From an uncultured virus (IMG/VR IMGVR_UViG_3300022187_000001) (taxonomy: Duplodnaviria > Heunggongvirae > Uroviricota > Caudoviricetes > Crassvirales), in the IMG/VR virus record IMGVR_UViG_3300022187_000001: a stretch of DNA of 64,000 nucleotides; one strand, written 5' to 3'. The translations under genes were made by a program, and so were the position numbers. Under the pieces are notes generated by a model that saw nothing but the letters and a program-made list of their open reading frames with translations, made no database searches and was not told the DNA's origin. Each line of letters starts with the position of its first letter. Position 1 is the first letter of the stretch. This document shows positions 1 through 64,000 of this stretch, piece after piece.

Positions 1-1141
1 TGTAGTCAGACCCCATGATATAGGTCCCGCTATACACATTCATTATCTCCATTTTGTGTGGAGTCCTAGAAAACACACTGTTTGTCTTTTCTTTATAGCT
101 ACTTCCTTTGTCGTAGAAGTTTGTGTTACCGAATCGGTTTCTTTTTTCTTCGTAGTAGTTGGTGTCCGTAGACGTAAACTCAAACTCTAGTATCTCTACC
201 ATATACTCGTCATACCCCATGTTGTATCTCTCTGAGAGCCTATCATAGGTGGAGTCGTATGGTCCTCCGCTTGTATTGTTCCTTGTTGCCAGGGTCTGTA
301 TCTTCTTGTATTCATCTTCAGAAAACTGATCTCCTGCAAGTCTTTTTAGTTCTGCAATACTTATTCTTTTTACATGACCTGCATATATAAGATCTGAAAA
401 AGAAGGGTCTTCCGTATAGCTATGTATAAAGTTGGCTGGGTCTACGTACTCTACTGAAATGCCGTATGTAGGGTCGTTGCTTCTTTTTGTCACAGCCATT
501 CCAAGAGCGACAAGATCATTAACACACCTTCTATACGTAGAGTCGTTAAAATCACTCCACTCCAACGTCATGTTTGTTCCAATCTGAGCCGCTACTTCTG
601 CGTCCGTCTTGATGTTAGTGTCAAATAGTATTTCTGCCTCCTCTAGGGTTTCTGGAACTTTATCTGGGTCCATATCTATGACCATTCCAGTCTGCTCCTT
701 AAGCTTTTTTAACTGCTCTCTAGCTTGAACTTGAAGGTTAATTTTCTTCTTTTTTCTATTCTTTTCAGAAGAAGAAAGAGGGTCTACCGCCTCAAGGTTT
801 GGATATGGGTCTCTAGATAAGATTTTATTGACAACAATCCTAGCAAACTTCGATAAAATAGGGACAGGGGTAAAATCAAGATTAATAAGGCTGCCGTCAC
901 CGTTGTTAGGATCAAGAGATGTAAGAATTTGCTTGTAAATGGTTGTGTCTTGTGTTCCATTAGCATAATCTCTATTTCTGTCAAAAACCTTTCTTCTCTT
1001 TCTAAATAAAGAATTATAGTCGCTCCCATTGCCCCACTGAGATTGTATAGCCTTAGCATATTTAAGGCCGTACTCCTTCATCTCTTTTTTTTCTTTTGGG
1101 AGAAGTGGATCAGGAAAATTAGAAGAATATTTATTTGCCAT
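1..1141 (-). CDS. Portal protein (N-terminal part; runs off the left edge)
   Basis: Hand translation from ATG at 1141 (MANKYSSNFPDPLLPKEKK...LDFTPVPILSKFARIVVNKI...VEYVDPANFIHSYTEDP) stays open to the window edge. It lies directly downstream of TerL and resembles Bacteroidota phage portals. Not in the ORF track because it is truncated. Confidence 0.85.
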   Translation of the reverse strand, partial: MANKYSSNFPDPLLPKEKKEMKEYGLKYAKAIQSQWGNGSDYNSLFRKRRKVFDRNRDYANGTQDTTIYKQILTSLDPNNGDGSLINLDFTPVPILSKFARIVVNKILSRDPYPNLEAVDPLSSSEKNRKKKKINLQVQAREQLKKLKEQTGMVIDMDPDKVPETLEEAEILFDTNIKTDAEVAAQIGTNMTLEWSDFNDSTYRRCVNDLVALGMAVTKRSNDPTYGISVEYVDPANFIHSYTEDPSFSDLIYAGHVKRISIAELKRLAGDQFSEDEYKKIQTLATRNNTSGGPYDSTYDRLSERYNMGYDEYMVEILEFEFTSTDTNYYEEKRNRFGNTNFYDKGSSYKEKTNSVFSRTPHKMEIMNVYSGTYIMGSDY

Positions 1142-1167
1142 ACTATTTCCTATGAAATGCAAATATA

Positions 1168-3267
1168 TTAAACTCTGCGTATAGGCTTATGTCTTCTAAA
1201 AAACTTCTTTTCTGAAAAGTTTGCAGCCTCTTTTGTTTTTTCTTTTTGAGCCGCTAAAAGAGCAAGACCAGAAGAAATAGTGAGGTCGTATTTAGTTCTA
1301 TCTGTTATTTTAAATCCTATCCAGTCCTCTAGGGTTCTATTGAAATACATTTTTCCTGTATCTCCTGTTTCTCTGTTTATACCTACGTGGTTGTGTATAT
1401 AAGCTTCAATAGATTGAGCATGGGAATGAATAACGTCATTAGAGTTAGAAGGAACTCCTTTTGTCCGAACATTTGATGTAGACCCAGGAACTTTAAGGTG
1501 ATTAGGCCTATCTAAAAGATATCCGTCATAGCCCCTTTCTTCAAAGTACCTAGCTATTCCGTATTTATTATTCTCAATAAGAAGAGGGTATCCATAGAAA
1601 AAAGCACACATCAATACGTCTTCATAAAATATTTTAGCTAACGGAGGTCGAGACGCATACTCCACAACAAACATGTTTGAAGGATGCTCCATGTGAAATT
1701 TGTTGTACATATGGAGTGCACCTTTAGATCCTCTCCCGTCTACCGTAGCGTCTATATCGTAGCTGTCAACTCCACCACATCCGATAATGTCGTTCGGAGC
1801 TATTAATTTTCCATATGACTCCTTTTTAATGTTTCTTAGATGCTTAGGGGGTAGCCAAGAGACGTAAAATCTCCCAGTAGGGTCTGACCTAAAAAGCACC
1901 TCTGTGTCCTTTTGACCTTCTTTCCATACAAAATTTCCTTGTACAACTGGGTTAGGGAATAAGTTGTCGTTGTGATCTATCTGTTCATATATCTGACCGA
2001 TATTAAACAGACTTCCTTCTATGCTGTCTCTAAACGCCTCGTCTGTGGTAAAAGGAAATTGCCTTATAATCTCATTGAGTTCAGATGGCTGTTGCTTAAA
2101 AGCTTCTCTTTCATTCTTTAAATACGTCTTAGCCCCAATAGATATCCCCTCACCGTCTAACCCCTCTACAATATCAGGTGGGTCTTCTGACACTGGATTT
2201 CCATATTTATCAAAGAAGCCCTCTAATGATTCTTGAGCTGGAATAAAAAGCCTATACAGCCCAGATCTAGTCCTCCCATTCGAATTCCTCTCCATAGGAT
2301 TCGAGTCCTCCCATAGGTCCTTGTACTCCTTTCCACCTTTGTTCATTGGATTTACGGTGCTTCCTACGAGCGCCTTTCCGATTACTTTTCGCCCGACTAT
2401 CAAACATGTCCTCTGAATCCTCCAGGCGTCTCTTATGTCTGTAGGTTTTTCCCATTTTCCTGCTTCGTCTAAGTATAACATGTGAAGTTTTTCACCGTCA
2501 TACGCATTGTTAGTGGTGTTTTTCCAATTAATTACTGTGTTAAGAGCATCCCCGACCTGAGCTGTTTTGTTTTTCTTTGTAATCTTTTTTGAAGGCTCTC
2601 TAAAAGCCAGCTCCATTCTAGGGTTTGTGGTTCCATCTTGAATAGGTTTAAAAAAGAATGGATAATTTCTAAACATAGAAACAACCTTCTTCATAAATAT
2701 ATTTTCCTGTGCGTCTTTACCCGTCTTGCTTTGTATTCCAAGAAGTTTTTCTTTAACCTGAGAAGCCTCATCTACAATTACTGAAGAACATATGTTGGTG
2801 TATCCGCTTCTACGGCACTTAGTATATAGCTGTCCTAGACATCTTTGGTCCGCTTCACATGCCGCCAGGTGTATAAATATTTTTCTTTGAAAGTCAAGAA
2901 AATTAGGGTAACCTATGTCGAACTTGGTCCATTGTAGGGCCATGTAGTGTCTACCTGTAATGTACGTAGGCACACCGTTGTTGTAAAACCAAACGCCATC
3001 ACGTCTACGCCTAAACTCTTTTTCGATGTATGGACTGAAACGTTCACGGAATTCCCTTGGCATCTCCCCCCACTCATCCATAGACTTAATCCTACGCAGC
3101 TCGTTTGGCATAGGTATCCTTTCCCACATTTGCAGATCTTTGGTTTTTTCGCTAAAGAGGATCTCTTTTTTCGGCGGCTTCTTGGGAAGCATAATCTGTA
3201 GTCCACCGACATCAATGATTTCTCCTTCCGTACCGTTGGGATCAATTTTAATAACATCTTCATTCAT
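1168..3267 (-). CDS. terL: Terminase large subunit
   Basis: 699 aa; Walker A-like KCRRSGYT, Walker B LYLDEAGK, C-terminal nuclease motifs GVDSYD and YDLTISSG; adjacent to the portal. Confidence 0.93.
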   Translation of the reverse strand: MNEDVIKIDPNGTEGEIIDVGGLQIMLPKKPPKKEILFSEKTKDLQMWERIPMPNELRRIKSMDEWGEMPREFRERFSPYIEKEFRRRRDGVWFYNNGVPTYITGRHYMALQWTKFDIGYPNFLDFQRKIFIHLAACEADQRCLGQLYTKCRRSGYTNICSSVIVDEASQVKEKLLGIQSKTGKDAQENIFMKKVVSMFRNYPFFFKPIQDGTTNPRMELAFREPSKKITKKNKTAQVGDALNTVINWKNTTNNAYDGEKLHMLYLDEAGKWEKPTDIRDAWRIQRTCLIVGRKVIGKALVGSTVNPMNKGGKEYKDLWEDSNPMERNSNGRTRSGLYRLFIPAQESLEGFFDKYGNPVSEDPPDIVEGLDGEGISIGAKTYLKNEREAFKQQPSELNEIIRQFPFTTDEAFRDSIEGSLFNIGQIYEQIDHNDNLFPNPVVQGNFVWKEGQKDTEVLFRSDPTGRFYVSWLPPKHLRNIKKESYGKLIAPNDIIGCGGVDSYDIDATVDGRGSKGALHMYNKFHMEHPSNMFVVEYASRPPLAKIFYEDVLMCAFFYGYPLLIENNKYGIARYFEERGYDGYLLDRPNHLKVPGSTSNVRTKGVPSNSNDVIHSHAQSIEAYIHNHVGINRETGDTGKMYFNRTLEDWIGFKITDRTKYDLTISSGLALLAAQKEKTKEAANFSEKKFFRRHKPIRRV

Positions 3268-4003
3268 CGTACTTACCTTGAATCAACTCTTGCAAGCGAA
3301 CGTATTTTTTAATTAACTCTGATCTTTTTAGATACCTAGGGTAAATAGTTTTACTAATATAAGATTCGTAGCTATGTATATTAAGATCGTCTTTTATGTC
3401 AAGACAATCTTCTGGATCTTCTGATATCAAATCGATTATATCCCACCCCCACTTATTGGTCATCTCCTCTAAAATTTTTCCGTCAAAATCAAATGTTTGA
3501 TCCTTGTTGTAGACCTTAAATAAGTCTACTGAATTTTCTAGAGAATACGTAAGGAAGAATTGTCCAGAACTAACCAGATATTTTCCTCTTGTATTGAAAA
3601 CGCAAGTCTCATCTTTGTTGGGGTCAGTACTCATTACAACAAACTTATTTGACCCAAACGTAGCTGTCTTTTTTCCAGACAACTTCTCTTTACACTTGTC
3701 CCAATATTCCTGGCTATGAAGGTTGTTGCTGCCCATCCAACAGATATAGTCTTTTTGAGCGTGAATAGAAGTCAACCATGAAAACTGAAACTTATAAGAA
3801 AGAGGATCGTTAGGGTACATGTAGTGCTTTATTCCTCTGTCAGAACAAAACTCCTCTTGTCTTTTGTCGTCACCAATTACAATTCCAGTAGCTTCAAATC
3901 CATCTTTTTTAAAGTCTTCTATGACATCGCTCATGTGCGATATTGACATTCTTGTCAAAGAAAACCTTTTGTGATAGACCATAAAAAAACAAACACTCTT
4001 CAT
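3260..4003 (-). CDS. Glycosyltransferase-like (GT-A fold) protein
   Basis: GT2-like pattern (IVIGDD, NDPLSYK, DYICWMGSNNL); the usual acidic GSDD position reads GSNN. Confidence 0.5.
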   Translation of the reverse strand: MKSVCFFMVYHKRFSLTRMSISHMSDVIEDFKKDGFEATGIVIGDDKRQEEFCSDRGIKHYMYPNDPLSYKFQFSWLTSIHAQKDYICWMGSNNLHSQEYWDKCKEKLSGKKTATFGSNKFVVMSTDPNKDETCVFNTRGKYLVSSGQFFLTYSLENSVDLFKVYNKDQTFDFDGKILEEMTNKWGWDIIDLISEDPEDCLDIKDDLNIHSYESYISKTIYPRYLKRSELIKKYVRLQELIQGKYDE

Positions 4004-5271
4004 CGGATCAAAGAGACATGACCGTTTATAACATAGGACTCTCCATAGCCCTCACACTGAAGTCTATATACATAAACGTCAGAAGGTAAATAATATTCAT
4101 CCCCTCCGATCCATATGTCATCAGGATGAAAGCCCTCCCAAACAACCTCACCACTTCTAGAAAAAACTTTTAATATCCAAGATATCCAACAGCTGTCATC
4201 AGTATATGCACCCCAGTAGTCATTGACACCATCATTATCTGGTGTAAAAGAATTAGGTATGTATATATCACATCCTTCGTATGGGCTTATACAAGGGCTT
4301 CCTGTTTCGCAATCAACTTCTACCATATCGTACTCGTAAGAGTATTCAATTAAAGTGTCTGTTGTGTATACGTAGGTTGTGTCGTAAAAATACCAGTTTA
4401 TAGGGACAGTAATAGTATCAGGGGGTAGTTCAACGTAGTTGATGATAGTGTCGTATAGGATCAAAGGCTGGTACACGGTGTCTGGGGGGAGCTCTACATA
4501 AACTACCGTTGTATCATATTCTATAAGCGTTACTGTATCAGGCGGGAGCTCTACATAAATAGTGTCAATCACTACCTCTGGTATGGGTTCGCCGCAATCG
4601 CCAACCACAACCCAGTTGTCCTGAAAGCTATTGTCTTCGTACAGCCCAGTCCCCCAAGGGGTTCCATCTCCATTAACTCCAACCTCGGCCCAGCCCCCGT
4701 CAGAAGCGTACATAGTCTGCCCGTAACTGATCTGCCATATTACAGCCTGGATGCTATAACCCTCTGTATACCAGTATGTTATGACGTTCTCTAGGTTGCA
4801 GTACATCTGCCCCGCGAAAGGACCGTTTACGCAATCCGACTGGTATGAGTTGAATATAGGGAATGTAACGGTGTCCCCAGAATAGTACGGGGGTACAAGC
4901 GACTCATCATATAGGTTCGTCCAGTTAGTTGGCGACTCTGTAGTAGTAGCGCTGTAGATCCATCCAGGATGGTTACTGGTAGCGCTGAGAGGGAAGTCAA
5001 AAGACGGGAAGTCCCACCCTGTATTCATCGCATTGCAGTCCTCGTCTATTGCCTGAAATCCAAACTGCAGTTCGGAAACGCCGTCGGGCGCACCTGCACC
5101 ACCGCAATTTTCTGTGTTAAGGAATGCTACAGTGACAGATCCTTCTACAGGATCGAAATCCAACAACTCAAGATCGCATTGAGCGTGCATAGGAAATCCT
5201 TTCAGGATAACGCTTAGTATGAAAAGCAAGATCATGATAAAGAGCTTGCTTAAAATATAGTCTCTAGTCAT
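4000..5271 (-). CDS. Exported protein with a type-B T9SS C-terminal sorting domain (gliding-motility-associated CTD)
   Basis: N-terminal signal peptide ending MHA-Q; C-terminus IYIPNSFTPDNDGVNDYW...LKVFSRSGEVVW...W.G...DVYVYRL...GHVSLIR; internal YVELPPDT repeats. Confidence 0.85.
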   Translation of the reverse strand: MTRDYILSKLFIMILLFILSVILKGFPMHAQCDLELLDFDPVEGSVTVAFLNTENCGGAGAPDGVSELQFGFQAIDEDCNAMNTGWDFPSFDFPLSATSNHPGWIYSATTTESPTNWTNLYDESLVPPYYSGDTVTFPIFNSYQSDCVNGPFAGQMYCNLENVITYWYTEGYSIQAVIWQISYGQTMYASDGGWAEVGVNGDGTPWGTGLYEDNSFQDNWVVVGDCGEPIPEVVIDTIYVELPPDTVTLIEYDTTVVYVELPPDTVYQPLILYDTIINYVELPPDTITVPINWYFYDTTYVYTTDTLIEYSYEYDMVEVDCETGSPCISPYEGCDIYIPNSFTPDNDGVNDYWGAYTDDSCWISWILKVFSRSGEVVWEGFHPDDIWIGGDEYYLPSDVYVYRLQCEGYGESYVINGHVSLIR

Positions 5272-5399
5272 CTTCCCTGACCCCTATATGGTTTCTTGTA
5301 GTTCTTAGATCTTTTTTTATTTGATGTCTTAGTCTTACTATGAACACCAGGCCTTGAAACCTTATTTTTCTTTTCGTAAGTAGATTCTACTTTTGCCAT
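5268..5399 (-). CDS. Small basic protein, 43 aa (ends KPYRGQGR)
   Basis: Hand translation MAKVESTYEKKNKVSRPGVHSKTKTSNKKRSKNYKKPYRGQGR; ATGA overlap with the next gene; below the ORF-track cutoff. Confidence 0.75.
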   Translation of the reverse strand: MAKVESTYEKKNKVSRPGVHSKTKTSNKKRSKNYKKPYRGQGR

Positions 5400-5412
5400 T
5401 TTATTTAATTTG

Positions 5413-5489
5413 TCGGCGAGGCGGGGATTGAACCCGCATGCAACCGATTACTCTTTCTACAAGGTATAAGCTTGAGGAGATACTCGCCG
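5413..5489 (-). tRNA. Non-canonical tRNA-like gene, anticodon UAU (Ile), no canonical D-arm
   Basis: Acceptor CGGCGAG/CTCGCCG+A; T-arm GCGGG-TTCAATC-CCCGC; anticodon loop CT-TAT-AC closed by CAAG/CTTG; extra arm GTAA-TCGG-TTGC. Confidence 0.7.
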
Positions 5490-5494
5490 AGTGT

Positions 5495-5734
5495 TTATTT
5501 TCTCTTTGAGCCCTTTATTCGACTTTTTTCTGCTATGCCTCTATTTTTAGATGCAGGCATAATTACTCTTGCTCCATTAGAGGCGTGATGAATGTCCTTG
5601 CCGTCTCCCTTTTTTACTTTTCCTTCTTTTTCAGCGGACCTACGGTCTCTATTCCTCTTAGCGCGGAGTTTTTTCTGCTCATCAGAAGACTGGAACTTAT
5701 CGTATTCTTTTCTATAATTTCTTTTTACTCTCAT
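5495..5734 (-). CDS. Small basic HNH-like protein
   Basis: KKGDGKDIHH...SKNRG pattern typical of minimal phage HNH proteins near packaging genes. Confidence 0.55.
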   Translation of the reverse strand: MRVKRNYRKEYDKFQSSDEQKKLRAKRNRDRRSAEKEGKVKKGDGKDIHHASNGARVIMPASKNRGIAEKSRIKGSKRK

Positions 5735-5751
5735 GACGGCAAATATCGCTC

Positions 5752-6042
5752 TTATTTTGAGAACCTTTCTGCAAACCCACCAGAGTAGTCTTTTTGATTT
5801 TTAATCTCGCCATCACTCCTTAGATCTCTTGTCATTTGCTCAAGCCTCTGCCTCTCTATAATCAATTCTTTGCAGTCTAATGCGGTCTGTTTTATGGAGG
5901 ATAGCTCTGCTTTTCGGCCTGCGCCATTTAAGTCTTTATCTACAGGCTTTTTAACCTCCTCTATCATGTTGTTTATAGCGGTCTCCATGCTAGACATGAG
6001 CCTAATAGCAGCCTCTAGGGTTGTAAACTTATATTTCGACAT
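5752..6042 (-). CDS. Helical protein, candidate terminase small subunit
   Basis: Coiled-coil-like, ends GGFAERFSK; start moved to MSKYKF; lies upstream of TerL. Confidence 0.4.
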   Translation of the reverse strand: MSKYKFTTLEAAIRLMSSMETAINNMIEEVKKPVDKDLNGAGRKAELSSIKQTALDCKELIIERQRLEQMTRDLRSDGEIKNQKDYSGGFAERFSK

Positions 6043-6610
6043 AAAGAAGGTCTTCTGATCTAACTCTGTAATACTCTTGGCCATCAATAGTAATCCTGTA
6101 GTCCATGTTTTTTTTAAAACCCACTACATCCCCCGCCGATATTCCTAATTCCTTAGTGTAGCTGCTCTCGAAAGCCAGCCTTCCTTTTAACTTATCAGAC
6201 TCTTCGGTAGTTATTATCTCAATTATCGCCTCTGCTACATCTTCACTCTCTTCTATTGGAGTCAACAATGTCCAACTACCCAGGAGGTTAATCTCTCCTT
6301 TTGAGTTTTTATACGCAATAGCCTGATTATTTACCGCATGTTCAGGGTTATACCTAACCAAGTAGTGGTTCTCATATCCAGTAAGCGTCTGACCCTCGTT
6401 CATTACAACCAGATGGTGAAAATACAGGGTGTCTCCAGGATTAACGCCAGTATTATGGTTGGCTACCGCAGAAACAACAGGGCCTTCTGTAACCCTATGC
6501 TCAAACTCATTAAACTTGGTATCAATAAACAGCTCAATTCCAGAGTCTGTAGTTATGGTGTCGTTTGTGGTCTTCTCCAGCTCAACGACAAATAAATCAA
6601 AAGGTTTCAT
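6029..6610 (-). CDS. GroES-like co-chaperonin, two tandem GroES-like domains
   Basis: MKPFDLFVVE...TTDSGIEL...GPVV...GVNPGDTLYF, then a second unit GISAGDVVGF...IDGQEYYRVRSEDLL. Confidence 0.7.
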   Translation of the reverse strand: MKPFDLFVVELEKTTNDTITTDSGIELFIDTKFNEFEHRVTEGPVVSAVANHNTGVNPGDTLYFHHLVVMNEGQTLTGYENHYLVRYNPEHAVNNQAIAYKNSKGEINLLGSWTLLTPIEESEDVAEAIIEIITTEESDKLKGRLAFESSYTKELGISAGDVVGFKKNMDYRITIDGQEYYRVRSEDLLYVEI

Positions 6611-6846
6611 TAAAAATTTAAATCAAATTCCAATATAGTTGGCATGCCATTTATACTTTTCCAGAGCATTTGACCATCATCTGTCTGGATATATATAAGA
6701 TATCTATTTATACCGTGCCTATGAAGCGACTCGTCATCAAAAACTATCGCACTAACTTCCCCCATTCCAGCTCTCATCCCTAGGTAGTATGCCATTGCAT
6801 CCTTAGGGTTTTGCCCAATAATAATTTTTCTAATTAGACCTTCCAT
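6610..6846 (-). CDS. Hypothetical protein
   Basis: 78 aa, coupled to both neighbours by overlapping stop/start codons. Confidence 0.7.
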   Translation of the reverse strand: MEGLIRKIIIGQNPKDAMAYYLGMRAGMGEVSAIVFDDESLHRHGINRYLIYIQTDDGQMLWKSINGMPTILEFDLNF

Positions 6847-7124
6847 TAGTTTAAAAATATGTCAAAATCTCCTAGACCGTCATCAATGGAACCTGGGTTA
6901 ATATAAGACTCCTTAATAAAGTCTAGTATTTCTTCTAGCTCGTCTTCACTGTATATGTTGTATCCATATACAGCCTTTATGTGTTTTTCGCCTTCTTCAG
7001 AAACATCAACCAACCCCGTCAACATAACGGATATAATTTCTTCTCTTTTACCATATCTTTCAAACAGATCATCGATCTTAGTGGCTATAGCAGACATTTC
7101 GCTTAAAAATTCAGATTCTGTCAT
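6846..7124 (-). CDS. Acidic hypothetical protein
   Basis: Start moved to MTESEF; coupled to the downstream gene. Confidence 0.65.
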   Translation of the reverse strand: MTESEFLSEMSAIATKIDDLFERYGKREEIISVMLTGLVDVSEEGEKHIKAVYGYNIYSEDELEEILDFIKESYINPGSIDDGLGDFDIFLN

Positions 7125-7551
7125 GGATAAAAAATCAAAAATGTTTCGTGATGTATCAAAACTACGCAAAAAAGACATATCTAAGAACTATCTTAAGAAC
7201 GTAAGATCCACTCTATTAGAGTTTCAGGATAAATATGAAATCTTCCAAAAAGAAATGTATTTCATGCTCTGGGCATACGACCTAGAATTCTTTACGCTAG
7301 ACTACGCCTCAAGCGAATACGGCGTAAATAAGAATCACCTAGGAGACAGAGTGATTTACCCTCTAATGAAAGAAGGGTACATACATAAATATTTTGACAA
7401 GCTAACGCCCTCGCAGTCATACGAGGACCATCTCTTTAGAGATGAGACCAAGTATAACTACAGGGTTAGATACGCCTTAACTCAAAAGGCCAGGCTTATG
7501 ATACAAAGATTTTACAGGAATCTTATTCCTTCCGACGATCGGAAACTATGA
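7123..7551 (+). CDS. Possible winged-helix DNA-binding protein; lone + strand gene in the late region
   Basis: MarR-like pattern (LMKEGYI...YALTQKARLMI); start moved to MDKKSK. Confidence 0.55.
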   Translation: MDKKSKMFRDVSKLRKKDISKNYLKNVRSTLLEFQDKYEIFQKEMYFMLWAYDLEFFTLDYASSEYGVNKNHLGDRVIYPLMKEGYIHKYFDKLTPSQSYEDHLFRDETKYNYRVRYALTQKARLMIQRFYRNLIPSDDRKL

Positions 7552-7756
7552 CATTTATAAGCGTGTCAAACCATCCGAAAACCTGATTGTCTTTTTCGGT
7601 AGGAGTTAGGTTCACCAAAACTTTTGCAAAAGCAAGAAGGCCGATTAAAATTTCACCCCAATTGTTAAGCCAAAAGTTTCCGTTTTCTACTACAGGCTCA
7701 ACTACATTAACTGCAGTTTCAGCAACCGCTACTACGGTGTCAAGTGTATCGATCAT
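7523..7756 (-). CDS. Holin-like membrane protein
   Basis: Hydrophobic segment WGEILIGLLAFAKVLVNL followed by TPTEKDN; next to the endolysin. Confidence 0.6.
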   Translation of the reverse strand: MIDTLDTVVAVAETAVNVVEPVVENGNFWLNNWGEILIGLLAFAKVLVNLTPTEKDNQVFGWFDTLINVIVSDRRKE

Positions 7757-7786
7757 GATGTATATTTTTGCGAATATATATATTTT

Positions 7787-8251
7787 TTACTGCATAAGGA
7801 TGTATGTAGTCACACCATCCTCCTTAACAGCCTTAAGAGTTCTATTTCTGTTTTCTCCAGATCTCTTATACGATACGTGAATCCAATCTGGCTCTTTATT
7901 GTCTCCAAACTCCCAGATTAATTGATCGTAGTTCAAGTGAGTGTATATGAACTTGAATATATCTGCATTTGATATATTACCATATACATGCGCATCGAGG
8001 TCTAGGGCCTCCCCAACCATATGCTGAGACGTTGAACTACCTCCAATCTTTCGGTTTAATTCTTTTGATCTAAATCCAGAAGTTACGGCTATAGGTACAC
8101 CAAAGTGGTCTCTTAGTGGTTGAAACACACACTCAGCTATCGCTTCCAGATTTGAAATCTCGTACTCTCCTGGTAGGTTTTCTATACCGTGTCGGATTGC
8201 CGTAATGCTTTTTGTTGCCTCTTTCAGTGATAAATTTTTTGACAGATTCAT
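7787..8251 (-). CDS. Endolysin, M15A family Zn peptidase
   Basis: VTSGFRS...N..IGG..TSQHMVGEALD...WIHVSY motifs. Confidence 0.9.
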   Translation of the reverse strand: MNLSKNLSLKEATKSITAIRHGIENLPGEYEISNLEAIAECVFQPLRDHFGVPIAVTSGFRSKELNRKIGGSSTSQHMVGEALDLDAHVYGNISNADIFKFIYTHLNYDQLIWEFGDNKEPDWIHVSYKRSGENRNRTLKAVKEDGVTTYILMQ

Positions 8252-8293
8252 GAAATCTTTTTTTTCTTGGATTAAAATATCCTTTACTGCCCA

Positions 8294-8545
8294 TTAAGAC
8301 CTGCAGGAAGACGAGGTCCTACTTCCACGGCCACCACCTCTTGCAAAGTTTATACCCCCTGATTTTGTTTTACCAAAACCCTTTCCGCTTTGACCACTTG
8401 CGGTTTTTGGCTTTTTAGTCTTTTCTTTTTTAGGGGTCTTCATCGTGCCCTCACCCTGCATTTTAGCAGGTGGAAGAAACCTTGGGCTCTGGGGGGCTAC
8501 ATTTTTACGCTTACCGCGTGTTATAGGTTTTTTTGTAATCCTCAT
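8294..8545 (-). CDS. Small basic protein
   Basis: K/R/G-rich, 83 aa, coupled operon. Confidence 0.65.
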   Translation of the reverse strand: MRITKKPITRGKRKNVAPQSPRFLPPAKMQGEGTMKTPKKEKTKKPKTASGQSGKGFGKTKSGGINFARGGGRGSRTSSSCRS

Positions 8546-8940
8546 TAATACGGTCCTAATCCGAGCATTCTTGCAAAACGCTCTATGTTTGTTAGTCTAT
8601 GTGGTCCAGGCGCCCCAGATACTCCAGGTACATATCTTGGCTGACGACTTGTAGCAGAAACAGCAGAGCCCGCTAAACCTGGTATAATAGCTTTAGCAGC
8701 TTTTCCTGTTCTACTTTTTGCTCTGTTGTTTAAATATCCTTGAACGAGATCTGTAAGAGCGTTCATTTTATTGGCGTTCATTTCGCCCTGCATTATGCTT
8801 GGCTCCTTCATGACAGAGGTTATTTCCTGCTTGACCTCTTCTGGAGCCTCCCTAAAAGCCTTTGTAAAAAGTTTATTGAACCTTTTATCTTTCATCTTAC
8901 CCGCATCACGGGCTAAAGGATGCTTTTTGGGCTTCATCAA
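8545..8940 (-). CDS. Hypothetical basic protein
   Basis: 131 aa with overlapping stop/start codons. Confidence 0.65.
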   Translation of the reverse strand: MMKPKKHPLARDAGKMKDKRFNKLFTKAFREAPEEVKQEITSVMKEPSIMQGEMNANKMNALTDLVQGYLNNRAKSRTGKAAKAIIPGLAGSAVSATSRQPRYVPGVSGAPGPHRLTNIERFARMLGLGPY

Positions 8941-9245
8941 CGGTTTCTTTTTTTCAATCCCGTTGATGTATACCCGCTTTTCTTGTAGTCTTCAAGCCTT
9001 CGCATAGACATTCCTGCCTTGCCCGCTTTTTTAACGCCCTTTGACTGCATTCGGTCTGCTTTTTTCTGGTTGCCTTTTTCCATTGCGTCAAGTCCTTTCC
9101 CATACTTTTTAAGGGCCTTTCTAATTTTCCTGTTAACCCTTCCTCCTTGATCGTAAGACTTGTCTTTGCCGCAGTTACACTTGCCTGCGGCCATTTTGCC
9201 GCAAGAACACATCTTACCGCCTTTTTTATAACTTGTTGTTTTCAT
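8937..9245 (-). CDS. Small basic protein with two YxxGG motifs and a CxC...CxC cluster
   Basis: YKKGGK, YDQGGR, CSC-GKMAAGK-CNC. Confidence 0.7.
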   Translation of the reverse strand: MKTTSYKKGGKMCSCGKMAAGKCNCGKDKSYDQGGRVNRKIRKALKKYGKGLDAMEKGNQKKADRMQSKGVKKAGKAGMSMRRLEDYKKSGYTSTGLKKRNR

Positions 9246-9682
9246 GATGCTGCGAATATTGCTATTTTTATTTCAGGATTTCCAAGCGCTGCTGGATCTA
9301 CCTGTATTTTAATGTCTTCTATGTTAGCCAGGGATGGAGATGCAGATCCAGTAGCGTTTGAATCCATCTCGTCAGAAAACAAGATAAATGAGTCTTTCGG
9401 AGGGAGTTTTACAAAGTACTCCTCGTTGTTTCCTAAAACTCTAATAATAGCAAATTCAGAACTGTCTTGATTTGTTATCCTTAGATATTCAAGGGATCCA
9501 CTCTCAAAAGTTGATCCAGATTGAGTTGCTGAAAAAGAGAAGATGCTTACTTCGGTCTGACTGCAGCCAAGAGATCTTTCATAAAAATTCTCTACTGCAT
9601 TAATATCTACAATAGTCTCAGATCCATGATCTGATCCATCAAGAACTACTTCCTCTTTTATTGTTACTGTTAGTGTCGGCAT
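9242..9682 (-). CDS. Beta-rich virion structural protein (possible decoration protein)
   Basis: MPTLTVTIKE...YLRITNQD; loosely similar to 61689..62096. Confidence 0.55.
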   Translation of the reverse strand: MPTLTVTIKEEVVLDGSDHGSETIVDINAVENFYERSLGCSQTEVSIFSFSATQSGSTFESGSLEYLRITNQDSSEFAIIRVLGNNEEYFVKLPPKDSFILFSDEMDSNATGSASPSLANIEDIKIQVDPAALGNPEIKIAIFAAS

Positions 9683-9694
9683 AGTGCAAATATA

Positions 9695-11527
9695 TTAATC
9701 TTTTAGATAAGGATTGTCCCTACCTCCTCTAGGGGCATATCCAGCCCTCCTGGATTGATGCCGATCGTTAACGTATCTCTCTTCACCAGTCTCAAGATAG
9801 TTGTTACCATACTTAACGTTTGGTCTCACATACCCTTCTTGATTAAGATAGTTCATGAGGTTTCTCTTCTCTTCCCTACCCATTGGGTCGTGTCCAGCAA
9901 CGTCTTTATTTATAAGAGCCACCAAGTTTCTGACGTGTCTTGGGTTTGTCTGAAAGGTTTCTCTTGACACGTAGTCCTCCATTCCAAGGTCTTTTCTTAG
10001 CTGATAAGGATTGTCTTCGTAATATTTCTTTCCTTTCTTGCTCATAGATGGCTTTCCAGACTCATCGTACTTCCAAAACTTCTCTTTTTTCGGATGCAAA
10101 TCCCTTGTCATTACAGGGGAGTTCTGAAAGTTTTCATTACGCATTTCTACGTTTTCTCTCTCTGCCACGCCTTGATTATATCTATCGACTATTCCAGGGA
10201 GATCTCCTTGTGTAATTTTCCCTTCTGGGATTACACCAGTCTTAATTCCTTGAAGAAGACCAGTGTTCATCATTGCTTCTAGCTCATGCTCGGCATTTCC
10301 CTTGCTAATCGGATTCGCGGTATTGCCTCCGTAATAAAGAGACTCCGCGAGATCAGAATATCTACTGTCATCTAGGCCAAGATCAGGCGCAAGTACTCCA
10401 GTGTCTGGAAGGAGTTTAAATTGTTCTCCTGTCCTGTAGTCAACCTCGTCTTCTCTAGACGAATCAAGAAGACCCTGTATAGCGGCGTCAAACGGTCTTC
10501 TATTCCCGTACTTTCCTCTCCCTTCTCTGAATGGGTCCTGTATAGAATGAGTAAACTCCTCTCCCGCTACAGACCCCCTGTCTACGCTTGATCTTAAAAC
10601 TTCAGGGCTAAAGTAAACCTCGTCTGTCTTCGTATTAAAATAAGCTCCCTCTCCATCTCTAACGGGGTCTTCTTTTATTACCCTGACTTTATCCATCTGC
10701 TCTTGAAGCTCTGGACGACCACCTCTTCTAGGGTTTCTATCTGGATTGTAAAACACACTATTGGGGTTTTGAGGTCGCTTCAACTTTGAAGTCAGGTTAG
10801 GGCCATACCGATCCATAAAGTTATCAAATACCTCCTCCTTAGTCAGGTCTAGGCGGTCTTCGTAGTTCGGATCTTGCTCAGCCTCTTCTCTGGTCTTGCC
10901 ATACGTACCCAAAAGTTGAAGCAGGTTGTCTGCAACCCCGAAGTTCTCTGGTGGATCTTCTTCATGCTTACCGCCATGCTGATACTTTACCAATCTACCA
11001 CCATTAGCATTCGTAGTCGGTCGGGGGGCGTTTTCCCTTTGCAGGTGCTCTCTAACACCCTCGTTGTACAGCTGCAGATATTCCTCTGGAGTCTTATTAA
11101 CCCCAGGAACCTCAAACCCAGTTTCGTCAAGTATGCTCTGAAAGTAGTTTCTGGTCCCCTGCCTACCCAAGAAGTTAGTCAAGGCAGCTATCTCGTCAGG
11201 CCTGTAAGACAACCTGTCCACTACCTCTGGGTAATCTCTAGCCAAATCTCGTGCGTTATCTGACAAACCAGGCACACCAGGGATCGCACCGTCAACCCGC
11301 ATCATAAAGATCTGGTCCTGAAGAGATACGTCATCGGCAAAATCCTTTCTGCTCACACCTTTCAAGTGAGGCAACTTCTTTATCTCTTTGAATAGCTGAC
11401 CATACCTACCAGTAGCTGAACTGGTTGGGTTGATCATGTACTTACCGTCATTACTCTCTACACGCATAATACCTGCGATCAGAGAGTTTATATCGAATGG
11501 TGGGTCTGGCTGCTTGGTTGTGCGCAT
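9695..11527 (-). CDS. Multidomain protein: lysozyme/transglycosylase-like domain plus zincin-like peptidase domain
   Basis: IMRVES...NPTSSATGRYGQL (SLT-like catalytic Glu); GAYFN...AGEEFTHSIQ...EHELEA (HExxH variant). Confidence 0.7.
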   Translation of the reverse strand: MRTTKQPDPPFDINSLIAGIMRVESNDGKYMINPTSSATGRYGQLFKEIKKLPHLKGVSRKDFADDVSLQDQIFMMRVDGAIPGVPGLSDNARDLARDYPEVVDRLSYRPDEIAALTNFLGRQGTRNYFQSILDETGFEVPGVNKTPEEYLQLYNEGVREHLQRENAPRPTTNANGGRLVKYQHGGKHEEDPPENFGVADNLLQLLGTYGKTREEAEQDPNYEDRLDLTKEEVFDNFMDRYGPNLTSKLKRPQNPNSVFYNPDRNPRRGGRPELQEQMDKVRVIKEDPVRDGEGAYFNTKTDEVYFSPEVLRSSVDRGSVAGEEFTHSIQDPFREGRGKYGNRRPFDAAIQGLLDSSREDEVDYRTGEQFKLLPDTGVLAPDLGLDDSRYSDLAESLYYGGNTANPISKGNAEHELEAMMNTGLLQGIKTGVIPEGKITQGDLPGIVDRYNQGVAERENVEMRNENFQNSPVMTRDLHPKKEKFWKYDESGKPSMSKKGKKYYEDNPYQLRKDLGMEDYVSRETFQTNPRHVRNLVALINKDVAGHDPMGREEKRNLMNYLNQEGYVRPNVKYGNNYLETGEERYVNDRHQSRRAGYAPRGGRDNPYLKD

Positions 11528-11621
11528 AAGCTTCCCTTATTGTGGTTAAATACCGAATCTCTTGTACATATACCCCCCTATCGCGGGAAGGTTACACAAC
11601 CTGTTTGCCTGATTCGGCGAA

Positions 11622-11653
11622 GCAAAGGTAGTGGTTTTTTTTGACATAGTCAA
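11622..11653 (-). promoter_or_regulatory. Bacteroidota sigmaA-type promoter with a palindrome over the -33 element
   Basis: Minus strand TTGACTATGTCAA...TACCTTTGC; TTGAC-N3-GTCAA palindrome at 11641-11653. Confidence 0.65.
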
Positions 11654-11671
11654 GTGCGGTGAGAAAACCCC

Positions 11672-11911
11672 TTACTTCTTGTCTTTACGCTTCATCTTGC
11701 GCAACCTCTTCTTTGAATCCACCTGTTCTCGTCTCTTCTGGACTTCCTGGTGAAGTCTACCAGTCTTGTCTATGACCTTGTCTATAGACTCGTCACTAAG
11801 GGTCTTAGCACGTTTAAAATCTCCCTGCCTGTAAACCTTAACTTTGATCTTATTGCCTCTTTCATCGACACTTTTGGCTCTGCGCCTATTTATCCGCTTT
11901 TTTGGTTTCAT
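11672..11911 (-). CDS. Highly basic hypothetical protein
   Basis: K/R-rich; ATG follows the TATATTTGC promoter at 11926-11934. Confidence 0.6.
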   Translation of the reverse strand: MKPKKRINRRRAKSVDERGNKIKVKVYRQGDFKRAKTLSDESIDKVIDKTGRLHQEVQKRREQVDSKKRLRKMKRKDKK

Positions 11912-12294
11912 TATGTTTCTTTTTTGCAAATATATGTGAGAAATATATAGGGTGGGGATTATATATGTTATGCGCCGCCGCGCCCGCGTACCCGAAACGC
12001 ATCCGCAAACCCCGCCCCCCTAACGCATGCGCCGTTTGCCGAAAACATTTGAGCATCTATCTCCCTGAGTTACAGCAGGTTAGCTCCGATTTAGTCGCTG
12101 TGTTTCGCACCGATGGATTGACGTAACACCTTGGGAATCAGGGACAAACACCCTACCCTCCTTGCGTCCGCATGCATATGACCCCTGCATGGTGGGTGCA
12201 CTACACACGTAATGAGGCGCATGGCTTGCGCATCACACGAGGCAGTTTTGTGTTTGTATTTCGCCATTAATTGCAACACAAACGTCAATCTATT

Positions 12295-12322
12295 TTAATA
12301 CTAAAAGGTATTTTAGTATTAA
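12295..12322. repeat. Perfect 12-bp AT-rich inverted repeat
   Basis: TTAATACTAAAA-GGTA-TTTTAGTATTAA. Confidence 0.9.
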
Positions 12323-12481
12323 TTAAACTACGTAATTATCAACACAATCTGCGTCGCCTCGTGCGTATGCGCTGCCCTGTGTGCGTGGACGCCATGATGC
12401 GCACATGACGCCAATCTTCGGCGCAGGACTACCGTGTGCATTATGCACGGGGTAGACGCAGGAAGATTCTGACCAAGAAAA

Positions 12482-12514
12482 TTTGGTAATCTCGAATCGA
12501 TGAACGTATCTTTG
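12482..12514 (+). promoter_or_regulatory. Early promoter 1
   Basis: TTTG-N21-TATCTTTG (Bacteroidota -33/-7 consensus). Confidence 0.8.
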
Positions 12515-12558
12515 TGGTCGCTTAGCAACTCAGCTCAGTGACAAACACACAACGCCAC

Positions 12559-13065
12559 ATGGCACACAAGAACACCCCCGCCTCCCCTGAGGCCATCACC
12601 GCTCTGCTCAAGGACACCAAGTCCGCCGTCAACCGCGCCAAGTACACACCCACGAAGAGCCGTAAGGCTGAGGCTGTGGCTTTGCTCAACTCCGTCATCT
12701 CCGCCATCGAGGCGCTCACCGAGGTGCCTGAGCCTGCACCCAAGAAGCCGAAGGCGGCGGGCACGAAGGGTGGCAACACCAAGACAGGTCAGAAGCTCCA
12801 ACGCAAGGCACGGCCCGCACGGAGCAAAGCTCAGCAGGAGTTGGACAAGGCTGATGCCGCCTCATACAAGCGTGATGACGAGCACATGGAAAAGCTCGTC
12901 AACGCCGCTGTCATTGACGCTCTCAAGCGGTTGAACACCACAGCACCTGTGTCCAAGCCTACCAAGCGTAAGGCGCAGGTTCTCAGCCATGCTGAGATTG
13001 AAGCCTTGAAGGCAGAGGCCTTGGAGTCCACTGACATGCACATCTCATACGAGGATTGCCTCTAA
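12559..13065 (+). CDS. First early gene; A/K-rich hypothetical protein
   Basis: ATG after the promoter; strong bias to C/G-ending codons. Confidence 0.8.
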   Translation: MAHKNTPASPEAITALLKDTKSAVNRAKYTPTKSRKAEAVALLNSVISAIEALTEVPEPAPKKPKAAGTKGGNTKTGQKLQRKARPARSKAQQELDKADAASYKRDDEHMEKLVNAAVIDALKRLNTTAPVSKPTKRKAQVLSHAEIEALKAEALESTDMHISYEDCL

Positions 13066-13078
13066 GCAATCCCGTGTA

Positions 13079-13121
13079 GACACACATGGTGCTTGGGGGG
13101 GTTCGATTCCCCCCTGTGTCT
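13079..13121 (+). ncRNA. Minimal tRNA-like element (acceptor-like stem plus T-arm)
   Basis: AGACACA-catggtgcttg-GGGGGG-TTCGATT-CCCCCC-TGTGTCT. Confidence 0.5.
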
Positions 13122-13160
13122 CTGTTTTTCAATCGTTTAAATTTCAATTCATACGCAACT

Positions 13161-13403
13161 ATGCGCAACACACGACCATCCTTGGCGGAAATCCGCCGCA
13201 TCAACGAGCGGCGCGACCGCCTGTCCACCTACCAAGAAAACATTGCCATTGCGTCCATGTTCGCCATGGTCATTGGCTTCACGCTCCTCATGATGGGGGC
13301 CATGGTCCAAGCGGACCTTCTCACATGGTGTGGGGCTGGGTGCATGATCGCCTCACCCGCTCTTGCCTTGGTCTCCCTCATCATCGACACCTTCAACAAC
13401 TGA
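13161..13403 (+). CDS. Small membrane protein with two TM segments
   Basis: Two hydrophobic segments; start moved to MRNTRP. Confidence 0.75.
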   Translation: MRNTRPSLAEIRRINERRDRLSTYQENIAIASMFAMVIGFTLLMMGAMVQADLLTWCGAGCMIASPALALVSLIIDTFNN

Positions 13404-13409
13404 AAACCC

Positions 13410-13679
13410 ATGGAACGCACATATGACCTGCGCAACCGCTGGAGCGCAACCATCACGGCATTTTGCCAATACACCAACGCTGAATTGGAGCGGTTCCGCT
13501 TCACGGCTGACGTACTCACGAGCTTCGTCAATTTCGTTAAAGCCAACGACTTCGTATTCACGGACGAAGAGCTTCGCCTGTGGTGCGCCGACCACGACTA
13601 CAACTGCGCACCGCTCATCCGTCAGTGGATGCGCCGTGTACCTGAGTTCCGCGTTGTCACACCTAACGTAATTGCCTGA
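13410..13679 (+). CDS. Early hypothetical protein
   Basis: 89 aa, early-type codon bias. Confidence 0.7.
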   Translation: MERTYDLRNRWSATITAFCQYTNAELERFRFTADVLTSFVNFVKANDFVFTDEELRLWCADHDYNCAPLIRQWMRRVPEFRVVTPNVIA

Positions 13680-13681
13680 AA

Positions 13682-13897
13682 ATGAGACACAGAGAAAATC
13701 CAACACCTCGCCGCATGAGTGTGAGACCTGAAGCAAAACCAACACATCGCGTCATCGGCGTAGCCCCTGGGCATAGCGGGTGGCGTGGACGCACGGTCGA
13801 ATTGGGCCTGTGCTACAACGAGCGACACGCAGCAAGGTGCGCGTCCTTCTGGTATTGGCACTACGATGACATCAAGGTCATCAAGCTAACAGACTGA
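13682..13897 (+). CDS. Early hypothetical protein
   Basis: 71 aa, directly follows the previous stop. Confidence 0.6.
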   Translation: MRHRENPTPRRMSVRPEAKPTHRVIGVAPGHSGWRGRTVELGLCYNERHAARCASFWYWHYDDIKVIKLTD

Positions 13898-13920
13898 GAG
13901 ACAGCAAGTTAGAAAAAAGA

Positions 13921-13953
13921 TTTGGAAATATGGGAATCGTCGTCGTATCTTTG
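13921..13953 (+). promoter_or_regulatory. Early promoter 2
   Basis: TTTG-N21-TATCTTTG, leader ending TCAACGCTATG. Confidence 0.8.
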
Positions 13954-13986
13954 CGGTCGGCAATTCAGCCAACAACCTTCAACGCT

Positions 13987-14190
13987 ATGACCCACACGAA
14001 GCACGACTTCACGGAGCACACCAACGCTGACCTTGAGCGAATCTTGGACTTCTCCACCGCTATGCTTGAGACCCACAAGGAGGCCATCAAGCACGAGCCT
14101 GACCCCGAACAACGCACCGCATTCGCTGAGCACATCGCCTCCCTCGAAGACGGCATTGCTCAAGTCAAAGCAGAACTGCAAACCCGCTAA
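13987..14190 (+). CDS. Small helical early protein
   Basis: Starts MTHTKH after the shared leader. Confidence 0.75.
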   Translation: MTHTKHDFTEHTNADLERILDFSTAMLETHKEAIKHEPDPEQRTAFAEHIASLEDGIAQVKAELQTR

Positions 14191-14201
14191 TCCCCACACC
14201 C

Positions 14202-14717
14202 ATGAACACAATCGAATACCCACACTTCATGCTTGCCGCTGAATCCTTCGGCAGGACCCTTGCCGATGGCGGCGACAGCATCCTCACACAACCAGGCGCG
14301 AAAGGAATCACCTACAAATCAGGTACGTTGAACTACAACCAACTGCCAACTGACCCATTCCGCCCCGTATGGGGGTATGCGGTTGGTGGTTTGGCTCCTG
14401 AGGTTCGTATATCCATGGTCCATCCCGCAGGTGTGGTTGGTCCCCTTGAGTACGCCAAGCACCCACAGGTCTTGTTCAAGGAATTCCGCAAGGCTTTCGA
14501 GCAGACGTGGAACAGTGCCTTCCGTGTCTCCACCTTCATGAAGACGTGCGTAGGCACATGGGTTGATGGGGAGGACATCGTGTTCGACGTCTCCCAAATC
14601 ATGCAAGACGAATCCACTGCCATGCGCATTGCACAGGATCGCAATGAGAAAGCCATCTACGACATCACGAACGGCAAAGAAATCGCCAACCCACAATACA
14701 AGACTGTTACCCTTTAG
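14202..14717 (+). CDS. Early protein with a GTW-D...FDVS...A..A...KAIYD motif
   Basis: 171 aa; conserved-looking C-terminal alpha/beta motif. Confidence 0.75.
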   Translation: MNTIEYPHFMLAAESFGRTLADGGDSILTQPGAKGITYKSGTLNYNQLPTDPFRPVWGYAVGGLAPEVRISMVHPAGVVGPLEYAKHPQVLFKEFRKAFEQTWNSAFRVSTFMKTCVGTWVDGEDIVFDVSQIMQDESTAMRIAQDRNEKAIYDITNGKEIANPQYKTVTL

Positions 14718-14763
14718 GGTAGAAAGAAAAATTTGCAGAATCCAAACCAACGGCGTATCTTTG
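14708..14763 (+). promoter_or_regulatory. Early promoter 3 with upstream palindrome
   Basis: TACCCT-TT-AGGGTA, N10, TTTG-N20-TATCTTTG. Confidence 0.8.
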
Positions 14764-14787
14764 CCGACGAATTCAAACTTCAACGCT

Positions 14788-14994
14788 ATGAATACAAACA
14801 CACGACACGAGCAGGCTCTCAATAACTGCCGCAAGAAGTTCCAAGGTCTCGACGAGATTGACCGCATGAACGAGGCAAACAAGTTCATCCACACCATGAG
14901 CAAGCGTGGTATCCCCGTGAACCACTGCATCGGATTCCTCAAGGAGGCAGGGGTCATGAGCGACACCGAACTCATCCACTCACTCACATACTAA
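14788..14994 (+). CDS. Early hypothetical protein
   Basis: Starts MNTNTR after the TCAACGCT leader. Confidence 0.7.
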   Translation: MNTNTRHEQALNNCRKKFQGLDEIDRMNEANKFIHTMSKRGIPVNHCIGFLKEAGVMSDTELIHSLTY

Positions 14995-15005
14995 TACACA
15001 CAGCC

Positions 15006-15278
15006 ATGAACAGAAAGCTAACCGCATACCTCGATGCCGTCGAGGGCTACACCAACTCCATCACCCGTGCCATCCTTAACAACGAGGTAAACTACGTCAT
15101 CGCCATGGAGGACGACGAAGGACCCTTCAATCGATTCATCCCGCTCCCCTCCCCACAGACGGCAGGGACGGAGACACAGAAACAAGCCTATGCCCGCATG
15201 AAAGCACAAGAGATTGTGGAGGACATGAAGATATGGAACCCACACCTCGACTACGACACCATCCTCCAAAACCTCTGA
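15006..15278 (+). CDS. Early hypothetical protein
   Basis: AC-rich leader, early codon bias. Confidence 0.7.
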   Translation: MNRKLTAYLDAVEGYTNSITRAILNNEVNYVIAMEDDEGPFNRFIPLPSPQTAGTETQKQAYARMKAQEIVEDMKIWNPHLDYDTILQNL

Positions 15279-15289
15279 CACACACACTC

Positions 15290-15451
15290 ATGACGAAGAA
15301 CGATTTCCTCGGTATCTGTTGGGAATGCGAAGTTGACCCCAACCTCGTGGTCGAGGTCCCCGCAGTGGTGGACCTGCTCAAGGCAGACAAGGGCAACCCA
15401 CGCATTGAGAACCAACTCCTCTTGCACAACATCATCAACGCAAACCTCTAA
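15290..15451 (+). CDS. Early hypothetical protein
   Basis: Starts MTKNDF after ACACACACTC. Confidence 0.65.
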   Translation: MTKNDFLGICWECEVDPNLVVEVPAVVDLLKADKGNPRIENQLLLHNIINANL

Positions 15452-15456
15452 CACAC

Positions 15457-15729
15457 ATGAACAGCTACGAAGACTTCAAGCGTGACCTCGCGGTCCGCCT
15501 CCTCCGCAAGATTGACGGACAGACAGACCTCATCACCCGCATCGGCCTCGTCATGGAAGCTCTCGACGAGGCACTCCCAAAGGACGACAGCGTCAATCGT
15601 GGACACACAGACCTCATCGATCTGGCGTGTGTGTACAAGGTCGACGAATGCCCCAACTGCGGCAAGAAAGACGTCGAGTACAGCGATGTCTACGAATTCT
15701 GCAACGAGTGCGGATACACCTTCAACTGA
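15457..15729 (+). CDS. Early protein with a C-terminal zinc ribbon
   Basis: CPNCG...FCNECGY. Confidence 0.75.
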   Translation: MNSYEDFKRDLAVRLLRKIDGQTDLITRIGLVMEALDEALPKDDSVNRGHTDLIDLACVYKVDECPNCGKKDVEYSDVYEFCNECGYTFN

Positions 15730-15736
15730 CACAGAC

Positions 15737-15886
15737 ATGAACGACACATACAAGTTGGTCCTGTGGCCTGAGTCACAGACATACATGGATGAGCCGTGGT
15801 TCGACGACCACGCCATCCTTGCTGACGCTGAATCCATCGGAGAAGGTCAAGCCTACTTCATCCCAATCGAATACACACAGACATGA
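15737..15886 (+). CDS. Small early protein (LVLWPESQ...WF motif)
   Basis: Starts MNDTYK after ACACAGAC. Confidence 0.7.
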   Translation: MNDTYKLVLWPESQTYMDEPWFDDHAILADAESIGEGQAYFIPIEYTQT

Positions 15887-16218
15887 CGAAAGCAGAACTC
15901 ATCAAGGCTCTCGACAGCCTCCCCAATGACGCCCACATCAGCGTGTGGCGCGACCACCGCATCTACAACAACCTTGAAGTGGATGTCTTCACGGACGGCG
16001 AAGACGACACCATCGTCGAACTCGCACACATCAACATCTACGACCACCACAAGGAGCCGCAGATGACGCATGACGAAATCCAAAAGGTGCAACAGGCACT
16101 CATGTTGGCGGATATGTTCTTCATCGCCACCCCCATCGCCACCATCGAGAAGATGGGTAACCCGCTCGGCAAGGTGCTGCGGGATGCAATAAACATCACA
16201 CTCGAATACACAGACTGA
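15883..16218 (+). CDS. Early hypothetical protein
   Basis: MTKAELIKALDSLP N-terminus; ATGA overlap. Confidence 0.7.
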   Translation: MTKAELIKALDSLPNDAHISVWRDHRIYNNLEVDVFTDGEDDTIVELAHINIYDHHKEPQMTHDEIQKVQQALMLADMFFIATPIATIEKMGNPLGKVLRDAINITLEYTD

Positions 16219-16225
16219 CGAAACT

Positions 16226-16283
16226 TACCCCTAAAGGGGTAGCAAAATAAATTTGCAGAATCCAAACCATCATCGTAAATTTG
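16226..16283 (+). promoter_or_regulatory. Early promoter 4 with upstream palindrome
   Basis: TACCCCT-AA-AGGGGTA, N10, TTTG-N20-TAAATTTG. Confidence 0.8.
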
Positions 16284-16305
16284 CACTCCAATTCAACTCA
16301 ACGCT

Positions 16306-16716
16306 ATGAACACAGACACCATCGTGGTAGACGGCATCCCTTTCGAGGTGGAGGTCGAACGAGGCTACGGCTTCACCACCATCCGAGTCCCTGACACCAA
16401 CATGACCACGGGATGCATGGAAGACGACACACAAGCATTCCGTAAGATTCACGAACTGCTGACCGAGTCGGTTGCAAAAGTACCTGTACTACGTGAAGAG
16501 GCTCACACAATCCAAGACATGAGCGAACTACAAGCCGCTCATGCCATCATTGAGGACATCAACATCATCATCAACGAGATGCTCCCCGAAATCAAATCTG
16601 CCATCTTGTATGACGAGGTATCCTTCGGTACTCTCTTCGACAACATCGAGGAGGCGGCGCACCGAATCATAGACTTGAACCACGACGAAGATCGTCGTCT
16701 CAACCCCAACAAATGA
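16306..16716 (+). CDS. Acidic early hypothetical protein
   Basis: 136 aa after the shared leader. Confidence 0.75.
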   Translation: MNTDTIVVDGIPFEVEVERGYGFTTIRVPDTNMTTGCMEDDTQAFRKIHELLTESVAKVPVLREEAHTIQDMSELQAAHAIIEDINIIINEMLPEIKSAILYDEVSFGTLFDNIEEAAHRIIDLNHDEDRRLNPNK

Positions 16717-16856
16717 AGAGAGATAAACTCCTTCGGGAGCTGAGGGCTATCGGTTCTGACCTCGCCGACAAATCCCGTAAGCCGTCAGAGTTTCCTGACG
16801 CCAAGTATGAATACGAAGCCATACGCTACGTCATCAAGAACATCGACAAACTCTAA
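16713..16856 (+). CDS. Small early protein, 47 aa
   Basis: Hand translation MKRDKLLRELRAIGSDL...IKNIDKL; ATGA overlap. Confidence 0.65.
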   Translation: MKRDKLLRELRAIGSDLADKSRKPSEFPDAKYEYEAIRYVIKNIDKL

Positions 16857-16867
16857 CACCCATACCC

Positions 16868-17566
16868 ATGAACACTAAACTTCGCCTCGCCCCCCACTAC
16901 TTCGTCATCGACTCCATCGGAGGTATGAACGAGGGCTACTCAGACACCACCTGCCGCCGCATCGAGGATGTGATTGCATCCGAACACGCCAAGGCCATGG
17001 TCGAGGAGTACATCGACCAGTGGACACACGAACGCTTGGAGTATTACGCTGAGCGAATCGAAAACTACTCCCTGCGTACAGAGGTTGACCTCGTTCGCTA
17101 CGACATCGAGGAGTGTCCGCATGGTGGGTGGGTCAAGCTTACCCCTGAGTTCAGCGACAGCCTCGACCCCGAAGACATCGACGATTGGGGCTTCCACACC
17201 CTCTTCATCCAAGTGTATGACGGCATCATGCTCGGTGACGGCGTGGTTGTGTACGACCAAATGGATGATATGGTGACCACCATCACACACAAGCACACCG
17301 CCATGCGTATCGCAGAGGAGACCATCTCCATCGGTGTGGAGCGCATGAAGTACGGTATGCACCATGACCAGCAACGAGGGTACGACCTCAAGTACATCAT
17401 GAACAACCTCTTCTTCGCTTACGACACACTGGCTGAGGTGGTGCGTGACCTTGAGTACCCACAGGATGTAATGGTCGACATCGACGACACCTGCACCCAC
17501 TACTTCCCCATCCAAGCCATGAAGCAGATGGAATACTACAAAGACAGCCGAATCACGACACGCTAA
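16868..17566 (+). CDS. Acidic early hypothetical protein
   Basis: 232 aa, D/E-rich, early codon bias. Confidence 0.8.
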   Translation: MNTKLRLAPHYFVIDSIGGMNEGYSDTTCRRIEDVIASEHAKAMVEEYIDQWTHERLEYYAERIENYSLRTEVDLVRYDIEECPHGGWVKLTPEFSDSLDPEDIDDWGFHTLFIQVYDGIMLGDGVVVYDQMDDMVTTITHKHTAMRIAEETISIGVERMKYGMHHDQQRGYDLKYIMNNLFFAYDTLAEVVRDLEYPQDVMVDIDDTCTHYFPIQAMKQMEYYKDSRITTR

Positions 17567-17579
17567 TACTTGCACAACA

Positions 17580-17828
17580 ATGAAAACATACACACAAGCA
17601 GACTACAAGCGGATGCACCAAGGCATCGTCGAAGACATGATTGACACCTGCATCAGCAAGTGGCACGACCAAGAGTGTGACCCGCTCGAAGCGCGTGTCT
17701 ACCGCAACCTCGCCTCTATGTTTGAGCACCTGCGTGACGCAAAGGATAACGTAGAGGACATCAACATATGGGTCAGTGCCGCCAATGAGGAGGCCGCCTA
17801 CAATACCCTTAAAGGGGTAGCAAAATAA
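17580..17828 (+). CDS. Early hypothetical protein
   Basis: 82 aa ORF. Confidence 0.7.
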   Translation: MKTYTQADYKRMHQGIVEDMIDTCISKWHDQECDPLEARVYRNLASMFEHLRDAKDNVEDINIWVSAANEEAAYNTLKGVAK

Positions 17829-17861
17829 ATTTGCATAAACAGAATTATCACAGTAAATTTG
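17804..17861 (+). promoter_or_regulatory. Early promoter 5 with upstream palindrome
   Basis: TACCCTT-AA-AGGGGTA, N10, TTTG-N20-TAAATTTG. Confidence 0.8.
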
Positions 17862-17891
17862 CAGTCCAATTCAATTCAACGCTATTAACAA

Positions 17892-18461
17892 ATGCTAAAC
17901 AATAACACCAACACCCGCGCCTTCGCCGAATCTATGGGTCATACCATCGCTTTTGGTCGGAGCATCGTAACCTGTGACGCACTCCTCAACCATCAGTCCT
18001 ACGGGTTCTACTACCACGCCACAGACGGAGATGCTATCGTGGTCTCCCCTACCGACCCTAAGGGGGCGTACTCATACTGGGCAGACTACCTGCGAGAAGC
18101 ACAGGCTCTTGCGGAGAAATACGACCAAGACCCCGCTACATACGGGGTGCTAATGACCTTCAACTATGGACGTTCATGTATCTACATGAATCTTGTCCGT
18201 GTCGAGTACATGAAGGAACGCGCCTTGGACATGGCAGAGAACGACAGCGTTCAGTGCCCGTCCGTCATCTACGGCTTCTGTCGTAACGAAGAGATCGAGC
18301 GTATCACACTCGACAGCGAGGGTCGATCCACATACCCACAGGATGAGGCGGGACGTGCTGAAGCGGAAGCGGGGTACAACCGCGAAGTGACAGAGGATGC
18401 ACTGAAGCTGTTCCAAGACCTCGGCTTGAAGGAAGGGGATGAGTTAGAAGAATGGGTGTGA
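17892..18461 (+). CDS. Early hypothetical protein, possible distant paralog of 14202..14717
   Basis: IYMNLVRV...ERALDMA...IYG...NEEI. Confidence 0.7.
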   Translation: MLNNNTNTRAFAESMGHTIAFGRSIVTCDALLNHQSYGFYYHATDGDAIVVSPTDPKGAYSYWADYLREAQALAEKYDQDPATYGVLMTFNYGRSCIYMNLVRVEYMKERALDMAENDSVQCPSVIYGFCRNEEIERITLDSEGRSTYPQDEAGRAEAEAGYNREVTEDALKLFQDLGLKEGDELEEWV

Positions 18462-18545
18462 GTTTAGAGGCGGCTGACATACCCGCATCAGGAGGGGTCC
18501 TGTGAAAGTATGTAAGGGGAGGTTTTGTGTTCTCCTCCCCGCCAT

Positions 18546-18621
18546 GCGCCTGTAGCTCAGTGGTTAGAGCATCCGACTCATAATCGGCAGGTCGTAGGTT
18601 CAAGTCCTACCAGGCGCACCA
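18546..18621 (+). tRNA. tRNA with CAU anticodon, probably tRNA-Ile2 (lysidine type)
   Basis: Canonical 76-nt cloverleaf with CCA; loop CT-CAT-AA; C4-G69 and C5-G68 pairs as in TilS substrates. Confidence 0.9.
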
Positions 18622-18699
18622 AAATGGATAGGATGGAGTTGCTGCCCTGCCTATCAAGTGCTCCCACCCGAAACAGCATAGGGTGGTGGTGCGGTACTC

Positions 18700-18772
18700 G
18701 CCCACGTAGCTCAGGGGATAGAGCAACTGCCTTCTAAGCAGTCGGTCGCAGGTTCGATTCCTGCCGTGGGTA
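18700..18772 (+). tRNA. tRNA-Arg(UCU)
   Basis: Canonical cloverleaf; ACTGC-CTTCTAA-GCAGT; CCA not encoded. Confidence 0.93.
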
Positions 18773-18795
18773 CAAACATTCAAACACTCACAAAC

Positions 18796-19068
18796 ATGAA
18801 CTACTACGTAACAACCACAACAGACCTGCTCACTCCTGAGCAAAGGAAGCAGTTTAATGACATCATCGATGTCTGCCACGACAGCGACTTCGTGAGCCGC
18901 CTATGGGACTGCCTTGACCACAAGGTCACCGACACCGTCGCCGAGTACGGCACTGAGATGGAGAACTTCAAGGGTGACCTTGCAGATTTCTGCTTTGGGT
19001 GGGTCATGGGCGTGAAGATGATGGGCATCGAGGCAAAAATAGCGCATCATAACCTCAAGGACAAGTAA
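18796..19068 (+). CDS. Hypothetical protein
   Basis: Starts MNYYVT after an AC-rich leader. Confidence 0.7.
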   Translation: MNYYVTTTTDLLTPEQRKQFNDIIDVCHDSDFVSRLWDCLDHKVTDTVAEYGTEMENFKGDLADFCFGWVMGVKMMGIEAKIAHHNLKDK

Positions 19069-19080
19069 ACAAAAACAAAC

Positions 19081-19329
19081 ATGAGCACATTTAAACAAGA
19101 GCGCATCGACGGCGTAGTCCGCGAGATTGAGCGCAAGAGCCTGCAAGACATTGCGTTTATTATACTGAGCGAACGCTTCGAGAAGAAGATTTCGCTATAC
19201 GAAGCCGAATGGCTGGACGCCCTCGCCGATGCCCTGCGCGATGGAGACAGCTTTAACGAGTCGGAGTTGATGCAAGAGCTCTACGGAAACCCAAAGAAAG
19301 AACTCATCAAACGATACATGAACCAATGA
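19081..19329 (+). CDS. Hypothetical protein
   Basis: 82 aa, A-rich leader. Confidence 0.7.
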   Translation: MSTFKQERIDGVVREIERKSLQDIAFIILSERFEKKISLYEAEWLDALADALRDGDSFNESELMQELYGNPKKELIKRYMNQ

Positions 19330-19556
19330 AAGTATACCTTATACACCACCCAAATGGGGACATCTACCACAGAACAGATGAGAACATCATGGATGACATA
19401 CACGACATGATGGAGGCGGGCGAGTGCTCGATCGAGTGTTGGCGCAATGATGTGCACCTCGAATCTCATAGCTCCCCATCTTGGGGGTTGACGAGCAATG
19501 CCGACATAAACGACTGGTTAGAAACACAACAACTAACAAAATCACTATCATCATGA
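19326..19556 (+). CDS. Hypothetical protein
   Basis: ATGA overlap. Confidence 0.65.
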   Translation: MKVYLIHHPNGDIYHRTDENIMDDIHDMMEAGECSIECWRNDVHLESHSSPSWGLTSNADINDWLETQQLTKSLSS

Positions 19557-19666
19557 GCAACAATCAACACACATTATTGTCCATTGCGGTGTATACGTTA
19601 CTCGTTACGGCGGCATGGGTCATAGCATATGGATTCGCACAACTACTCAATAACCTCACACAATGA
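19553..19666 (+). CDS. Single-TM peptide, 37 aa
   Basis: MSNNQHTLLSIAVYTLLVTAAWVIAYGFAQLL; ATGA overlaps at both ends. Confidence 0.6.
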   Translation: MSNNQHTLLSIAVYTLLVTAAWVIAYGFAQLLNNLTQ

Positions 19667-20151
19667 CTGAAGAACAATTGAACTGCATCGGCAACCCGCT
19701 ACCAAACGAAACGTTCACGGCGTCACAGGCTATCCGAGCGGTCAACCGCTTGCTCTGGTCTAATGACGTAGAAGACGACGACCATGCCGAGGCAATGGTG
19801 ATAAAGGCGTTCCTAGTGGGCGTACTCCCAAACATTCCTGCGCCCGCCTTTTTGTCGAAGACAATCCCCGTTATGAATACCACGATCGAAGGCGCACAGA
19901 AGCGCATCGTCAAGGCCATCGAAGATTACGCTGACCGATGCAAATTTATCGGCGACCCGTGCGAGACAAACCCTGACCTCGAATACATCGGGGTCTTCCT
20001 CGACTCCGTGGAGGACGAGATGGCGGCAATCTCCAGCGCACACAACTCCCTGCATGACAGGTACGTCCAAGCCCGCGCCGAGATTGACATCCTCAAAGCA
20101 ACCATCGCGTCACTTGAACGCCAACTATTAGCCGCACATGATAACCGATAA
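19663..20151 (+). CDS. Hypothetical protein with a C-terminal coiled coil
   Basis: 162 aa. Confidence 0.7.
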   Translation: MTEEQLNCIGNPLPNETFTASQAIRAVNRLLWSNDVEDDDHAEAMVIKAFLVGVLPNIPAPAFLSKTIPVMNTTIEGAQKRIVKAIEDYADRCKFIGDPCETNPDLEYIGVFLDSVEDEMAAISSAHNSLHDRYVQARAEIDILKATIASLERQLLAAHDNR

Positions 20152-20530
20152 AAACAAAGACATGAAACGTAAATTCTGGTCCCCTGAAGAAGTAGAGCAA
20201 GTGTTTGCCATCTACGAGAAGTACAAAGTCAAAGATGACATGATTGACATCAGTCAAATCCAACGCTCTGAAATCCCTGAGAATCGCTCTTTGTGGGCGC
20301 TCAAGTCCTACCTGTACAAGGAGTATGGGGTTAGATGTAAGGGTGCTGGCGCGGCGACTAACCGCCTTCAGGAAACACTTCCTAAGCCGAAGACCAAGCC
20401 CACCTTCAAGCCTGTGCCTAAGCCGAAAGCCAAGTTGATGCCGAAGCCTGTAGTCTCCACGACAAAGGTCAAGACCACACGCCGCACGTTCCTGTGGGGT
20501 GTATTCACGATCGAAAGCATTGAAGCATGA
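20138..20530 (+). CDS. Possible DNA-binding protein with a Myb-like N-terminus and KP-rich linker
   Basis: KFWSPEEVEQ; PKPKTKPTFKPVPKPK. Confidence 0.6.
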   Translation: MITDKNKDMKRKFWSPEEVEQVFAIYEKYKVKDDMIDISQIQRSEIPENRSLWALKSYLYKEYGVRCKGAGAATNRLQETLPKPKTKPTFKPVPKPKAKLMPKPVVSTTKVKTTRRTFLWGVFTIESIEA

Positions 20531-20694
20531 TAACCGATAAATATATGCAAGACCTATGGGCATACATTGAATTCCTGAGTAGGAGAGTAGATGAGCAACC
20601 AAACGTAAGTATGTGGAAAATAATGCTTGACGGAAGTCTACGTAACTATAACGCAAAACTCAATATCAAAAATCAAGATGAGCAAGAATTCTAA
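20527..20694 (+). CDS. Small hypothetical protein, 55 aa
   Basis: Hand translation MITDKYMQDLWAYIEFL...QEF; ATGA overlap. Confidence 0.55.
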   Translation: MITDKYMQDLWAYIEFLSRRVDEQPNVSMWKIMLDGSLRNYNAKLNIKNQDEQEF

Positions 20695-21073
20695 ATACAA
20701 TTACAAAGTTCGTTTCCACTTAGCTAAAGGAGATAACTACAAGAAATGGCAAGTACGCGACATGAATGACCCTGATGGAAAGCCATCTTATTACGACCCT
20801 GATGATACAAGGTTGCTCATGGTTGATTGCAAGCTTGGTAATAAACCATCAATATCGCAGAAGATTTTCGAAGGAGAAAACAAAACCGTATGTGCGTGGG
20901 TGTGGTGCAAGCAAGTATGGGCTCTCCCAGGACCTGAGACAAGGGTCGGAAAGCAGTACCGATTTAACCCTAGAGCCAACCCACACTGGCACACACAAGA
21001 CGAAAAAAATGTTGACAACTGTGAAATCGAACAGCTTACAACACTCGGAAGAGGTATATTCAAGCATGAGTAA
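20678..21073 (+). CDS. Hypothetical protein (YKVRFHL...W...VCAWV motif)
   Basis: Start moved to MSKNSK. Confidence 0.7.
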   Translation: MSKNSKYNYKVRFHLAKGDNYKKWQVRDMNDPDGKPSYYDPDDTRLLMVDCKLGNKPSISQKIFEGENKTVCAWVWCKQVWALPGPETRVGKQYRFNPRANPHWHTQDEKNVDNCEIEQLTTLGRGIFKHE

Positions 21074-21470
21074 AGAAGACGCAATAGAAATCATAATTGA
21101 ACACGCATCAAAATTACCTATAAAAGAAGCAATAGCTTGTCATATGGCGGCATCAGACGTTCAGGAGTACGGAGTTGAGGAATGGGTAGAATGGAGTCCT
21201 CCATTTGTTATGGACATATTTACGGACATAATGTCCGATTCTTCTCAGGATTCAATGAACCTGCTTAAATCATACGCCGTTGGAGAAGATCTAATAGATG
21301 AGTTAATCTTAGAGGGTTATGTAACCACAGAAGAAGAAGACCAAGAGAGAGTAGATTACATAAAAACCATGGAAGCAATGAGGTCGTCTATGTTGGACGG
21401 ACTTAAATCCATGAAAGCATACTTCGAAATTCAAGAAATAATCAGATTTAAATACTATGGACTACATTGA
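21066..21470 (+). CDS. Acidic hypothetical protein
   Basis: Start moved to MSKEDA. Confidence 0.7.
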   Translation: MSKEDAIEIIIEHASKLPIKEAIACHMAASDVQEYGVEEWVEWSPPFVMDIFTDIMSDSSQDSMNLLKSYAVGEDLIDELILEGYVTTEEEDQERVDYIKTMEAMRSSMLDGLKSMKAYFEIQEIIRFKYYGLH

Positions 21471-21930
21471 TTCACGCACGGAAGCAGACTTCCAAGAGCT
21501 GGAAAGAGAAATAAATGCAATGCTTACTGACTTCTATGGAGAACCTCATAACATGAGAGATACAGGAGACAACAAGCAGAGGTACAAAGACCAAACGGGT
21601 CATTACCTGTTCACCCTTTGGATTGTAGACAAATACCACCGACTAGAGCGCAGTAAGATGGGAGCCATCGGTCAGTGGTTTAACAGGGATAGGTCTACAC
21701 CCAATCACTGGAGGGATCAAGGCAACGTACTTATGCGTAAGTCTACTGATTTTCGTCAGCTTTACGATAACCTTAAATACCTAGGCACTAGGTACAACAC
21801 CGAGGGTTACCTGAAATCTAGAGACCTTAGGATTCGGTTCATCGATAGACAGTTGGAGCACCTATCGGCTAGACGTGATGAATTGTTAAAATCATCCAAA
21901 AGGCTTGCAAAATCAAACACCACCGTTTAA
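21457..21930 (+). CDS. DnaA domain IV-like HTH protein
   Basis: AIGQWFNRDRSTPNHW resembles the DnaA signature IG..F.RDH(S/T)TV.H. Confidence 0.55.
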   Translation: MDYIDSRTEADFQELEREINAMLTDFYGEPHNMRDTGDNKQRYKDQTGHYLFTLWIVDKYHRLERSKMGAIGQWFNRDRSTPNHWRDQGNVLMRKSTDFRQLYDNLKYLGTRYNTEGYLKSRDLRIRFIDRQLEHLSARRDELLKSSKRLAKSNTTV

Positions 21931-21935
21931 ATTTA
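21905..21935 (+). promoter_or_regulatory. Promoter of the recombination/replication module
   Basis: TTG-N20-TAAATTTA plus the CAATTCAATTCA leader seen in the early cassettes. Confidence 0.55.
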
Positions 21936-21954
21936 CAATTCAATTCATTCTCAA

Positions 21955-22521
21955 ATGAGCAACTACAAATTCAAGACCACGAACATCCGTGGCAAGCAGT
22001 ACGTTGAAGTAAACGAACGTATCAAGTTCTTCCGTCAGGAGGAGCAGTACAAAGGCTGGAGCATCACCACCAACATCGAGCACATGAGTGACGACGATGT
22101 TGTTATGTGTACCAGAATCTTCGATACCAATGGCAACGTAGTCTCCACGGGCCATGCACAAGAGGTCAAGGGTAGCTCGAACATCAACAAGACGAGCCAC
22201 ATCGAGAACTGCGAGACGTCAGCCGTAGGTCGTGCTTTGGCTATGCTTGGTATCGGCATTGATACATCTATCGCTTCGGCGAATGAAGTGTCGGAGGCGA
22301 TTGCTAAGCAAGAATCAAACATTGACCTGACCAAGAAGCCCAAGGCGGGCACCAAGCCTTCGGGAAACGAATCGAAGGAAGAGAGCAACATCATGGACAA
22401 GGCTGTGAGTTATTTGAAGAGCTCTTCCGACCGATCGAAGGCATACGAACTCGTGATGTCGAAGTACGGCTCAGATTTAACTCAGGCGCAGAAGAATGGA
22501 CTCAAGAAATTCGTTCGATGA
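21955..22521 (+). CDS. Single-strand annealing protein (Rad52/Sak-like)
   Basis: GKQYVEVNERI...GHAQE...IENCETSAVGRALAMLGIG. Confidence 0.75.
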   Translation: MSNYKFKTTNIRGKQYVEVNERIKFFRQEEQYKGWSITTNIEHMSDDDVVMCTRIFDTNGNVVSTGHAQEVKGSSNINKTSHIENCETSAVGRALAMLGIGIDTSIASANEVSEAIAKQESNIDLTKKPKAGTKPSGNESKEESNIMDKAVSYLKSSSDRSKAYELVMSKYGSDLTQAQKNGLKKFVR

Positions 22522-22640
22522 AAGTACCAGTGGAAGATAGCTTTGAAGACAAATTGAGAAGAAGAGGATATAGTGAGGAGGCCATCATGATGATGGTCTT
22601 CTCCAAATTCCTTGAAAACGTAGAACCTGAAGAAGAATGA
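22518..22640 (+). CDS. Small hypothetical protein, 40 aa
   Basis: ATGA overlaps at both ends; MKVPVEDSFEDKLRRRGYSEEAI. Confidence 0.6.
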   Translation: MKVPVEDSFEDKLRRRGYSEEAIMMMVFSKFLENVEPEEE

Positions 22641-23449
22641 ACTTAGACATGACAACAAGTGAGTTTATGCGTCTCATCAAAGAGAGGTATAACAAGGATT
22701 ATCTGTCTTACTCTTCATTGAAGAACGCGCTTGGTGACATGCGTATGTTCGATATGTACATGAAGAAGGAGACCAAGAAAAAATCAGACGCACTGACGTT
22801 TGGGTCTCTATACGACATGATGTTGTTTGAGCCTGACAGAGCCAAGTCTCACTACGTGATACTCAACGACAACGCTATCCTTGACCAAATGTCAGAGAAA
22901 GCTAGGTCAGGCAAAAACCCAAAGGCTACGAATGAGTGGAAGAATCTTTTTGCTGAGTACGAGTTTCAGGTACATGAGAACGGACAAGAGATTGCTTCCG
23001 TAGACGACTGGACTAAATCTCAAGACATGATAGACAGACTGCATGCATCAGGTCTATATGGTTCATATCTTGATGGTGCTGATTTTCAGGTAGAGTTCAA
23101 CGAATACATTGACGGCATTAAAGTTCGTGGGTTCTTTGACTGCGTAAATGGTGACATGGTTGTAGACTCAAAGTCATCCCGTTCAATGGACAAGTTTAGA
23201 TATGACGTCAGATCATTCTCTTACGACATACAGGCGTACATTTACTGCAGAGTAATGGATACAAATAAATTTTATTGGCTTGTTCAAGAGAAGAACTATC
23301 CGTACTACCCTGGCATTGTGAGGTGCACAGAAGAAACCCTTTTTTCAGGAGAGATGAAATTTAACGAAGCTATCGGTCGTATAGCTACATTCCTAGGACA
23401 AGGTATAGACTATGATTACAGTAAAGACTATGCAGAGTTTAGCGTATAA
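22637..23449 (+). CDS. PD-(D/E)XK exonuclease (RecE/ExoVIII-like)
   Basis: LSYSSL, FGSLYD, RGFFD, VDSKS, YDIQAYIY; paired with the annealing protein. Confidence 0.8.
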   Translation: MNLDMTTSEFMRLIKERYNKDYLSYSSLKNALGDMRMFDMYMKKETKKKSDALTFGSLYDMMLFEPDRAKSHYVILNDNAILDQMSEKARSGKNPKATNEWKNLFAEYEFQVHENGQEIASVDDWTKSQDMIDRLHASGLYGSYLDGADFQVEFNEYIDGIKVRGFFDCVNGDMVVDSKSSRSMDKFRYDVRSFSYDIQAYIYCRVMDTNKFYWLVQEKNYPYYPGIVRCTEETLFSGEMKFNEAIGRIATFLGQGIDYDYSKDYAEFSV

Positions 23450-23520
23450 GACATACAAGACAACAAAGACAATTTTTTTTATTTTCGTAACCCTTTATTT
23501 CATTATAAATTTTTTTCAAT

Positions 23521-23817
23521 ATGGATAACCAGAAGTATGATTCCGTCCTCGTGGGATGGACAGAAGAGCCAAAGCGTGATGATAACGGCAATGTCGTTGC
23601 ATGGACTGTCAAGCTCAAAGACCACGAACTCCAAGACATGATTGACAAGTACACAACCACCAAGAACGAAAAGGGTGGAGGTAACGTGTACTTGACGCTC
23701 TTTATGAGTAAGAATGGAAAGGCCTGTTCCCGTGTGTTCGATCCGAATAGCGAGGGAGCAAAAGAGCGCCGAAACAAGAAGGACGACCAGGTCGTACAGG
23801 ATGACCTCCCCTTCTGA
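23521..23817 (+). CDS. Probable ssDNA-binding protein
   Basis: Beta-rich with an acidic DDLPF C-terminal tail. Confidence 0.65.
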   Translation: MDNQKYDSVLVGWTEEPKRDDNGNVVAWTVKLKDHELQDMIDKYTTTKNEKGGGNVYLTLFMSKNGKACSRVFDPNSEGAKERRNKKDDQVVQDDLPF

Positions 23818-24088
23818 TACGGCTCCAATCTACTTAATGACCGCTCGTGTTGCCTTCAAGAAAAGAAAGGAGGCGCACGAGCGCGTTAAGTGGATAATAT
23901 CTGTGTTCGACACCCCTTCAGACATTATGCGATACGACAAGAAAACAATGACACGCCTCGGCACAGAGCTGTACGGCAAAAACTCTAAGTCGGATAAGCA
24001 TATTATAATAAGGGACATCGTATCAAAGAAATTCATTTCGAATTCTCAACTATCAATAGATGAACACAAAAGACAAAATACAATCTAA
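23801..24088 (+). CDS. Hypothetical protein
   Basis: Start moved to MTSPSD. Confidence 0.55.
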   Translation: MTSPSDTAPIYLMTARVAFKKRKEAHERVKWIISVFDTPSDIMRYDKKTMTRLGTELYGKNSKSDKHIIIRDIVSKKFISNSQLSIDEHKRQNTI

Positions 24089-24434
24089 GTGCACAGAGCT
24101 ACGTGACCTTCTTTTTCTTAAGAACAAGGCCTACGGAGACGCTGCACTTACTCCTTTAAATATTTTCTCTTCCGCTAATTCAGAATACGGATTGAGACAA
24201 CGAATAGACGATAAGCTCAAGCGCATACAAACCGTAGGTCTTAACGACAGTACAGAAGACACATTAATTGATTTGGCAGGATACTTAATTCTGCTTATGA
24301 TTGCAAGAGATGACCAACAAAATAACAATATTCAAGGACATAAGGGAAATCGAGGCTCCCAATCATATTACGGTGCAGCAAGCTCTGCATCGAATAAAGG
24401 AAGGGAGGAGCAAAGAACTCATTTCACAGATTAG
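24060..24434 (+). CDS. Nucleotide-modification-associated domain protein (DUF1599/Nmad1-like)
   Basis: KNKAYGD...RIDDKLKRI...DTLIDLAGYLILL. Confidence 0.75.
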   Translation: MNTKDKIQSKCTELRDLLFLKNKAYGDAALTPLNIFSSANSEYGLRQRIDDKLKRIQTVGLNDSTEDTLIDLAGYLILLMIARDDQQNNNIQGHKGNRGSQSYYGAASSASNKGREEQRTHFTD

Positions 24435-26121
24435 AGATGGAGACAAGTCTTCAAAGAAAAAGCTCCCCGTTGTTTGTTTCAGCGGGGAGTTTTCGTCTAG
24501 AAAAGACGAGGCGCTGTTCGAGCATTCGGGCATCATTGTGCTCGATTTTGATCACGTTGACGTTACTGAAACCAAGAAGGCTCTGGGTACTGATGACTAT
24601 GTGTTTTCTTGCTGGACTAGCCCTTCGGGTGATGGGGTCAAGGCGCTTGTTCGTATAACAAATCCAGAACGACACAGAGATCACTTCAGAGCTATATCCA
24701 ACTACTTCGAAAGGAAGTATGCCCTTGAGGTTGATCCATCTGGTATAAATGAGTCGCGGGCTTGCTTCGAGTCATACGACCCTGACATAATTATTAAAGA
24801 TTCCGACAAGTTCGGAATGTTTACATCTGAGAAGGCGGAGGCAGGACAGACCATTGAACGCGAAGGTGTAGTTACTGACTACATGAAGTTAAACCTTGCG
24901 GCTCGTATGATTCGCATGGCTGAGGATGGCGAAAAGCACAAGGCATTACACTCAGCGTCCAGGCTTTGTGGGGGATTTATCTCTGCTGGGCGTATGGAAG
25001 AAGATGAGGTCGTAAGAGTCCTCATACGTGAGATAGCAAAGCGTGACATTGACTCTGAGCAAACAGCTATCAACACCATAAGGGATGGTATTGAGACGGG
25101 CAAAAACATGCCAATCAAAGAGTTGGTTGCAAGCGAAAAGGATGTAAGGCGTGAGCTCCTACTTAACGATGGGGATATGTCGTTTATCTCCTCTGATGAC
25201 GAGGACTTTAGATGGATAGATGACTACGCTAACGGAAAGATCGAAGTCGGTCTTGATACTGGTAATGATTTAATCGACAAGCACTTTAGATACAAGAAGG
25301 AGTTTGTCATCGTCAATGGGCACTCTAACGTAGGTAAGACGACCATGATGCTGTACTTAGTCGCTAACTCGGCGGTCAGGCACGACTGGAAGTGGCTAAT
25401 ATATAGCTCTGAGAATAGAACGGCGTCTGTTAAGATGACCCTCATGCAGTTTGCAAAGGGTAAAAAGGTTGGAGACATGTCTTACTCTGATAGAAAAGAT
25501 GCGTACAAGTGGGTTCAGCAACACTTCACTATCATCAACAACCACGATGTGTATAGCTACAGCGACATCATTCTATTCATGGAAAAAACAATGAAGCAGC
25601 AAGACTTAGATGGCATATTCATTGACCCTTACAACAGCCTTAAACTAGAGCTCGGAACCAGTGGGCTTGGTTCTCACGACTATCACTACGAAGCTGCTTC
25701 TGAGTTTCTTACGTTCTCCAAGTCTCACAATGTGGCTGTGTGGTTGAACATGCATGCTGTAACAGAAGCTCAGAGACGTAAGGGTGATGATGGTCTCCCT
25801 ATAGCTCCTTACGCAGAGGACACAGAGGGTGGCGGCAAATTTGTAAATAGGGCTGACTGCTTCTTGACAATACATCGCAAAGTTCAAGCCCCCGATCCGC
25901 ACACACGAAAGATGAGTGAGCTTCATGTCCGAAAGGTAAGGGAGGTCGAAACAGGTGGTGAGCCCACTCCAATTGAGGAGCCGATTAAGTTTGTCTTCGA
26001 TTTGAGCCATACTGGGTTCAAAGAGTGGACAACTCAAAAGCCTTTGTACGCGCCAGTTTCAGGCGCGATTGACACTCAATCTAAAATAAAGTTGAGTCCG
26101 AACAATAGTTTTCTCAGTTAG
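24310..26121 (+). CDS. Primase-helicase (VirE-N/BT4734-like N-terminus plus DnaB-like SF4 helicase)
   Basis: KKKLP..CFSG, LDFDH, SPSGDGVK; Walker A GHSNVGKT; IFIDPY; KVRE. Confidence 0.85.
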   Translation: MTNKITIFKDIREIEAPNHITVQQALHRIKEGRSKELISQIRDGDKSSKKKLPVVCFSGEFSSRKDEALFEHSGIIVLDFDHVDVTETKKALGTDDYVFSCWTSPSGDGVKALVRITNPERHRDHFRAISNYFERKYALEVDPSGINESRACFESYDPDIIIKDSDKFGMFTSEKAEAGQTIEREGVVTDYMKLNLAARMIRMAEDGEKHKALHSASRLCGGFISAGRMEEDEVVRVLIREIAKRDIDSEQTAINTIRDGIETGKNMPIKELVASEKDVRRELLLNDGDMSFISSDDEDFRWIDDYANGKIEVGLDTGNDLIDKHFRYKKEFVIVNGHSNVGKTTMMLYLVANSAVRHDWKWLIYSSENRTASVKMTLMQFAKGKKVGDMSYSDRKDAYKWVQQHFTIINNHDVYSYSDIILFMEKTMKQQDLDGIFIDPYNSLKLELGTSGLGSHDYHYEAASEFLTFSKSHNVAVWLNMHAVTEAQRRKGDDGLPIAPYAEDTEGGGKFVNRADCFLTIHRKVQAPDPHTRKMSELHVRKVREVETGGEPTPIEEPIKFVFDLSHTGFKEWTTQKPLYAPVSGAIDTQSKIKLSPNNSFLS

Positions 26122-26139
26122 GACGTGTAACTTCGCCTT

Positions 26140-26598
26140 GTGAAAGGAAAAAGAAAAACGTCTCACTCGCGTTCACGCAAAAAACAAATCCTGGGAAGGT
26201 ACAAATCCAATCTGGAGAAGTACTGTGCAGACAGATTATGTGAATACGGGCTAAAATTTGACTATGAAGAGTTAGAGTTTAAGCTTCTTGAAGGTTTTTT
26301 GTTTAAGAACAAATACTTTAAGATGACAGCAAAGGGAAAGATCATGAGTGACAGGTCGGGTACAAAACAGCTTCCAATAAGATACACTCCAGATTTTGTT
26401 GGAACCGATTATAATTTTATCATTGAGACCAAAGGGTACCTGCCCAGTCACCATGACTTTCCTATGAGATGGAAGCTTTTTTTAAAGCACTTAATGGACA
26501 ATGAGCTTCCTTATGCTGTATTTTTGGCAAAGAATCGACAGCAAGTCGATCAAGCTATAGAAGAAATTAAAAAAAGCATAGAAGATGGAACCATATAA
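26140..26598 (+). CDS. T7 endonuclease I-like Holliday junction resolvase
   Basis: YKSNLE...YTPDF...IIETKG. Confidence 0.8.
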   Translation: MKGKRKTSHSRSRKKQILGRYKSNLEKYCADRLCEYGLKFDYEELEFKLLEGFLFKNKYFKMTAKGKIMSDRSGTKQLPIRYTPDFVGTDYNFIIETKGYLPSHHDFPMRWKLFLKHLMDNELPYAVFLAKNRQQVDQAIEEIKKSIEDGTI

Positions 26599-26797
26599 GC
26601 TTAGCGAATACTACGCTATCGCAACAGACAGAGTAATGAAGAGGATGTCTGAGTTTTACGAATCCCTACACTCTGATAGAGGGGAACCGATTACGGAGGT
26701 GGAGGCTGTAGAGAGGCTGACACTGGAATCCTTTAGGTCAATCAAACACGAGATGGATCTTTGTGTTGAGGCGGTAAAGGAATACCACGGAGAGTGA
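26585..26797 (+). CDS. Hypothetical protein
   Basis: 70 aa, overlaps its neighbours. Confidence 0.65.
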   Translation: MEPYKLSEYYAIATDRVMKRMSEFYESLHSDRGEPITEVEAVERLTLESFRSIKHEMDLCVEAVKEYHGE

Positions 26798-27288
26798 ATC
26801 GCTCTAGAGCAATTTATTCTCAGGCCACAGGGAGAGTAGCTGAGGTTAGGTTTGTTAGAGCCGCTGAAGCTCTCGGACTCTCTGTAACCAAGTCATCAAG
26901 GAAAGATGACATAGAAAAACATGTAGACTACTGGATGGCCTTTAATGATACGGGCCGCTGGGGTGTCGATGTTAAAGGAAATAACCTTCCTGATGAAATT
27001 TGGGTTGAACTAAAGAATGTACGAGGGAACAAAGGATGGATACAAGGCGATGCAACGATCATCGCGTTTGATATGCCTGAAGAAAGCGGGTTCTCAGTAG
27101 TAAACCGACTTGAACTAAAAGAGTGGGTTAATAAAAATGTCGGCACTGAGATGGTCTCAAATAAAAGAGACGCATACAGGAAACTCTATCAAAGAAAAGA
27201 TAGACTCGACATTATAACAAAGGTTATCCTTGAGGATATAAGATCTTTAGAATCCTATAGAGTATGGAAATACTTTTTGGATTATTGA
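26794..27288 (+). CDS. PD-(D/E)XK nuclease-like protein
   Basis: GRVAE...HVDYW...VDVKG...WVELKNV.G.KGW. Confidence 0.65.
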   Translation: MNRSRAIYSQATGRVAEVRFVRAAEALGLSVTKSSRKDDIEKHVDYWMAFNDTGRWGVDVKGNNLPDEIWVELKNVRGNKGWIQGDATIIAFDMPEESGFSVVNRLELKEWVNKNVGTEMVSNKRDAYRKLYQRKDRLDIITKVILEDIRSLESYRVWKYFLDY

Positions 27289-27321
27289 GTATCTTGCACA
27301 CCTTTTCCAATAAAAAAAATA

Positions 27322-29214
27322 ATGACAAAACAAAAACTTACTCCCTGGGGTGAGGTGGGATACCCCACTTTCAAAAGAACGTACTCTAGACCCCTAGAAG
27401 GTGGCGGCACAGAAGAGTGGCCAGACACCGTAAATCGCGTTGTTGAGGCGTGTAACAACCAGCTTGGTTGCAACTTTAACGACCACGAGAAGGAAGAGCT
27501 CAGTAATATTATGCTCGACCTTAAAGGAACAGTTGCTGGAAGATTCCTGTGGCAACTTGGTACTGAGACAGTGGATCGCCTTGGGCTCCCCTCGTTGCAG
27601 AACTGTTCGTTTGTAGTGGTAGACAACCCCATCAGGCCATTCACATGGGCATTTGAGATGCTTATGCTTGGTAGCGGAGTGGGATTCAACATACAGCGTG
27701 AGCATGTGTATCAGCTCCCAAAGGTTAAGGCGAAGGTGGACGTCACTCGCGCAGACCGAAACGATGCTGACTTCATTGTTCCTGATTCTCGTGAGGGATG
27801 GGTAGAGCTTCTCGATCGGGTGCTAAGGGCGAGCTTTGAAACTGGAGAAGGATTTACTTTCGCTACTCACCTCATCCGACCAAAGGGAGCGCCCATCAAA
27901 GGGTTTGGAGGAACCGCAAGCGGTAGTGAGGACCTCGTATGGGGAATGCTTGAGATCAATAAGATATTGAACTCCCGTTCTGGGAAGAGGCTGTCTAGTG
28001 TGGATTGCCTCGATATCATGAACATAATCGGAAAGATTGTGGTGGCTGGTAACGTAAGACGCTCGGCTCAGATTGCACTCGGCGATCACGACGACATCGA
28101 TTTCCTACGTGCAAAGCGTTGGGACCTCGGTAACATCCCGAACTGGAGAGCTATGTCTAACAACTCTGTTATCTGTAGCGACATCAAAGACCTCCCTGAG
28201 GAGTTCTGGGACGGGTACAAGGGTAACGGTGAGCCATACGGTCTTATTAATCTAGAGGCCTCTCGTAGAATGGGGAGGACAGGAGAGTATGAATATCCTG
28301 ACCCTGACGTAATGGGATTCAATCCTTGTGCGGAGCAGTCGTTAGCAAACTTCGAGACATGTTGTTTGGCTGAAGTATATCTTCCAAATATTGATAGCTA
28401 CGACGATCTAACCAATGTTCTTCGTTATCTTTACAGGGTTAACAAGCACAGCCTTTCTATACCTTGCTCGCTAAAAGAGACAGAAGACATTGTACACAGG
28501 AACATGCGAATGGGCATTGGAGTTACTGGGTACCTTCAGGCTTCCGAAGAACAGAAGTCTTGGCTTAGCAGAGCTTATTATTATATTCGTGAATACGACA
28601 AAGAATACTCCAAAATAAATGGCTTTCCTAATTCCATCAAAATTACTACAGTTAAGCCCTCTGGAACGCTGTCTCTACTTGCTGGTGTTACACCAGGGGC
28701 TCACCCTGGATTCTCCAGATATTACATTAGAAGAATCAGAATGTCTGCAGATAGCGAGCTTACACGAGTGGCTAGGTCTAATGGGCACCACGTAGAGTAT
28801 GTACGAAACTTTGATGGGACTGAAGATCACTCAACAGTTGTAGTAAGCTTTCCTTGCAGCTTTCCAGAAGGGACTGCGTTCGCCGAGGACATGACGGCTG
28901 TAGATCAGCTGGAGGTTATAAAAAGACTACAGAAAGAATGGTCTGACAACTCAGTGTCTGTAACTATCTACTACAGAAAAGAGGAGTTGGACAATATAAA
29001 GGAATGGTTGGAAGAAAACTACTATGACACCAAGTCGGTTTCTTTTTTGCTTCATTCTGGGCATGGGTTTGATCAAGCTCCGCTTGAGGAAATCACGGAA
29101 GACGAGTACAATTCGGAGAGGTCAAAAGTGACCCCCATCACCAGCCTTAATAGCGTTGAGCTGAGTGAAGTTGACATCGACGACTGTGACACTGGAGCCT
29201 GCCCAGTAAGATGA
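27322..29214 (+). CDS. nrdJ: Class II (adenosylcobalamin-dependent) ribonucleotide reductase
   Basis: AGRFLW, LQNC, GSGVGF, AGNVRRSA, NPCAE, VKPSGT, C-terminal CDTGACP; no class I beta subunit present. Confidence 0.93.
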   Translation: MTKQKLTPWGEVGYPTFKRTYSRPLEGGGTEEWPDTVNRVVEACNNQLGCNFNDHEKEELSNIMLDLKGTVAGRFLWQLGTETVDRLGLPSLQNCSFVVVDNPIRPFTWAFEMLMLGSGVGFNIQREHVYQLPKVKAKVDVTRADRNDADFIVPDSREGWVELLDRVLRASFETGEGFTFATHLIRPKGAPIKGFGGTASGSEDLVWGMLEINKILNSRSGKRLSSVDCLDIMNIIGKIVVAGNVRRSAQIALGDHDDIDFLRAKRWDLGNIPNWRAMSNNSVICSDIKDLPEEFWDGYKGNGEPYGLINLEASRRMGRTGEYEYPDPDVMGFNPCAEQSLANFETCCLAEVYLPNIDSYDDLTNVLRYLYRVNKHSLSIPCSLKETEDIVHRNMRMGIGVTGYLQASEEQKSWLSRAYYYIREYDKEYSKINGFPNSIKITTVKPSGTLSLLAGVTPGAHPGFSRYYIRRIRMSADSELTRVARSNGHHVEYVRNFDGTEDHSTVVVSFPCSFPEGTAFAEDMTAVDQLEVIKRLQKEWSDNSVSVTIYYRKEELDNIKEWLEENYYDTKSVSFLLHSGHGFDQAPLEEITEDEYNSERSKVTPITSLNSVELSEVDIDDCDTGACPVR

Positions 29215-29285
29215 AACGAATAGATAAGTGCTGGGTAATGCAGATGTATTATCTTCGTAACGTTACACCGACCAGTGCAGTGTAA
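29211..29285 (+). CDS. Micro-ORF, 24 aa, coupled to nrdJ
   Basis: ATGA overlap; MKRIDKCWVMQMYYLRNVTPTSAV. Confidence 0.35.
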   Translation: MKRIDKCWVMQMYYLRNVTPTSAV

Positions 29286-29298
29286 TTTCGCTAACCTT

Positions 29299-29328
29299 AG
29301 AGGGGCCCTTCGGGGCCTCTCTTTATTT
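29299..29328 (+). terminator. Intrinsic terminator where the two arms converge
   Basis: AGAGGGGCCC-TTCG-GGGCCTCTCT followed by TTATTT. Confidence 0.85.
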
Positions 29329-29635
29329 ACTCGCAATTCTTTTGGCGTAGCTCGTCTACTAGCGTTTCAAGATGATCTATCCGCTTTTCTATATGCTGTA
29401 GGCGGAGGTTTTGTTCAGCATCATCAGGAAGACTACCCATTTCCCCTCTGGGCCACTTGATTCTAAACTCTGAGTTGAGCTCTATCTCTTGATTGTGCCT
29501 CATCGTTTGTATCTCCAGCTTGTTGAGGGCCGACATAATTGTAAAGTACAAGGTTACTGCGCCCCCTACGCCGATTACGATTTGAATCAGCCACTTGACA
29601 TTAATCCCGAAGTTAGTATTGTCGTCTAGATTCAT
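29327..29635 (-). CDS. Single-TM protein with a coiled coil
   Basis: WLIQIVIGVGGAVTLYFTIM followed by heptad repeats. Confidence 0.7.
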   Translation of the reverse strand: MNLDDNTNFGINVKWLIQIVIGVGGAVTLYFTIMSALNKLEIQTMRHNQEIELNSEFRIKWPRGEMGSLPDDAEQNLRLQHIEKRIDHLETLVDELRQKNCE

Positions 29636-29664
29636 TTTCTAACCTTTTCTATTACCCCTCTTTA

Positions 29665-32613
29665 TCATATAGATTTTTTAGCTCTCACTCTGCGACTTGA
29701 GGACTTCTTTACTTTAAATCGGCCTCCATTCCTGAACACCTTGACAGAAGCAGGGACGGCAGACCTTGGCACCTCAAGCCAAGTGTTGCCAAATCCGTCC
29801 GTAACTGGTGTGAGCTTGCTTACATCAACCCCCATCTTCTTCATCTGATCGGGGAGTCCCTTGTATCGTCCGAGGATCATGTCGAATCCCTTTTCCTCAC
29901 CCCAGCCCTGGATAGTGCGAACCGTCTCAGGAGTGGGGATTCGGTATGCCTCAGCCCCTTTAGAGGCGCCGTCCTCAAAGAATGCGGCTAATGCCTCCCT
30001 CTCCCAGGTTTTGCCCATGGGGTTGTTTTTAGGGTCAGGCATCGCCTTTACTTTTTCTACGTGTTCCAAGAAGTCTGGGTCTTTGACTTCACGCCTCATC
30101 TGCTTAACACCTACGTCTACGAGCTCACTAGTCGTTCTTAACCATGGATGCTCTCTGGTTACGTTTGGTTTCTCTACTTCCATATCAAGGTCGTCCGCCA
30201 TGCCCGTTCTCCTGCCATTGGCCTCCGCTTCCGTTATATTTTCAGAGAAGTTGAAGTCGTAGTGCCCCTCACCACCAAACCTGCTGTATCCGACGAGAAA
30301 GTCATCCGCTTCTTGTCTCGTTATGTCACCACCGTCAATAAGATCTTCCAGAAGCTTACTAAACCCTGCCACCTCGCCTTCTGGAGCGGAAATAGCGGTA
30401 CCACCGAAGTCCTCTAGCAACCCTACATTTCTGTGCTGCTGTCTACCAGTCCCTTCTACCACCTTCTCCAGACCAAGGGCATCTTGAAGCGACTCTCCTT
30501 TTTTAAACCCTTTGTCACGAAGGTATCCGATGACCTGCTGTCCTACGTGTTCTATGTTATCAAAGATCTCGTCAATTCTCTCTGGTGCTTCCGCAACCAT
30601 TCTGTTCATCTCCATGCTTCCGTGTATGGGTTCGTCCCCGAAATCATAAGTATCAGTCCAACGTCCTTTTTTATTTGCTTGAAATGCGTCACTCTGGATC
30701 TCAAGCATAGTCCTGACATTCCTGCTCGGCTCCCCCCTCTTAGCTTTCGTCGCTTCCCATGGATCAGGGAGAGCCCTAACGTGAGCGTGAACTCCTACAC
30801 CTCTAAGTGAACTTGATGTTTTTGGACTTTCTAGATCTTCGGCGGTGGGTACATATCCCTCCCCACGATCCCCGTGAAAGTGCTTTGAGCTGCCCTTTCC
30901 ATAAACGCCTTCATCTCCCCTTAGCAGTATTACGTCAGCGTCCCTGACGATTTCGCTCCTTGCTTCTCTGGCGGCTGCATCCATGCCTGAAGTATTATAA
31001 TAATCCAACCCCATAAGCCTGTCCGTACCAAAGAACTCATCCCACTCAGGATCGGCTCTTTGAACCCTGAATCGAGGGAGTCTTTCCATCCCGCCCATCT
31101 GCATGTTGCCAGGGTCGAGGTGAGTCATACCAGCCTTCTCCGCTCTTTCAGCGAGCATATTGAGTAGAGATGCCTCCGATGCAGATACATCCTTTCCGCC
31201 CGCCGCCTGCTTGATTGCCTTTACAGACACGCCTTTCTTTCCAGCTTGATCTGCCAACTTCTTACTCGCTTTACCTGTGCGTATGCTTCCAGGAATCCCC
31301 AGGGAAAGAAGGCCAGCACCAATGTTTACCCCGCCCATAGCAGGGTTTCCCGCAATGATGTCTCCGACGCCTTGAGCTATAGTAGTCACGTCTCCCACGG
31401 GCGTCAGCAAATCCAGCAGTTGAAATCCTGGGTTGGCTCTTCCTCTCTCCTCTCTGAGCTCAGGGCTGAGCTCTGTAGCCTGAATCGTAGGGTATGGGGA
31501 GACGTTGGGGTATGTCGGAGTCGGTTTTATCTCTCCTTGATCGAGCCTAGCTTGCGCGGCGTCATACTCTGAAGCCAGCTGCTGTAGCATGTTGGCGTAT
31601 GATATCTTCTGATCACGATCGTATATATCGTTGTCGGGTGGCCAAGAGTCTCCTACTCGACCTCCCTCTTTGTTATACCTAAACCTAGTTTCAGGTATTC
31701 GGATCTCATCTCCCCTAACGTAAGCCCCTTCGTATCTATCCAGAAGCATCTGAATGGTTCTTTCATCTCTAGGCACAGGAACGCCTCTCTCTGAGAATAT
31801 AGGATCGACCACACGTCTCTCTACATTTGACATGTATCTGGCTAACCCGTCATCGGTGTGGCTGGTGCTAGAAAATAACCTGTAACCTTTCTCTTTTAGA
31901 GCTTCATTCAAGGCCGCGCTCATCTCTGCAGAATAGCCCTTCCCGATTTCAGGCCCACCCCCTTCCCCAAACGGATAGTCATCCTGTCTTGATACACCGA
32001 ACTCGATTGGAACATCTTCTCCTGAGTCTAGAATTCTTTGAGTCTGAATTCTTTGAGCATCCCTATTACCGAGAGGTTCAAACGTCATGAAGCCCGTGTG
32101 CTTTCCGTCTATTTTTACACCTAAGTCAAAACTTGGATACCCACTGTTATCTAAGTCTATTTCATCCGAAAATAGCTCTATTTTGGCGTCTCCCTTCTTG
32201 ATTCCCAGACCCTTCTCCAGGATCTCATTAGCTCTATCTACAATGGGCTTCCACATCTCAGGAGGCATCGCCTCTTTCGCTAGGTTAGCCAAAGGCTTCG
32301 CTGCTTTAGATGCTCCCATAAGGGCGAGTTCCACCCCGTCAGCGGCGGCAGCTACTGGGTGCGCCCCAGAAATAAGGCTGAACAACACATTTGGAGGGGC
32401 CGTAGGGTCAAACGCATAAAGGGAATACTCTCTGGCCTCCTTTTCAGTCATAGGCCGATTGAGTCGCTCCAAATCCATTACTCTTTCTCTGGACGGCATT
32501 GTCAGAGGTTGTTCAACACGCAACAAAGAACCGTCGGGGCCTTCCTTCCATTTCCCAGAAGACAACATTCTTTTTCTTACCTGCTCTTTGGTAGGATCAG
32601 ATATGGGCCTCAT
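29665..32613 (-). CDS. Polyvalent multi-effector protein (GNAT-like module plus an LPD-type EIQSD module)
   Basis: IGKGYS...GYRLFSSTSHTDDG (GNAT-like); KHF...HAHVR...MLEIQSDAFQ; start moved to MRPISD. Confidence 0.65.
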   Translation of the reverse strand: MRPISDPTKEQVRKRMLSSGKWKEGPDGSLLRVEQPLTMPSRERVMDLERLNRPMTEKEAREYSLYAFDPTAPPNVLFSLISGAHPVAAAADGVELALMGASKAAKPLANLAKEAMPPEMWKPIVDRANEILEKGLGIKKGDAKIELFSDEIDLDNSGYPSFDLGVKIDGKHTGFMTFEPLGNRDAQRIQTQRILDSGEDVPIEFGVSRQDDYPFGEGGGPEIGKGYSAEMSAALNEALKEKGYRLFSSTSHTDDGLARYMSNVERRVVDPIFSERGVPVPRDERTIQMLLDRYEGAYVRGDEIRIPETRFRYNKEGGRVGDSWPPDNDIYDRDQKISYANMLQQLASEYDAAQARLDQGEIKPTPTYPNVSPYPTIQATELSPELREERGRANPGFQLLDLLTPVGDVTTIAQGVGDIIAGNPAMGGVNIGAGLLSLGIPGSIRTGKASKKLADQAGKKGVSVKAIKQAAGGKDVSASEASLLNMLAERAEKAGMTHLDPGNMQMGGMERLPRFRVQRADPEWDEFFGTDRLMGLDYYNTSGMDAAAREARSEIVRDADVILLRGDEGVYGKGSSKHFHGDRGEGYVPTAEDLESPKTSSSLRGVGVHAHVRALPDPWEATKAKRGEPSRNVRTMLEIQSDAFQANKKGRWTDTYDFGDEPIHGSMEMNRMVAEAPERIDEIFDNIEHVGQQVIGYLRDKGFKKGESLQDALGLEKVVEGTGRQQHRNVGLLEDFGGTAISAPEGEVAGFSKLLEDLIDGGDITRQEADDFLVGYSRFGGEGHYDFNFSENITEAEANGRRTGMADDLDMEVEKPNVTREHPWLRTTSELVDVGVKQMRREVKDPDFLEHVEKVKAMPDPKNNPMGKTWEREALAAFFEDGASKGAEAYRIPTPETVRTIQGWGEEKGFDMILGRYKGLPDQMKKMGVDVSKLTPVTDGFGNTWLEVPRSAVPASVKVFRNGGRFKVKKSSSRRVRAKKSI

Positions 32614-32615
32614 GA

Positions 32616-34223
32616 TTATATTATTTGATTTGGATGATAAACTGAGTAACAACCATTGGTCATAGTTGAACAAATAGAGACACCTGATGGCGTTGGGTTA
32701 TTTAAGTCTACTGAAAGAACAGCCATTGTATATCCTGTACTATAACTAGAACCACGGTACTCTAAACCCACATATGCGTAATCACCAACAACAGCGATGT
32801 CATCAGTAACGCTAACGCTTGCCTTAAAGTCCTGAATATCAGTACGGTCGTAATCAAAAGGTGGTAGACGGGTAAGGCCTAGATCAATGATGGGCCACAT
32901 AATGTCAAGATAAGCCTCAACAGCCACCTTCTCATTAATATCTACAATACCCAACACAGGACTCAGACTATTTGATGATGTAGTGAAAACTAATTTGTCT
33001 CCCCAAAAAGCAAGCCCGTGAGGGTCAGTTATGACATCTCCGACGCGCAGAGGGTTTTCGGCACTACGGTCGAAAAACACACCTCTATTTGTACTTTCCT
33101 GGTCCTGACTTCTTATCTTACTAGGGTCTCTTAGATCAATTTCAGCGAATACGCTCCCGAAGATCCTCAGCCCCATGTGAGCATAAAGATAATTTCCTCT
33201 TGCAATAAATTGGCTGTTTTGAAAATCTCCCGTCATACCTCTACCATCGCCTACATAAACAACCTCTACAGGAGCAGTCAAATCTGATAAAGGGAGCCTA
33301 CCAATCGCTTTTCTCCAAACTGACCAGCCATGGTTCCCTGAAGAAAAAAACTCTTTACCAGAACTTGTAATCAAGTGTACGCCAATATCAAGATACAGGT
33401 AGTCTCCATGGACATGAATCTCGTCAGCCCCTCGATAATCCACACCGAAGTATTCAGTAAATGGGCTTGGTTGAAGAGCCTCTGGCTGTTCAAAAGGGGC
33501 TCCATACCAGTCCTCAAATACCCCCTCTTCAGTAAAGCCTCCATCACTAGGTATAAAACGTTCAAACGTCAGCGCACCGCTCAGGGGGATTTTAAATATG
33601 CCCGTGTCTTCCGTATAAGAGCCTCCGACTGGGTAGCTTCTTTGAGAAGCATAGATATGAGTGCTGTTTTTAGTAATCCCGTGGATACCCACCCCTTTAG
33701 TCAGCTCTACAACCTCTGCAGAAGAATATGTAATGCTTGACCCAGGGAAATCAATGACTACGTCAGAAAACTTAACGAGCCTTGATGGGTTTGAGTGATC
33801 CCATGGGCGCTCCAAGAAGCTACCCGCAGCCGCATTAGGATTCCGAAAGTAATAGAAGATAAAAATATCGTTTCCATTAACTAAGATTTCATTCGCATTC
33901 TTGAATTCGGGTACGTCTGAAGCGGGTGGGGTCCAGCTGAATGAAGGTGGTACCGCAGGATTTGAATTGTAATCAAAAACCCAAAGCTTAGAGTCAGGAC
34001 CTTGTTGATATAAGAAGTCAGGGGGGCTAGTTGAGTTTTCCAATGCAAAAACATAATCAAGATCCGTTGATGGAATAGGGTCTTTATATGGTGCGGGATC
34101 CACGTTTCTTCCATACGGAGGAGGGTAGTCAAGATATTGAAACCTATTTTTTTTAATGTTAAGCCCTCCTTTTTTTGAAGGTGTGGGACCCTCATTTTTT
34201 CTTAAAAACGTGTTTTTTCTCAT
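32616..34223 (-). CDS. Beta-propeller-like virion/receptor-binding protein (paralog B)
   Basis: Blade-like motifs HVHGDYLYL, ARGNYLYA, VVGDYAYV. Confidence 0.6.
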   Translation of the reverse strand: MRKNTFLRKNEGPTPSKKGGLNIKKNRFQYLDYPPPYGRNVDPAPYKDPIPSTDLDYVFALENSTSPPDFLYQQGPDSKLWVFDYNSNPAVPPSFSWTPPASDVPEFKNANEILVNGNDIFIFYYFRNPNAAAGSFLERPWDHSNPSRLVKFSDVVIDFPGSSITYSSAEVVELTKGVGIHGITKNSTHIYASQRSYPVGGSYTEDTGIFKIPLSGALTFERFIPSDGGFTEEGVFEDWYGAPFEQPEALQPSPFTEYFGVDYRGADEIHVHGDYLYLDIGVHLITSSGKEFFSSGNHGWSVWRKAIGRLPLSDLTAPVEVVYVGDGRGMTGDFQNSQFIARGNYLYAHMGLRIFGSVFAEIDLRDPSKIRSQDQESTNRGVFFDRSAENPLRVGDVITDPHGLAFWGDKLVFTTSSNSLSPVLGIVDINEKVAVEAYLDIMWPIIDLGLTRLPPFDYDRTDIQDFKASVSVTDDIAVVGDYAYVGLEYRGSSYSTGYTMAVLSVDLNNPTPSGVSICSTMTNGCYSVYHPNQII

Positions 34224-35806
34224 CCTACTGTTATTGATGGGTGTGCTATTGAGTTGTATACATAGTTAGTGCCTGCTTCAACTCCCGTTAAGTGGTCTCT
34301 GATAATGGTGAACCCTGAAGTAGTAAGGTTGTTTAGGTCAAGAGAAGCAAAAATTTCATCGGTCTCCGACACGTCGTCGTTGCCTTGGAAGATGTTGAGG
34401 CTTACATACAGGTAGTCTCCTATAATTGTAATGTGTTGAGGTTCAAAGACCATAACCGCTGTCTCACCCCCTACAGGAGGGGTCAATGCAGCGACATCCA
34501 AAAAGTCAAAGCTTCCCGCTTCGGATAAATCAGATTTGTTTCCAATCCAGATTGCAGGCTTGGACCAGTGATTTACCACGATCTTATCTCCCCAATGTCC
34601 AATCCAATTCGGTTTTCCTTCATCATAGTCGGGTGGGTCCGTCCTAGAAGCTATCCAATCAAAATAATCTTGAGAATATAAAAGTGTACCCTCAGGGTCA
34701 CCAAGGTCAAGTTTAGCAAGAAATTGACTGGCGCTTCCTCTTGTAGAAAGAATAAAGAAACTCTGTCCGTCACCTAAGAAGTGCCCAGTAGATCCAGTGA
34801 ACTGATTAGCTGTGTAAAAAAGTTTTGGGTGATCGTCTTTATTCAAGTAGTATATAACACAAATATCATCTCTACTAGATATATTATCTTTAGGTACCCT
34901 GCAAACAAGGTCTACTCTGGAGGCGTCTATGTTTGGATTGATTTTGTTGGATTCTGTAGAAAGGCCTTGCGCAGGAAAATAATAATAGTCTCCATGTACA
35001 GTAGATCTGTGGTATTGACCTATATACTCTATGCCATCATAAAATTGGAATCCAGTTTCACTGCTCCAGTCAGACCCATACCATTCCATAAACACCCCGT
35101 CCACGTTTAAGCCTCCATCACTAATCACATTTCTCGTTACGACAAGAGGACCGCTAAGTGTAAAGGAGTCTATTGGAGGGTCCGTTGGGGTGTTGGCCGC
35201 ATATCCAAAAGAATCATGCGCATAACTTATAAGACCATTACCAAGACCATCTATGGTCATCCTAAATACACCAGCATGAGTAAGGTCAGCAAATTCTACA
35301 GACGTATAACTTATACTAGATCCAGCAAAATCAACTGTAACTCCGCTGAACTTAACCAGCTTAGGTAATGGAAGATTATACCCACTATCCTCTGGTGCTC
35401 TGGTCGTATAATAAGGATAGTTTTGAATTACAACATATAAATCATCTTCATGCACCAATCCTGGTTTCGCGGACACATAGCCAGGAACATCCAATTCTGG
35501 CGGCGTCCATTCGAAACTGCTAGGACTAGAGGCAGATGTGCTTAAGTCATATACAACTATAGACGACCTCGGTTCGCTTAAAGCGGCTTCTGGACTAGTT
35601 GGAACAGAGCCTGTGAAGTACCACCCAAATTGAAAGATGTAGTTGTCAAGACTGCTTGAAGGCGGAGTAATATTATAAGCTGAGGTATCTGAGCAATAAT
35701 ATTTTGAGGACCAATCCCAGCCAATAATATTAGGCACAGACATTTTGGGCGCCTTTTGTGAAGGCGAGCTTTCAAAACTGCGAGATATAATATTCTTTTT
35801 TCTCAC
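34220..35806 (-). CDS. Beta-propeller-like virion/receptor-binding protein (paralog A)
   Basis: Colinear similarity to 32616..34223. Confidence 0.6.
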   Translation of the reverse strand: MRKKNIISRSFESSPSQKAPKMSVPNIIGWDWSSKYYCSDTSAYNITPPSSSLDNYIFQFGWYFTGSVPTSPEAALSEPRSSIVVYDLSTSASSPSSFEWTPPELDVPGYVSAKPGLVHEDDLYVVIQNYPYYTTRAPEDSGYNLPLPKLVKFSGVTVDFAGSSISYTSVEFADLTHAGVFRMTIDGLGNGLISYAHDSFGYAANTPTDPPIDSFTLSGPLVVTRNVISDGGLNVDGVFMEWYGSDWSSETGFQFYDGIEYIGQYHRSTVHGDYYYFPAQGLSTESNKINPNIDASRVDLVCRVPKDNISSRDDICVIYYLNKDDHPKLFYTANQFTGSTGHFLGDGQSFFILSTRGSASQFLAKLDLGDPEGTLLYSQDYFDWIASRTDPPDYDEGKPNWIGHWGDKIVVNHWSKPAIWIGNKSDLSEAGSFDFLDVAALTPPVGGETAVMVFEPQHITIIGDYLYVSLNIFQGNDDVSETDEIFASLDLNNLTTSGFTIIRDHLTGVEAGTNYVYNSIAHPSITVG

Positions 35807-36255
35807 TTCTTTACTTTTTCTATTGTCCTACCAGCAAAATATGCCCCAAATACTGTAAGCATTAAAACTTCTAGCAAATTTATGTAATTTTCTGGGGGCA
35901 TAAAATGGACATCCAATCCATCCCATACGGTTAGGATCATGTAGAAAACAGTCAAGGAGACTAGTGTAATCGGTCTTATATACTTTGCGATCTTTACATC
36001 AGACTTGGCATCCGCCTCCCATCTTCTAGTAACCTGCTCTTGCTCGTTCTCTCTTTCTTCAATTAGAATTTTTTGAAATTCTATCTTTTGTTCTGGAGTA
36101 AGGTTTGGTTCGGTGTCTACTATTCTTTTTACAATACCTAGTACGCCGCTATCTGGCAGGTAATTACCCACCTGATCTGCTACTTGAGGTAGTTTATCAG
36201 ATAGCCATTTACCAACCTTGGTGTCCTTAATTCTTTTCCCCTCTTTGTCTTTCAT
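35803..36255 (-). CDS. Holin-like protein (3TM holin type)
   Basis: RWEAD...IRPITL, TM segments, GAYFAGRTIEK. Confidence 0.7.
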   Translation of the reverse strand: MKDKEGKRIKDTKVGKWLSDKLPQVADQVGNYLPDSGVLGIVKRIVDTEPNLTPEQKIEFQKILIEERENEQEQVTRRWEADAKSDVKIAKYIRPITLVSLTVFYMILTVWDGLDVHFMPPENYINLLEVLMLTVFGAYFAGRTIEKVKK

Positions 36256-39200
36256 ACTCTTTATTAAACCTAACCATGGCAAGGCGTTCCGCCTCCATAA
36301 TTGCTGTAATCCTTTCTGATCTTTTAATGTAGTCCTTTATGTCTTTGGCCCTTTTACGCTTCTCTCTTAGCTCCTTCATTCTTTTTTCTGTCTCCCTTAA
36401 AGAGTTGTACAAGGGATTAATTCCTTTGTACCTGGATGGACTGTAGTTTTTAGACAGACCCTCTTTTAGTTCTCTTCGGAGTTGCATCACCTGCTCTGAG
36501 TTTTCTTCAAAAAGATCATAGTCATAGTACTTAGAAGCCTCACCGTAAACTTTACGAGCGATAGGAACACGAGACAGCTTAATATCAGCCACAGGAGCCT
36601 CTTTAACTTTTTTCAAGAAGCTAGGTAGGTCATTAGCCTTGCTTGCTTCAGACGCTACAGAGTACATAGTTTGACCAATGTCATATATGGCCTGTCCAGA
36701 CTGGCCTATAAATCTTCCAGAACCTCCACCCAAATACTCAAACAAGTACCAGTATGGGTCAAAGTTTAGATCAACATCCCCGCTCTTATACTTGCTTCCT
36801 CCAGTAGCCTCATTTAACCACTTGAAGAAGTCTTGAATGACCTCTGGAGATCTAAATGCCATTTCTGATTCTGGACGCTTTGTTCCAAACGGAAGCTGTT
36901 CCATATATACTTTTTCTCCAAAATATGTCTCGTTCATCGCTACCTCAACGAGAGGCTTGATAGGCGTAAAGGCTGTTGCCTTCACGAAGTAGTCCATAAG
37001 ATTTTCTGATTGACCAAAGCTAATAGGAGAGAATGAGCTAATAGCTGATGTAGCTAGGAACATCATGGCGTCATCAGCGTCTCTATTGCCGCTCATTGTT
37101 TCAACCATTGTCATTCCCAAATTATTAAACAGGTTAAAACCATAAGGAAGAGGCACCTTTATATAACCCTTTCCATTAGTCATAATAATTAGGTTTCTTT
37201 CTTTCTCGTAGTCTGGTATTTTATTGTAAAAAAGCTCACCATCCTCATCTTTGTCGCTACTAGCTAGGTTTATCATTGTTGTCAAAGCACTAAGAGTTGC
37301 CATACCAAAGGCTAACTTTTGAGGATTTGTAGTTCTCTTGTGCCAAGATTCAAGTTCTCCGTTAGGCTTTTTGGTGTCCTTCATATAGAACATAGACCTA
37401 AGTATTCGAGCATTACCCTGCATTGCTGCATTAAAGAAGAGGTACACACTGTTCAATGTAGACCCCCACTCACCGCTTCTGTTAAAGTTTACTGTAATGT
37501 TCTTTGAGAGCTGAGCAGCTCTGTCTTTAGTTACCCCAAGGTTTCTGGCTGAAATGTAAGCTGACAATCTTATGCTGTTCTCAAAGGCTTCGTTTACCCC
37601 CTCGATATAGTCAGCTACATTTGTTGCGGTCTTCCATACTTTTCCTGGCAGTCCTTTCTTGGCGTCGTTCTCAAGCTCTTTTATTATTGAGTCGATATCA
37701 TTGGTGTATCCCCAACCAGTCTGCCCTCCGCTCTCCTTCCATTCTTCATAGAATTTAACCAGCTCTGGGCTCATCTCCTTTCCAAATGCATTCTCGTTAA
37801 GCAAACCCCTCAGAGACATGGAGGTGTTTTTTATGAGTTCTTTTGTTAGATCTGAGACTCTAACTCCTGATACAGTTCCATCACTCCTTTCGGCTTCGGC
37901 CAATGCATTATACATCGCGGACTGTATGTCTCTTGAGAAGTTCGTAACAAAGAAGTTAGGATCATACACAGTAAATACATTACGAAGCCATTGAGCTGGC
38001 TTTCTCATGGCGTTAGTGATGATGTTGGTTGGGTCAACGCTAAGACCATTTATTGTCTTGGCAAAGTGCTCATTCTTAAATTGAATGAAGTGTTGTTCCC
38101 CGTTAATTCTTAACGCCACCATATCAGGTCGCGCCCGCATCTCACTATCACTCATTTTCCTAACCTTACCTCCCTTCTCTATAGTCTCCATTCTTCTTTT
38201 GGGACTCCAAAGGCTAAAGACATTTTCGTTAGGGTTCCCAGAAAACATGGAATGAAGGCTAAGAAGGGCTTCATTTTTTCTAGCAAGCTGCTTAACTCTA
38301 GCGTTTTGCATCACCACTTGGGCCACTATGTTTACATCTGTCTTAGATTTTCTACCCTTTGCCTTTCTGGTCGTAGGACCATAAACTGCCATACCCATTC
38401 CGCCAGTTGGGTATGAGCTTGTTGCGTCATCCATTTCATCTATAGAAAGACCAGACAAAGGCACGTAGTATTCATACATGTCCTCATATGCGTCAATGGT
38501 TTCATCGGTTTCTAGGCCGAATTTCCGCATTGTATCTCGTGTATCTTGAGAAATAGAAAGCACCATACTTGACAATCTACGCATGGCGTTAGTCCCTAGT
38601 CGGTCTATTATCTCTTCCGCCTCATCATTTGTCATTCCAGAGCCACTCTCCATGTCTGCTCTTTCTGCCATTATTTTGGCATTTCTCTCCCTTGCATGAA
38701 GTGCGTACATAAAATCAGAAAGCTCGTCAGACTTTATTCCCTCTGCAGCCATCATGTCTTTTATCTCTTGCAAAGACTGATCAAGGCCATCAAGGTCATT
38801 TCTTGTCTTTCCATACATCAAATCAACAGCGAGATTAAAGTCGTTGCCCACAGCCATCCTACGCCCTCTAAACTCCTCTATGTCCTTTTGCAAAAGCATC
38901 ACATCATGATACTTATCCTGCAACTTTAGAGCAACTGCATCCAAAGCCTTACCAAATCCAGTTGCCTCTGAAGCCTGCCATCCTGGTCCATTGGTGTAGC
39001 TTATTCTTCCGAGTCGCCTAGTGTTAGCCGTACCGTCTACAGAAAATAGTGTTTGTTCAGCACCCTTCTTTACGTTTGCCCCAAGGGTTTGTCCAAAAAG
39101 TGACTTTTCGTTCAAGTTATATTCGGGCTTAGATCTAAAGAAGTAGACACCATTTTCTTTTGCCTTTATTCCAAACCTGTAGGTTTTTGTAGAGTCTACA

Positions 39201-42200
39201 TAATCTGCTGAAGAAACAAGATCGGGCTTCACCAAAGCATAAACGTGAGTCTCACTCTTCTTGTAGTCTGGGTCATTCATTAAACCCGTGTAATGCTTTA
39301 TGGAATTTGGATTCTTTACTCCTTCAGAAAACAAGAATTTTCTTGACGTATTTTTTCCTTTTGTCTTTTGATTTGGGTTTTCTATCTTTTTAAGGTTAGA
39401 CAGTATCGACGTAGCAATAGTTTTTCTACCGCCAAATCCAGCCCTAGACACCATTATACTTTCGTACTGATCAGACATTTTAATGATCAGCTTTATGGCT
39501 TCCATCACTGTTTTTTTGTCGTAGGAACCAAACTCATTCTTAACCAATTGAGGTAGGTTTGGCTCTGGCATGTACACCTTTTCTCCTTTAAACCCTTCTT
39601 TTTCTACTACAGATGAGGTGGCACTAAATGGATACCTAACTCCTGCCGCCTTTTGTGCATCTTCAGTTGCTTGAGGAAGAAATAAGTTCTTCATTCCAGG
39701 CTTTGATATAGCGCTATTTATACCCTCAGCTATAGCTTCAACCATGGTGGTCTCATTTTTCCCTGAGATTAGAGGCGTGTCACCATATTTATCAAGATGC
39801 CAGGCTACAACCTCCTCCATTATGAAGTTAAATCCACCAGGATCAGAGAACACGTTCTCTTCTCCAAGGCTAAGGTATCCTAAAATCAGGGGCTCGTTAT
39901 TTTTTTTCGCCATTTCCACTGCTGACCTTATAACTCCCGCTGCTGATGGATCTGTATTAGCGGCTATTGTAACCATTCCATCCCGATCTGATTTCTCGTT
40001 CATCAGGTAGGTAGATCCGCTAGTCATGTCCGCTTTTGCTATGGAAGGGTTGCCGTCAGGAGTTATCCTAAGTACGGATAGTTTCTGCCTCATTCCAGCA
40101 TACTTGTCGAACTGTATAGTGGCACCATTGTGACCAAGAATAGCCAGAGCTAATCCTGGGTGCAAGAATTCTCCCTGAAGTTGAGATATGTCTATGTCTG
40201 TAATATTGTCTACCTCAAACCTCTTTAAAAGGTCTGATTCTTCTGATGCAGAATAACTAATTTTAGCTAGTTTAGCAGCACTAGCGGTCCCCTCAACTAT
40301 GTCACCCGACATGTTTTTTGGTACCCTTGGCACGGGGACAGTTGCCCTCCTTGGAGCCAATGGCATAACGCCTGCCTCTTCTGCTAACGCCACCTCAAGA
40401 ATCTCTAAAGAACCTTGAGTAAAACCGATGTCATTCCCCATGTCATCGGTCTCTCTCTCCAAGTTTGGAAACCTCTGGGCAAAAGTGTTTAAATTAATGC
40501 CAAGAGCGTCCATGGAGATACGGTTAAGGTTTAGGAACCTCAATCTCTCGCTTTCTTTTCTAGACGCTATTTGTTCGTTTTCAGCCCTATACTTAACCCT
40601 TTGTTTCTCAGAATAAGTTAAAGGCACAATATCCATAGGTATTATCTCCTTAGTCTTGTAGTCACGCTTGTAAAACAACTCCTTTCCTCTCCAATCCAAA
40701 GGCCTTCCGTCAGTAACATCATGTCCTGGCATATCAGATATTGGGATTATTTTCCCGTTGTCGTCTACAAAAGACATATTCTGAAGTGGCCTCTTGTTGT
40801 TGCCAGTCATCTTGGCGTACCAATTCCTGTAGTGATTATAGTCTTTTATAATGGTTGATACTTCAGTTGATCTACTGGCGTCATATGCGCTAGTAGGTAT
40901 ATGTCCAGACACCCTCTTTCCGTCAAGAAATGTCGGCTTGTATGAGGCTGCTGTCCCCTCTACTTCTACTTCATTGTCTACCTGAGACGGGAGATAAGCC
41001 ATCTCTTTTACCTCTCCCTTACCCTTCAAATACTTGTCGAACTTATTTACAAGGCCTCTAAACTCACTTTTGTTTAAGCTTAGGGCGCTTTCTACGTCAG
41101 ACTTTTTTATAGTAGCCCCACTATATGTATGTTCTCCTTTAGCTATGGCTTTTGCTAGGTTAGTTATAAGCTCTACCTCTATGTACTTTTGATTGCTGCC
41201 AGCTACACGGGCATTATGTATCCTTACAAATTCAGCCAGACTGCCAGTAGGGTCTTTTTCTATTGCTTTATTTATAGCAGAGATGATGGGAGACCTAAAC
41301 TCATCCTTGTATATCTGATCGTTAAATTGATAGTGCAAAAACTCCTCTTCAATTACATCTGTAGTGTAATCTTTCTTAAGGTGAATTTCAAAAACCCTTC
41401 CATCAGAGTCTTGAAGAGTAAAGGCGTTCTTACCAATAAGGTTAGCCCTAGAACCGACTTTATCCAGAGAATCTTGAGTGTCGTGTATTATAACCCTAGC
41501 GTTAGGACTTGCTTTTCTTAGTCGGTTAAGGTCAGAGGTCTGTTGCTTGTTTAAGTTCAACTCGTCTACCTCGTCGGTCACTTCAGTAGCAGCGTTGCCT
41601 ATTTCTGAGAATGCGAACTCACCGCTTGCTGTATTCTCCAAAACACCCCCAGATATATTAGATACGTTCGTATACCTAAGTGTGTACGAGTTTCGATCTA
41701 TATCATCTGCTTCCCACTGTTGTATTACGGTTCCTTCACTTGCTGACTGAGGGTCGGTTACTATTGTGTATCTAAAACCCTTTCCTTCGGCTTGCTTATA
41801 TGCCTCCTCAACTAATTTATTGTTTGTGTCTTCTAAAGCACGTATGTCAGCCTTGATTCCTTCAGTAAGTTCCTTACCCAAGTTGGGGTTGTTGAGAGAA
41901 TTAGTCAGCGCTCCGAGGTCCATTTGAACCTTAGCGATCTTCAACAGAAGGTCTGCTGATTGAAAATCCCCTTGCTTTGCTGTGCTTATAAGATCGTCTA
42001 GTATTGAATCACTTATAAAAATATTTCCACGAACCTTATCAAGCTTTGCTGCTATTCTTTTCTGAGCAGACAGAATTGCCTCTACATCTACGTCTCCATC
42101 ATCATTTAAAGTTCTAGAAACCTCATTTAGCTCTTTCATGAGGGCCAGATGAGCCTTTCTTTCTTTCCTGGACATACCCATTGCGATGAGTGCCCGTTCA

Positions 42201-44284
42201 GTGTTAAGGGGGTTGGCTATATATTGTAAGTAGTTCTGTCTGTTTGCCTCATAGTTTTCCCAAGCTTCATATGTGGGGAAGTTATCTGGGTGCACAAATT
42301 GGGCGTCATGAACAACTGGAGTCTTTCCATCGGAAATGAAGTTTTTATTTAATACTTTATCTCGATATCTTTTATTAGACTTTGTGCCCTGAATAGCCTT
42401 GCCCCTAGCTACTTCGTTCTGAACGACATTTGCAGTGGCTATAGCTCCACCGAAAAGGGCGCCAAAAAATTCTCCAGAAGACCTAGCTGTTTTTTTAGCT
42501 TTTTGAAGATCTAAATCTGGGTTAATGAAATTTTCGTATGCCTGTCTGTATAGACCATAGGCAGACGCACCAGATTGCTGAGAATATTGCTTTTTAGATG
42601 CGTCTTGAAGAATCTCAGTCACAACCTCTTCTTGTCCCTCTATCCATGATCCAAGAGTTGCAGCCTGAGCACCTCCAGCTAGATACTGCGCGGCCCTACC
42701 TAATCCAGCTTTACCAGTAGCCTTATATACTTCCTGTCCAATCTTTGCGTTAACGCCTCCAATTCCTGCGCCTCGCATAAGCATTCCACCACCCTTCACC
42801 ATGATTACGTTGCCCATGAACTCACCAGCAAACTCACTACCAGCTGCGACTTCAGCGTGGCCAGCAGCTCTAAAGTGATCGTGCTTCCTGGAATACCCGT
42901 CCTTAATGACTAGGTCTCCATATTCATTTATAGTTGTAGCTTCCTTTATGTCAACGGGATCTCCATCCGACGTAAAGTAGTTGTAAAACCTTGGGTCTGA
43001 GTATGTAGATCCGTACTCTTGACCCATAACTTGAAGCCCCATAAAAGTAGATTGAGCTATAGTGTACGCCCATCCTGCGGCTGACATGCTTTTCGTAGAC
43101 GCGAGAGCACCCGCCGCCGCAATTCCGCCAGCCAATTGAGAAGACAGAGTGCTTGGAGAGTTTCCAAACATTTCTATTCTCTCTGTGTCGGACATACCTT
43201 CCCTTAGTCCAAGCCATGAAAGAGGCGTAATAAGCATTTTGTCCACATGCATGCCAATGCTTTCCATCTCCTCGTCAGCCATGAACCTTACGGCTCTTCC
43301 TTCCGCCATTTCATTTTCCCTCTGCTTTCTCCTTTCTTCGAAACCAAAGTAGTTATACATTGTGTCGAAGTATTCATCTTTGAGCGGCCTAGGAATAGAA
43401 GGGCTGGCCGCCGCCATCATCTTTAACCCAGCAGCAATAAATGAGTCAGAAGCTCCTTTTGCGTTAGGGACAAATAGATTAGCTACTTGACCATAAACCC
43501 CTTCATCTGTCCCAACAAATGGATTGTCGTCCAACTGAGTGTTAAATCCATAGTTGTCAAGAATGTATTTCTCTACGCCGACAGGATCTTGCCCGTCCTG
43601 AAACTCTCCAGATATAGCCTCCCTAATCCTAGAGTTAAAGAACTTTTTTTTGTAAGCCCCCATTTTATTAACGAGAGACTCCTTAAATGTTTTTCTGTTA
43701 ATAGCATCTGAAGGCTCAGGATCAAAAGCAAATTCATACTCACTCATGATGCCAGCTCTCTCCTCTTCAGGCACTGTTAAATTAACAAGACTCATAAATG
43801 CCTTCTTGTCTGACTCATCTACAGCCATAAGGTCCCTAAGGGACATGGGGTCTGAAAACCCAGGAAAATTCTGATTCTTCTCAATCTCACCTAGAGCGGC
43901 ACCTTCAGCACCAAACCTAGGCTGCCCAACCTCAATTATGCTCGTAGGCTTGTAGCTTTGCATCCCATCTACAGGGTCGCCTACGGGTTCAAAATCAACC
44001 TTTGTTGCTGCGCTGTAGCTGGACTCCGATAAAGGCTTCGTAAAGCCCGATTCTGATGCTGAGACCGTACCGTCTGCAGCCACCTGAGAGTATATTTTCT
44101 GCTGAAAGTTTGACGGCTTTTGACCGTACTCCTTTGTTGGAGCTTCGCTTTTTTTTTTAGCGTACTCCATATACTGCCTAACCTGAGAGGAGTTATATCC
44201 AGAAAGAACTAAAGAGGAGTATATCTCGTCGTCAGACTTGCCATTTGATGACAAAGAGCTGTAAAGTTGTTCAAATTCGTCCAT
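36227..44284 (-). CDS. Giant internal virion/ejection polyvalent protein with a C-terminal LPD38-like domain
   Basis: 2685 aa; G/A-rich hydrophobic helices; EEEFLH zincin-like motif; VNFNRSG...YLFFNA, IPDYEKERN, KVPLPYGF. Confidence 0.75.
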   Translation of the reverse strand: MDEFEQLYSSLSSNGKSDDEIYSSLVLSGYNSSQVRQYMEYAKKKSEAPTKEYGQKPSNFQQKIYSQVAADGTVSASESGFTKPLSESSYSAATKVDFEPVGDPVDGMQSYKPTSIIEVGQPRFGAEGAALGEIEKNQNFPGFSDPMSLRDLMAVDESDKKAFMSLVNLTVPEEERAGIMSEYEFAFDPEPSDAINRKTFKESLVNKMGAYKKKFFNSRIREAISGEFQDGQDPVGVEKYILDNYGFNTQLDDNPFVGTDEGVYGQVANLFVPNAKGASDSFIAAGLKMMAAASPSIPRPLKDEYFDTMYNYFGFEERRKQRENEMAEGRAVRFMADEEMESIGMHVDKMLITPLSWLGLREGMSDTERIEMFGNSPSTLSSQLAGGIAAAGALASTKSMSAAGWAYTIAQSTFMGLQVMGQEYGSTYSDPRFYNYFTSDGDPVDIKEATTINEYGDLVIKDGYSRKHDHFRAAGHAEVAAGSEFAGEFMGNVIMVKGGGMLMRGAGIGGVNAKIGQEVYKATGKAGLGRAAQYLAGGAQAATLGSWIEGQEEVVTEILQDASKKQYSQQSGASAYGLYRQAYENFINPDLDLQKAKKTARSSGEFFGALFGGAIATANVVQNEVARGKAIQGTKSNKRYRDKVLNKNFISDGKTPVVHDAQFVHPDNFPTYEAWENYEANRQNYLQYIANPLNTERALIAMGMSRKERKAHLALMKELNEVSRTLNDDGDVDVEAILSAQKRIAAKLDKVRGNIFISDSILDDLISTAKQGDFQSADLLLKIAKVQMDLGALTNSLNNPNLGKELTEGIKADIRALEDTNNKLVEEAYKQAEGKGFRYTIVTDPQSASEGTVIQQWEADDIDRNSYTLRYTNVSNISGGVLENTASGEFAFSEIGNAATEVTDEVDELNLNKQQTSDLNRLRKASPNARVIIHDTQDSLDKVGSRANLIGKNAFTLQDSDGRVFEIHLKKDYTTDVIEEEFLHYQFNDQIYKDEFRSPIISAINKAIEKDPTGSLAEFVRIHNARVAGSNQKYIEVELITNLAKAIAKGEHTYSGATIKKSDVESALSLNKSEFRGLVNKFDKYLKGKGEVKEMAYLPSQVDNEVEVEGTAASYKPTFLDGKRVSGHIPTSAYDASRSTEVSTIIKDYNHYRNWYAKMTGNNKRPLQNMSFVDDNGKIIPISDMPGHDVTDGRPLDWRGKELFYKRDYKTKEIIPMDIVPLTYSEKQRVKYRAENEQIASRKESERLRFLNLNRISMDALGINLNTFAQRFPNLERETDDMGNDIGFTQGSLEILEVALAEEAGVMPLAPRRATVPVPRVPKNMSGDIVEGTASAAKLAKISYSASEESDLLKRFEVDNITDIDISQLQGEFLHPGLALAILGHNGATIQFDKYAGMRQKLSVLRITPDGNPSIAKADMTSGSTYLMNEKSDRDGMVTIAANTDPSAAGVIRSAVEMAKKNNEPLILGYLSLGEENVFSDPGGFNFIMEEVVAWHLDKYGDTPLISGKNETTMVEAIAEGINSAISKPGMKNLFLPQATEDAQKAAGVRYPFSATSSVVEKEGFKGEKVYMPEPNLPQLVKNEFGSYDKKTVMEAIKLIIKMSDQYESIMVSRAGFGGRKTIATSILSNLKKIENPNQKTKGKNTSRKFLFSEGVKNPNSIKHYTGLMNDPDYKKSETHVYALVKPDLVSSADYVDSTKTYRFGIKAKENGVYFFRSKPEYNLNEKSLFGQTLGANVKKGAEQTLFSVDGTANTRRLGRISYTNGPGWQASEATGFGKALDAVALKLQDKYHDVMLLQKDIEEFRGRRMAVGNDFNLAVDLMYGKTRNDLDGLDQSLQEIKDMMAAEGIKSDELSDFMYALHARERNAKIMAERADMESGSGMTNDEAEEIIDRLGTNAMRRLSSMVLSISQDTRDTMRKFGLETDETIDAYEDMYEYYVPLSGLSIDEMDDATSSYPTGGMGMAVYGPTTRKAKGRKSKTDVNIVAQVVMQNARVKQLARKNEALLSLHSMFSGNPNENVFSLWSPKRRMETIEKGGKVRKMSDSEMRARPDMVALRINGEQHFIQFKNEHFAKTINGLSVDPTNIITNAMRKPAQWLRNVFTVYDPNFFVTNFSRDIQSAMYNALAEAERSDGTVSGVRVSDLTKELIKNTSMSLRGLLNENAFGKEMSPELVKFYEEWKESGGQTGWGYTNDIDSIIKELENDAKKGLPGKVWKTATNVADYIEGVNEAFENSIRLSAYISARNLGVTKDRAAQLSKNITVNFNRSGEWGSTLNSVYLFFNAAMQGNARILRSMFYMKDTKKPNGELESWHKRTTNPQKLAFGMATLSALTTMINLASSDKDEDGELFYNKIPDYEKERNLIIMTNGKGYIKVPLPYGFNLFNNLGMTMVETMSGNRDADDAMMFLATSAISSFSPISFGQSENLMDYFVKATAFTPIKPLVEVAMNETYFGEKVYMEQLPFGTKRPESEMAFRSPEVIQDFFKWLNEATGGSKYKSGDVDLNFDPYWYLFEYLGGGSGRFIGQSGQAIYDIGQTMYSVASEASKANDLPSFLKKVKEAPVADIKLSRVPIARKVYGEASKYYDYDLFEENSEQVMQLRRELKEGLSKNYSPSRYKGINPLYNSLRETEKRMKELREKRKRAKDIKDYIKRSERITAIMEAERLAMVRFNKEYERQRGEKN

Positions 44285-46035
44285 CAGTTGATATTTAATC
44301 TGGCTCTATTGATAATGTCTGTTGCTAGGGATTGCTCCATACTTCCTGGAGGGTATATAAGATTTCCTTCTGAATCGACCGAGTTTCTTTCTGAAAGCTT
44401 CTTTACAAATATAGCGAACCCCAATCTCTGATTGAATTCTTCTCTGTCAGAGTCACCGAAATTAACGGTTGATAAATCCACGTTTCTCAAGTATGAATTG
44501 CCCAAAGAAGAAAAGAAGCTGTCTGCCTCTCTACTGTTTATCCTGTAGGGTTTCATCTTGTTCTTTTTTACAGGATCCATAGCTATAGTGTATTCCGTCT
44601 CTGGGATACCGTCTACAACGACTTCTCTCTGGCTTATTACACCTTCGCCTGGGTTAATGTATGTAGTGTATGTGTCAGATTCGTTTTGATATCCATTCAT
44701 TATCAAATAAATGCCCGTGGAGCCTTTTGTTGCAGAAAACGAATTGACTTTGTAAATAGGTTCATCTGAACCCGCCATTGGCTGAATTTCAATAGGGTCT
44801 GTGTTTCTTATCTCAAGAAACCCATTTTCCTTTATGCTTTCGTATATTTTTATTTTTTCTTCTGCGGCCTGTGCAGCCTCAGGAATCCCAGTAACAGACA
44901 ACGACTCAATTGACGACTCGATATCCGACTCAAGCGTTGATCCTTCTAAGGAGCTAGATATTAGGTTAACGTCTGGGGGTGAACTTAACGACCCTATGGT
45001 TACGTCAGAGAAGTTGTATTTAGGAGCCTTTACATCATCTTTATTATCTAATGCCTTTTGTCTTTGATTAGCATTAAACATGTCCATATAGTACTCCTCA
45101 AAATTCTTGTAAATAACTTCAGCATTATCAGAAAAAGATGAGGCGTACTGTACGCCCCTCTCCTGAAGGGCCCCCTGAATTCCATCTTCAGTAGTTACCG
45201 CTAAATCCGCTATTTTGCCAGCAAGGTCTGGTATTTCGTACCCCAATTGCCCAGCCATACTTTCCTGGAGCGACTTCCTGCCAGCCCCAGAACCGAGTAT
45301 ATAAGTCTCGAAATGATTTCTAATCTTCTGCTTGGCGTCAATCGAGTTGTCTACAGCGCCCAACTTACTAAGTAGGTTTGCTTCTGGTCCTGACTGCATA
45401 TACGCCATGACGTCCCCAGTAGGAATGTCATGCAGTTTGTATTGAAACGAACTTTCGTTAGCCGCATCGTATCCCAATATATGAACACCTTGAGGCCGCG
45501 GCTGCATGTTTCTATCGTTGACCCCAGGATCATTTGGATAAACCATACCTGTGGTTGGTTCGAAGTAATTTCCTTGCCCATAAGGGTTTTCAAGCGTTTG
45601 ATCAAAACTAGCGAAGTATTCTAAAACCTCTTCTTGAGACATATACTTTCCAGCTTTCTCAAGGGCTGTTCTAAAGTCGTAGTATGAGGCATCATTCCTT
45701 GCAGCATCCAGAATCGGTTTCGCAGCGGCTAAGTTTTTCGCGTAATTATTTTTGTCTTGTACAATGAAGTCATTAAGAAGATTTATGTCTTTTATAAAAT
45801 CTGCAAATTCAACACCTTCATTTTCATCCAAATATTGTATCATATTATTTCTTAAGGATGAAGCGTATTTAATGCCTTGTTCTGACATTCCAGTCATGTC
45901 CACCCCAACAAGTTGAGATAGCATGCCCTTTTGCTGCTGCTCTTGAGCCCTTTGCTGAGCCTGCCCACCCAAAAGGGGTCTTATGTCAGGCCCTTGAACG
46001 GCGGCAGCACTAGTTGGCACAAACCCGTTAGACAT
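44284..46035 (-). CDS. Probable internal virion (ejection) protein
   Basis: 583 aa, between the pilot-like gene and the giant gene. Confidence 0.55.
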   Translation of the reverse strand: MSNGFVPTSAAAVQGPDIRPLLGGQAQQRAQEQQQKGMLSQLVGVDMTGMSEQGIKYASSLRNNMIQYLDENEGVEFADFIKDINLLNDFIVQDKNNYAKNLAAAKPILDAARNDASYYDFRTALEKAGKYMSQEEVLEYFASFDQTLENPYGQGNYFEPTTGMVYPNDPGVNDRNMQPRPQGVHILGYDAANESSFQYKLHDIPTGDVMAYMQSGPEANLLSKLGAVDNSIDAKQKIRNHFETYILGSGAGRKSLQESMAGQLGYEIPDLAGKIADLAVTTEDGIQGALQERGVQYASSFSDNAEVIYKNFEEYYMDMFNANQRQKALDNKDDVKAPKYNFSDVTIGSLSSPPDVNLISSSLEGSTLESDIESSIESLSVTGIPEAAQAAEEKIKIYESIKENGFLEIRNTDPIEIQPMAGSDEPIYKVNSFSATKGSTGIYLIMNGYQNESDTYTTYINPGEGVISQREVVVDGIPETEYTIAMDPVKKNKMKPYRINSREADSFFSSLGNSYLRNVDLSTVNFGDSDREEFNQRLGFAIFVKKLSERNSVDSEGNLIYPPGSMEQSLATDIINRARLNIN

Positions 46036-47122
46036 ATTCGCCTGAATTTAGTGACCCAAGAATATCGCGATTTTGTGCAATCAGGTCTACTGAATTATCC
46101 CTATTTCTTCTTCTAACTTTCCTTCTAGGCTTCTTCATACCTCTTCTGATAGAAGGCTTAGACATTTTATTGATGCCTTCTACATCACTATCATCCTCTT
46201 CCTCATCTTTTTTACCAAGATCCTTCAAAAGGTCCAAGATATTAAACTCTACTCCCGCTTGGCCAGCGTGAACAAACCCGCCCCCCTTATTTGTTCTAGA
46301 CTCCTGGAACTGAGGCTCATTAAGAAGGTCTTTTAGAAACCTCATAAGCATGTGCGCCTTGCCGCCTTCAATAAGTGACTCTATTGTTTCCGTTTGATCT
46401 GGATTGAAAATAAGCTCTCCGCCAGTAGCTTCACCAACCTTTCTCCCATTATCATCAACCATGTGTATTGGATTGGAGTCGTGATCAAATGGACCAGGGG
46501 TCTTCATTCCGTCTTCTCCACTAGGAACATTAAATCCCTGTCCAAATCCAAATGTAGATCCAGGCATTTGCTGTTCTACAGCGGCGCCCGTTATTGGAGA
46601 CTGAAATGCTTGAGATATACCAGTATATTTCTGCTGTCTTCCAGCTTCTGCCGCAGCACCACCTCGCGCCATCTCTTCAGCTTCCAAAGCTCTTTGAAAT
46701 TGATCGTTTTCAGTAAGCAGAGACTGTTCTACGTCAGCAAGATTTTGATCAGCGGTAATGCTCATGCCGAATCCCTTCATTTGGGCGTCCTGTATGGCTT
46801 GATCCGAAGCAGCCATAGTAGGGTTAAGGGCTGCAGCCATTCTTGGGTCTCCGCCTCTTGCTGCCATTATATTTGATGTCGCCAGTGATTGAGCGCGATC
46901 CTGAGCACTCCTTGCGATTGTCTCACCATATTGACGAGCAAGATTAGCTGCGTCAGTTTGACCTTTCGCCAGCTTTAAATTTTTCTTTCCTGACCGAAGA
47001 AGGCCTAACTGGTCATCGTAAAGTTCTTCTCCTGCTTTCTGTTGTTTCTTTCCAGAGAAATAGTTTATTGCTCCTGATACGGCCTGAAGGCCTCCTGCGA
47101 TTGCTGATATAGGTACTGGCAT
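46028..47122 (-). CDS. Probable ejection/pilot protein
   Basis: G/A-rich hydrophobic N-terminus, Q/A-rich helices, GEATGGELI motif. Confidence 0.6.
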   Translation of the reverse strand: MPVPISAIAGGLQAVSGAINYFSGKKQQKAGEELYDDQLGLLRSGKKNLKLAKGQTDAANLARQYGETIARSAQDRAQSLATSNIMAARGGDPRMAAALNPTMAASDQAIQDAQMKGFGMSITADQNLADVEQSLLTENDQFQRALEAEEMARGGAAAEAGRQQKYTGISQAFQSPITGAAVEQQMPGSTFGFGQGFNVPSGEDGMKTPGPFDHDSNPIHMVDDNGRKVGEATGGELIFNPDQTETIESLIEGGKAHMLMRFLKDLLNEPQFQESRTNKGGGFVHAGQAGVEFNILDLLKDLGKKDEEEDDSDVEGINKMSKPSIRRGMKKPRRKVRRRNRDNSVDLIAQNRDILGSLNSGEYV

Positions 47123-47143
47123 AGTTGCGAAATTAATAAATAA

Positions 47144-48247
47144 TTACTTAGAGTGATCAAGAGCGGTAGGACTAAACTCAGCGTTAACCGCAAACAGCTC
47201 AAAGTCTTCACTCCCTAATGTTAAAGAAAGATCGGCGTACTGACCAATAGGATCAGACCCGTCTATTCTATCGTCTGTTATTTTAAATAAGAAAAGTCTG
47301 TCTCCACCGTTGGCAAGATAGTTGTTTATTCCTATAGCAAGCGCCACAGAGGCAGCCTGATCATCTGGTATACCAGTTGAATTTTGGATCAACACCGATT
47401 CACTTACTCTGGCGGCAAGTATGTTTCCTAATTTTGGAGGGGTGTTGGTGTTATAAACCTCCTGGCTTAACTCTGTAAAAAACTGAGTCGTTGATCTTGT
47501 TATTGGTGTTCCACTGTTTGTATTTAATTCTCCAGTAGGTAACAAATCCGTTCCAACTACACCAATAAATGCAGAAGCCCTAAATGGTCTTACAATCACA
47601 TCTCCTCCGACTTGGACGCCCATGTAGTATTTAGATATAACGTCGTCAGAAGTAGCGGAATCAAGGGCCCTATAATGAGGGTATGGATTCAAACTAAAAT
47701 AAATGTACTCCCACCACGAGTCGGTTATTTGGACCTCGTTGAACGGGAAAGCGCCATTATTTATGCTTGGCACCTGGTCGGTGAAGCCCTCTTGAGTGAG
47801 AACAGCTGCTCTAGTTATCTCCCCAACAAGTTTTAATCCATTTTCGTTGTCTGTTGATCTAACCTTTGTTATACCCCCATAAAATATGCCTCCTTTTTCT
47901 ACGAACCCCTCGTAAACACGAGCTTGATTCGGTTGATCAACGTCAGGAGACAAGTTTGTTGTAAGCTGGCTTTGAGCAAATCTTAAATTAGACCCCTCTA
48001 GACTTAATGCCTTATAGACTTTATTATTAGATGGGTTTGCGTTAAAAGAAAGTGATATCTGCGAGTCGGTTCGTATTCCATAAAAAGTATTTATTGGGCT
48101 ATACTGCCAATGCAGATACGCAATGTCTTCTCCGTCAGAAGACGTATTAAAAGTAAATAAAAATGAATCCGAAGAAATAAAGCAGCTCGTGTCGTAGCTG
48201 TACCTGGATTTCCATTTCTCGCTTTGTGGGTCAAATGATATCGTCAT
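47144..48247 (-). CDS. Tail stabilization protein, C-terminal-type part
   Basis: TISF...W.SRYSY...NTFYG...FNANPSNNKVYKALSLEG...GQYA...ELFAVN. Confidence 0.6.
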   Translation of the reverse strand: MTISFDPQSEKWKSRYSYDTSCFISSDSFLFTFNTSSDGEDIAYLHWQYSPINTFYGIRTDSQISLSFNANPSNNKVYKALSLEGSNLRFAQSQLTTNLSPDVDQPNQARVYEGFVEKGGIFYGGITKVRSTDNENGLKLVGEITRAAVLTQEGFTDQVPSINNGAFPFNEVQITDSWWEYIYFSLNPYPHYRALDSATSDDVISKYYMGVQVGGDVIVRPFRASAFIGVVGTDLLPTGELNTNSGTPITRSTTQFFTELSQEVYNTNTPPKLGNILAARVSESVLIQNSTGIPDDQAASVALAIGINNYLANGGDRLFLFKITDDRIDGSDPIGQYADLSLTLGSEDFELFAVNAEFSPTALDHSK

Positions 48248-51200
48248 TGCCAGTATTTTGTTAACGGGAAGAACCCATCAGAAGGTCTCTGTATTGATTC
48301 TAAAAGCCTTTGTATTGCATTGACAGTGGTGAAGTAGTTCTGACTCCCTGAACCTGTGTATATATCTCTCCATCCGTATTTTCCTTCTTCGTAATAAGGA
48401 GATTCTGAGGCTGATCCGATGCCAAGCTGATAAAACTCAGATCTCCATAATGGCAAAGATTCTGGTTCTACATTGTTAAAGTAAGGGGCATTTTGCCCTA
48501 CAATAGAAACGCCCTGAGTGGGGCCGCTGTAGCTGGGCGGTATTTGAGTAAGAGACTCATGCCAGTTCCATAATTTTCTAGTTTTCAACCAGTCAAAGGG
48601 AAGGTCTTCTTCATCGAAAGGACCATTTTCAATGGAATCTGTTAGGTTGTCTAGGCCCACCATATAATTATAGAATCCTGGAGGTTGAGCATCATACCCT
48701 AACACACTTATTTCTCCAGTTTCATTGAACACCTCCTCGATGGCTCCAATTGCTGCACCAAGTCCGCTGAATGTCCACAAATTATATGCAGAAGTATATG
48801 CATCGACTACAGGAGAATAGTAGCTTGCAGGCTTGTAGGGGTTATCTACTCCGTCACCTAATGAGGTCCATACTTGTGTCATAGACAACCATATGTTTAG
48901 GTCATTTTCAGTCCACACTCCGTCCATATCAAAATCATAGACAAGAGGCCCCCAAGTTGGCTGATTGTTAAATATACCTCCAGTAAGAATCTGAGGTATT
49001 GAATCTCCTCCAGGATCAAGGACAAAGTCTCCAAATAGCGGATTAAACACATACTGCTCAGAAGTAGAATCTATTATGTTCTGAAAGAAAGAGTAGTGTC
49101 CTCCTTGACTGTTATTGTACTCCCCGTCAAGCCCGCCACTTTCGTATATCTCATTCATAACCTGTGCTACAGGCTGATTCATATACTGCTCAAAAAACGG
49201 AATTACAATGTTTTCTGTCCACTCCTGATAAGACCCACATGCGCACGGTGCCCAAGACGGATGGGGAGACTGACCCTTTCCCATTGCCCCACCCATTTCA
49301 GTAAAGAATAACGCATCATTTTCGTCAATGTCATTTACGTCTGGGTTGGATTTTATACCGAATTTAGGAGAGACGCTATTAAGTTTAAACTTGAAGTACT
49401 CCCTCCATGTCATGTAATCTATTTGAGCCAACACACCCCCGTGTATAGAAGCGTCAAACCACTCATAGTCATATTGAGACAGCGGGTTCGAGTCCGCTAT
49501 AATGTTTGAGTTTATCCTAGAGTATTTCCCAAAGAGGTTTACCGTTCCGTTTTCATAGTGAGGTATAAGATTTTGATTGTGAATTCCCCCCTTTGGACCC
49601 CCCGTAGTCTCTTTCCAAACTCTCTCTGTAACCGTAGCGCACGGTACAAATTGAGGGGAAAAGAATTTTGGTGGATTGTAGTTTGGATTGGAGTTTTGTT
49701 CTTCTTCAGAAAGAGAGTTGTAGTAAACATAACCTCTACTTGCGGCCCTCAAGAATTCCCTGTCAGTATAAACGCCAGCCCTCCTTAGGAGATCGTTATT
49801 TTTTACTATACCCGCTCCAAAAAGATCTATAAATCCTTTGTTTTCTATAGCGTTTATTGGGTTGGCATAGGCGGAACTTCCAGCCGCATTCCAATCAGTA
49901 TTGTAAAAACCTCCGATGTAGTCGAGAGCGTTGTAAGACAGATAAGAATCCCACTCAGGTATATATACAGGGTTGTTAGGTCCGCTAGTGTATATCTGAG
50001 TCCAGAAATCGACGATAAGCTGAGGATCCATAGGGTCCACGGGACCAGTTGCTCCCCTAACAGATTTAGTGGGTCTAAATGAGTATGCAGCAGAGGCAGA
50101 AATAAGGTCGTTTAAGCTGTTTATTTTAACCTCATTACCAAGAGACCTAGGCCTTTTTGGGGTTGAAGGCCCATATATAATGGAGTCTATAGAGTCTGGA
50201 CTGATCACCCTGCTCTTGATTGCACCACCACCACCATCATCGACAACGTCACCCCCAGGATCACCCCCAGTATCACCTCCAGTATCCTCAAATTCCTCAT
50301 CTATTTCATTTCTAGGGGGCTGAACGAGTTCAAACTCATCAAACGTCTCCAGCGGTTCCTGAGCATAAATAGATATTAAGAACTCCTCGTTAACAGGATC
50401 AAATCCTGTCACTATTCTTGGGTTTTGTCCGTAAACATCATCAAATGCTCTTTCAAAAAACTCTTTCATGCCCAATGAACTGATTGGGGATATGCTACCT
50501 CTGAGTCGGTTAAGTCGGAGCACCTCCTGGGCACCTGTGTCTGCAAAGTAAACATCGTCATCCTTAATGAGGACCGACTCAGGGTGTCCATTAGCTCCAT
50601 AGTCACCAGAAAAGAAAGACTGCTCCCCAAGAACCTTTACACTAGCTATAAGTTGTTGTTGAGTACTAGCGTCAGACAGTATGTTTCTGTTTACAGGAAT
50701 CCTGCTTGTCTTGCTGTCCTGTATACATATCATAAATTCATTAGACGAATTTATGTAATTTATAGAACCGAAAGAGTTAGGTAGGTCTTTGTAGTTTCCT
50801 AGAGTCTGATTAAACGAAGTAAACTTTATAAGGTTTGACGAGTATATGTTAGCCTCACCGTAAGTTATTGACGCGGACCTTCTGGCTTCCTGTGAATTTG
50901 GAATTATTGCCTTTATTTTTCCTCTGTTATCAACGTTAGAAAATCTTACTAGATCATTGTATGTCTCAGACTCTATATAGAAGTTGCTAAAACTGTCGTT
51001 GTTAGCAAAAACCATGTCTTGGAAATCATTTTCAAACACCCCTATATCATAGGGCGGCATTTTTATAGCACCAAGCCTCCAAAAAACATCTCCCTCTGTT
51101 AAAAGGAAAAAAGTGTCTTCATGTTCTAGAACCCCAAAATCATTAATTACAGTACGTCTTACATCGCTAATCTCATAATAAGGCTTGTCTTCTAGATCTG

Positions 51201-54200
51201 AAAATTTAGAAGGAGAGTAAAGCTCTACAAGGCATCTATTATTCCATTTGTCGGACCCCCCCTCTATAGCTATAACAGAAAAGTCAACTAAATCGGGCCT
51301 GTTCTTCAGCACTACAAAATCACCTACTTTTGGTTGATTTCCATCCGTAAGGTTGTCGCCCTCTTCATATATTGGATTTGAAGAAGGGTCATCAGTTAGA
51401 GTAACAAATTCAATAACCTCAAAGTCGTAATTAGGAGGACGAGACGTACCATTCTCGTTAACAGGATTGTATGAAATAATCCTAAGTCTATCTCCAGGTT
51501 GATATTGGTACAGCCTATTATCCCCTATGGGGGATTTTGCGCCAAATGCATTTACGTAAGAGTTTTTGCTGCCTTGCAAGTAATTCAAAGAAACATATAT
51601 CTTATCTCCGTCTGAATAAGCACCACCAGCAGTGTACTGAACGAATTTTGAAACGCTTGTATTTCCAGTATATACTACTTGATAATTATAAGCCCAAGGA
51701 GGAGGATCGCTAAAGATCTCTACTGAAACAAACGAGGCTCCAAGGTTTTGACCAAACCTTTCTCCAAGACCTCTAACAAAAACACTACCTAAAGGCATCA
51801 CGTTACTACTCCTTCCTCTTTGGTCGTAGTATACAATTCCAAATGCATGGTTTGCGTTAGCCTTAAAACTTCTTTGTGGATCTGAATCTCCGTCTAGACC
51901 AGTAGTAAATACGTTAAAATACGCAGACTCCAAAGAACCAAGACCTAACTGATCTTCTTCAGAATCAGCCAACCAGCTAACGGAATATGGCTGGGCCTCA
52001 ATGGATGAGAATTCAAATTGGTCAATGCTGCCCGTGCCCAGCGACCCAGTATTTACCACCAAATAGGGAAGAACGGATAAGGAATGTACTCCAGTTGTAT
52101 GTAGTGCAGGGGATATTGTTTGAAAAATCCCACCCGTACCTGAAACGAACTGTGACATTTGCTGGCTAAAAATTCCAGCGCCATTTCCGCCTGGACCCAC
52201 AGCACCGTCTAAAATGGATATTGCAGAGGACTCATAGGTAAATCCCCTATCCTCATATTTTGTTACTATAGAGTTTTCTGGATTTGTAAGTGAAAGTCTA
52301 CCAAAGATTCTTTTTACACTGTTGGTTACAATAGTACCTGCAGGAAGGTCGGTAGTTGAAACCTGACCTAATGACAACCCAGCTATGTGCGGATATAAGT
52401 CTATTTGATTTGGTGAGAAGTCAAAAAGTTGACCCCCATTAATAAATTGTGATCCTGAAAAGTTTTCCGAGATAAAATTTGGCTCTTGAGTAGTCTGTAG
52501 TATGAGATCAGGATCCAAAACAAGATACCTTGAGTGCACACCCTTAGGCGCAACCCAGTTTGCTAATTCCCCCTGTGAGCTGCTTTTATCTATTAGAAGG
52601 TCTGGAATACAGGTCTTTGTAGTTACATTGTCAATGCTTACTACGTCCAGAACAAAAGCAACTGGATCACTAACACTCTTGACTATTCTAAAGTTTACGT
52701 CAGCAGAGTTTACAATAATAGAGCCCAGTGGGGGCTGCTTTATTGGGGTGCTGGTTCCGTTAAGATTTGACCCTCCACGAACAACCCCTGATATTAAAGA
52801 ATACTCGCTATCTGTATAGTCTATTACCGCCTTGTTAGGTATATTTAGGTCGTAAGAGTAAGAGTATGTAGTGCTGTTTTCTATTACGTTAAACTGCGGA
52901 ACTTGATTTCCAGTTAACGCATTTATAAGCATTCCTGGAAGGTTTGCATTAGCAGAAGTGATGGGGGTATTAACCTCTACTGAAAGAGAAAAGTTAAGGG
53001 ATGTCCCCTTTATCATAAGTGCATTTTCTGAAGACGTCCCGTAAGCTGCTGCTACAGCTGTCCCTGCTAAGTCTCCAGCCTCAACGTGCCATGTCGCCGA
53101 TGATGAGCCTCCAAAGCTAGAAAGATTTCTTGTTGGTTCATTGTTAAAACATCCAGCATACAAAACAGACGGCATTCCGTCAAGATCAGACGCCCCATTA
53201 GGAGCATCTAGATATATAGAAGACACTGAAACATTCGGGTCACCAATAACTGCATTACTACCTGGAATACTTTCTGTATTTCCTTCTAATGGAATAGGAT
53301 GAAAGCTAGTTCTTCCATCGTATATCGCAAAGTTTTTTTTCGGATATATTACAACATTCAGGTTTATAATAGTTCCTGCTGGTACTGTAGCGGGGAAGTT
53401 CAGCTGACTAATACGAAATCCTGAAGCGACATTTGTTATCTCCCCCTGATTTAAAAAGCTAGGGTCAGATACATTAAAAACTTTGGGCTCTAACTTTATT
53501 GTAGAGTTCTGAAAGTCTTGACCACGCTCTCTATAACCAACTGCTAATTTTGCGTCCACCTCGATTTGATCAAACCCTTCAACGTAGTTTCCGTAGAATA
53601 GTCGGTTCTCGCTAGTTGTTTGTGCGAGAGCTCTTCTAGGCAGGTTGTCAAACTGCTTAGTCACCTCAAACTCTGGTACTCCCGTAAGTATTCTGTCGTT
53701 AAAAAACGTGAATTCAGTGAAGTTAGCTCCGTCAGTAACGTCGGCCCTTACTTCATCTATTATGTAAAAAGTTTTTGTTTCAAAGTTTTTAGCAAGCAGC
53801 CTAATGTACTCTACCTCCCTCGAATATCCCTCTCTTGGAACTCTTATAGTGCAAGTATTCTCTACAACTATGTCTGTTGAATTCCCTTGATTCAACTCAG
53901 ACGGAGGAACAGCATAAGTACTGTACGTGCTTATGGCGCTTTCTTCTCCACTATAATATATATTTTGATAAGCGTATTGGAAAGGAGCCGCCCCCTCAAA
54001 CAAACTTTTATCCCTATCTGGATCAAGAGTAAAGTTCCATGTTGGAGGATAAACTGGAGACTTGGGGCAGGCGCATATTGCATCTTCTATGTCAAATTGA
54101 TCATAATCAACACCCCATTGATCTGCTAACACTCTGTTTACATCGAGTCTTCTTGGCTCGTTCTTATTGTCTGTAAAATATAATATCGTCCTCTCCTCTT

Positions 54201-54633
54201 CGCTTGCATTCTGAGGATTTATATGTACAATATCGGCCTTTACAAAGCCGTCAGCGTCAAAATTAAATTGAGCGCTAGAAAAAACCCTTTGCATTGCCCC
54301 AGCATCATCTCCTATAATTGGAATTCTGTAGACACCCATTTCTGATGCCAGCTGGGAATACAAAAAGAAGTATATGTATCCATACTTAACGTCTTCTACC
54401 GCTCCTATAACAACCTTTTGATATAGAGGTTCGAAGTAGTTATTTATATTAGGAACAACTCCGTTTCCTTTTATTGGCTTTAAAACTCCTGCGTCTCCAG
54501 TAGTGTTTCCGTCAGCAGAAAAACCAGAATCTCCAGTTATAAGGACGTTTAAAGCGTCGATCATTTCATCGACACCTCTTATTCTAGAGTCCAAAGAGTT
54601 ATTTAGATATCTAGGAAGCCTCTTGTCTATCAT
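48244..54633 (-). CDS. Tail stabilization/nozzle protein (P22 gp10 / tubular B analog) with large insertions
   Basis: DALNV, LYFTDNKNEPRRL, FQYAY, NRLFYGNYVEG, FGIVYYDQRGRSSNV, YGANGHPES, ISSLGMKEFF. Confidence 0.75.
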   Translation of the reverse strand: MIDKRLPRYLNNSLDSRIRGVDEMIDALNVLITGDSGFSADGNTTGDAGVLKPIKGNGVVPNINNYFEPLYQKVVIGAVEDVKYGYIYFFLYSQLASEMGVYRIPIIGDDAGAMQRVFSSAQFNFDADGFVKADIVHINPQNASEEERTILYFTDNKNEPRRLDVNRVLADQWGVDYDQFDIEDAICACPKSPVYPPTWNFTLDPDRDKSLFEGAAPFQYAYQNIYYSGEESAISTYSTYAVPPSELNQGNSTDIVVENTCTIRVPREGYSREVEYIRLLAKNFETKTFYIIDEVRADVTDGANFTEFTFFNDRILTGVPEFEVTKQFDNLPRRALAQTTSENRLFYGNYVEGFDQIEVDAKLAVGYRERGQDFQNSTIKLEPKVFNVSDPSFLNQGEITNVASGFRISQLNFPATVPAGTIINLNVVIYPKKNFAIYDGRTSFHPIPLEGNTESIPGSNAVIGDPNVSVSSIYLDAPNGASDLDGMPSVLYAGCFNNEPTRNLSSFGGSSSATWHVEAGDLAGTAVAAAYGTSSENALMIKGTSLNFSLSVEVNTPITSANANLPGMLINALTGNQVPQFNVIENSTTYSYSYDLNIPNKAVIDYTDSEYSLISGVVRGGSNLNGTSTPIKQPPLGSIIVNSADVNFRIVKSVSDPVAFVLDVVSIDNVTTKTCIPDLLIDKSSSQGELANWVAPKGVHSRYLVLDPDLILQTTQEPNFISENFSGSQFINGGQLFDFSPNQIDLYPHIAGLSLGQVSTTDLPAGTIVTNSVKRIFGRLSLTNPENSIVTKYEDRGFTYESSAISILDGAVGPGGNGAGIFSQQMSQFVSGTGGIFQTISPALHTTGVHSLSVLPYLVVNTGSLGTGSIDQFEFSSIEAQPYSVSWLADSEEDQLGLGSLESAYFNVFTTGLDGDSDPQRSFKANANHAFGIVYYDQRGRSSNVMPLGSVFVRGLGERFGQNLGASFVSVEIFSDPPPWAYNYQVVYTGNTSVSKFVQYTAGGAYSDGDKIYVSLNYLQGSKNSYVNAFGAKSPIGDNRLYQYQPGDRLRIISYNPVNENGTSRPPNYDFEVIEFVTLTDDPSSNPIYEEGDNLTDGNQPKVGDFVVLKNRPDLVDFSVIAIEGGSDKWNNRCLVELYSPSKFSDLEDKPYYEISDVRRTVINDFGVLEHEDTFFLLTEGDVFWRLGAIKMPPYDIGVFENDFQDMVFANNDSFSNFYIESETYNDLVRFSNVDNRGKIKAIIPNSQEARRSASITYGEANIYSSNLIKFTSFNQTLGNYKDLPNSFGSINYINSSNEFMICIQDSKTSRIPVNRNILSDASTQQQLIASVKVLGEQSFFSGDYGANGHPESVLIKDDDVYFADTGAQEVLRLNRLRGSISPISSLGMKEFFERAFDDVYGQNPRIVTGFDPVNEEFLISIYAQEPLETFDEFELVQPPRNEIDEEFEDTGGDTGGDPGGDVVDDGGGGAIKSRVISPDSIDSIIYGPSTPKRPRSLGNEVKINSLNDLISASAAYSFRPTKSVRGATGPVDPMDPQLIVDFWTQIYTSGPNNPVYIPEWDSYLSYNALDYIGGFYNTDWNAAGSSAYANPINAIENKGFIDLFGAGIVKNNDLLRRAGVYTDREFLRAASRGYVYYNSLSEEEQNSNPNYNPPKFFSPQFVPCATVTERVWKETTGGPKGGIHNQNLIPHYENGTVNLFGKYSRINSNIIADSNPLSQYDYEWFDASIHGGVLAQIDYMTWREYFKFKLNSVSPKFGIKSNPDVNDIDENDALFFTEMGGAMGKGQSPHPSWAPCACGSYQEWTENIVIPFFEQYMNQPVAQVMNEIYESGGLDGEYNNSQGGHYSFFQNIIDSTSEQYVFNPLFGDFVLDPGGDSIPQILTGGIFNNQPTWGPLVYDFDMDGVWTENDLNIWLSMTQVWTSLGDGVDNPYKPASYYSPVVDAYTSAYNLWTFSGLGAAIGAIEEVFNETGEISVLGYDAQPPGFYNYMVGLDNLTDSIENGPFDEEDLPFDWLKTRKLWNWHESLTQIPPSYSGPTQGVSIVGQNAPYFNNVEPESLPLWRSEFYQLGIGSASESPYYEEGKYGWRDIYTGSGSQNYFTTVNAIQRLLESIQRPSDGFFPLTKYWQ

Positions 54634-55457
54634 TAGTACTTAGGAGATTGCTTATAGTTCTTTCTAATAACCTTCATGGCCTCCTCTTTGGTAAAGTTGT
54701 TCAGCCTAGCCTTAGCCTTTCTTCTTTCGTTGTAAAACTCAGATCTAGCCCTGGCCTTTTCGTTTGCAGGGACATTAGATTTTCTTTCACACATTTTGTA
54801 ATAGATGTAGCACCTAAGGGCTTCTTCGGCGTACACGTGGACCATGGGGTCTGTGTTTCTTGCTTCGTCTGCTATATACTCCAATACCACTTCAGAAAAA
54901 GAATTGTTTGTAGACAATTCAATCCTATTTTGATCAAGATTCACTCTGTATTCTCCGTACAGGTGTCCACCACCCACGCCATACATCATTCCTACTTGCC
55001 CCTCGTATATGTAATTTCTAAATAGATATGAGTCCCAACTGTTGTTTGTTGAGGTGTCAAATCCAAGAGTTGCACCCTTGTCATCAATCTTGTCTGCCAC
55101 AATGTTTTCAGCAATGTCTAACGGCCCCGCCGCAGACACCGCCTCAGCGGCTGGGTTAGGTATGCTTCTAGACTTGTTTATGTTCTTGTTGTTTCCAAAT
55201 ACATAAAGTATGTTGTCACTACTTACTACACCAATCTTGACAATGTCTACAAAGTCTTCTGGCAGGACAACCTCGTCTTGAGTAGTAACAGGTAATTTTA
55301 GTGACTTTATTCTAGGGGTCACATCAAAACCTATCTCTCTTATTCCTCTAAGAGCGAAATTTCTAATTGCTACATCAGAGCCCCCGCTGGCAAAGTCGTC
55401 AGTGTCAAGAGTAATAATGTAGTCGTCTATAATATTTCTTAATGGAGTATAATTCAT
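54633..55457 (-). CDS. Tail ring/adaptor protein
   Basis: LPEDFVDIVKI, VVLEYIAD, EEAL..YI. Confidence 0.65.
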   Translation of the reverse strand: MNYTPLRNIIDDYIITLDTDDFASGGSDVAIRNFALRGIREIGFDVTPRIKSLKLPVTTQDEVVLPEDFVDIVKIGVVSSDNILYVFGNNKNINKSRSIPNPAAEAVSAAGPLDIAENIVADKIDDKGATLGFDTSTNNSWDSYLFRNYIYEGQVGMMYGVGGGHLYGEYRVNLDQNRIELSTNNSFSEVVLEYIADEARNTDPMVHVYAEEALRCYIYYKMCERKSNVPANEKARARSEFYNERRKAKARLNNFTKEEAMKVIRKNYKQSPKY

Positions 55458-56191
55458 TCTGCAGCGTCTTCAGAGTTGGTGTAGCTAAATATGTCAGAAT
55501 CTCTAAGCCTAACCCCAATCAGCTTTAGAATCTCTGTTGTTACTTCACTCTTGTAGTGGTTTGGAAGGTCAAAATCTCTAATGTCTAAAGGGTTGACTAT
55601 ATAAGTCCCTGGATCAAAAGCAGACGTACTAACAGAGTAAGTGGGCAATGAATTTACGTCTAAGACACCGTTATTCAAAGAGGTTGGCTGCCTGTAATAC
55701 CTTATTATAACGTCTAGACCGCCTGGGTAAACCCTAATATCATCCTGTATTGATGCCACAGGAAATTCTTCTGTAGGGTATGACAGCCTGCTGTTTAAGA
55801 TTCTAGACACCTTCTCTGTGTCCTGCATTACTTCAACCGTCACGTTCGCTTCTGTCCTAAGAGATATCAATCTAGCGAAATCTTGCGGCTTATCAAAAGG
55901 GGTGACGTCTTCATTAGCGAGTACGTTGCCGCCGCCTCCGATCAGTACTTGCTCTTGAATATATCTAGATAGATCTTCAAGCACATTTTTTTTAGCCCCT
56001 TTGTATCGACCTGGATCTATTCCCTGCCTCCTAACCTGTTGACCCAACAGAAGCTCTTTAAACATCTCGTTAAAGATATTCTTTTGAGCTATGTCAGCAA
56101 AAGTATTAAATACCTCAGGCGTAACAAAGCCTTTTTGCTCTTTGTTTGCAATGTCTCTGACTACATTAAATATCTCTATAACACTAATCAT
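55454..56191 (-). CDS. Tail ring/adaptor protein
   Basis: NKEQKGFVTPEVFN..A..AQ, YYRQP; start moved to MISVIE. Confidence 0.65.
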   Translation of the reverse strand: MISVIEIFNVVRDIANKEQKGFVTPEVFNTFADIAQKNIFNEMFKELLLGQQVRRQGIDPGRYKGAKKNVLEDLSRYIQEQVLIGGGGNVLANEDVTPFDKPQDFARLISLRTEANVTVEVMQDTEKVSRILNSRLSYPTEEFPVASIQDDIRVYPGGLDVIIRYYRQPTSLNNGVLDVNSLPTYSVSTSAFDPGTYIVNPLDIRDFDLPNHYKSEVTTEILKLIGVRLRDSDIFSYTNSEDAAE

Positions 56192-56204
56192 AAAGCAAAT
56201 ATAC

Positions 56205-56240
56205 AAAAAGAAAGAGGGGCTATTGGCCCCTCTCTCTTTG
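56205..56240 (-). terminator. Intrinsic terminator ending the capsid operon
   Basis: Minus strand AGAGGGGCC-AAT-AGCCCCTCT-TTCTTTTTG, running into a TATATTTGC promoter. Confidence 0.8.
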
Positions 56241-56257
56241 CACTATTTAGTAATAGA

Positions 56258-57070
56258 TCAAAGTTTATCTATGTGCTCTTCCAAAGCAGAAAGAACAGTA
56301 GATCCTCTTTCAGTAAGACAATACTTGGTTAAAGTGTCTATACAGTTTGCCCCAGACGGATTGGCAATAATCATTTTGTCACTGTCAAACCAGTAAGCTC
56401 CCTCTTCATTAATCTTCAGTATGTTGTATTCTTTTGCCTGATAAATTAGAGACTTTGCCTTAACTGAAGGATCGTCAAATGCAGATATAAACTTATCTGG
56501 TGACTTTTTTGCTATGCGAAGCAAGTTGTGTCTGATCTCAGAACTTCCCGCATTCGCGTTTACATTAAAGAAAACGGCAACAGGAAGAAGATCATTGATG
56601 TCTTTGTCTCTGACCATTGATATGGCGTCAAGAAGCTTAAACTCTGTTTGCATCTCTTTCTCTGCATCAAGTTTCTTGTCAAGGACTTTAAACGTACTGC
56701 CACCGTTGGCTACGTTCTGAGGATGCTTATCAAGATAGGCCATAAGATTTGGCTCCTCCTTCTTCACAAGAAGATTTCCATCTCTAAAAAGAATCGGTTT
56801 TCTTACTGCGTTGTCCGTCTGCTCATCAGCCCAAATGGCGTGTTCTGAAGGGCAGTACCTAAGCTCTCGCATAGTTTCAGTCTCCTCATCGTACATGGAG
56901 ATTCCTTTAGTCTGAAGCATATAAACAATGCCTCCACCGTTAACAAGCTGGTACACCTTGTGAGTAGGAGCATCAACTCTGCGCTTGAATTGTTTTTTTA
57001 CTTCAGTCTTATTTGAAGCTGTTTGGCTGGTAGCTTTAGGCCTACCAGGAGCCCTCTTTGTTTGTGTCAT
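56258..57070 (-). CDS. Conserved-looking protein of the capsid operon
   Basis: RELRYC...IL FRDGNL.V...YLDKHP. Confidence 0.7.
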   Translation of the reverse strand: MTQTKRAPGRPKATSQTASNKTEVKKQFKRRVDAPTHKVYQLVNGGGIVYMLQTKGISMYDEETETMRELRYCPSEHAIWADEQTDNAVRKPILFRDGNLLVKKEEPNLMAYLDKHPQNVANGGSTFKVLDKKLDAEKEMQTEFKLLDAISMVRDKDINDLLPVAVFFNVNANAGSSEIRHNLLRIAKKSPDKFISAFDDPSVKAKSLIYQAKEYNILKINEEGAYWFDSDKMIIANPSGANCIDTLTKYCLTERGSTVLSALEEHIDKL

Positions 57071-57077
57071 TATTTAT

Positions 57078-58316
57078 TTAATTAAAACTTGAATAATTGT
57101 TTGCGTATTTTTTGTATAGACTTTGAGACAGTGTTCGGGCGGAATTAGCCCCTATATCCCTAGCTATTACACCAAATCTAGCCAATTTTCCTTGAAAAGA
57201 ATATTCTCCAGAAATTCCTGCAAAATAAGCTATTTCTAGGGCACCGTCTGTTCTTCCGCTAGTTGTATTAGATCCTCCTGTTTTTGCGGGTATAACACCT
57301 ACTACATCTCCCCTAAAGTTATGCATGAAAATGTTGTTGTCTCTGTCTCTTCTTATTACAAAGACATACATTGTTTGCTTCTCTCTTGTATTAGATGTTT
57401 CAAGGGTAGGGCTTGGGAACCTATACTCAAGGGTGTTTTCATTATTGTTGTTTGTGTTTACGAATGCTGGAGCTCCGAACCTGTCTTTATGCCTAATAGA
57501 GAAAATGTCGCTAACGCCATTAGCAAAGCCCTTGCACTCACTCCCACCAAAAAACTCATATATGTTTACGTAGCTTTCTAGTCCAAATGCAATGTAAATA
57601 GTATAATCTGCTCCAGATGTATATGTATTAGCTAGGCTAAAGTAGTTTCCTGGCACTATGTCTGCTGACAGGGTCGATACCGAATTCGATGCGACGGTCA
57701 AAGTATTACTTACACCTTCATCAGACGCTCTATGGGTTGCCCCTAATAGTCCAGAGTTTTCCCAGCTTGCTATGTGTTGACCAGCACTTGAGGGCAGGTT
57801 GACTTCGTTGAAATCTAACTCTGGGACATTTTGTTCTGACAGAAAATCTATGTCCGCTATAACAGTTGGAATTCCAACTTGTCTATCTCCAGACCCCGTT
57901 GACTTTTGAGTTACTATGTCTACAGGAGTTGCATTGATGATAGTGGACACATCTTCGAAGCCCTCTATTTTAGCGTCTTTTAGAGTTGCTTCTTTTTTTA
58001 CGGAGTCAAACTTAAGTACGTTTCTTTTGTCATTAGCAGACATAAAGTTCATGACAGACTCCATAAGATTCATCTCTTTTCCTTCTTTGCAGGATACAGA
58101 AATGTTTGTTTTGTCAATTACTTTTCCTTCAGAAAGTGTCGCATAGTCGTATATACTAGCGTCGTCAAAGTTAAAATGAACCTTCCCCAGTGTTGAGGTC
58201 ATAAATGAAAGTTTATCTGCAGGAAGGGCAATCACACTTAGGCCTACACCATCATCAGATGATTTTGTTGACAGCAGTGTAATTTGCTCCCTCCTAAACA
58301 GAAAAAACTTCTTCAT
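57078..58316 (-). CDS. Virion protein with a C-terminal LamG/ConA-like domain
   Basis: IASWENSG...FQGKLARFGVI...L..KY. Confidence 0.55.
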   Translation of the reverse strand: MKKFFLFRREQITLLSTKSSDDGVGLSVIALPADKLSFMTSTLGKVHFNFDDASIYDYATLSEGKVIDKTNISVSCKEGKEMNLMESVMNFMSANDKRNVLKFDSVKKEATLKDAKIEGFEDVSTIINATPVDIVTQKSTGSGDRQVGIPTVIADIDFLSEQNVPELDFNEVNLPSSAGQHIASWENSGLLGATHRASDEGVSNTLTVASNSVSTLSADIVPGNYFSLANTYTSGADYTIYIAFGLESYVNIYEFFGGSECKGFANGVSDIFSIRHKDRFGAPAFVNTNNNNENTLEYRFPSPTLETSNTREKQTMYVFVIRRDRDNNIFMHNFRGDVVGVIPAKTGGSNTTSGRTDGALEIAYFAGISGEYSFQGKLARFGVIARDIGANSARTLSQSLYKKYANNYSSFN

Positions 58317-58612
58317 TATGATGGGGTCGCGGCGAACGTGACTGAAGAAACCTTACTATTAAAAGCCGATAGATCAATGATCTCAAGCTTTCCAAAATTC
58401 ATAGTTTCAATCAAAGCAGTGGCTACCTCGATATTTGATCCCGCTGTAACGGTAATCACATATTCGCTGTTGTTTAGACCACCAGTCGCTCCTCCAGCTT
58501 CTTTATTGTGATTAAGACAGGTTACGTGTATTTGATCGGTTGTTCCACAGTCAATGCCAAGGACAGTGTCTAGTGGAGTAAAAACGTTATTTCCAAAAAT
58601 AAACTTCTTCAT
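58316..58612 (-). CDS. Small virion-associated protein
   Basis: 98 aa; MKKF start like the downstream gene. Confidence 0.6.
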   Translation of the reverse strand: MKKFIFGNNVFTPLDTVLGIDCGTTDQIHVTCLNHNKEAGGATGGLNNSEYVITVTAGSNIEVATALIETMNFGKLEIIDLSAFNSKVSSVTFAATPS

Positions 58613-59028
58613 TACGTTACAGTTACAGAGTTATTAAAAAGCACCTTGTATCCAGAAGCCTGAGCTTCCAAAAGGAGAGTATCTCCAGTAGCATTGTATT
58701 CGTAGGTAACAGCCGTTCCAGTTTCATTAGTAGCTGAAATGGTAATAGACCCACCTGAAATAGCCGCAGCCGTAACCAACAACAGCTGACCAATAATAAC
58801 ATCTGGGTAGACATACGTCTTAAGCTCCGTGTAAGGAGTCGTGTCAGCAGGTGTTTCAGTAGCCTTGGTGGTGTACTTATTGGGAGCTGGCAAAGAGGCG
58901 ACATCCACACCGCCACTTCCAGTAAGCTCAATTACGAGAGCCCCGTCAGGATTCAGAGGTGCCGTGCTGGTGCTCGTAGTAATGGCTTCGTTAGCCCCGT
59001 CAGGAATAAGAATTGAGTTGTATCCCAT
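58612..59028 (-). CDS. Probable capsid decoration protein
   Basis: T/A/G-rich beta protein right after the major capsid gene. Confidence 0.55.
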   Translation of the reverse strand: MGYNSILIPDGANEAITTSTSTAPLNPDGALVIELTGSGGVDVASLPAPNKYTTKATETPADTTPYTELKTYVYPDVIIGQLLLVTAAAISGGSITISATNETGTAVTYEYNATGDTLLLEAQASGYKVLFNNSVTVT

Positions 59029-59050
59029 GATTTATTTTTTTATGGTTTTT

Positions 59051-59075
59051 GAGGGGAGACCAAGCGCCTCCCCTC
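59051..59075 (-). other. GC-rich hairpin after the major capsid gene (stabiliser/attenuator)
   Basis: GAGGGGAG...CTCCCCTC with no U-tract on the coding strand. Confidence 0.6.
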
Positions 59076-59088
59076 GCAAACCTAGTTA

Positions 59089-60447
59089 TTAGCCCTTGAT
59101 GATAACGTGCTGGTTAGCAGCGCGAGTAACCAAAGCGATCTCAGAACGATAGTTCATTTCCAAGATGTCTTCGGTCAGCTCATTGTGTCCGAGAACACCG
59201 CCACCGCGCACCCAGTGCTCCATCTCACGGCTGTAGCCGTTAGACTCCTTGTAGTTCATCTCCAAAGCTGGAGCCTTAGCACCACTAACTGGATCGGTGA
59301 CCCGTGTCATTGGTACCATAGCGCCAATATACTTGGTAGAAGCACCCAAGAGAGTTGGGTCGTTCATCAACTTCCAGTCGTGCTTGTGGAAAGTGTATCC
59401 ACCACGGGTGAAGCTCTTAAATCCAAGCTGTACAGCCATGTCAGCATCGTTGTTAAACGCACCGAACTGACCAGCCAGACCAGCCGTTACGTTGGTAGCG
59501 ATACCCGAAGCAAGCATGTCGTCAATAGCCAGAGATTGATTTCTGTTGACATACATGGCGTACTCACTAGGAGCTCCCTGGCGGTCCAATTCCAAAATGA
59601 TGGAGTCGAACTCAGTAAAGCTATCCAGAGGGTTAGTAGATGCATTGCTCACAACAATACCGCGATCGTTAACAGCAGAGAAGTAGCCTTCAGAACCGCC
59701 AACAGCACCAGAAAGACCAGAAATCGTAGCGTTTGCCGCTCCAGTCTTCTCAGCAAAGAGCATCATCAGCTCACGGCGATCTTCAAAACGCTTGCGGGTC
59801 TCCTGCTCACCGTGGACGTACCAGCGGTAGTCACCACCAACGTTTACCCATCCGATGTTTGTAGCCTGAGAACCATTCACCTCGTAACGATCCTTGATGA
59901 TCATGTACTGGTTAGTACGCTTAGTTGGGTCCGTTTTCATGAACTGACTTGGCTGATCTGTACCCTGGTCATACATGTTTCCAAGGATGATCAGTTTATC
60001 GGAGGCCACCCAGTCTGTTCCAGTTGCCCCACTAAGAGTAGCAAACGTTGTTCCTGCTGTGGTGCAGATATACACCTCTCCAGTAGTGGCATTCATTACA
60101 ACTGTCTGAAGCTCAATCAAATCAGCACCAGTGAGTGGTGTACCCAAAGTAACCACTCCTGCAGTAGAAGAGTTTGCTGAGAAGGTATTGGCTCCGATGT
60201 CAACCAATCTGTGACGGCGCTGCTCCTCCCAATATTGGATGTTGTCAGCTTGGCCGCCATTCTTGATAGCTCCAGTCAGTTTAAGAAACCCCGTGATACC
60301 CTGATCACCGTAGGTTTTAATCAAAAGATCCCGATTGTCGGGCTTGTTATATTCCAGAAGCTGGTCTATAGTTGTGTATTTGTCGGGAGTGGTTGTAAAA
60401 CCAGGTTGCGCAGTCGATGCGCCGCTCCCCAATCCAATAGTTGCCAT
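59089..60447 (-). CDS. Major capsid protein
   Basis: 452 aa after an acidic scaffold gene; YG.Q...GFL, WEEQ.R, VNGSQAT.IGWV, GSEGYF, LGFKSF.RGGY.FHKHDWK. Confidence 0.88.
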   Translation of the reverse strand: MATIGLGSGASTAQPGFTTTPDKYTTIDQLLEYNKPDNRDLLIKTYGDQGITGFLKLTGAIKNGGQADNIQYWEEQRRHRLVDIGANTFSANSSTAGVVTLGTPLTGADLIELQTVVMNATTGEVYICTTAGTTFATLSGATGTDWVASDKLIILGNMYDQGTDQPSQFMKTDPTKRTNQYMIIKDRYEVNGSQATNIGWVNVGGDYRWYVHGEQETRKRFEDRRELMMLFAEKTGAANATISGLSGAVGGSEGYFSAVNDRGIVVSNASTNPLDSFTEFDSIILELDRQGAPSEYAMYVNRNQSLAIDDMLASGIATNVTAGLAGQFGAFNNDADMAVQLGFKSFTRGGYTFHKHDWKLMNDPTLLGASTKYIGAMVPMTRVTDPVSGAKAPALEMNYKESNGYSREMEHWVRGGGVLGHNELTEDILEMNYRSEIALVTRAANQHVIIKG

Positions 60448-60458
60448 TGTTTTAGTTT

Positions 60459-61604
60459 TTAGATGTTAAATGTCATAAGACTGTTATCCCCTCCCCCAAC
60501 GATTTGTCTAAGTTGTGCTGAGAGTGGGTTTTCTTGTTTCTCCGATTGTTTCGGAGATTGATTCGATTTAACATTAGCCGCGTTCTGTACTACGCCTTGC
60601 TGGCCATCACTCAAACCCTGTCTATAGACTGACCCGACAATTTCGTCGATTTTATCTATTACAGTAATATGAGAGGCCAGGCTATCGTAGTCCCATTGGC
60701 CGCTATCGTCAACATACGAATCAAAAAACTCGTCAATACGGGCGTTCCGATCAACGAGTTGGCTTCGGTAATTGTCATCAATACCATAAGTAAAAGTTTT
60801 ACCATTTGGCAAGTCAAACTCTAACCCAGTAAGAGAACCGACTTCCTGAGACATTTGACTTACCCAGTTATCGTCAATTACATATCGATCTTCATCAACG
60901 CTTTGCTGTTGAACCTCTGGGGCGGCGTATCCGTTTCGGATATCTTCAATCGCCTGTCGGGCTCTAGTTGCGTCAGCTTTAAGTTGGATCTGTGCAAGAC
61001 GGACCTGCTCTTCAGAAGTAGAGTCAGGATCCATATTGTACTTACTTGATATGAGCGTATTAAGCTCATCAACATTGAGTCCTGGGTATTCAGAAGCCAT
61101 GTTTACACGAACAGCCGTAAAATCATCCATTTCGGATGGGTTTAACGATTGATATGCAAACCAGTCCTGAGGAGTTCTACCTGTTTCTTCAACGAAATTA
61201 GCAATAGCTTGAATTCGTTCGTCCATTTCGTAGACACCCTGGTCCTCTCCGTCATCTATAAAGTCGTCAAAACTGGTGACCTGAACTCCGAGCCTTTCGC
61301 TCATATAATTCAGTACCGCATTTTCTACGTCTTCTTGTGTATATTCTGATTCAGGTTTCTGCTCTGACGGACCCAAGACTTGTTCCTCTGTGTATGGAGA
61401 GGCCTCTATTTCTTCGGGCGTAGGAGCTTCTGCTGGTGGAGCCACCTCATCTGATAACGCATCAGAAATTGACGTCTTAGGAGCTTCACTCATTGATTCA
61501 GCCAGATCTTGAACATTGTCAAAGAACTGAATCGGTTGGGTCTCTTGCTCTGGAGATGCCTGATCCACGGTCTGCTCTGGAGCAGTATTGTTATTATCTT
61601 CCAT
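60459..61604 (-). CDS. Capsid scaffolding-like acidic protein
   Basis: Very acidic, 381 aa, immediately upstream of the capsid gene. Confidence 0.65.
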   Translation of the reverse strand: MEDNNNTAPEQTVDQASPEQETQPIQFFDNVQDLAESMSEAPKTSISDALSDEVAPPAEAPTPEEIEASPYTEEQVLGPSEQKPESEYTQEDVENAVLNYMSERLGVQVTSFDDFIDDGEDQGVYEMDERIQAIANFVEETGRTPQDWFAYQSLNPSEMDDFTAVRVNMASEYPGLNVDELNTLISSKYNMDPDSTSEEQVRLAQIQLKADATRARQAIEDIRNGYAAPEVQQQSVDEDRYVIDDNWVSQMSQEVGSLTGLEFDLPNGKTFTYGIDDNYRSQLVDRNARIDEFFDSYVDDSGQWDYDSLASHITVIDKIDEIVGSVYRQGLSDGQQGVVQNAANVKSNQSPKQSEKQENPLSAQLRQIVGGGDNSLMTFNI

Positions 61605-61623
61605 TGTATTTAATTAATTGATT

Positions 61624-61689
61624 TTACATAAACAGATGAAACGACCCGCCTGCTTCGTTTGCTGAATCAAGCTTAAAGACGTTATTCAT
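61624..61689 (-). CDS. Micro-ORF, 21 aa
   Basis: TAATG coupling; MNNVFKLDSANEAGGSFHLFM. Confidence 0.35.
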   Translation of the reverse strand: MNNVFKLDSANEAGGSFHLFM

Positions 61690-62096
61690 TACGATTGGTA
61701 AATTACTGCGTACTCAACAGTCATGTTCGTTGCTGAGGTGTCAATATCAATATCAGTAGTTGCGTCCCAAGGGAAGAAAGCCCAGTCTCCAGCATAAAGA
61801 CGACCCATGTTAAGTACATCAGTTGCTCCATCGAATTCAATGGTAATGAACTCAGCCGCATTGGTGCTGATGTTTTTAATATAAACCTTATGGGCAAGAT
61901 CGTCACTGTAGTCAGCTGCAGCCAAGAGGTTTGCAGCCGTTTGAGCCGTTGCATAAGTTTTACGAGCCACACCTGTTGTCTGATCCAAGCCAGTGGTGTT
62001 GCCCGCTTGAGTCAGAGTAGCGGTCGTTGAGAGCGACAGTGCATCTCCAGTGAGGTCAGCACTGCTAAGCGTAAGAGTTGCGGTTGTGGTAGCCAT
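61689..62096 (-). CDS. Beta-rich virion structural protein
   Basis: T/A-rich; KVYIKN...GRLYAGDWAFFPW; own promoter at 62115-62123. Confidence 0.65.
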   Translation of the reverse strand: MATTTATLTLSSADLTGDALSLSTTATLTQAGNTTGLDQTTGVARKTYATAQTAANLLAAADYSDDLAHKVYIKNISTNAAEFITIEFDGATDVLNMGRLYAGDWAFFPWDATTDIDIDTSATNMTVEYAVIYQS

Positions 62097-62128
62097 TTTT
62101 AGTTATTTATTTTTGCAAATATATGTTG

Positions 62129-62410
62129 TTATTTTTTGATAACTCTCATACCCGACTTGGCTTTTGGCGCAGTCTTATTTTTTTTCTTGTATCTAGAGAC
62201 CCTACCCTTTTCTCGTTTCTCCTTGGCTGCCGCTCTCTTTTCACCTGGGGTTAGCTCTGACCAAGTTGTAGGAGTTTCTTTGCTGATGCGCTTTGTAGGG
62301 CGAAACGTCCTGTCAGATCCGCTGTACCCTTCCTTGCCTTTCGGGGTCTTCCACTCCTCCTTAAACCACCTTCTCAGGGCTGCACCCTTCTCAGTCTTGC
62401 GTACTGCCAT
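62129..62410 (-). CDS. Small basic protein
   Basis: LRRWFKEEWK...RPTKRISKETP.T. Confidence 0.7.
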   Translation of the reverse strand: MAVRKTEKGAALRRWFKEEWKTPKGKEGYSGSDRTFRPTKRISKETPTTWSELTPGEKRAAAKEKREKGRVSRYKKKNKTAPKAKSGMRVIKK

Positions 62411-62574
62411 TACTTTTTCTTTTTGCCCTTACCATAGTTTGAAGCGCCCATCTTCCTGCACTTAGCAATCCTACCGCTGGCGTATGCTGACGGGAAAACC
62501 TTTTCGCCAGCCTTTACCTTGTGGTAGCAAGCGTCCTTGACGGTACCTCCCTTCTTGTACTTCTTTACCCTCAT
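62410..62574 (-). CDS. Small basic protein, 54 aa
   Basis: Hand translation MRVKKYKKGGTVKDACYHKVKAGEKVFPSAYASGRIAKCRK...; coupled at both ends. Confidence 0.75.
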   Translation of the reverse strand: MRVKKYKKGGTVKDACYHKVKAGEKVFPSAYASGRIAKCRKMGASNYGKGKKKK

Positions 62575-62756
62575 GAGTGATTTACTATCTTAAAGTGAGC
62601 ACTCTCTACTGCCCCAGGATGAGGTTTGTAGTCCCCTTTCATCAGGAAATACCTACCTCTATCCTCCATCCAGTGATAACCGCTTGGAGGAGGTACAGAT
62701 ACTTTTTTGTTGCTTACATCAAGCTTGCCACCTTTATTTTTCTTGACGGCATTCAC
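62571..62756 (-). CDS. Small basic protein
   Basis: KKNKGGKL...PPSGYHWM. Confidence 0.7.
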   Translation of the reverse strand: MNAVKKNKGGKLDVSNKKVSVPPPSGYHWMEDRGRYFLMKGDYKPHPGAVESAHFKIVNHS

Positions 62757-62968
62757 TGCACTTGGTTTTTTGCAAGCAAAAGCTTAATCTCTTGAAGCTC
62801 TTTAAGCAGGGTTTCAATGTTTGCCTTGAGATCGCCGTGATCCATCTCCAAAACCTTGACTCTAGACTTCAAGGTCGTAAAATCGTTTTGAAATTTTAAC
62901 CACATTCCTATTAAGGCGCCAACCATAGTAAGCAGCTCAAACTGTGTAAGGGCGTCAGGGTTTATCAT
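62753..62968 (-). CDS. Single-TM coiled-coil protein
   Basis: LLTMVGALIGMWL followed by heptad repeats. Confidence 0.65.
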   Translation of the reverse strand: MINPDALTQFELLTMVGALIGMWLKFQNDFTTLKSRVKVLEMDHGDLKANIETLLKELQEIKLLLAKNQVQ

Positions 62969-63276
62969 TAGCAGTTCCACTTTTTAAGTGATTTATTTAT
63001 TCGTGAGTTTGGGTCGCGGGCGGTTTTAGCGCTAGTTCTTCTTTTCTTCATGCCTGTCATTCTTGCACAAAAAGACTTTCTTCTAGATGCAGCTTTGCTT
63101 CCCTTTTTAAGTTTAGAAGGCTTTGTAGTAACCGCTGTTTTAAGTTTGCTACCAGGATTTGCTCGTCGATATGAAGCAACACCTTTTTTATTCAGGCCTC
63201 CAGAAGGGTTCTTCCCCTCTTTCCTAGTCCATGCAGGAGTTTTCCCCCCAGATTTGTAAGATTTTTTACATTTCAT
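62968..63276 (-). CDS. Small basic protein
   Basis: YKSGGK...GKNPSGGLN...RRKSFCARM...SLKKWNC. Confidence 0.75.
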   Translation of the reverse strand: MKCKKSYKSGGKTPAWTRKEGKNPSGGLNKKGVASYRRANPGSKLKTAVTTKPSKLKKGSKAASRRKSFCARMTGMKKRRTSAKTARDPNSRINKSLKKWNC

Positions 63277-63324
63277 AAATGCAAATATAAAAACAAAACA
63301 ATAAGAGTTTTAGTGAGACTAATG

Positions 63325-63579
63325 TCAAGGCTTTACGCCATACTCTCCTGGATATAAAGTAATCGTTGTGTCTGAAGAGCCATCAACAAGATAAGTGAAC
63401 GTGCTTATCTCAGTTAGCTCTATTGTTTCATACGTTGCTGTCCAAGTCCCATCTCCTTGTTGAGAACACTCTTCTAAAGACTGCTCATTATAAGAAAAAG
63501 AAAAATTCGGAGCGCTGGCATCGTACCAAAACTCTTGCAGATCTTCCTCTGAGGATATTGTTATTGTATAGCTTGCCAT
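63325..63579 (-). CDS. Small acidic hypothetical protein
   Basis: 84 aa, coupled to the upstream gene. Confidence 0.6.
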   Translation of the reverse strand: MASYTITISSEEDLQEFWYDASAPNFSFSYNEQSLEECSQQGDGTWTATYETIELTEISTFTYLVDGSSDTTITLYPGEYGVKP

Positions 63580-63992
63580 TATCTTACGTGAAGTACAATG
63601 CCTACCTTTTGTGAGTTAGGACTTTGTTGATTGTATATTATACCTGCATGATCTACAGTCAATCCTGAACCAATTGCATTTGTGATTTTTGTTGCATCTT
63701 GAAATGAGGTAAATGAATTCATCGTATCGTTATCTACTTTATCTCCATTCCACCCATCGTTCCTAGCTTGAATTCCCCAGACACCGTTCTTTTTAAATAA
63801 GCAACCTTGGAAGTCGCCATCGTAAGTATATGTAAATCTGAAGCCCTGTATCTCTTCCCAATCAGTGTCACTATTAATAAGTTGAAATGTTCTATTTGCG
63901 GTCATTCCAGTATAAATTCTTAGATAGGATGTACTAGATGATGAGCCATAGAGCTGGCCACCTTTAATAGCGATTCCCCCAAAGTTTCCCAT
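63579..63992 (-). CDS. Hypothetical (tail fibre-like) protein; may start beyond the right edge
   Basis: G/S/T/N-rich ORF at the window edge. Confidence 0.5.
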   Translation of the reverse strand: MGNFGGIAIKGGQLYGSSSSTSYLRIYTGMTANRTFQLINSDTDWEEIQGFRFTYTYDGDFQGCLFKKNGVWGIQARNDGWNGDKVDNDTMNSFTSFQDATKITNAIGSGLTVDHAGIIYNQQSPNSQKVGIVLHVR

Positions 63993-64000
63993 CCAACACG

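Follow-up and report, generated by a model that had tools for sequence, protein, structure and literature searches.

A virus-only protein family with a type B sorting domain and a sequon-rich stalk as a candidate cargo of the host type IX secretion system

Introduction

What could a phage gain from carrying, in the midst of its late genes, a gene whose product is built like a surface protein of its host? The question is raised by an open reading frame at 4000..5271 (-) of a stretch of viral DNA of 64,000 nt, in the following referred to as the window, which encodes a protein of 423 aa made up of four parts (Table 1). An earlier note on this DNA had read the protein as a signal peptide, an acidic domain, a stalk with three YVELPPDT repeats and a C-terminal domain, and this architecture is confirmed by the present analysis.

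The proposed host pathway, type IX secretion (the T9SS), is already known as a meeting point of phages and Flavobacterium. Two adhesins secreted by it, SprB and RemA, are believed to act as receptors for phages, and mutants in T9SS or gliding represent the usual route to Flavobacterium phage resistance (PMC9804748). Phage-encoded T9SS cargo as such is not new, since Bellas et al. (2020, Nat Commun; PMC7468147) reported that 'Cryophage' encodes T9SS cargo with type A tags, for which the authors proposed that the host secretion is hijacked. The questions addressed here are hence whether the protein of the window is a cargo of this kind, how widely it occurs among phages, and what its display on a cell could bring about.

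Results

The locus and its phage

The gene, referred to as the cargo gene for brevity, runs in the same direction as the terminase and structural genes and is closely packed with them. Its stop codon (4000-4002) is overlapped by the start of a gene for a 247-aa protein, the end of which in turn overlaps the start of terL, the conserved downstream anchor of the locus. A PHROG search of the window identified the portal gene as phrog_6547, and further genes encode structural proteins, a primase/helicase, RNR, an M15 endolysin and a holin-like protein. No integrase or recombinase family was found among the window ORFs scanned, in agreement with the remark in the earlier note that no integrase is visible; the window end cuts the portal gene and a small part of the genome lies outside. 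The source is a lytic-looking podophage of marine type and kin to Flavobacteriaceae phages. A spanin-like role of the cargo protein in lysis was considered and dismissed, as the holin-like and endolysin genes are located elsewhere and nothing ties them to the cargo gene.

Table 1. Position of the parts of the cargo protein and of its neighbours in the window
Feature	Position	Strand	Characteristics
Signal peptide	5182..5271	-	residues 1-30; predicted signal-peptidase I site between MHA and Q, Gln at +1
N-terminal globular domain	4576..5181	-	residues 31-232; acidic, with many Cys and Trp and no Lys or Arg, beta-sandwich core in the model
Stalk	4285..4575	-	residues 233-329; 3 YVELPPDT, 8 D-T-(I/V/L/T) sequons; disordered or extended by prediction
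Type B T9SS sorting domain (CHU_C)	4003..4284	-	residues 330-423; extreme C-terminus
247-aa neighbour with predicted GT-A (GT2-like) fold	3260..4003	-	Atlas structure search
43-aa very basic ORF	5268..5399	-	pI 10.7, from sequence; stop overlaps the ATG of the cargo gene
terL	1168..3267	-	phrog_6681, E 4.6e-203; conserved downstream anchor of the locus

The 247-aa neighbour matched no Pfam, NCBIfam or PHROG family, and a profile built from 40 of its sequences gave no match to PDB sequences. None of its 54 homologues carries a Pfam family. The Atlas structure search returned TM values of 0.72-0.76 to clusters of which the aligned part belongs to PF00535. Around residues 92-94, where we take the DxD motif to be expected, the family has an invariant S-N-N. 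From the structural match, the protein may adopt a GT-A (GT2-like) glycosyltransferase fold and is a possible candidate for a glycan-tailoring partner; it adjoins the cargo gene only in the window and in the loci L004-L008, L018 and L044.

No PorP/SprF shuttle (PF11751) was detected among the window ORFs scanned or in any of five related viral records (completeness 94-100% for three of them), while two Flavobacteriia genomes searched as positive control yielded 11 and 6 hits.

A variable presequence in front of an invariant motif

The N-terminus of the protein reads MTRDYILSK, followed by LFIMILLFILSVIL and KGFPMHA/QC, the slash marking the predicted cut. Residues 1-30 have a pI of 9.7 and a gravy value of 1.36, and residues 2-24 form a helix in the structure model. 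The signal peptide postulated in the earlier note gains weight from the comparison of homologues: in 91 of 92 family members, a variable hydrophobic presequence ends with A, G or S (54, 23 and 14 members, respectively, at position -1) and is followed by an invariant QCD. Of the presequences, 82 have 15 aa or more, and 77 of these contain 10 or more consecutive uncharged residues. Since cleaved signal peptides are marked by just such a pattern, a hypervariable presequence in front of an invariant [A/G/S]-QCD, the homologues support the interpretation that the presequence of this family is a Sec signal peptide which is removed upon export. We also considered a lipoprotein. A Gln directly before the Cys does not fit a lipobox, yet in this family Gln always precedes the conserved Cys, which moreover is one of four invariant Cys residues, and the lipoprotein reading was thus rejected.

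The C-terminal domain

According to the earlier note, the C-terminus matches TIGR04131/CHU_C. For the Pfam model this is borne out, since CHU_C (PF13585) covers residues 337-408 with an E-value of 7.7e-10 and 39.2 bits, where the gathering score is 27, and is hence significant by Pfam's curated threshold. The claim does not hold for the NCBIfam cut-off: TIGR04131 aligns with positions 2-85 of its 85 to residues 337-423 and reaches 30.3 bits where the curated cut-off is 35. Across the family, all of the 92 aligned members match TIGR04131 at E <= 0.01, over the full length of the model and at the C-terminal end (best E-value 2.3e-14), and the PF13585 scores of homologues range from 44 to 64 bits. 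On the basis of these profile matches, we regard it as confirmed that the protein ends in a type B T9SS sorting domain (CHU_C). For the secretion by a C-terminal domain (CTD) of type B, five conserved motifs, A-E, were reported to be needed (Paillat et al., 2025; PMC12618676).

The CTD model (pLDDT 80-96) superimposes on the CTD of NucA in the T9SS translocon (8glk_D) with Z 8.6 and rmsd 2.1 over 73 residues. Further T9SS CTD folds are matched at Z 7.0-8.0, including PorZ (8.0), PorU (7.5), RemA and RgpB, with the CTD chains of 8gl8 and 8gl6 (RemA-CTD complex) at Z 7.5 and 7.0. The best structural match is a streptococcal protease domain (Z 9.1), and many unrelated Ig-like domains score similarly; since the fold is a common Ig-like sandwich, its likeness to T9SS domains carries little weight by itself. 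Neither the fold comparison nor a profile search of PDB sequences found a solved type B CTD.

A stalk crowded with sequons

Three copies of YVELPPDT start at residues 239, 258 and 279, and the stalk holds the sequons DTI236, DTV245, DTT253, DTV264, DTI274, DTI285, DTT297 and DTL305, which are exactly the eight triplets, in the same order, that the earlier note had listed. A ninth, DTV133, is located inside the N-domain. This number is far from what composition would yield, as 300 shuffles of the stalk residues gave 0.79 sequons on average and 4 at most. In 92 of 92 family members, the sequon count exceeds that of all 300 shuffles; their stalks are 81-198 aa long with 6-20 sequons each, and the density per 100 aa is 9.26 for the stalk as compared with 0.49 and 0.09 for the N-domain and the CTD, respectively. 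The third position is A, I, L, V, M or T in 973 of 1009 D-[ST]-x triplets of the stalks. As controls, 32 other proteins of the window contain 24 sequons in 15,096 aa (0.16 per 100 aa) with at most 2 per 97-aa stretch, and two cellular CHU_C adhesins contain 0.66-0.99 per 100 aa.

In non-cytoplasmic proteins of Bacteroidota, the motif D-S/T-A/L/V/I/M/T is glycosylated, and so are engineered motifs, as summarized in a review (PMC12871550). The stalk sequons fit this general O-glycosylation motif, and from the sequence pattern we consider the stalk to be probably O-glycosylated. The model has a pLDDT below 50 over residues 234-327, and no tandem repeats were detected in the stalk at the DNA level. 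Beyond D-T-x, the entire YVELPPDT peptide is kept even in the most distant members, and the conservation of the whole repeat implies that the stalk may serve structurally besides bearing glycans.

The N-terminal domain

The acidic character which had been ascribed to the globular domain is evident from residues 31-232, with a pI of about 4, 29 Asp and Glu, no Lys or Arg, 6 Cys and 8 Trp. An alignment of 34 sequences (60-95% identity) has 67 invariant columns, among them 4 Cys and 7 Trp, and a second Cys pair is present or absent jointly across it. Cys pairs that are invariant or vary jointly in this way are in keeping with an oxidising, extracytoplasmic compartment. Lys and Arg are absent from the domain in all 34 of these sequences and in 91 of the 92 family members. 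Where pS is unsaturated, the dN/dS of the domain is 0.03-0.11, indicating strong purifying selection.

A search of 1.84 billion representatives with the N-domain profile matched only 23 clusters; 12 of them were scanned, of which 9 also contain CHU_C. Structure comparison gave generic FN3/Ig sandwiches, with a best Z of 6.1 and about half of the domain covered. Foldseek found no match of the model in the PDB at E <= 0.001, the only hit of the profile among PDB sequences was a chance match (E 0.19), and the Atlas structure search yielded a viral CHU_C cluster (TM 0.64) as its sole find. The function is thus not readable from the predicted fold; from its composition, the domain may be lectin- or adhesin-like. 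The window has 427 open frames of 50 aa or more, of which the N-domain and CTD profiles match the cargo gene alone, so the N-domain is not detectably akin to the tail or fibre proteins of the phage.

Distribution and mosaicism of the family

The cargo family comprises 336 protein clusters and 52 IMG/VR loci, all of which are viral sequence. The gene occurs in three genome contexts, each of them a late or structural region. In 25 related viral loci it is found directly upstream of terL, a recurrence that the earlier note had proposed to look for, and in 18 loci of group-2 phages it lies between homologues of the structural genes s270 and s250. The three phage lineages that keep the gene have terL proteins with 20-48% identity to that of the source phage. 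We conclude that this is a real, conserved phage gene under purifying selection in late operons.

AU tests assigned separate evolutionary histories to the N-domain and the secretion tag (p 2e-64 and 3.7e-4), which means that domains are swapped between phages. The mosaic exchange of the distal domain in particular points to a testable function in an arms race.

In cellular genomes, the N-domain together with the stalk was not found among 185,579 species genomes in two scans seeded by a few peptide patterns. A profile of the full-length alignment confirmed 0 of 198 pattern matches on genome contigs, and a stalk+CTD profile detected 64 loci, which match essentially by the CTD alone. The CTD is 27-44% identical to the CTDs of cellular PKD-repeat adhesins of Flavobacteriales, and the closest ones detected (44% and 40%) are found on PKD-repeat proteins of at least 1419 aa (the frame is 5'-open) and of 1054 aa. 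A tblastn search had no match in 50,697 phage records, and CHU_C was found in 0 of 3 related cultured-phage records; as the cultured relatives lack the cargo gene, no laboratory system is at hand.

Discussion

From our point of view, and with moderate confidence, the protein is made late in infection as a cargo of the host T9SS and displayed on the infected cell, a reading for which we infer export, glycans, anchoring and role. After export by Sec, signal peptidase I would cut behind MHA and leave an N-terminal Gln, the N-domain would fold in the periplasm with disulfide bonds, and the general O-glycosylation of the host would load glycans onto about eight D-T-(I/V/L/T) sites of the unstructured stalk. 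By its type B CTD, the protein would pass the SprA translocon in folded form and be handed to a PorP/SprF-type shuttle, which is presumed to be that of the host since no phage-borne shuttle was found. In the end state, an acidic and Trp-rich, lectin- or adhesin-like domain would be held off the outer membrane on a glycosylated stalk. If true, the cell surface would be rewritten from the inside via three host systems in series, namely Sec, O-glycosylation and T9SS, and this would represent a phage-host interface of a new kind in the Bacteroidota, a group with a major part in degrading the organic matter of the sea.

The type B cargos described from F. johnsoniae and P. gingivalis include SprB, Fjoh_3952, the orphans Fjoh_1123/1720/4934 and PG1035 (PMC12618676; PMC9143113). 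They have a Sec signal peptide and a C-terminal TIGR04131/CHU_C domain in common with the phage protein. According to the same reports, the cellular cargos rely on PorP/SprF-like shuttles and anchors and are mostly very large repetitive adhesins, whereas the phage protein has 423 aa and a disordered D-T-x stalk in place of Ig-type repeats. In having no adjacent shuttle gene, the phage cargo gene resembles the three orphans among the 12 type B cargos of F. johnsoniae, which use an unlinked shuttle and demonstrate that adjacency is frequent but not obligatory (PMC12618676).

With regard to phages, 'Cryophage' is similar in that T9SS sorting-domain genes are located among the variable (flexible) genes of a Bacteroidota-phage genome; its cargo was described as a unique occurrence and carries type A tags on an endoglucanase, a GH39 and a PA14 protein (PMC7468147). 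What is new here, and unlike 'Cryophage', is the type B tag, the virus-only N-domain, the sequon-laden stalk and a large family that extends over several phage lineages. De Jonge et al. (2019, Viruses; PMC6949934) described T9SS sorting-domain proteins next to crAss-BACON ORFs on gut phage contigs, likewise upstream of the head section of uncultured Bacteroidota phages. Those proteins differ in that they stem from gut phages, carry BACON-type carbohydrate-binding repeats and were discussed as possible tail fibres.

Different fates of the protein can nevertheless be imagined. It could be secreted via Sec and T9SS and then be released into the medium, acting at a distance, for example in that it binds polysaccharides or cells nearby or covers the receptors of uninfected cells. 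The evidence from signal peptide, CTD and sequons applies to this scenario just as it does to display, sfGFP fused to type B CTDs was recovered from culture supernatants of F. johnsoniae (PMC12618676), and the window ORFs scanned as well as the five related records contain no anchor or shuttle gene of the phage's own. Native type B cargos, by contrast, stay on the surface bound to PorP-like proteins (PMC9143113), and a long stalk is best suited to a tethered protein, which is why we consider release unlikely.

A protein of the virion or its assembly, which never passes the T9SS and in which the CHU_C-like domain is no more than an Ig-like module while the hydrophobic N-terminus serves as membrane anchor or is artefactual, would account for the 18 group-2 loci with the gene between structural genes. 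Ig-like domains are common on virions, and the fold of the CTD indeed resembles many unrelated ones at similar Z. Such a protein would, however, hardly explain the hypervariable presequence in front of the invariant [A/G/S]-QCD, the invariant and co-varying Cys pairs that suit an oxidising compartment, a sequon excess that would be meaningless in the cytoplasm, or the full-length match of the type B model at the very C-terminus of 92 of 92 members; the cargo gene also belongs to no PHROG structural family, and we regard this explanation as very unlikely. Hardly credible to us is that the gene is a passenger (moron) derived from a host adhesin gene and of no benefit to the phage. Its place in variable genome slots beside other accessory genes and the 27-44% identity of the CTD to those of the cellular PKD-repeat adhesins would fit such an origin, but the N-domain and stalk were not found in the two pattern-seeded scans of 185,579 species genomes, the N-domain was found in only 23 clusters of 1.84 billion representatives, with CHU_C in 9 of the 12 scanned, and the gene is kept under strong purifying selection in three lineages whose terL proteins are only 20-48% identical to that of the source phage.

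If the protein is displayed on the infected cell, as we prefer, its role is most likely that the surface of this cell binds differently. Our first choice is that it interferes with adhesins which the T9SS delivers and phages use as receptors, whereby superinfecting phages would be excluded or the progeny would be spared adsorption to debris. A known case of such a role is Llp of phage T5, an exported outer-membrane lipoprotein that blocks T5's own receptor and guards against superinfection and the loss of progeny on debris. This small lipoprotein belongs to an E. coli phage and is sorted via the Lol pathway; it has no sequence or domain in common with the cargo protein, and the analogy is hypothetical and one of role only. 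As a second choice, the protein could make the infected cell adhere to particles or other cells.

Irrespective of its role, the protein could be of practical use, as its 423 aa would make a small natural type B cargo for dissecting how shuttles recognize their cargo, and as the 6-20 clustered sequons of the family would be a natural test bed for the still uncharacterised O-oligosaccharyltransferase.

One could further speculate, albeit tentatively and with more doubt than belief, that a widespread group of marine Flavobacteria phages remodels the surface of the infected cell with a modular glycoprotein that combines a host-matched type B tag, a gliding/T9SS shuttle, a mucin-like stalk glycosylated by the host, and a distal binding domain without Lys and Arg that is traded like the receptor-binding domains of tail fibres. 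This would amount to a phage 'anti-receptor' or adhesin cassette that acts from the host side of the envelope. In some phages, an adjacent phage glycosyltransferase or oxygenase may re-tailor the glycan of the stalk; in several lineages, the slot beside the cargo gene is occupied by glycan-related or oxygenase genes.

Results and Discussion

The cargo gene of the window, whose 423-aa product was predicted to be a type IX secretion system (T9SS) substrate, would according to the earlier note use host Sec, glycosylation and T9SS for display on the infected cell. This remains the best-supported explanation and is, in our judgment, probable: the protein would be exported by Sec, glycosylated along its stalk and passed by the T9SS to a host shuttle for surface display. 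The evidence is drawn from sequence and consists of four independent lines, namely the signal peptide, the Cys pattern, the glycosylation sequons and the C-terminal domain (CTD).

Positions of the cargo gene, its protein domains and further elements (window coordinates unless residues or another locus are named)
Feature	Position	Strand	Remarks
Cargo gene, single open frame	4000..5271	-	423 codons
Presequence	residues 1-30		basic, then hydrophobic: MTRDYILSK-LFIMILLFILSVIL-KGFPMHA; pI 9.7
N-domain	residues 31-232		begins QCDLE; pI ~4; 29 Asp+Glu, 0 Lys/Arg; 6 Cys; 8 Trp
Stalk	residues 233-329		YVELPPDT at 239, 258, 279; eight D-T-(I/V/T/L) triplets
CTD	residues 330-423		
p247, neighbor gene (247 aa)	3260..4003	-	starts on cargo-gene stop codon, ends inside terL start
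43-aa ORF, extremely basic	5268..5399	-	pI 10.7; ends on cargo-gene ATG
tRNA-like element	5413..5489	-	between 79-aa gene and cargo gene
Small, extremely basic ORF	5495..5734	-	
Small, extremely basic ORFs	8294..9245	-	
Region of higher GC	12000..20000		GC 0.51-0.54 vs 0.38-0.46 elsewhere in window
tRNA-Met and tRNA-Arg	18546-18773		
2685-aa protein	36227..44284	-	LPD38 domain
367-aa protein	47144..48247	-	
Structural gene	55454-56206		
Structural gene	56258-57070		
Slot gene in viral locus L017	L017:6019-6636		2OG-Fe(II) oxygenase (PF13640)
Slot genes in viral locus L050	L050:1005-2743		2OG-Fe(II) oxygenase (PF13640); Capsule_synth (PF05159) protein

Of the 92 aligned homologues, 91 have a presequence, 4-50 residues long with a median of 19, whose last residue is Ala (54), Gly (23) or Ser (14) and stands right before an invariant Gln-Cys-Asp. 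These presequences share hydrophobicity and otherwise little sequence likeness; among the 82 that are 15 or more residues long, 77 include an uncharged run of at least 10. Since variable hydrophobic presequences before an invariant QCD look this way when signal peptides are cleaved, the family comparison supports the proposed N-terminal signal peptide. Gln at +1 is typical of Bacteroidota signal-peptidase I substrates. Within the N-domain, four Cys are invariant, Cys 5 and 6 either co-occur or are jointly missing, and some members have an extra adjacent Cys pair, a pattern that fits disulfides made outside the cytoplasm.

The previously listed eight stalk triplets were reproduced exactly, the three YVELPPDT repeats are present, and as sequons, D-(S/T)-(A/I/L/V/M/T), the triplets are clustered beyond chance. 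Over 300 randomized orders of the stalk residues, sequons averaged 0.79 and never exceeded 4; 32 other window proteins hold 24 sequons in 15,096 residues, and two cellular CHU_C adhesins carry 0.66 and 0.99 per 100 aa, with no more than two per 97 residues in either set. Across the 92 members, stalks of 81-198 residues hold 6-20 sequons, in every member above every shuffle, and the stalk density of 9.26 per 100 aa compares with 0.49 for the N-domain and 0.09 for the CTD. Of the 1009 D-(S/T)-x triplets in the stalks, 1002 begin with D-T and 7 with D-S, and the third position is A/I/L/V/M/T in 973, these residues making up about half of the stalk composition. Because the entire unit D-T-x-Y-V-E-L-P-P-D-T is retained even in the most distant members, selection acts on more than the bare sequon; no DNA tandem repeat was detectable in the stalk region. 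The cluster representative, which differs from the window protein by one residue, was modeled by AlphaFold with a pLDDT <50 over residues 234-327 and hence no confident fold there. A 2025 review (PMC12871550) describes D-S/T-A/L/V/I/M/T as the Bacteroidota O-glycosylation motif, functional only in non-cytoplasmic proteins, usually almost fully occupied and able to receive glycans when engineered, the glycan being assembled on undecaprenyl phosphate by cytoplasmic glycosyltransferases. The description of a stalk full of such sequons holds for the whole family, glycosylation itself being predicted.

The CTD had been assigned to TIGR04131/CHU_C. The CHU_C part stands (PF13585, E 7.7e-10, 39.2 bits vs the Pfam gathering score of 27), whereas TIGR04131, the NCBIfam type B model, can be aligned from end to end with the last 87 residues, at a score of 30.3 bits that stays below its cut-off of 35. 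In the family alignment, each of the 92 members has a TIGR04131 match at E <= 0.01 (best 2.3e-14), and no type A model was among the Pfam and NCBIfam matches of the cargo protein. The modeled CTD (pLDDT 80-96) superposes on the NucA CTD in the T9SS translocon (8glk_D; Z 8.6, rmsd 2.1 over 73 residues), and the CTDs of PorZ, PorU, RemA and RgpB gave Z 7.0-8.0. As the sandwich is common and the single best match is a streptococcal protease domain (Z 9.1), the fold supports the T9SS reading without proving it.

Type B cargos are described as requiring PorP/SprF-like shuttles (PMC12618676; PMC9143113). Neither the window ORFs scanned nor any of five related viral records matched this family (PF11751); applied to two Flavobacteriia genomes as a positive control, the search detected 11 and 6 copies. 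With no phage shuttle gene found, the cargo protein would be an 'orphan' using a host shuttle, as are three cargos of F. johnsoniae (PMC12618676).

The N-domain is the best-conserved part of the protein and, as noted earlier, acidic. Its alignment (34 sequences, 60-95% identical to the window N-domain) has 67 invariant columns, 7 of them Trp. Lys and Arg are absent from all 34, from 91 of the 92 N-domains in the family alignment and from 84 of the 92 stalks; the CTD retains about five. The fold consists of a sandwich core into which helices and loops are inserted and gave no informative match in structure searches; the Trp-rich acidic composition points to a possible carbohydrate- or surface-binding module. 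N-domain and CTD are uncoupled in their identity to the window protein, as the following loci illustrate.

Likeness of three viral loci to the window by gene part (identity, with pS where available)
Locus	N-domain	CTD	terL
L011	95%, pS 0.35	39%	77%, pS 0.86
L009	92%, pS 0.52	40%	74%, pS 0.85
L020 (close backbone relative)	56%, pS 0.82	69%	86%, pS 0.73

The two domain trees conflict: with each tested group defined from the other domain's tree, AU tests rejected the CTD-tree grouping on N-domain data (p 2e-64) and the N-domain-tree grouping on CTD data (p 3.7e-4). The terL tree (24 rows) requires at least 7 switches of N-domain type and at least 4 of CTD type, and three separate clades on it contain the N-domain type of the window. 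N-domain dN/dS is 0.03-0.11 where synonymous sites are unsaturated. From the uncoupled identities, conflicting trees and low dN/dS it follows that the distal domain was swapped between phages across the stalk and then strongly constrained, the behavior expected of modules that meet a variable partner. Longer, distant members of the family (P0122, P0124, P0132, P0134, P0137, P0140) have extra modules between N-domain and stalk, including Cys-bounded repeats G-C-T-D-x-x-A-x-N-Y-D-x-x-A-x-x-D-D-G-S-C, and P0124 has two N-domain-like regions.

Among 5.8 billion protein clusters, 336 matched at E <= 0.001. PF13585 is present in every one of the best 120, most of which align to 93-100% of the query with 44-71% identity. 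The gene was found at 52 distinct IMG/VR loci. By tblastn, the cargo protein had no match in 50,697 INPHARED phage records, and CHU_C was absent from the three related records scanned for it, those of two cultured phages and of an uncultured one with a complete genome. An N-domain-only profile found just 23 clusters among 1.84 billion representatives; 9 of the 12 scanned end in CHU_C and 3 lack it, at least one of which (P0138) stops abruptly. Neither the N-domain nor the stalk turned up in cells in two scans of 185,579 species genomes; as these scans were seeded by few peptide patterns, absence from cells is likely but unproven. Cellular matches occur at CTD level only (27-44% identity), the best being PKD-repeat adhesins of uncultured Flavobacteriales, and the family as a whole was seen in viral sequence only.

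The window terminase (terL: phrog_6681, E 4.6e-203; portal: phrog_6547) has 89 phage-record matches, all <60% identical and named by first word Flavobacterium (68), Cellulophaga (15), Tenacibaculum (2), 'uncultured' (2), Maribacter (1) and Caudoviricetes (1). The remainder of the window encodes virion proteins, primase/helicase, ribonucleotide reductase, an M15 endolysin and a holin-like gene. In agreement with the earlier note, no integrase or recombinase family was found among the ORFs scanned; the window cuts the portal gene, so that little of the genome lies outside view, and related records rated 94-100% complete span 58-68 kb.

The cargo gene also recurs directly upstream of terL, as in the window, in 25 of the 52 loci (terL 72-100% identical to that of the window), in the order p111, sometimes p79 (both upstream genes), cargo gene, variable slot, terL, portal. 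Another 7 loci, with terL only 46-49% identical, have it 6-7 kb downstream of both terL and portal; in these and 11 further loci it stands between or beside homologues of the two structural genes in the table. Five loci, with a terL-like match of 20% identity on the opposite strand, have a longer version, and four short loci show no context. The differing positions therefore indicate the same gene at different intergenic sites of late/structural regions in at least three phage lineages. In the related phages Panino and elemoE, a GroES-like gene immediately precedes terL with nothing between.

From our point of view, the infected cell would export the cargo protein via Sec and glycosylate its stalk, and the T9SS would pass it onto a host PorP/SprF-type shuttle, whereby the binding domain would be displayed on the cell surface. 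Release as a soluble factor, which would share the route through Sec and the T9SS, seems unlikely to us. That a gene of structural regions encodes a non-secreted virion or assembly protein is more doubtful still alongside the predicted signal peptide and Cys pattern, and a useless passenger gene, considering the constrained N-domain, is highly improbable. For the surface-displayed protein we favor interference with T9SS-delivered adhesins, which are described as phage receptors (PMC9804748); this could proceed through adhesin masking or shuttle competition. Adhesion of the infected cell is a second possibility. The gene's place in late operons would be more in keeping with protecting progeny than with excluding superinfecting phages early on.

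Phage-encoded T9SS cargo as such is already known: 'Cryophage' has three cargo genes, termed a unique occurrence (Bellas et al. 2020, PMC7468147), which are of type A, whereas the cargo here is type B. Gut phage contigs are reported with T9SS sorting-domain proteins upstream of head genes (de Jonge et al. 2019, PMC6949934). In the full-text literature, with most subscription journals outside its scope, we found neither a phage family of type B cargo nor this architecture described.

The slot between cargo gene and terL was compared in 17 loci; its content differs between lineages, and it is empty in 10. It holds p247 in L006 and L018 of these, and p247 also occurs there in L007 and L008; it holds the enzymes listed in the table in L017 and L050; and a 59-aa four-Cys protein in L009, L011, L045 and L050. 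p247 has no Pfam, NCBIfam, PHROG or PDB-sequence match, and none of its 54 homologues has a Pfam family. Its model aligns at TM 0.72-0.76 to clusters with PF00535 (GT2) in the aligned part, so that, going by this Atlas structure search only, p247 may have a GT-A (GT2-like) fold. The family has an invariant S-N-N around residues 92-94, which we take to be the position where a DxD motif would be expected. Recurring glycan and oxygenase enzymes next to a sequon-laden protein are suggestive; such genes are common accessory genes, and the evidence is therefore circumstantial.

Among the small basic ORFs of the same arm, the 79-aa member matches two PHROGs of unknown function, phrog_4590 and phrog_6437. 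The tRNA-like element scores 29.0 bits with Rfam tRNA, exactly the gathering score (E 0.0047), has no ARAGORN call and combines an acceptor-like stem of 8 bp and a good T-arm with an odd middle. The region of higher GC has open frames on both strands and almost no Pfam/PHROG matches. The C-terminal 900 aa of the 2685-aa protein match phrog_14770 and phrog_616, and the 367-aa protein reaches 25.4 bits with the crAss muzzle C-terminal domain, below the threshold of 27.

Follow-up and report, generated by a model that had tools for sequence, protein, structure and literature searches.

Block-swapped tRNA genes for isoleucine and arginine form a large, mostly unannotated family carried mainly by phages

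Introduction

The red alga Cyanidioschyzon has circularly permuted tRNA genes, which carry the 3′ half before the 5′ half and yield a canonical tRNA through a circular intermediate. The gene described here was found in a 64,000-nt stretch of DNA from an uncultured virus (IMG/VR record IMGVR_UViG_3300022187_000001), hereafter the window. Like the algal genes, it has its tRNA parts in a non-canonical order. However, it begins and ends as a canonical tRNA gene does, and the swap concerns two internal blocks. We know of no route that would lead from such a block-swapped gene back to the canonical order.

Other natural tRNAs depart from the standard form in different ways. The D-armless tRNA-Ser types of animal mitochondria have lost the D arm in favor of a short connector, and their elbow contacts are relaxed (PMC7609411). 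They resemble our element in that the acceptor and anticodon stems are not separated by a D arm, which results in a three-way junction (PMC7609411). The element differs from them in that the D stem and D loop are kept but moved, with conserved equivalents of G18-G19, A14, and R15:Y48, and in that it is phage or bacterial, not organellar. Allo-tRNAs and (8/4) tRNAs are likewise natural non-standard forms, known from metagenomes and phage tRNA clusters, and UAU is common among them (PMC5389517). Their helix lengths are altered (8/4 or 9/3 acceptor/T stems, with a long variable arm) and the cloverleaf order is retained (PMC5389517), whereas the element retains 7/5 and alters the order of the parts.

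Engineering has shown that the bacterial machinery can use a tRNA without a canonical D arm, the point on which the element comes close to the “mini HisT” tRNA: the HisRS, EF-Tu, and ribosome of Escherichia coli accept this D-armless molecule without adaptation (PMC11551756). Unlike the element, it is man-made, and a PNPase mutation was needed for its stability (PMC11551756). According to the same paper, of 2024, no known bacterial tRNA departs from the canonical cloverleaf (PMC11551756). The available text of a 2020 review of non-canonical tRNAs (PMC7609411) does not mention phages, and that of a survey of structured RNAs in IMG/VR treats tRNA-like candidates in general terms only. In the literature openly accessible as full text, we found no description of the block-swapped architecture. 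Here, we show that the gene in the window belongs to an extensive, mainly phage-borne family of Ile and Arg tRNA genes that share this block swap and mostly lack annotation.

The Site and Its Surroundings

Reading of the sequence places a non-canonical tRNA-Ile(UAU) gene of 77 nt at positions 5413–5489 of the window, on the minus strand, as are all of its parts given below. RNA positions (p) correspond to 5490 minus the window coordinate. A preliminary description of this DNA had placed the element at 5411–5490. The element is indeed there, but the proposed span is one to two bases too wide at each end; the letters given for the acceptor stem, U8-A9, the T arm, and the loop CUUAUAC agree with our reading.

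The 5′ strand of the 7-bp acceptor stem (p1–7, 5483–5489) pairs with its 3′ strand (p70–76, 5414–5420), which is followed by the discriminator A (5413). No CCA is encoded at the 3′ end of this copy. The T arm (5421–5437) has a 5-bp stem and the loop UUCAAUC, which fits the consensus of the tRNA model. The anticodon hairpin (5460–5474) consists of a 4-bp stem (p16–19/p27–30) and the 7-nt loop CUUAUAC, with U33, the anticodon UAU (5466–5468), and a purine, A37. Acceptor stem, T arm (UUCRANY loop), and 7-nt anticodon loop are therefore those of a canonical tRNA. The D arm expected between position 9 and the anticodon arm is missing: the canonical U8 and A9 are followed by U10 (5480–5482), a linker that is the unpaired equivalent of position 22, and no D-arm-like sequence is read after A9. 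The core tertiary set U8-A14, R15:Y48, and G18-G19 is present at 5413–5489, but in a displaced block.

The gene is tightly enclosed by minus-strand ORFs. Upstream, a 79-aa ORF (5495–5734) matching PHROG families of unknown function has its stop codon ending 5 nt before the tRNA 5′ end. Downstream, a small basic ORF of 43 aa (5268–5399) starts 13 nt past the discriminator. An ORF similar to the latter comes after a tRNA pair in locus L065. Genes for a portal, a large terminase, a GroES-like protein, and an endolysin share the strand of the element, identifying the window as phage DNA, and a CHU_C type IX secretion domain in a neighboring protein (4003–5271) points to a Bacteroidota host. A blastn search of the INPHARED phages with 3.2 kb around the site gave no match.

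At the site itself, ARAGORN reported nothing in standard, intron, low-threshold, or mitochondrial mode. In the whole window it calls two tRNAs, both canonical, on the plus strand and recognized by Rfam as well: a tRNA with a CAU anticodon called as Met (18546–18621) and a tRNA-Arg(UCU) (18700–18773). The CAU tRNA carries C4-G69 and C5-G68, which we take to be TilS determinants; it may be a tRNA-Ile2, in which case the phage would have two candidate AUA decoders. An Rfam run over the whole window with gathering thresholds missed the site. Applied to a small region, the Rfam tRNA model (RF00005) gave 29.0 bits (E 2e-4), exactly the cut-off of 29, by aligning 4 nt where 15 are expected for the D arm and treating the 18 nt before the T arm as an insertion. 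The low score or atypical call forecast by the preliminary description was thus what we obtained. Our covariance model R1 scores the window copy at 103 bits, and a structure-only descriptor applied to both strands of the 64-kb window returned 5413–5489 as its single match. The folding energy lends weak support (z −2.06, with 6 of 200 shuffles folding equally well).

A Family of Block-Swapped Genes

Relatives of the element were gathered by pattern scans, covariance models, and the structure-only descriptor, and about 180 are distinct. Their carriers are marine, gut crAss-like, jumbo, and Streptomyces phages, with sporadic cases in bacterial assemblies. At least 118 viral contigs, 4 to 367 kb long, share an exact 24-nt core, and 130 copies with this core represent 59 distinct sequences, all of 77 nt. 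In DNA around 80 relatives of the terminase, an nhmmer search picked up nine more loci that carry the element upstream of the terminase gene, with compensatory changes visible. The preliminary description had considered that a lack of homologs keeping the UAU loop and compensatory stems would indicate a decayed pseudo-tRNA; such homologs are abundant.

More divergent members were recovered with model R1. Locus L065 carries a diverged 80-nt copy that retains UAU and in which the helix enclosing the anticodon hairpin has become CGA/UCG. In the cultured crAss-like phage Kehishuvirus “tikkala,” a tRNA array leaves 90 nt unannotated between tRNA-Trp and tRNA-Met, and this gap is occupied by a 75-bit match with the loop CUGAUAA and the anticodon GAU. 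When the anticodon arm was left free, the pattern scan retrieved 99 viral stretches with GAU or CAU. Requiring a middle anticodon base other than A retrieved 42 stretches, all of Arg type (UCU 19, CCU 16, ACG 5, and UCG 2), and a scan for A at position 35 with any base but U at position 36 gave 0 matches. In total, the scaffold pattern identifies 162 distinct members in 281 copies of 76–78 nt. The structure-only descriptor was applied to DNA around Ile and Arg members and to three phage regions, beyond which other classes are possible; within this scope, 177 of 178 distinct matches have Ile or Arg anticodons, and the exception, in L356, is doubtful. The scaffold is thus found with the Ile anticodons UAU, GAU, and CAU and with six Arg anticodons.

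These genes escape standard annotation. ARAGORN calls none of the 162 distinct members, its mitochondrial mode producing only five truncated miscalls among them, and the Rfam gathering score is reached by 3 of 22 elements from 20 sampled loci. The GAU form is matched by 81 INPHARED records, 78 of which are Streptomyces phages of ~130 kb; among the matches listed, there is no annotated feature under the match. The Streptomyces phage Mildred21 encodes four copies. Its Ile GAU copy, which abuts a tRNA nucleotidyltransferase gene, and its Arg ACG copy are unannotated; the Arg UCG copy is annotated as tRNA-Phe(gaa) although its loop reads UCG, and a diverged Arg UCU copy as “tRNA-OTHER.” Mildred21 also has a canonical tRNA-Ile(gat). 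Whole jumbo-phage records of 367–459 kb contain one or two strong copies apiece.

In cellular genomes the family is sporadic. A general pattern run on 185,579 species-representative genomes gave 31 matches, 30 of them real, mostly in contigs of metagenome-assembled genomes (MAGs) and with Ile or Arg anticodons only. Some MAG copies adjoin cellular genes, such as one for a glycosyl hydrolase (Prevotellaceae MAG) and one with a TRCF domain (Saprospiraceae MAG), and one copy adjoins a phage-type ligase gene. Among 101 Saprospiraceae genomes searched, four had a match. These low counts do not support a vertically inherited cellular gene. The block-swapped family is mainly phage-borne and occurs only sporadically in cells.

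Covariation and Selection for Structure

Among the 59 distinct sequences sharing the 24-nt core, 98.5% of the proposed pairs form, and double compensatory changes are seen at 7/7 acceptor and 4/5 T-stem pairs; the anticodon arm is invariant in this set only because the pattern fixed it. The pair 12:38 is UA in 35 sequences and CG in 24, and the pair 42:52 is AU in 52 and GC in 7, with none unpaired in either case. We then considered alignment A2, which comprises 145 distinct 77-nt members. In A2, 97.6% of the cells pair, versus 68.1% after shuffling (a value of 97.6% being reached by 0 of 500 shuffles) and 41–46% when the partners are slid. Double changes affect 7/7 acceptor, 4/4 anticodon-stem, and 5/5 T-stem pairs, together with 12:38 (UA 87, CG 55, UG 3; unpaired in 0/145) and 42:52 (AU 107, GC 27, UG 1, other 10). 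The pair 40:49 is UA in 116 members, UG in 23, and another combination in 6.

RNAalifold, run unaided, recovers the same secondary structure with compensatory changes at 17 of 19 pairs. An all-against-all mutual-information scan ranks the helix pairs at the top, followed by 42-52 and then 23-47. U8, A41, and G46 are invariant in the family alignments and G45 is nearly so. The constancy of A2 columns 8–15 and 31–41, which include the invariant U8, A9, and U10, is partly by construction as the search patterns fixed these columns. Members found by models or by the descriptor show the helix 11–13/37–39 as ACC/GGU, CCG/CGG, CGA/UCG, CGC/GCG, CGU/ACG, and others, so all three of its pairs (11:39, 12:38, and 13:37) covary. 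The element is under selection for its structure and is not a decayed tRNA.

Order of the tRNA Parts

Between U10 and the anticodon hairpin lies CUC (p11–13, 5477–5479), which acts as the 3′ strand of a canonical D stem (23–25) and leads straight into the anticodon stem, as canonical 23–25 and 26 do. On the other side of the hairpin, U31 and an AGAAA bulge (p31–36, 5454–5459) stand where the variable loop starts; G33 and A34–A36 are invariant and p32 is A or U, these alignment columns being partly fixed by the search patterns. Next comes GAGU (p37–40, 5450–5453), the equivalent of the canonical D-stem 5′ strand (10–13): p37–39 pair with p11–13 and U40 pairs with R49. It continues into the D-loop-like segment AAUCGGUU (p41–48, 5442–5449), which we read as A14 R15 Y16 N17 G18 G19 U20 N21. 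The block p37–48 therefore resembles a D-stem 5′ strand followed by a D loop, with A41, R42, and G45-G46 corresponding to A14, R15, and G18-G19. In GCAU (p49–52, 5438–5441), R49 is the partner of U40, C50 and A51 are linkers, and U52 is the equivalent of Y48 immediately before the T stem. R42 pairs with this pyrimidine, as in the R15:Y48 Levitt pair of canonical tRNAs, and the two covary.

Because p37–48 is D-like and p11–13 runs into the anticodon stem, the chain can be written in canonical numbering as 8-9-[23..45]-[10..22]-[46/47-48]-49, two adjacent blocks being swapped. Moving p37–48 in silico to just after p9 led ARAGORN to call a tRNA with the expected anticodon in 145/145 members, versus 0/145 in the native order; control block moves gave 20, 94, and 25 calls of 145. 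In yeast tRNA-Phe, residues 9 and 23, 45 and 10, and 22 and 46 already touch in three classical core base triples. The new joins 9-23, 45-10, and 22-46 connect these same residues, which suggests that the swap is sterically allowed.

This architecture confirms and corrects the preliminary description, which had proposed an internally permuted tRNA. That proposal is supported by the covarying pairs 12:38, 11:39, and 13:37 and by the block move. The pairing suggested there of CUC before the anticodon arm with GAG after it is the covarying helix 11–13/37–39, and the assignment of the displaced GG loop, 3′ of the anticodon hairpin, as a D loop gains from the 42:52 covariation, from the block move, and from the coupling of the base after GG to the anticodon. 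Two details have to be revised. The anticodon stem was given as 6–7 bp and consists of 4 bp (p16–19 with p27–30) plus a U.U. The hairpin drawn as GUAA/UCGG/UUGC does not hold since A41 is invariant while p48 is U, C, or G, so that only U40:R49 remains as a pair.

Other known architectures do not account for these data. Rfam aligns the element in the manner of a class II tRNA, whose variable arm is long, yet a 5′ D arm is missing, the supposed hairpin lacks covariation, and G39 pairs with C11. A D-armless mitochondrial type would have neither the covarying D-stem-like helix 11–13/37–39 nor the D-loop-like segment. In a circularly permuted gene the acceptor strands would be internal; here, they lie at the two ends of the gene.

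Identity Elements, Codon Use, and Genomic Slot

Ile members (UAU and GAU) carry U directly after GG in 116 of 117 cases, and Arg members carry A there in 35 of 37, the other two not being parsed. Among signals outside the helices in the mutual-information scan, only 42:52 exceeds this coupling between “position 20” and anticodon base 35. The discriminator is A in 117/117 Ile members and G, A, or U in 19, 15, and 3 Arg members, respectively. CCA is encoded in 20/37 Arg and 14/117 Ile members. Bacterial identity sets comprise A20, C35, U/G36, and A/G73 for Arg and include A73, U20, and the anticodon for Ile (PMC9976931). The position-20 and discriminator patterns of the family match these sets. 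The window copy, with UAU, A73, and U after GG, carries the Ile identity elements. A38 is also listed as an E. coli Ile determinant (PMC9976931). Position 38 is C in the UAU type, which, like the anticodon stem of four standard pairs plus U.U, counts against a functional tRNA-Ile, although the canonical phage tRNA-Ile(UAU) has C38 as well.

In the 60 longest ORFs of the window, ATA is the commonest Ile codon (468/1142, 41%), and AGA and AGG represent 39% and 27% of the Arg codons. Canonical tRNA-Ile(UAU) genes of sister phages (for example, L011 1463–1537, L023, L035, and L077) share with the element its slot upstream of the terminase gene, by tRNA-Arg(UCU), the loop CUUAUAC, the discriminator A, and a similar T arm. 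What sets them apart from it is the ordinary D arm that separates A9 from position 26, together with 5 nt in the variable loop and 5 bp in the anticodon stem, and they are called by ARAGORN. We analyzed this slot in 80 loci consisting of the DNA around relatives of the window terminase. The element and a canonical tRNA-Ile(UAU) each occupy it in 11 loci and a CAU tRNA in 7, but never any two of them at once, an exclusivity that rests on loci of ±5 kb, some of them truncated, 35 of the 80 being without any tRNA. Among 20 sampled element loci, 13 have a canonical tRNA within 400 nt. As canonical isoacceptors coexist with the rewired form in some phages, it is not kept merely to fill a decoding gap.

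The preliminary description noted that most bacteria avoid tRNA-Ile(UAU) and read AUA with lysidine-modified tRNA-Ile2(CAU). The UAU anticodon is not what is unusual about this gene: sister phages have, at the corresponding location, a canonical tRNA-Ile(UAU) whose loop is identical, and GAU, CAU, and Arg anticodons are found on the scaffold, too. For the same reasons, we discarded the use of UAU to avoid TilS as the cause of the odd structure.

Alternative Explanations

We consider it likely that 5413–5489 is a functional tRNA-Ile(UAU) with a rewired core, most probably an AUA decoder, within a widespread Ile/Arg phage family. The main competitor, to which we give a low probability, is a tRNA mimic that does not serve decoding: a decoy or sponge for an anticodon nuclease, a tRNA-modifying enzyme, or another tRNA-binding defense protein, or else a regulatory RNA binding IleRS or ArgRS. 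The coexistence of canonical isoacceptors in some phages, for which decoding capacity alone is an insufficient explanation, speaks for a mimic, and the limitation of the scaffold to two amino-acid classes could mirror two targeted tRNA species. However, the paired acceptor stems, the A73 of Ile members, the CCA of 20/37 Arg members, and the A20/U20 switch are what aminoacylation needs and would be superfluous for a decoy of an anticodon-loop nuclease. Moreover, the element shares its slot with the canonical tRNA-Ile(UAU) of sister phages, the two being mutually exclusive there, and AUA is heavily used by the phage. The preliminary description put forward, as conjectures, TilS-independent decoding of AUA, a decoy, and resistance to anticodon nucleases; the coupling of identity elements, A73, encoded CCA, the shared slot, and AUA use lead us to favor decoding.

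A less probable reading still takes the gene as a processing signal or the footprint of a mobile element, either RNase P punctuation of a late polycistronic mRNA or a target allele resistant to a homing endonuclease. Its placement in a same-strand operon, with a stop codon 5 nt upstream and a start codon 13 nt downstream, would suit punctuation, for which acceptor and T arms suffice; the Ile/Arg anticodon loops, the D-loop-like segment, and the position-20 coupling would be left unexplained, and most copies lie in tRNA arrays, not within mRNAs. A footprint is suggested by L065, where a window-type copy is interrupted after nt 24, in the anticodon loop, by an Endonuclease VII gene (PF02945, E 9e-24), with the diverged full copy following, and by HNH genes abutting copies in Mildred21 and other Streptomyces phages. 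But HNH domains occur in just 4 of 71 distinct upstream ORFs, one of them below the Pfam cut-off, and homing endonuclease linkage was rejected as a general explanation. The RNA might instead be cut and rejoined into a canonical cloverleaf, as for circularly permuted tRNA genes, and the perfect cloverleaf calls obtained after the block move in 145/145 members would fit. We find this very improbable: the acceptor strands are already terminal, so an internal segment would have to be excised and re-inserted, for which we know of no mechanism. Bulge-helix-bulge and intron-like motifs are absent, and the kept pair U40:R49 and the location of Y52 next to the T stem make sense only in the permuted chain. 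Finally, the silence of ARAGORN and the borderline Rfam score are what a decayed pseudo-tRNA or a chance resemblance would give. The occurrence of 162 distinct pattern members of 76–78 nt and 178 distinct descriptor matches in unrelated phages leaves this a negligible chance, and compensatory changes in every helix rule out a pseudo-tRNA.

Proposed Function and Significance

If the element is a decoding tRNA, RNase P and 3′ processing would cut it out of the late transcript, and CCA would be added to the processed RNA. The D stem is retained, made from strands far apart in sequence (p11–13/p37–39 plus U40:R49), and would be stacked on the anticodon stem, and the displaced D loop would still supply A14, R15 (with the Y ahead of the T stem as its partner), and, for the elbow, G18-G19. 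The host IleRS would charge the RNA through the anticodon, A73, and the U20-like base, and the charged tRNA would read AUA, the commonest Ile codon of the phage.

Evasion of enzymes that read the canonical tRNA core is an attractive but speculative reason for keeping the rewired form. The enzymes escaped might be host anticodon nucleases, tRNA-depleting defenses, or the phage’s own host-tRNA shut-off nuclease. In a broader and speculative scenario, which we regard as rather unlikely in its full extent, the rewired tRNA would have evolved in phages and spread among their lineages as the first natural non-cloverleaf class in bacterial translation, charged by host IleRS and ArgRS and active on the ribosome. 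It would be kept as a means of escaping enzymes that read the canonical geometry of the D arm and anticodon stem, a counter-defense sustaining Ile and Arg decoding during infection.

Standard annotation misses or mislabels block-swapped genes, which are unannotated in 78 Streptomyces phage records, among the matches listed, and in a cultured crAss-like phage. The Ile and Arg tRNA repertoires of phages are therefore under-counted. Since cultured pairs exist, for the Streptomyces cluster BE phages and for Kehishuvirus on Bacteroides cellulosilyticus, direct testing is possible. Engineered tRNAs might also be built on this scaffold. The family offers a natural test of the features read by synthetases, RNase P, the CCA-adding enzyme, EF-Tu, modification enzymes, and tRNA-targeting nucleases. 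If our proposal is correct, phages of bacteria would harbor a natural exception in which the parts of the L shape are kept and joined in another order, and the tRNA core would be shown to tolerate rewiring.

Copies in Cultured Phages and Bacterial Assemblies

Genes for rewired tRNAs, in which the 5' strand of the D-stem and the D loop lie 3' of the anticodon arm, are also present in cultured phages, where their annotation is inconsistent. Streptomyces phage Mildred21 (NC_042008.1) carries four of them, at 73703-73779, 86379-86453, 91367-91442, and 94857-94933. Two are without annotation, one is labelled "tRNA-OTHER," and one is annotated as tRNA-Phe(gaa), whereas its loop actually reads UCG, an Arg anticodon. 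The GAU form was matched in 78 Streptomyces phage records, and no annotated feature was found at the match among the matches listed. In the cultured crAss-like phage Kehishuvirus "tikkala" (OQ198717.1), a rewired tRNA-Ile(GAU) with two U.U mismatches in its acceptor stem (95577-95653) lies inside a 90-nt unannotated gap of a tRNA array, which also includes a tRNA-Ile(UAU) of canonical form.

Some bacterial assemblies, in Saprospiraceae MAGs (L394, L395, and L397) and a Prevotellaceae MAG (G007), encode two rewired Ile tRNAs, GAU and UAU, separated by ~300-400 nt in the Saprospiraceae. One member of these bacterial pairs represents a subtype in which the enclosing helix is ACC/GGU, the anticodon stem has 5 bp, and the bulge is also different. 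Cellular genes, encoding a TRCF domain and a glycosyl hydrolase, are found among the neighbors of the rewired tRNAs in these MAGs.

Genes and Motifs Adjoining the Rewired tRNAs

L065, an IMG/VR relative of the window phage, shows a composite organization at 2005-2549. A copy of the window type is broken off after its first 24 nt, inside the anticodon loop, and is followed by an Endonuclease VII (PF02945) ORF whose 3' end reaches a diverged full-length copy. This arrangement looks like a free-standing homing endonuclease associated with a cleavage-resistant allele. Copies in the Streptomyces phages Mildred21, TomSawyer, JimJam, and Enygma likewise adjoin HNH or Endo VII genes.

A predicted, very basic 43-aa ORF is conserved between the window phage (5268-5399, minus strand) and L065 (2662-2793); in each phage it comes immediately after the tRNA gene (or genes). 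A 423-aa protein is encoded in the window just upstream of the terminase genes (4000-5271, minus strand). At its C terminus it bears a CHU_C sorting domain of the type IX secretion system. This signal is specific to Bacteroidota, and its occurrence within a phage late operon is unusual. In several relatives (loci L070, L046, and L007), TATATTTG or TATTTG motifs, similar to the Bacteroidota -7 promoter element, occur within ~10 nt 3' of the element and are followed by an ATG.

Codon Use and Possible AUA Decoders

Among the 60 longest ORFs of the window (G+C content, 43.9%), ATA accounts for 41% of Ile codons, more than either of its synonyms, while AGA and AGG together account for 66% of Arg codons. 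The three tRNA-type genes of the phage fit exactly these ATA and AGA/AGG codons. One of them, a CAU tRNA at 18546-18621 (plus strand) assigned to Met by ARAGORN, has the pairs C4-G69 and C5-G68, which are TilS determinants, and an anticodon stem-loop similar to that of tRNA-Ile2. The window phage may possess two AUA decoders, one TilS-dependent and the other TilS-independent.
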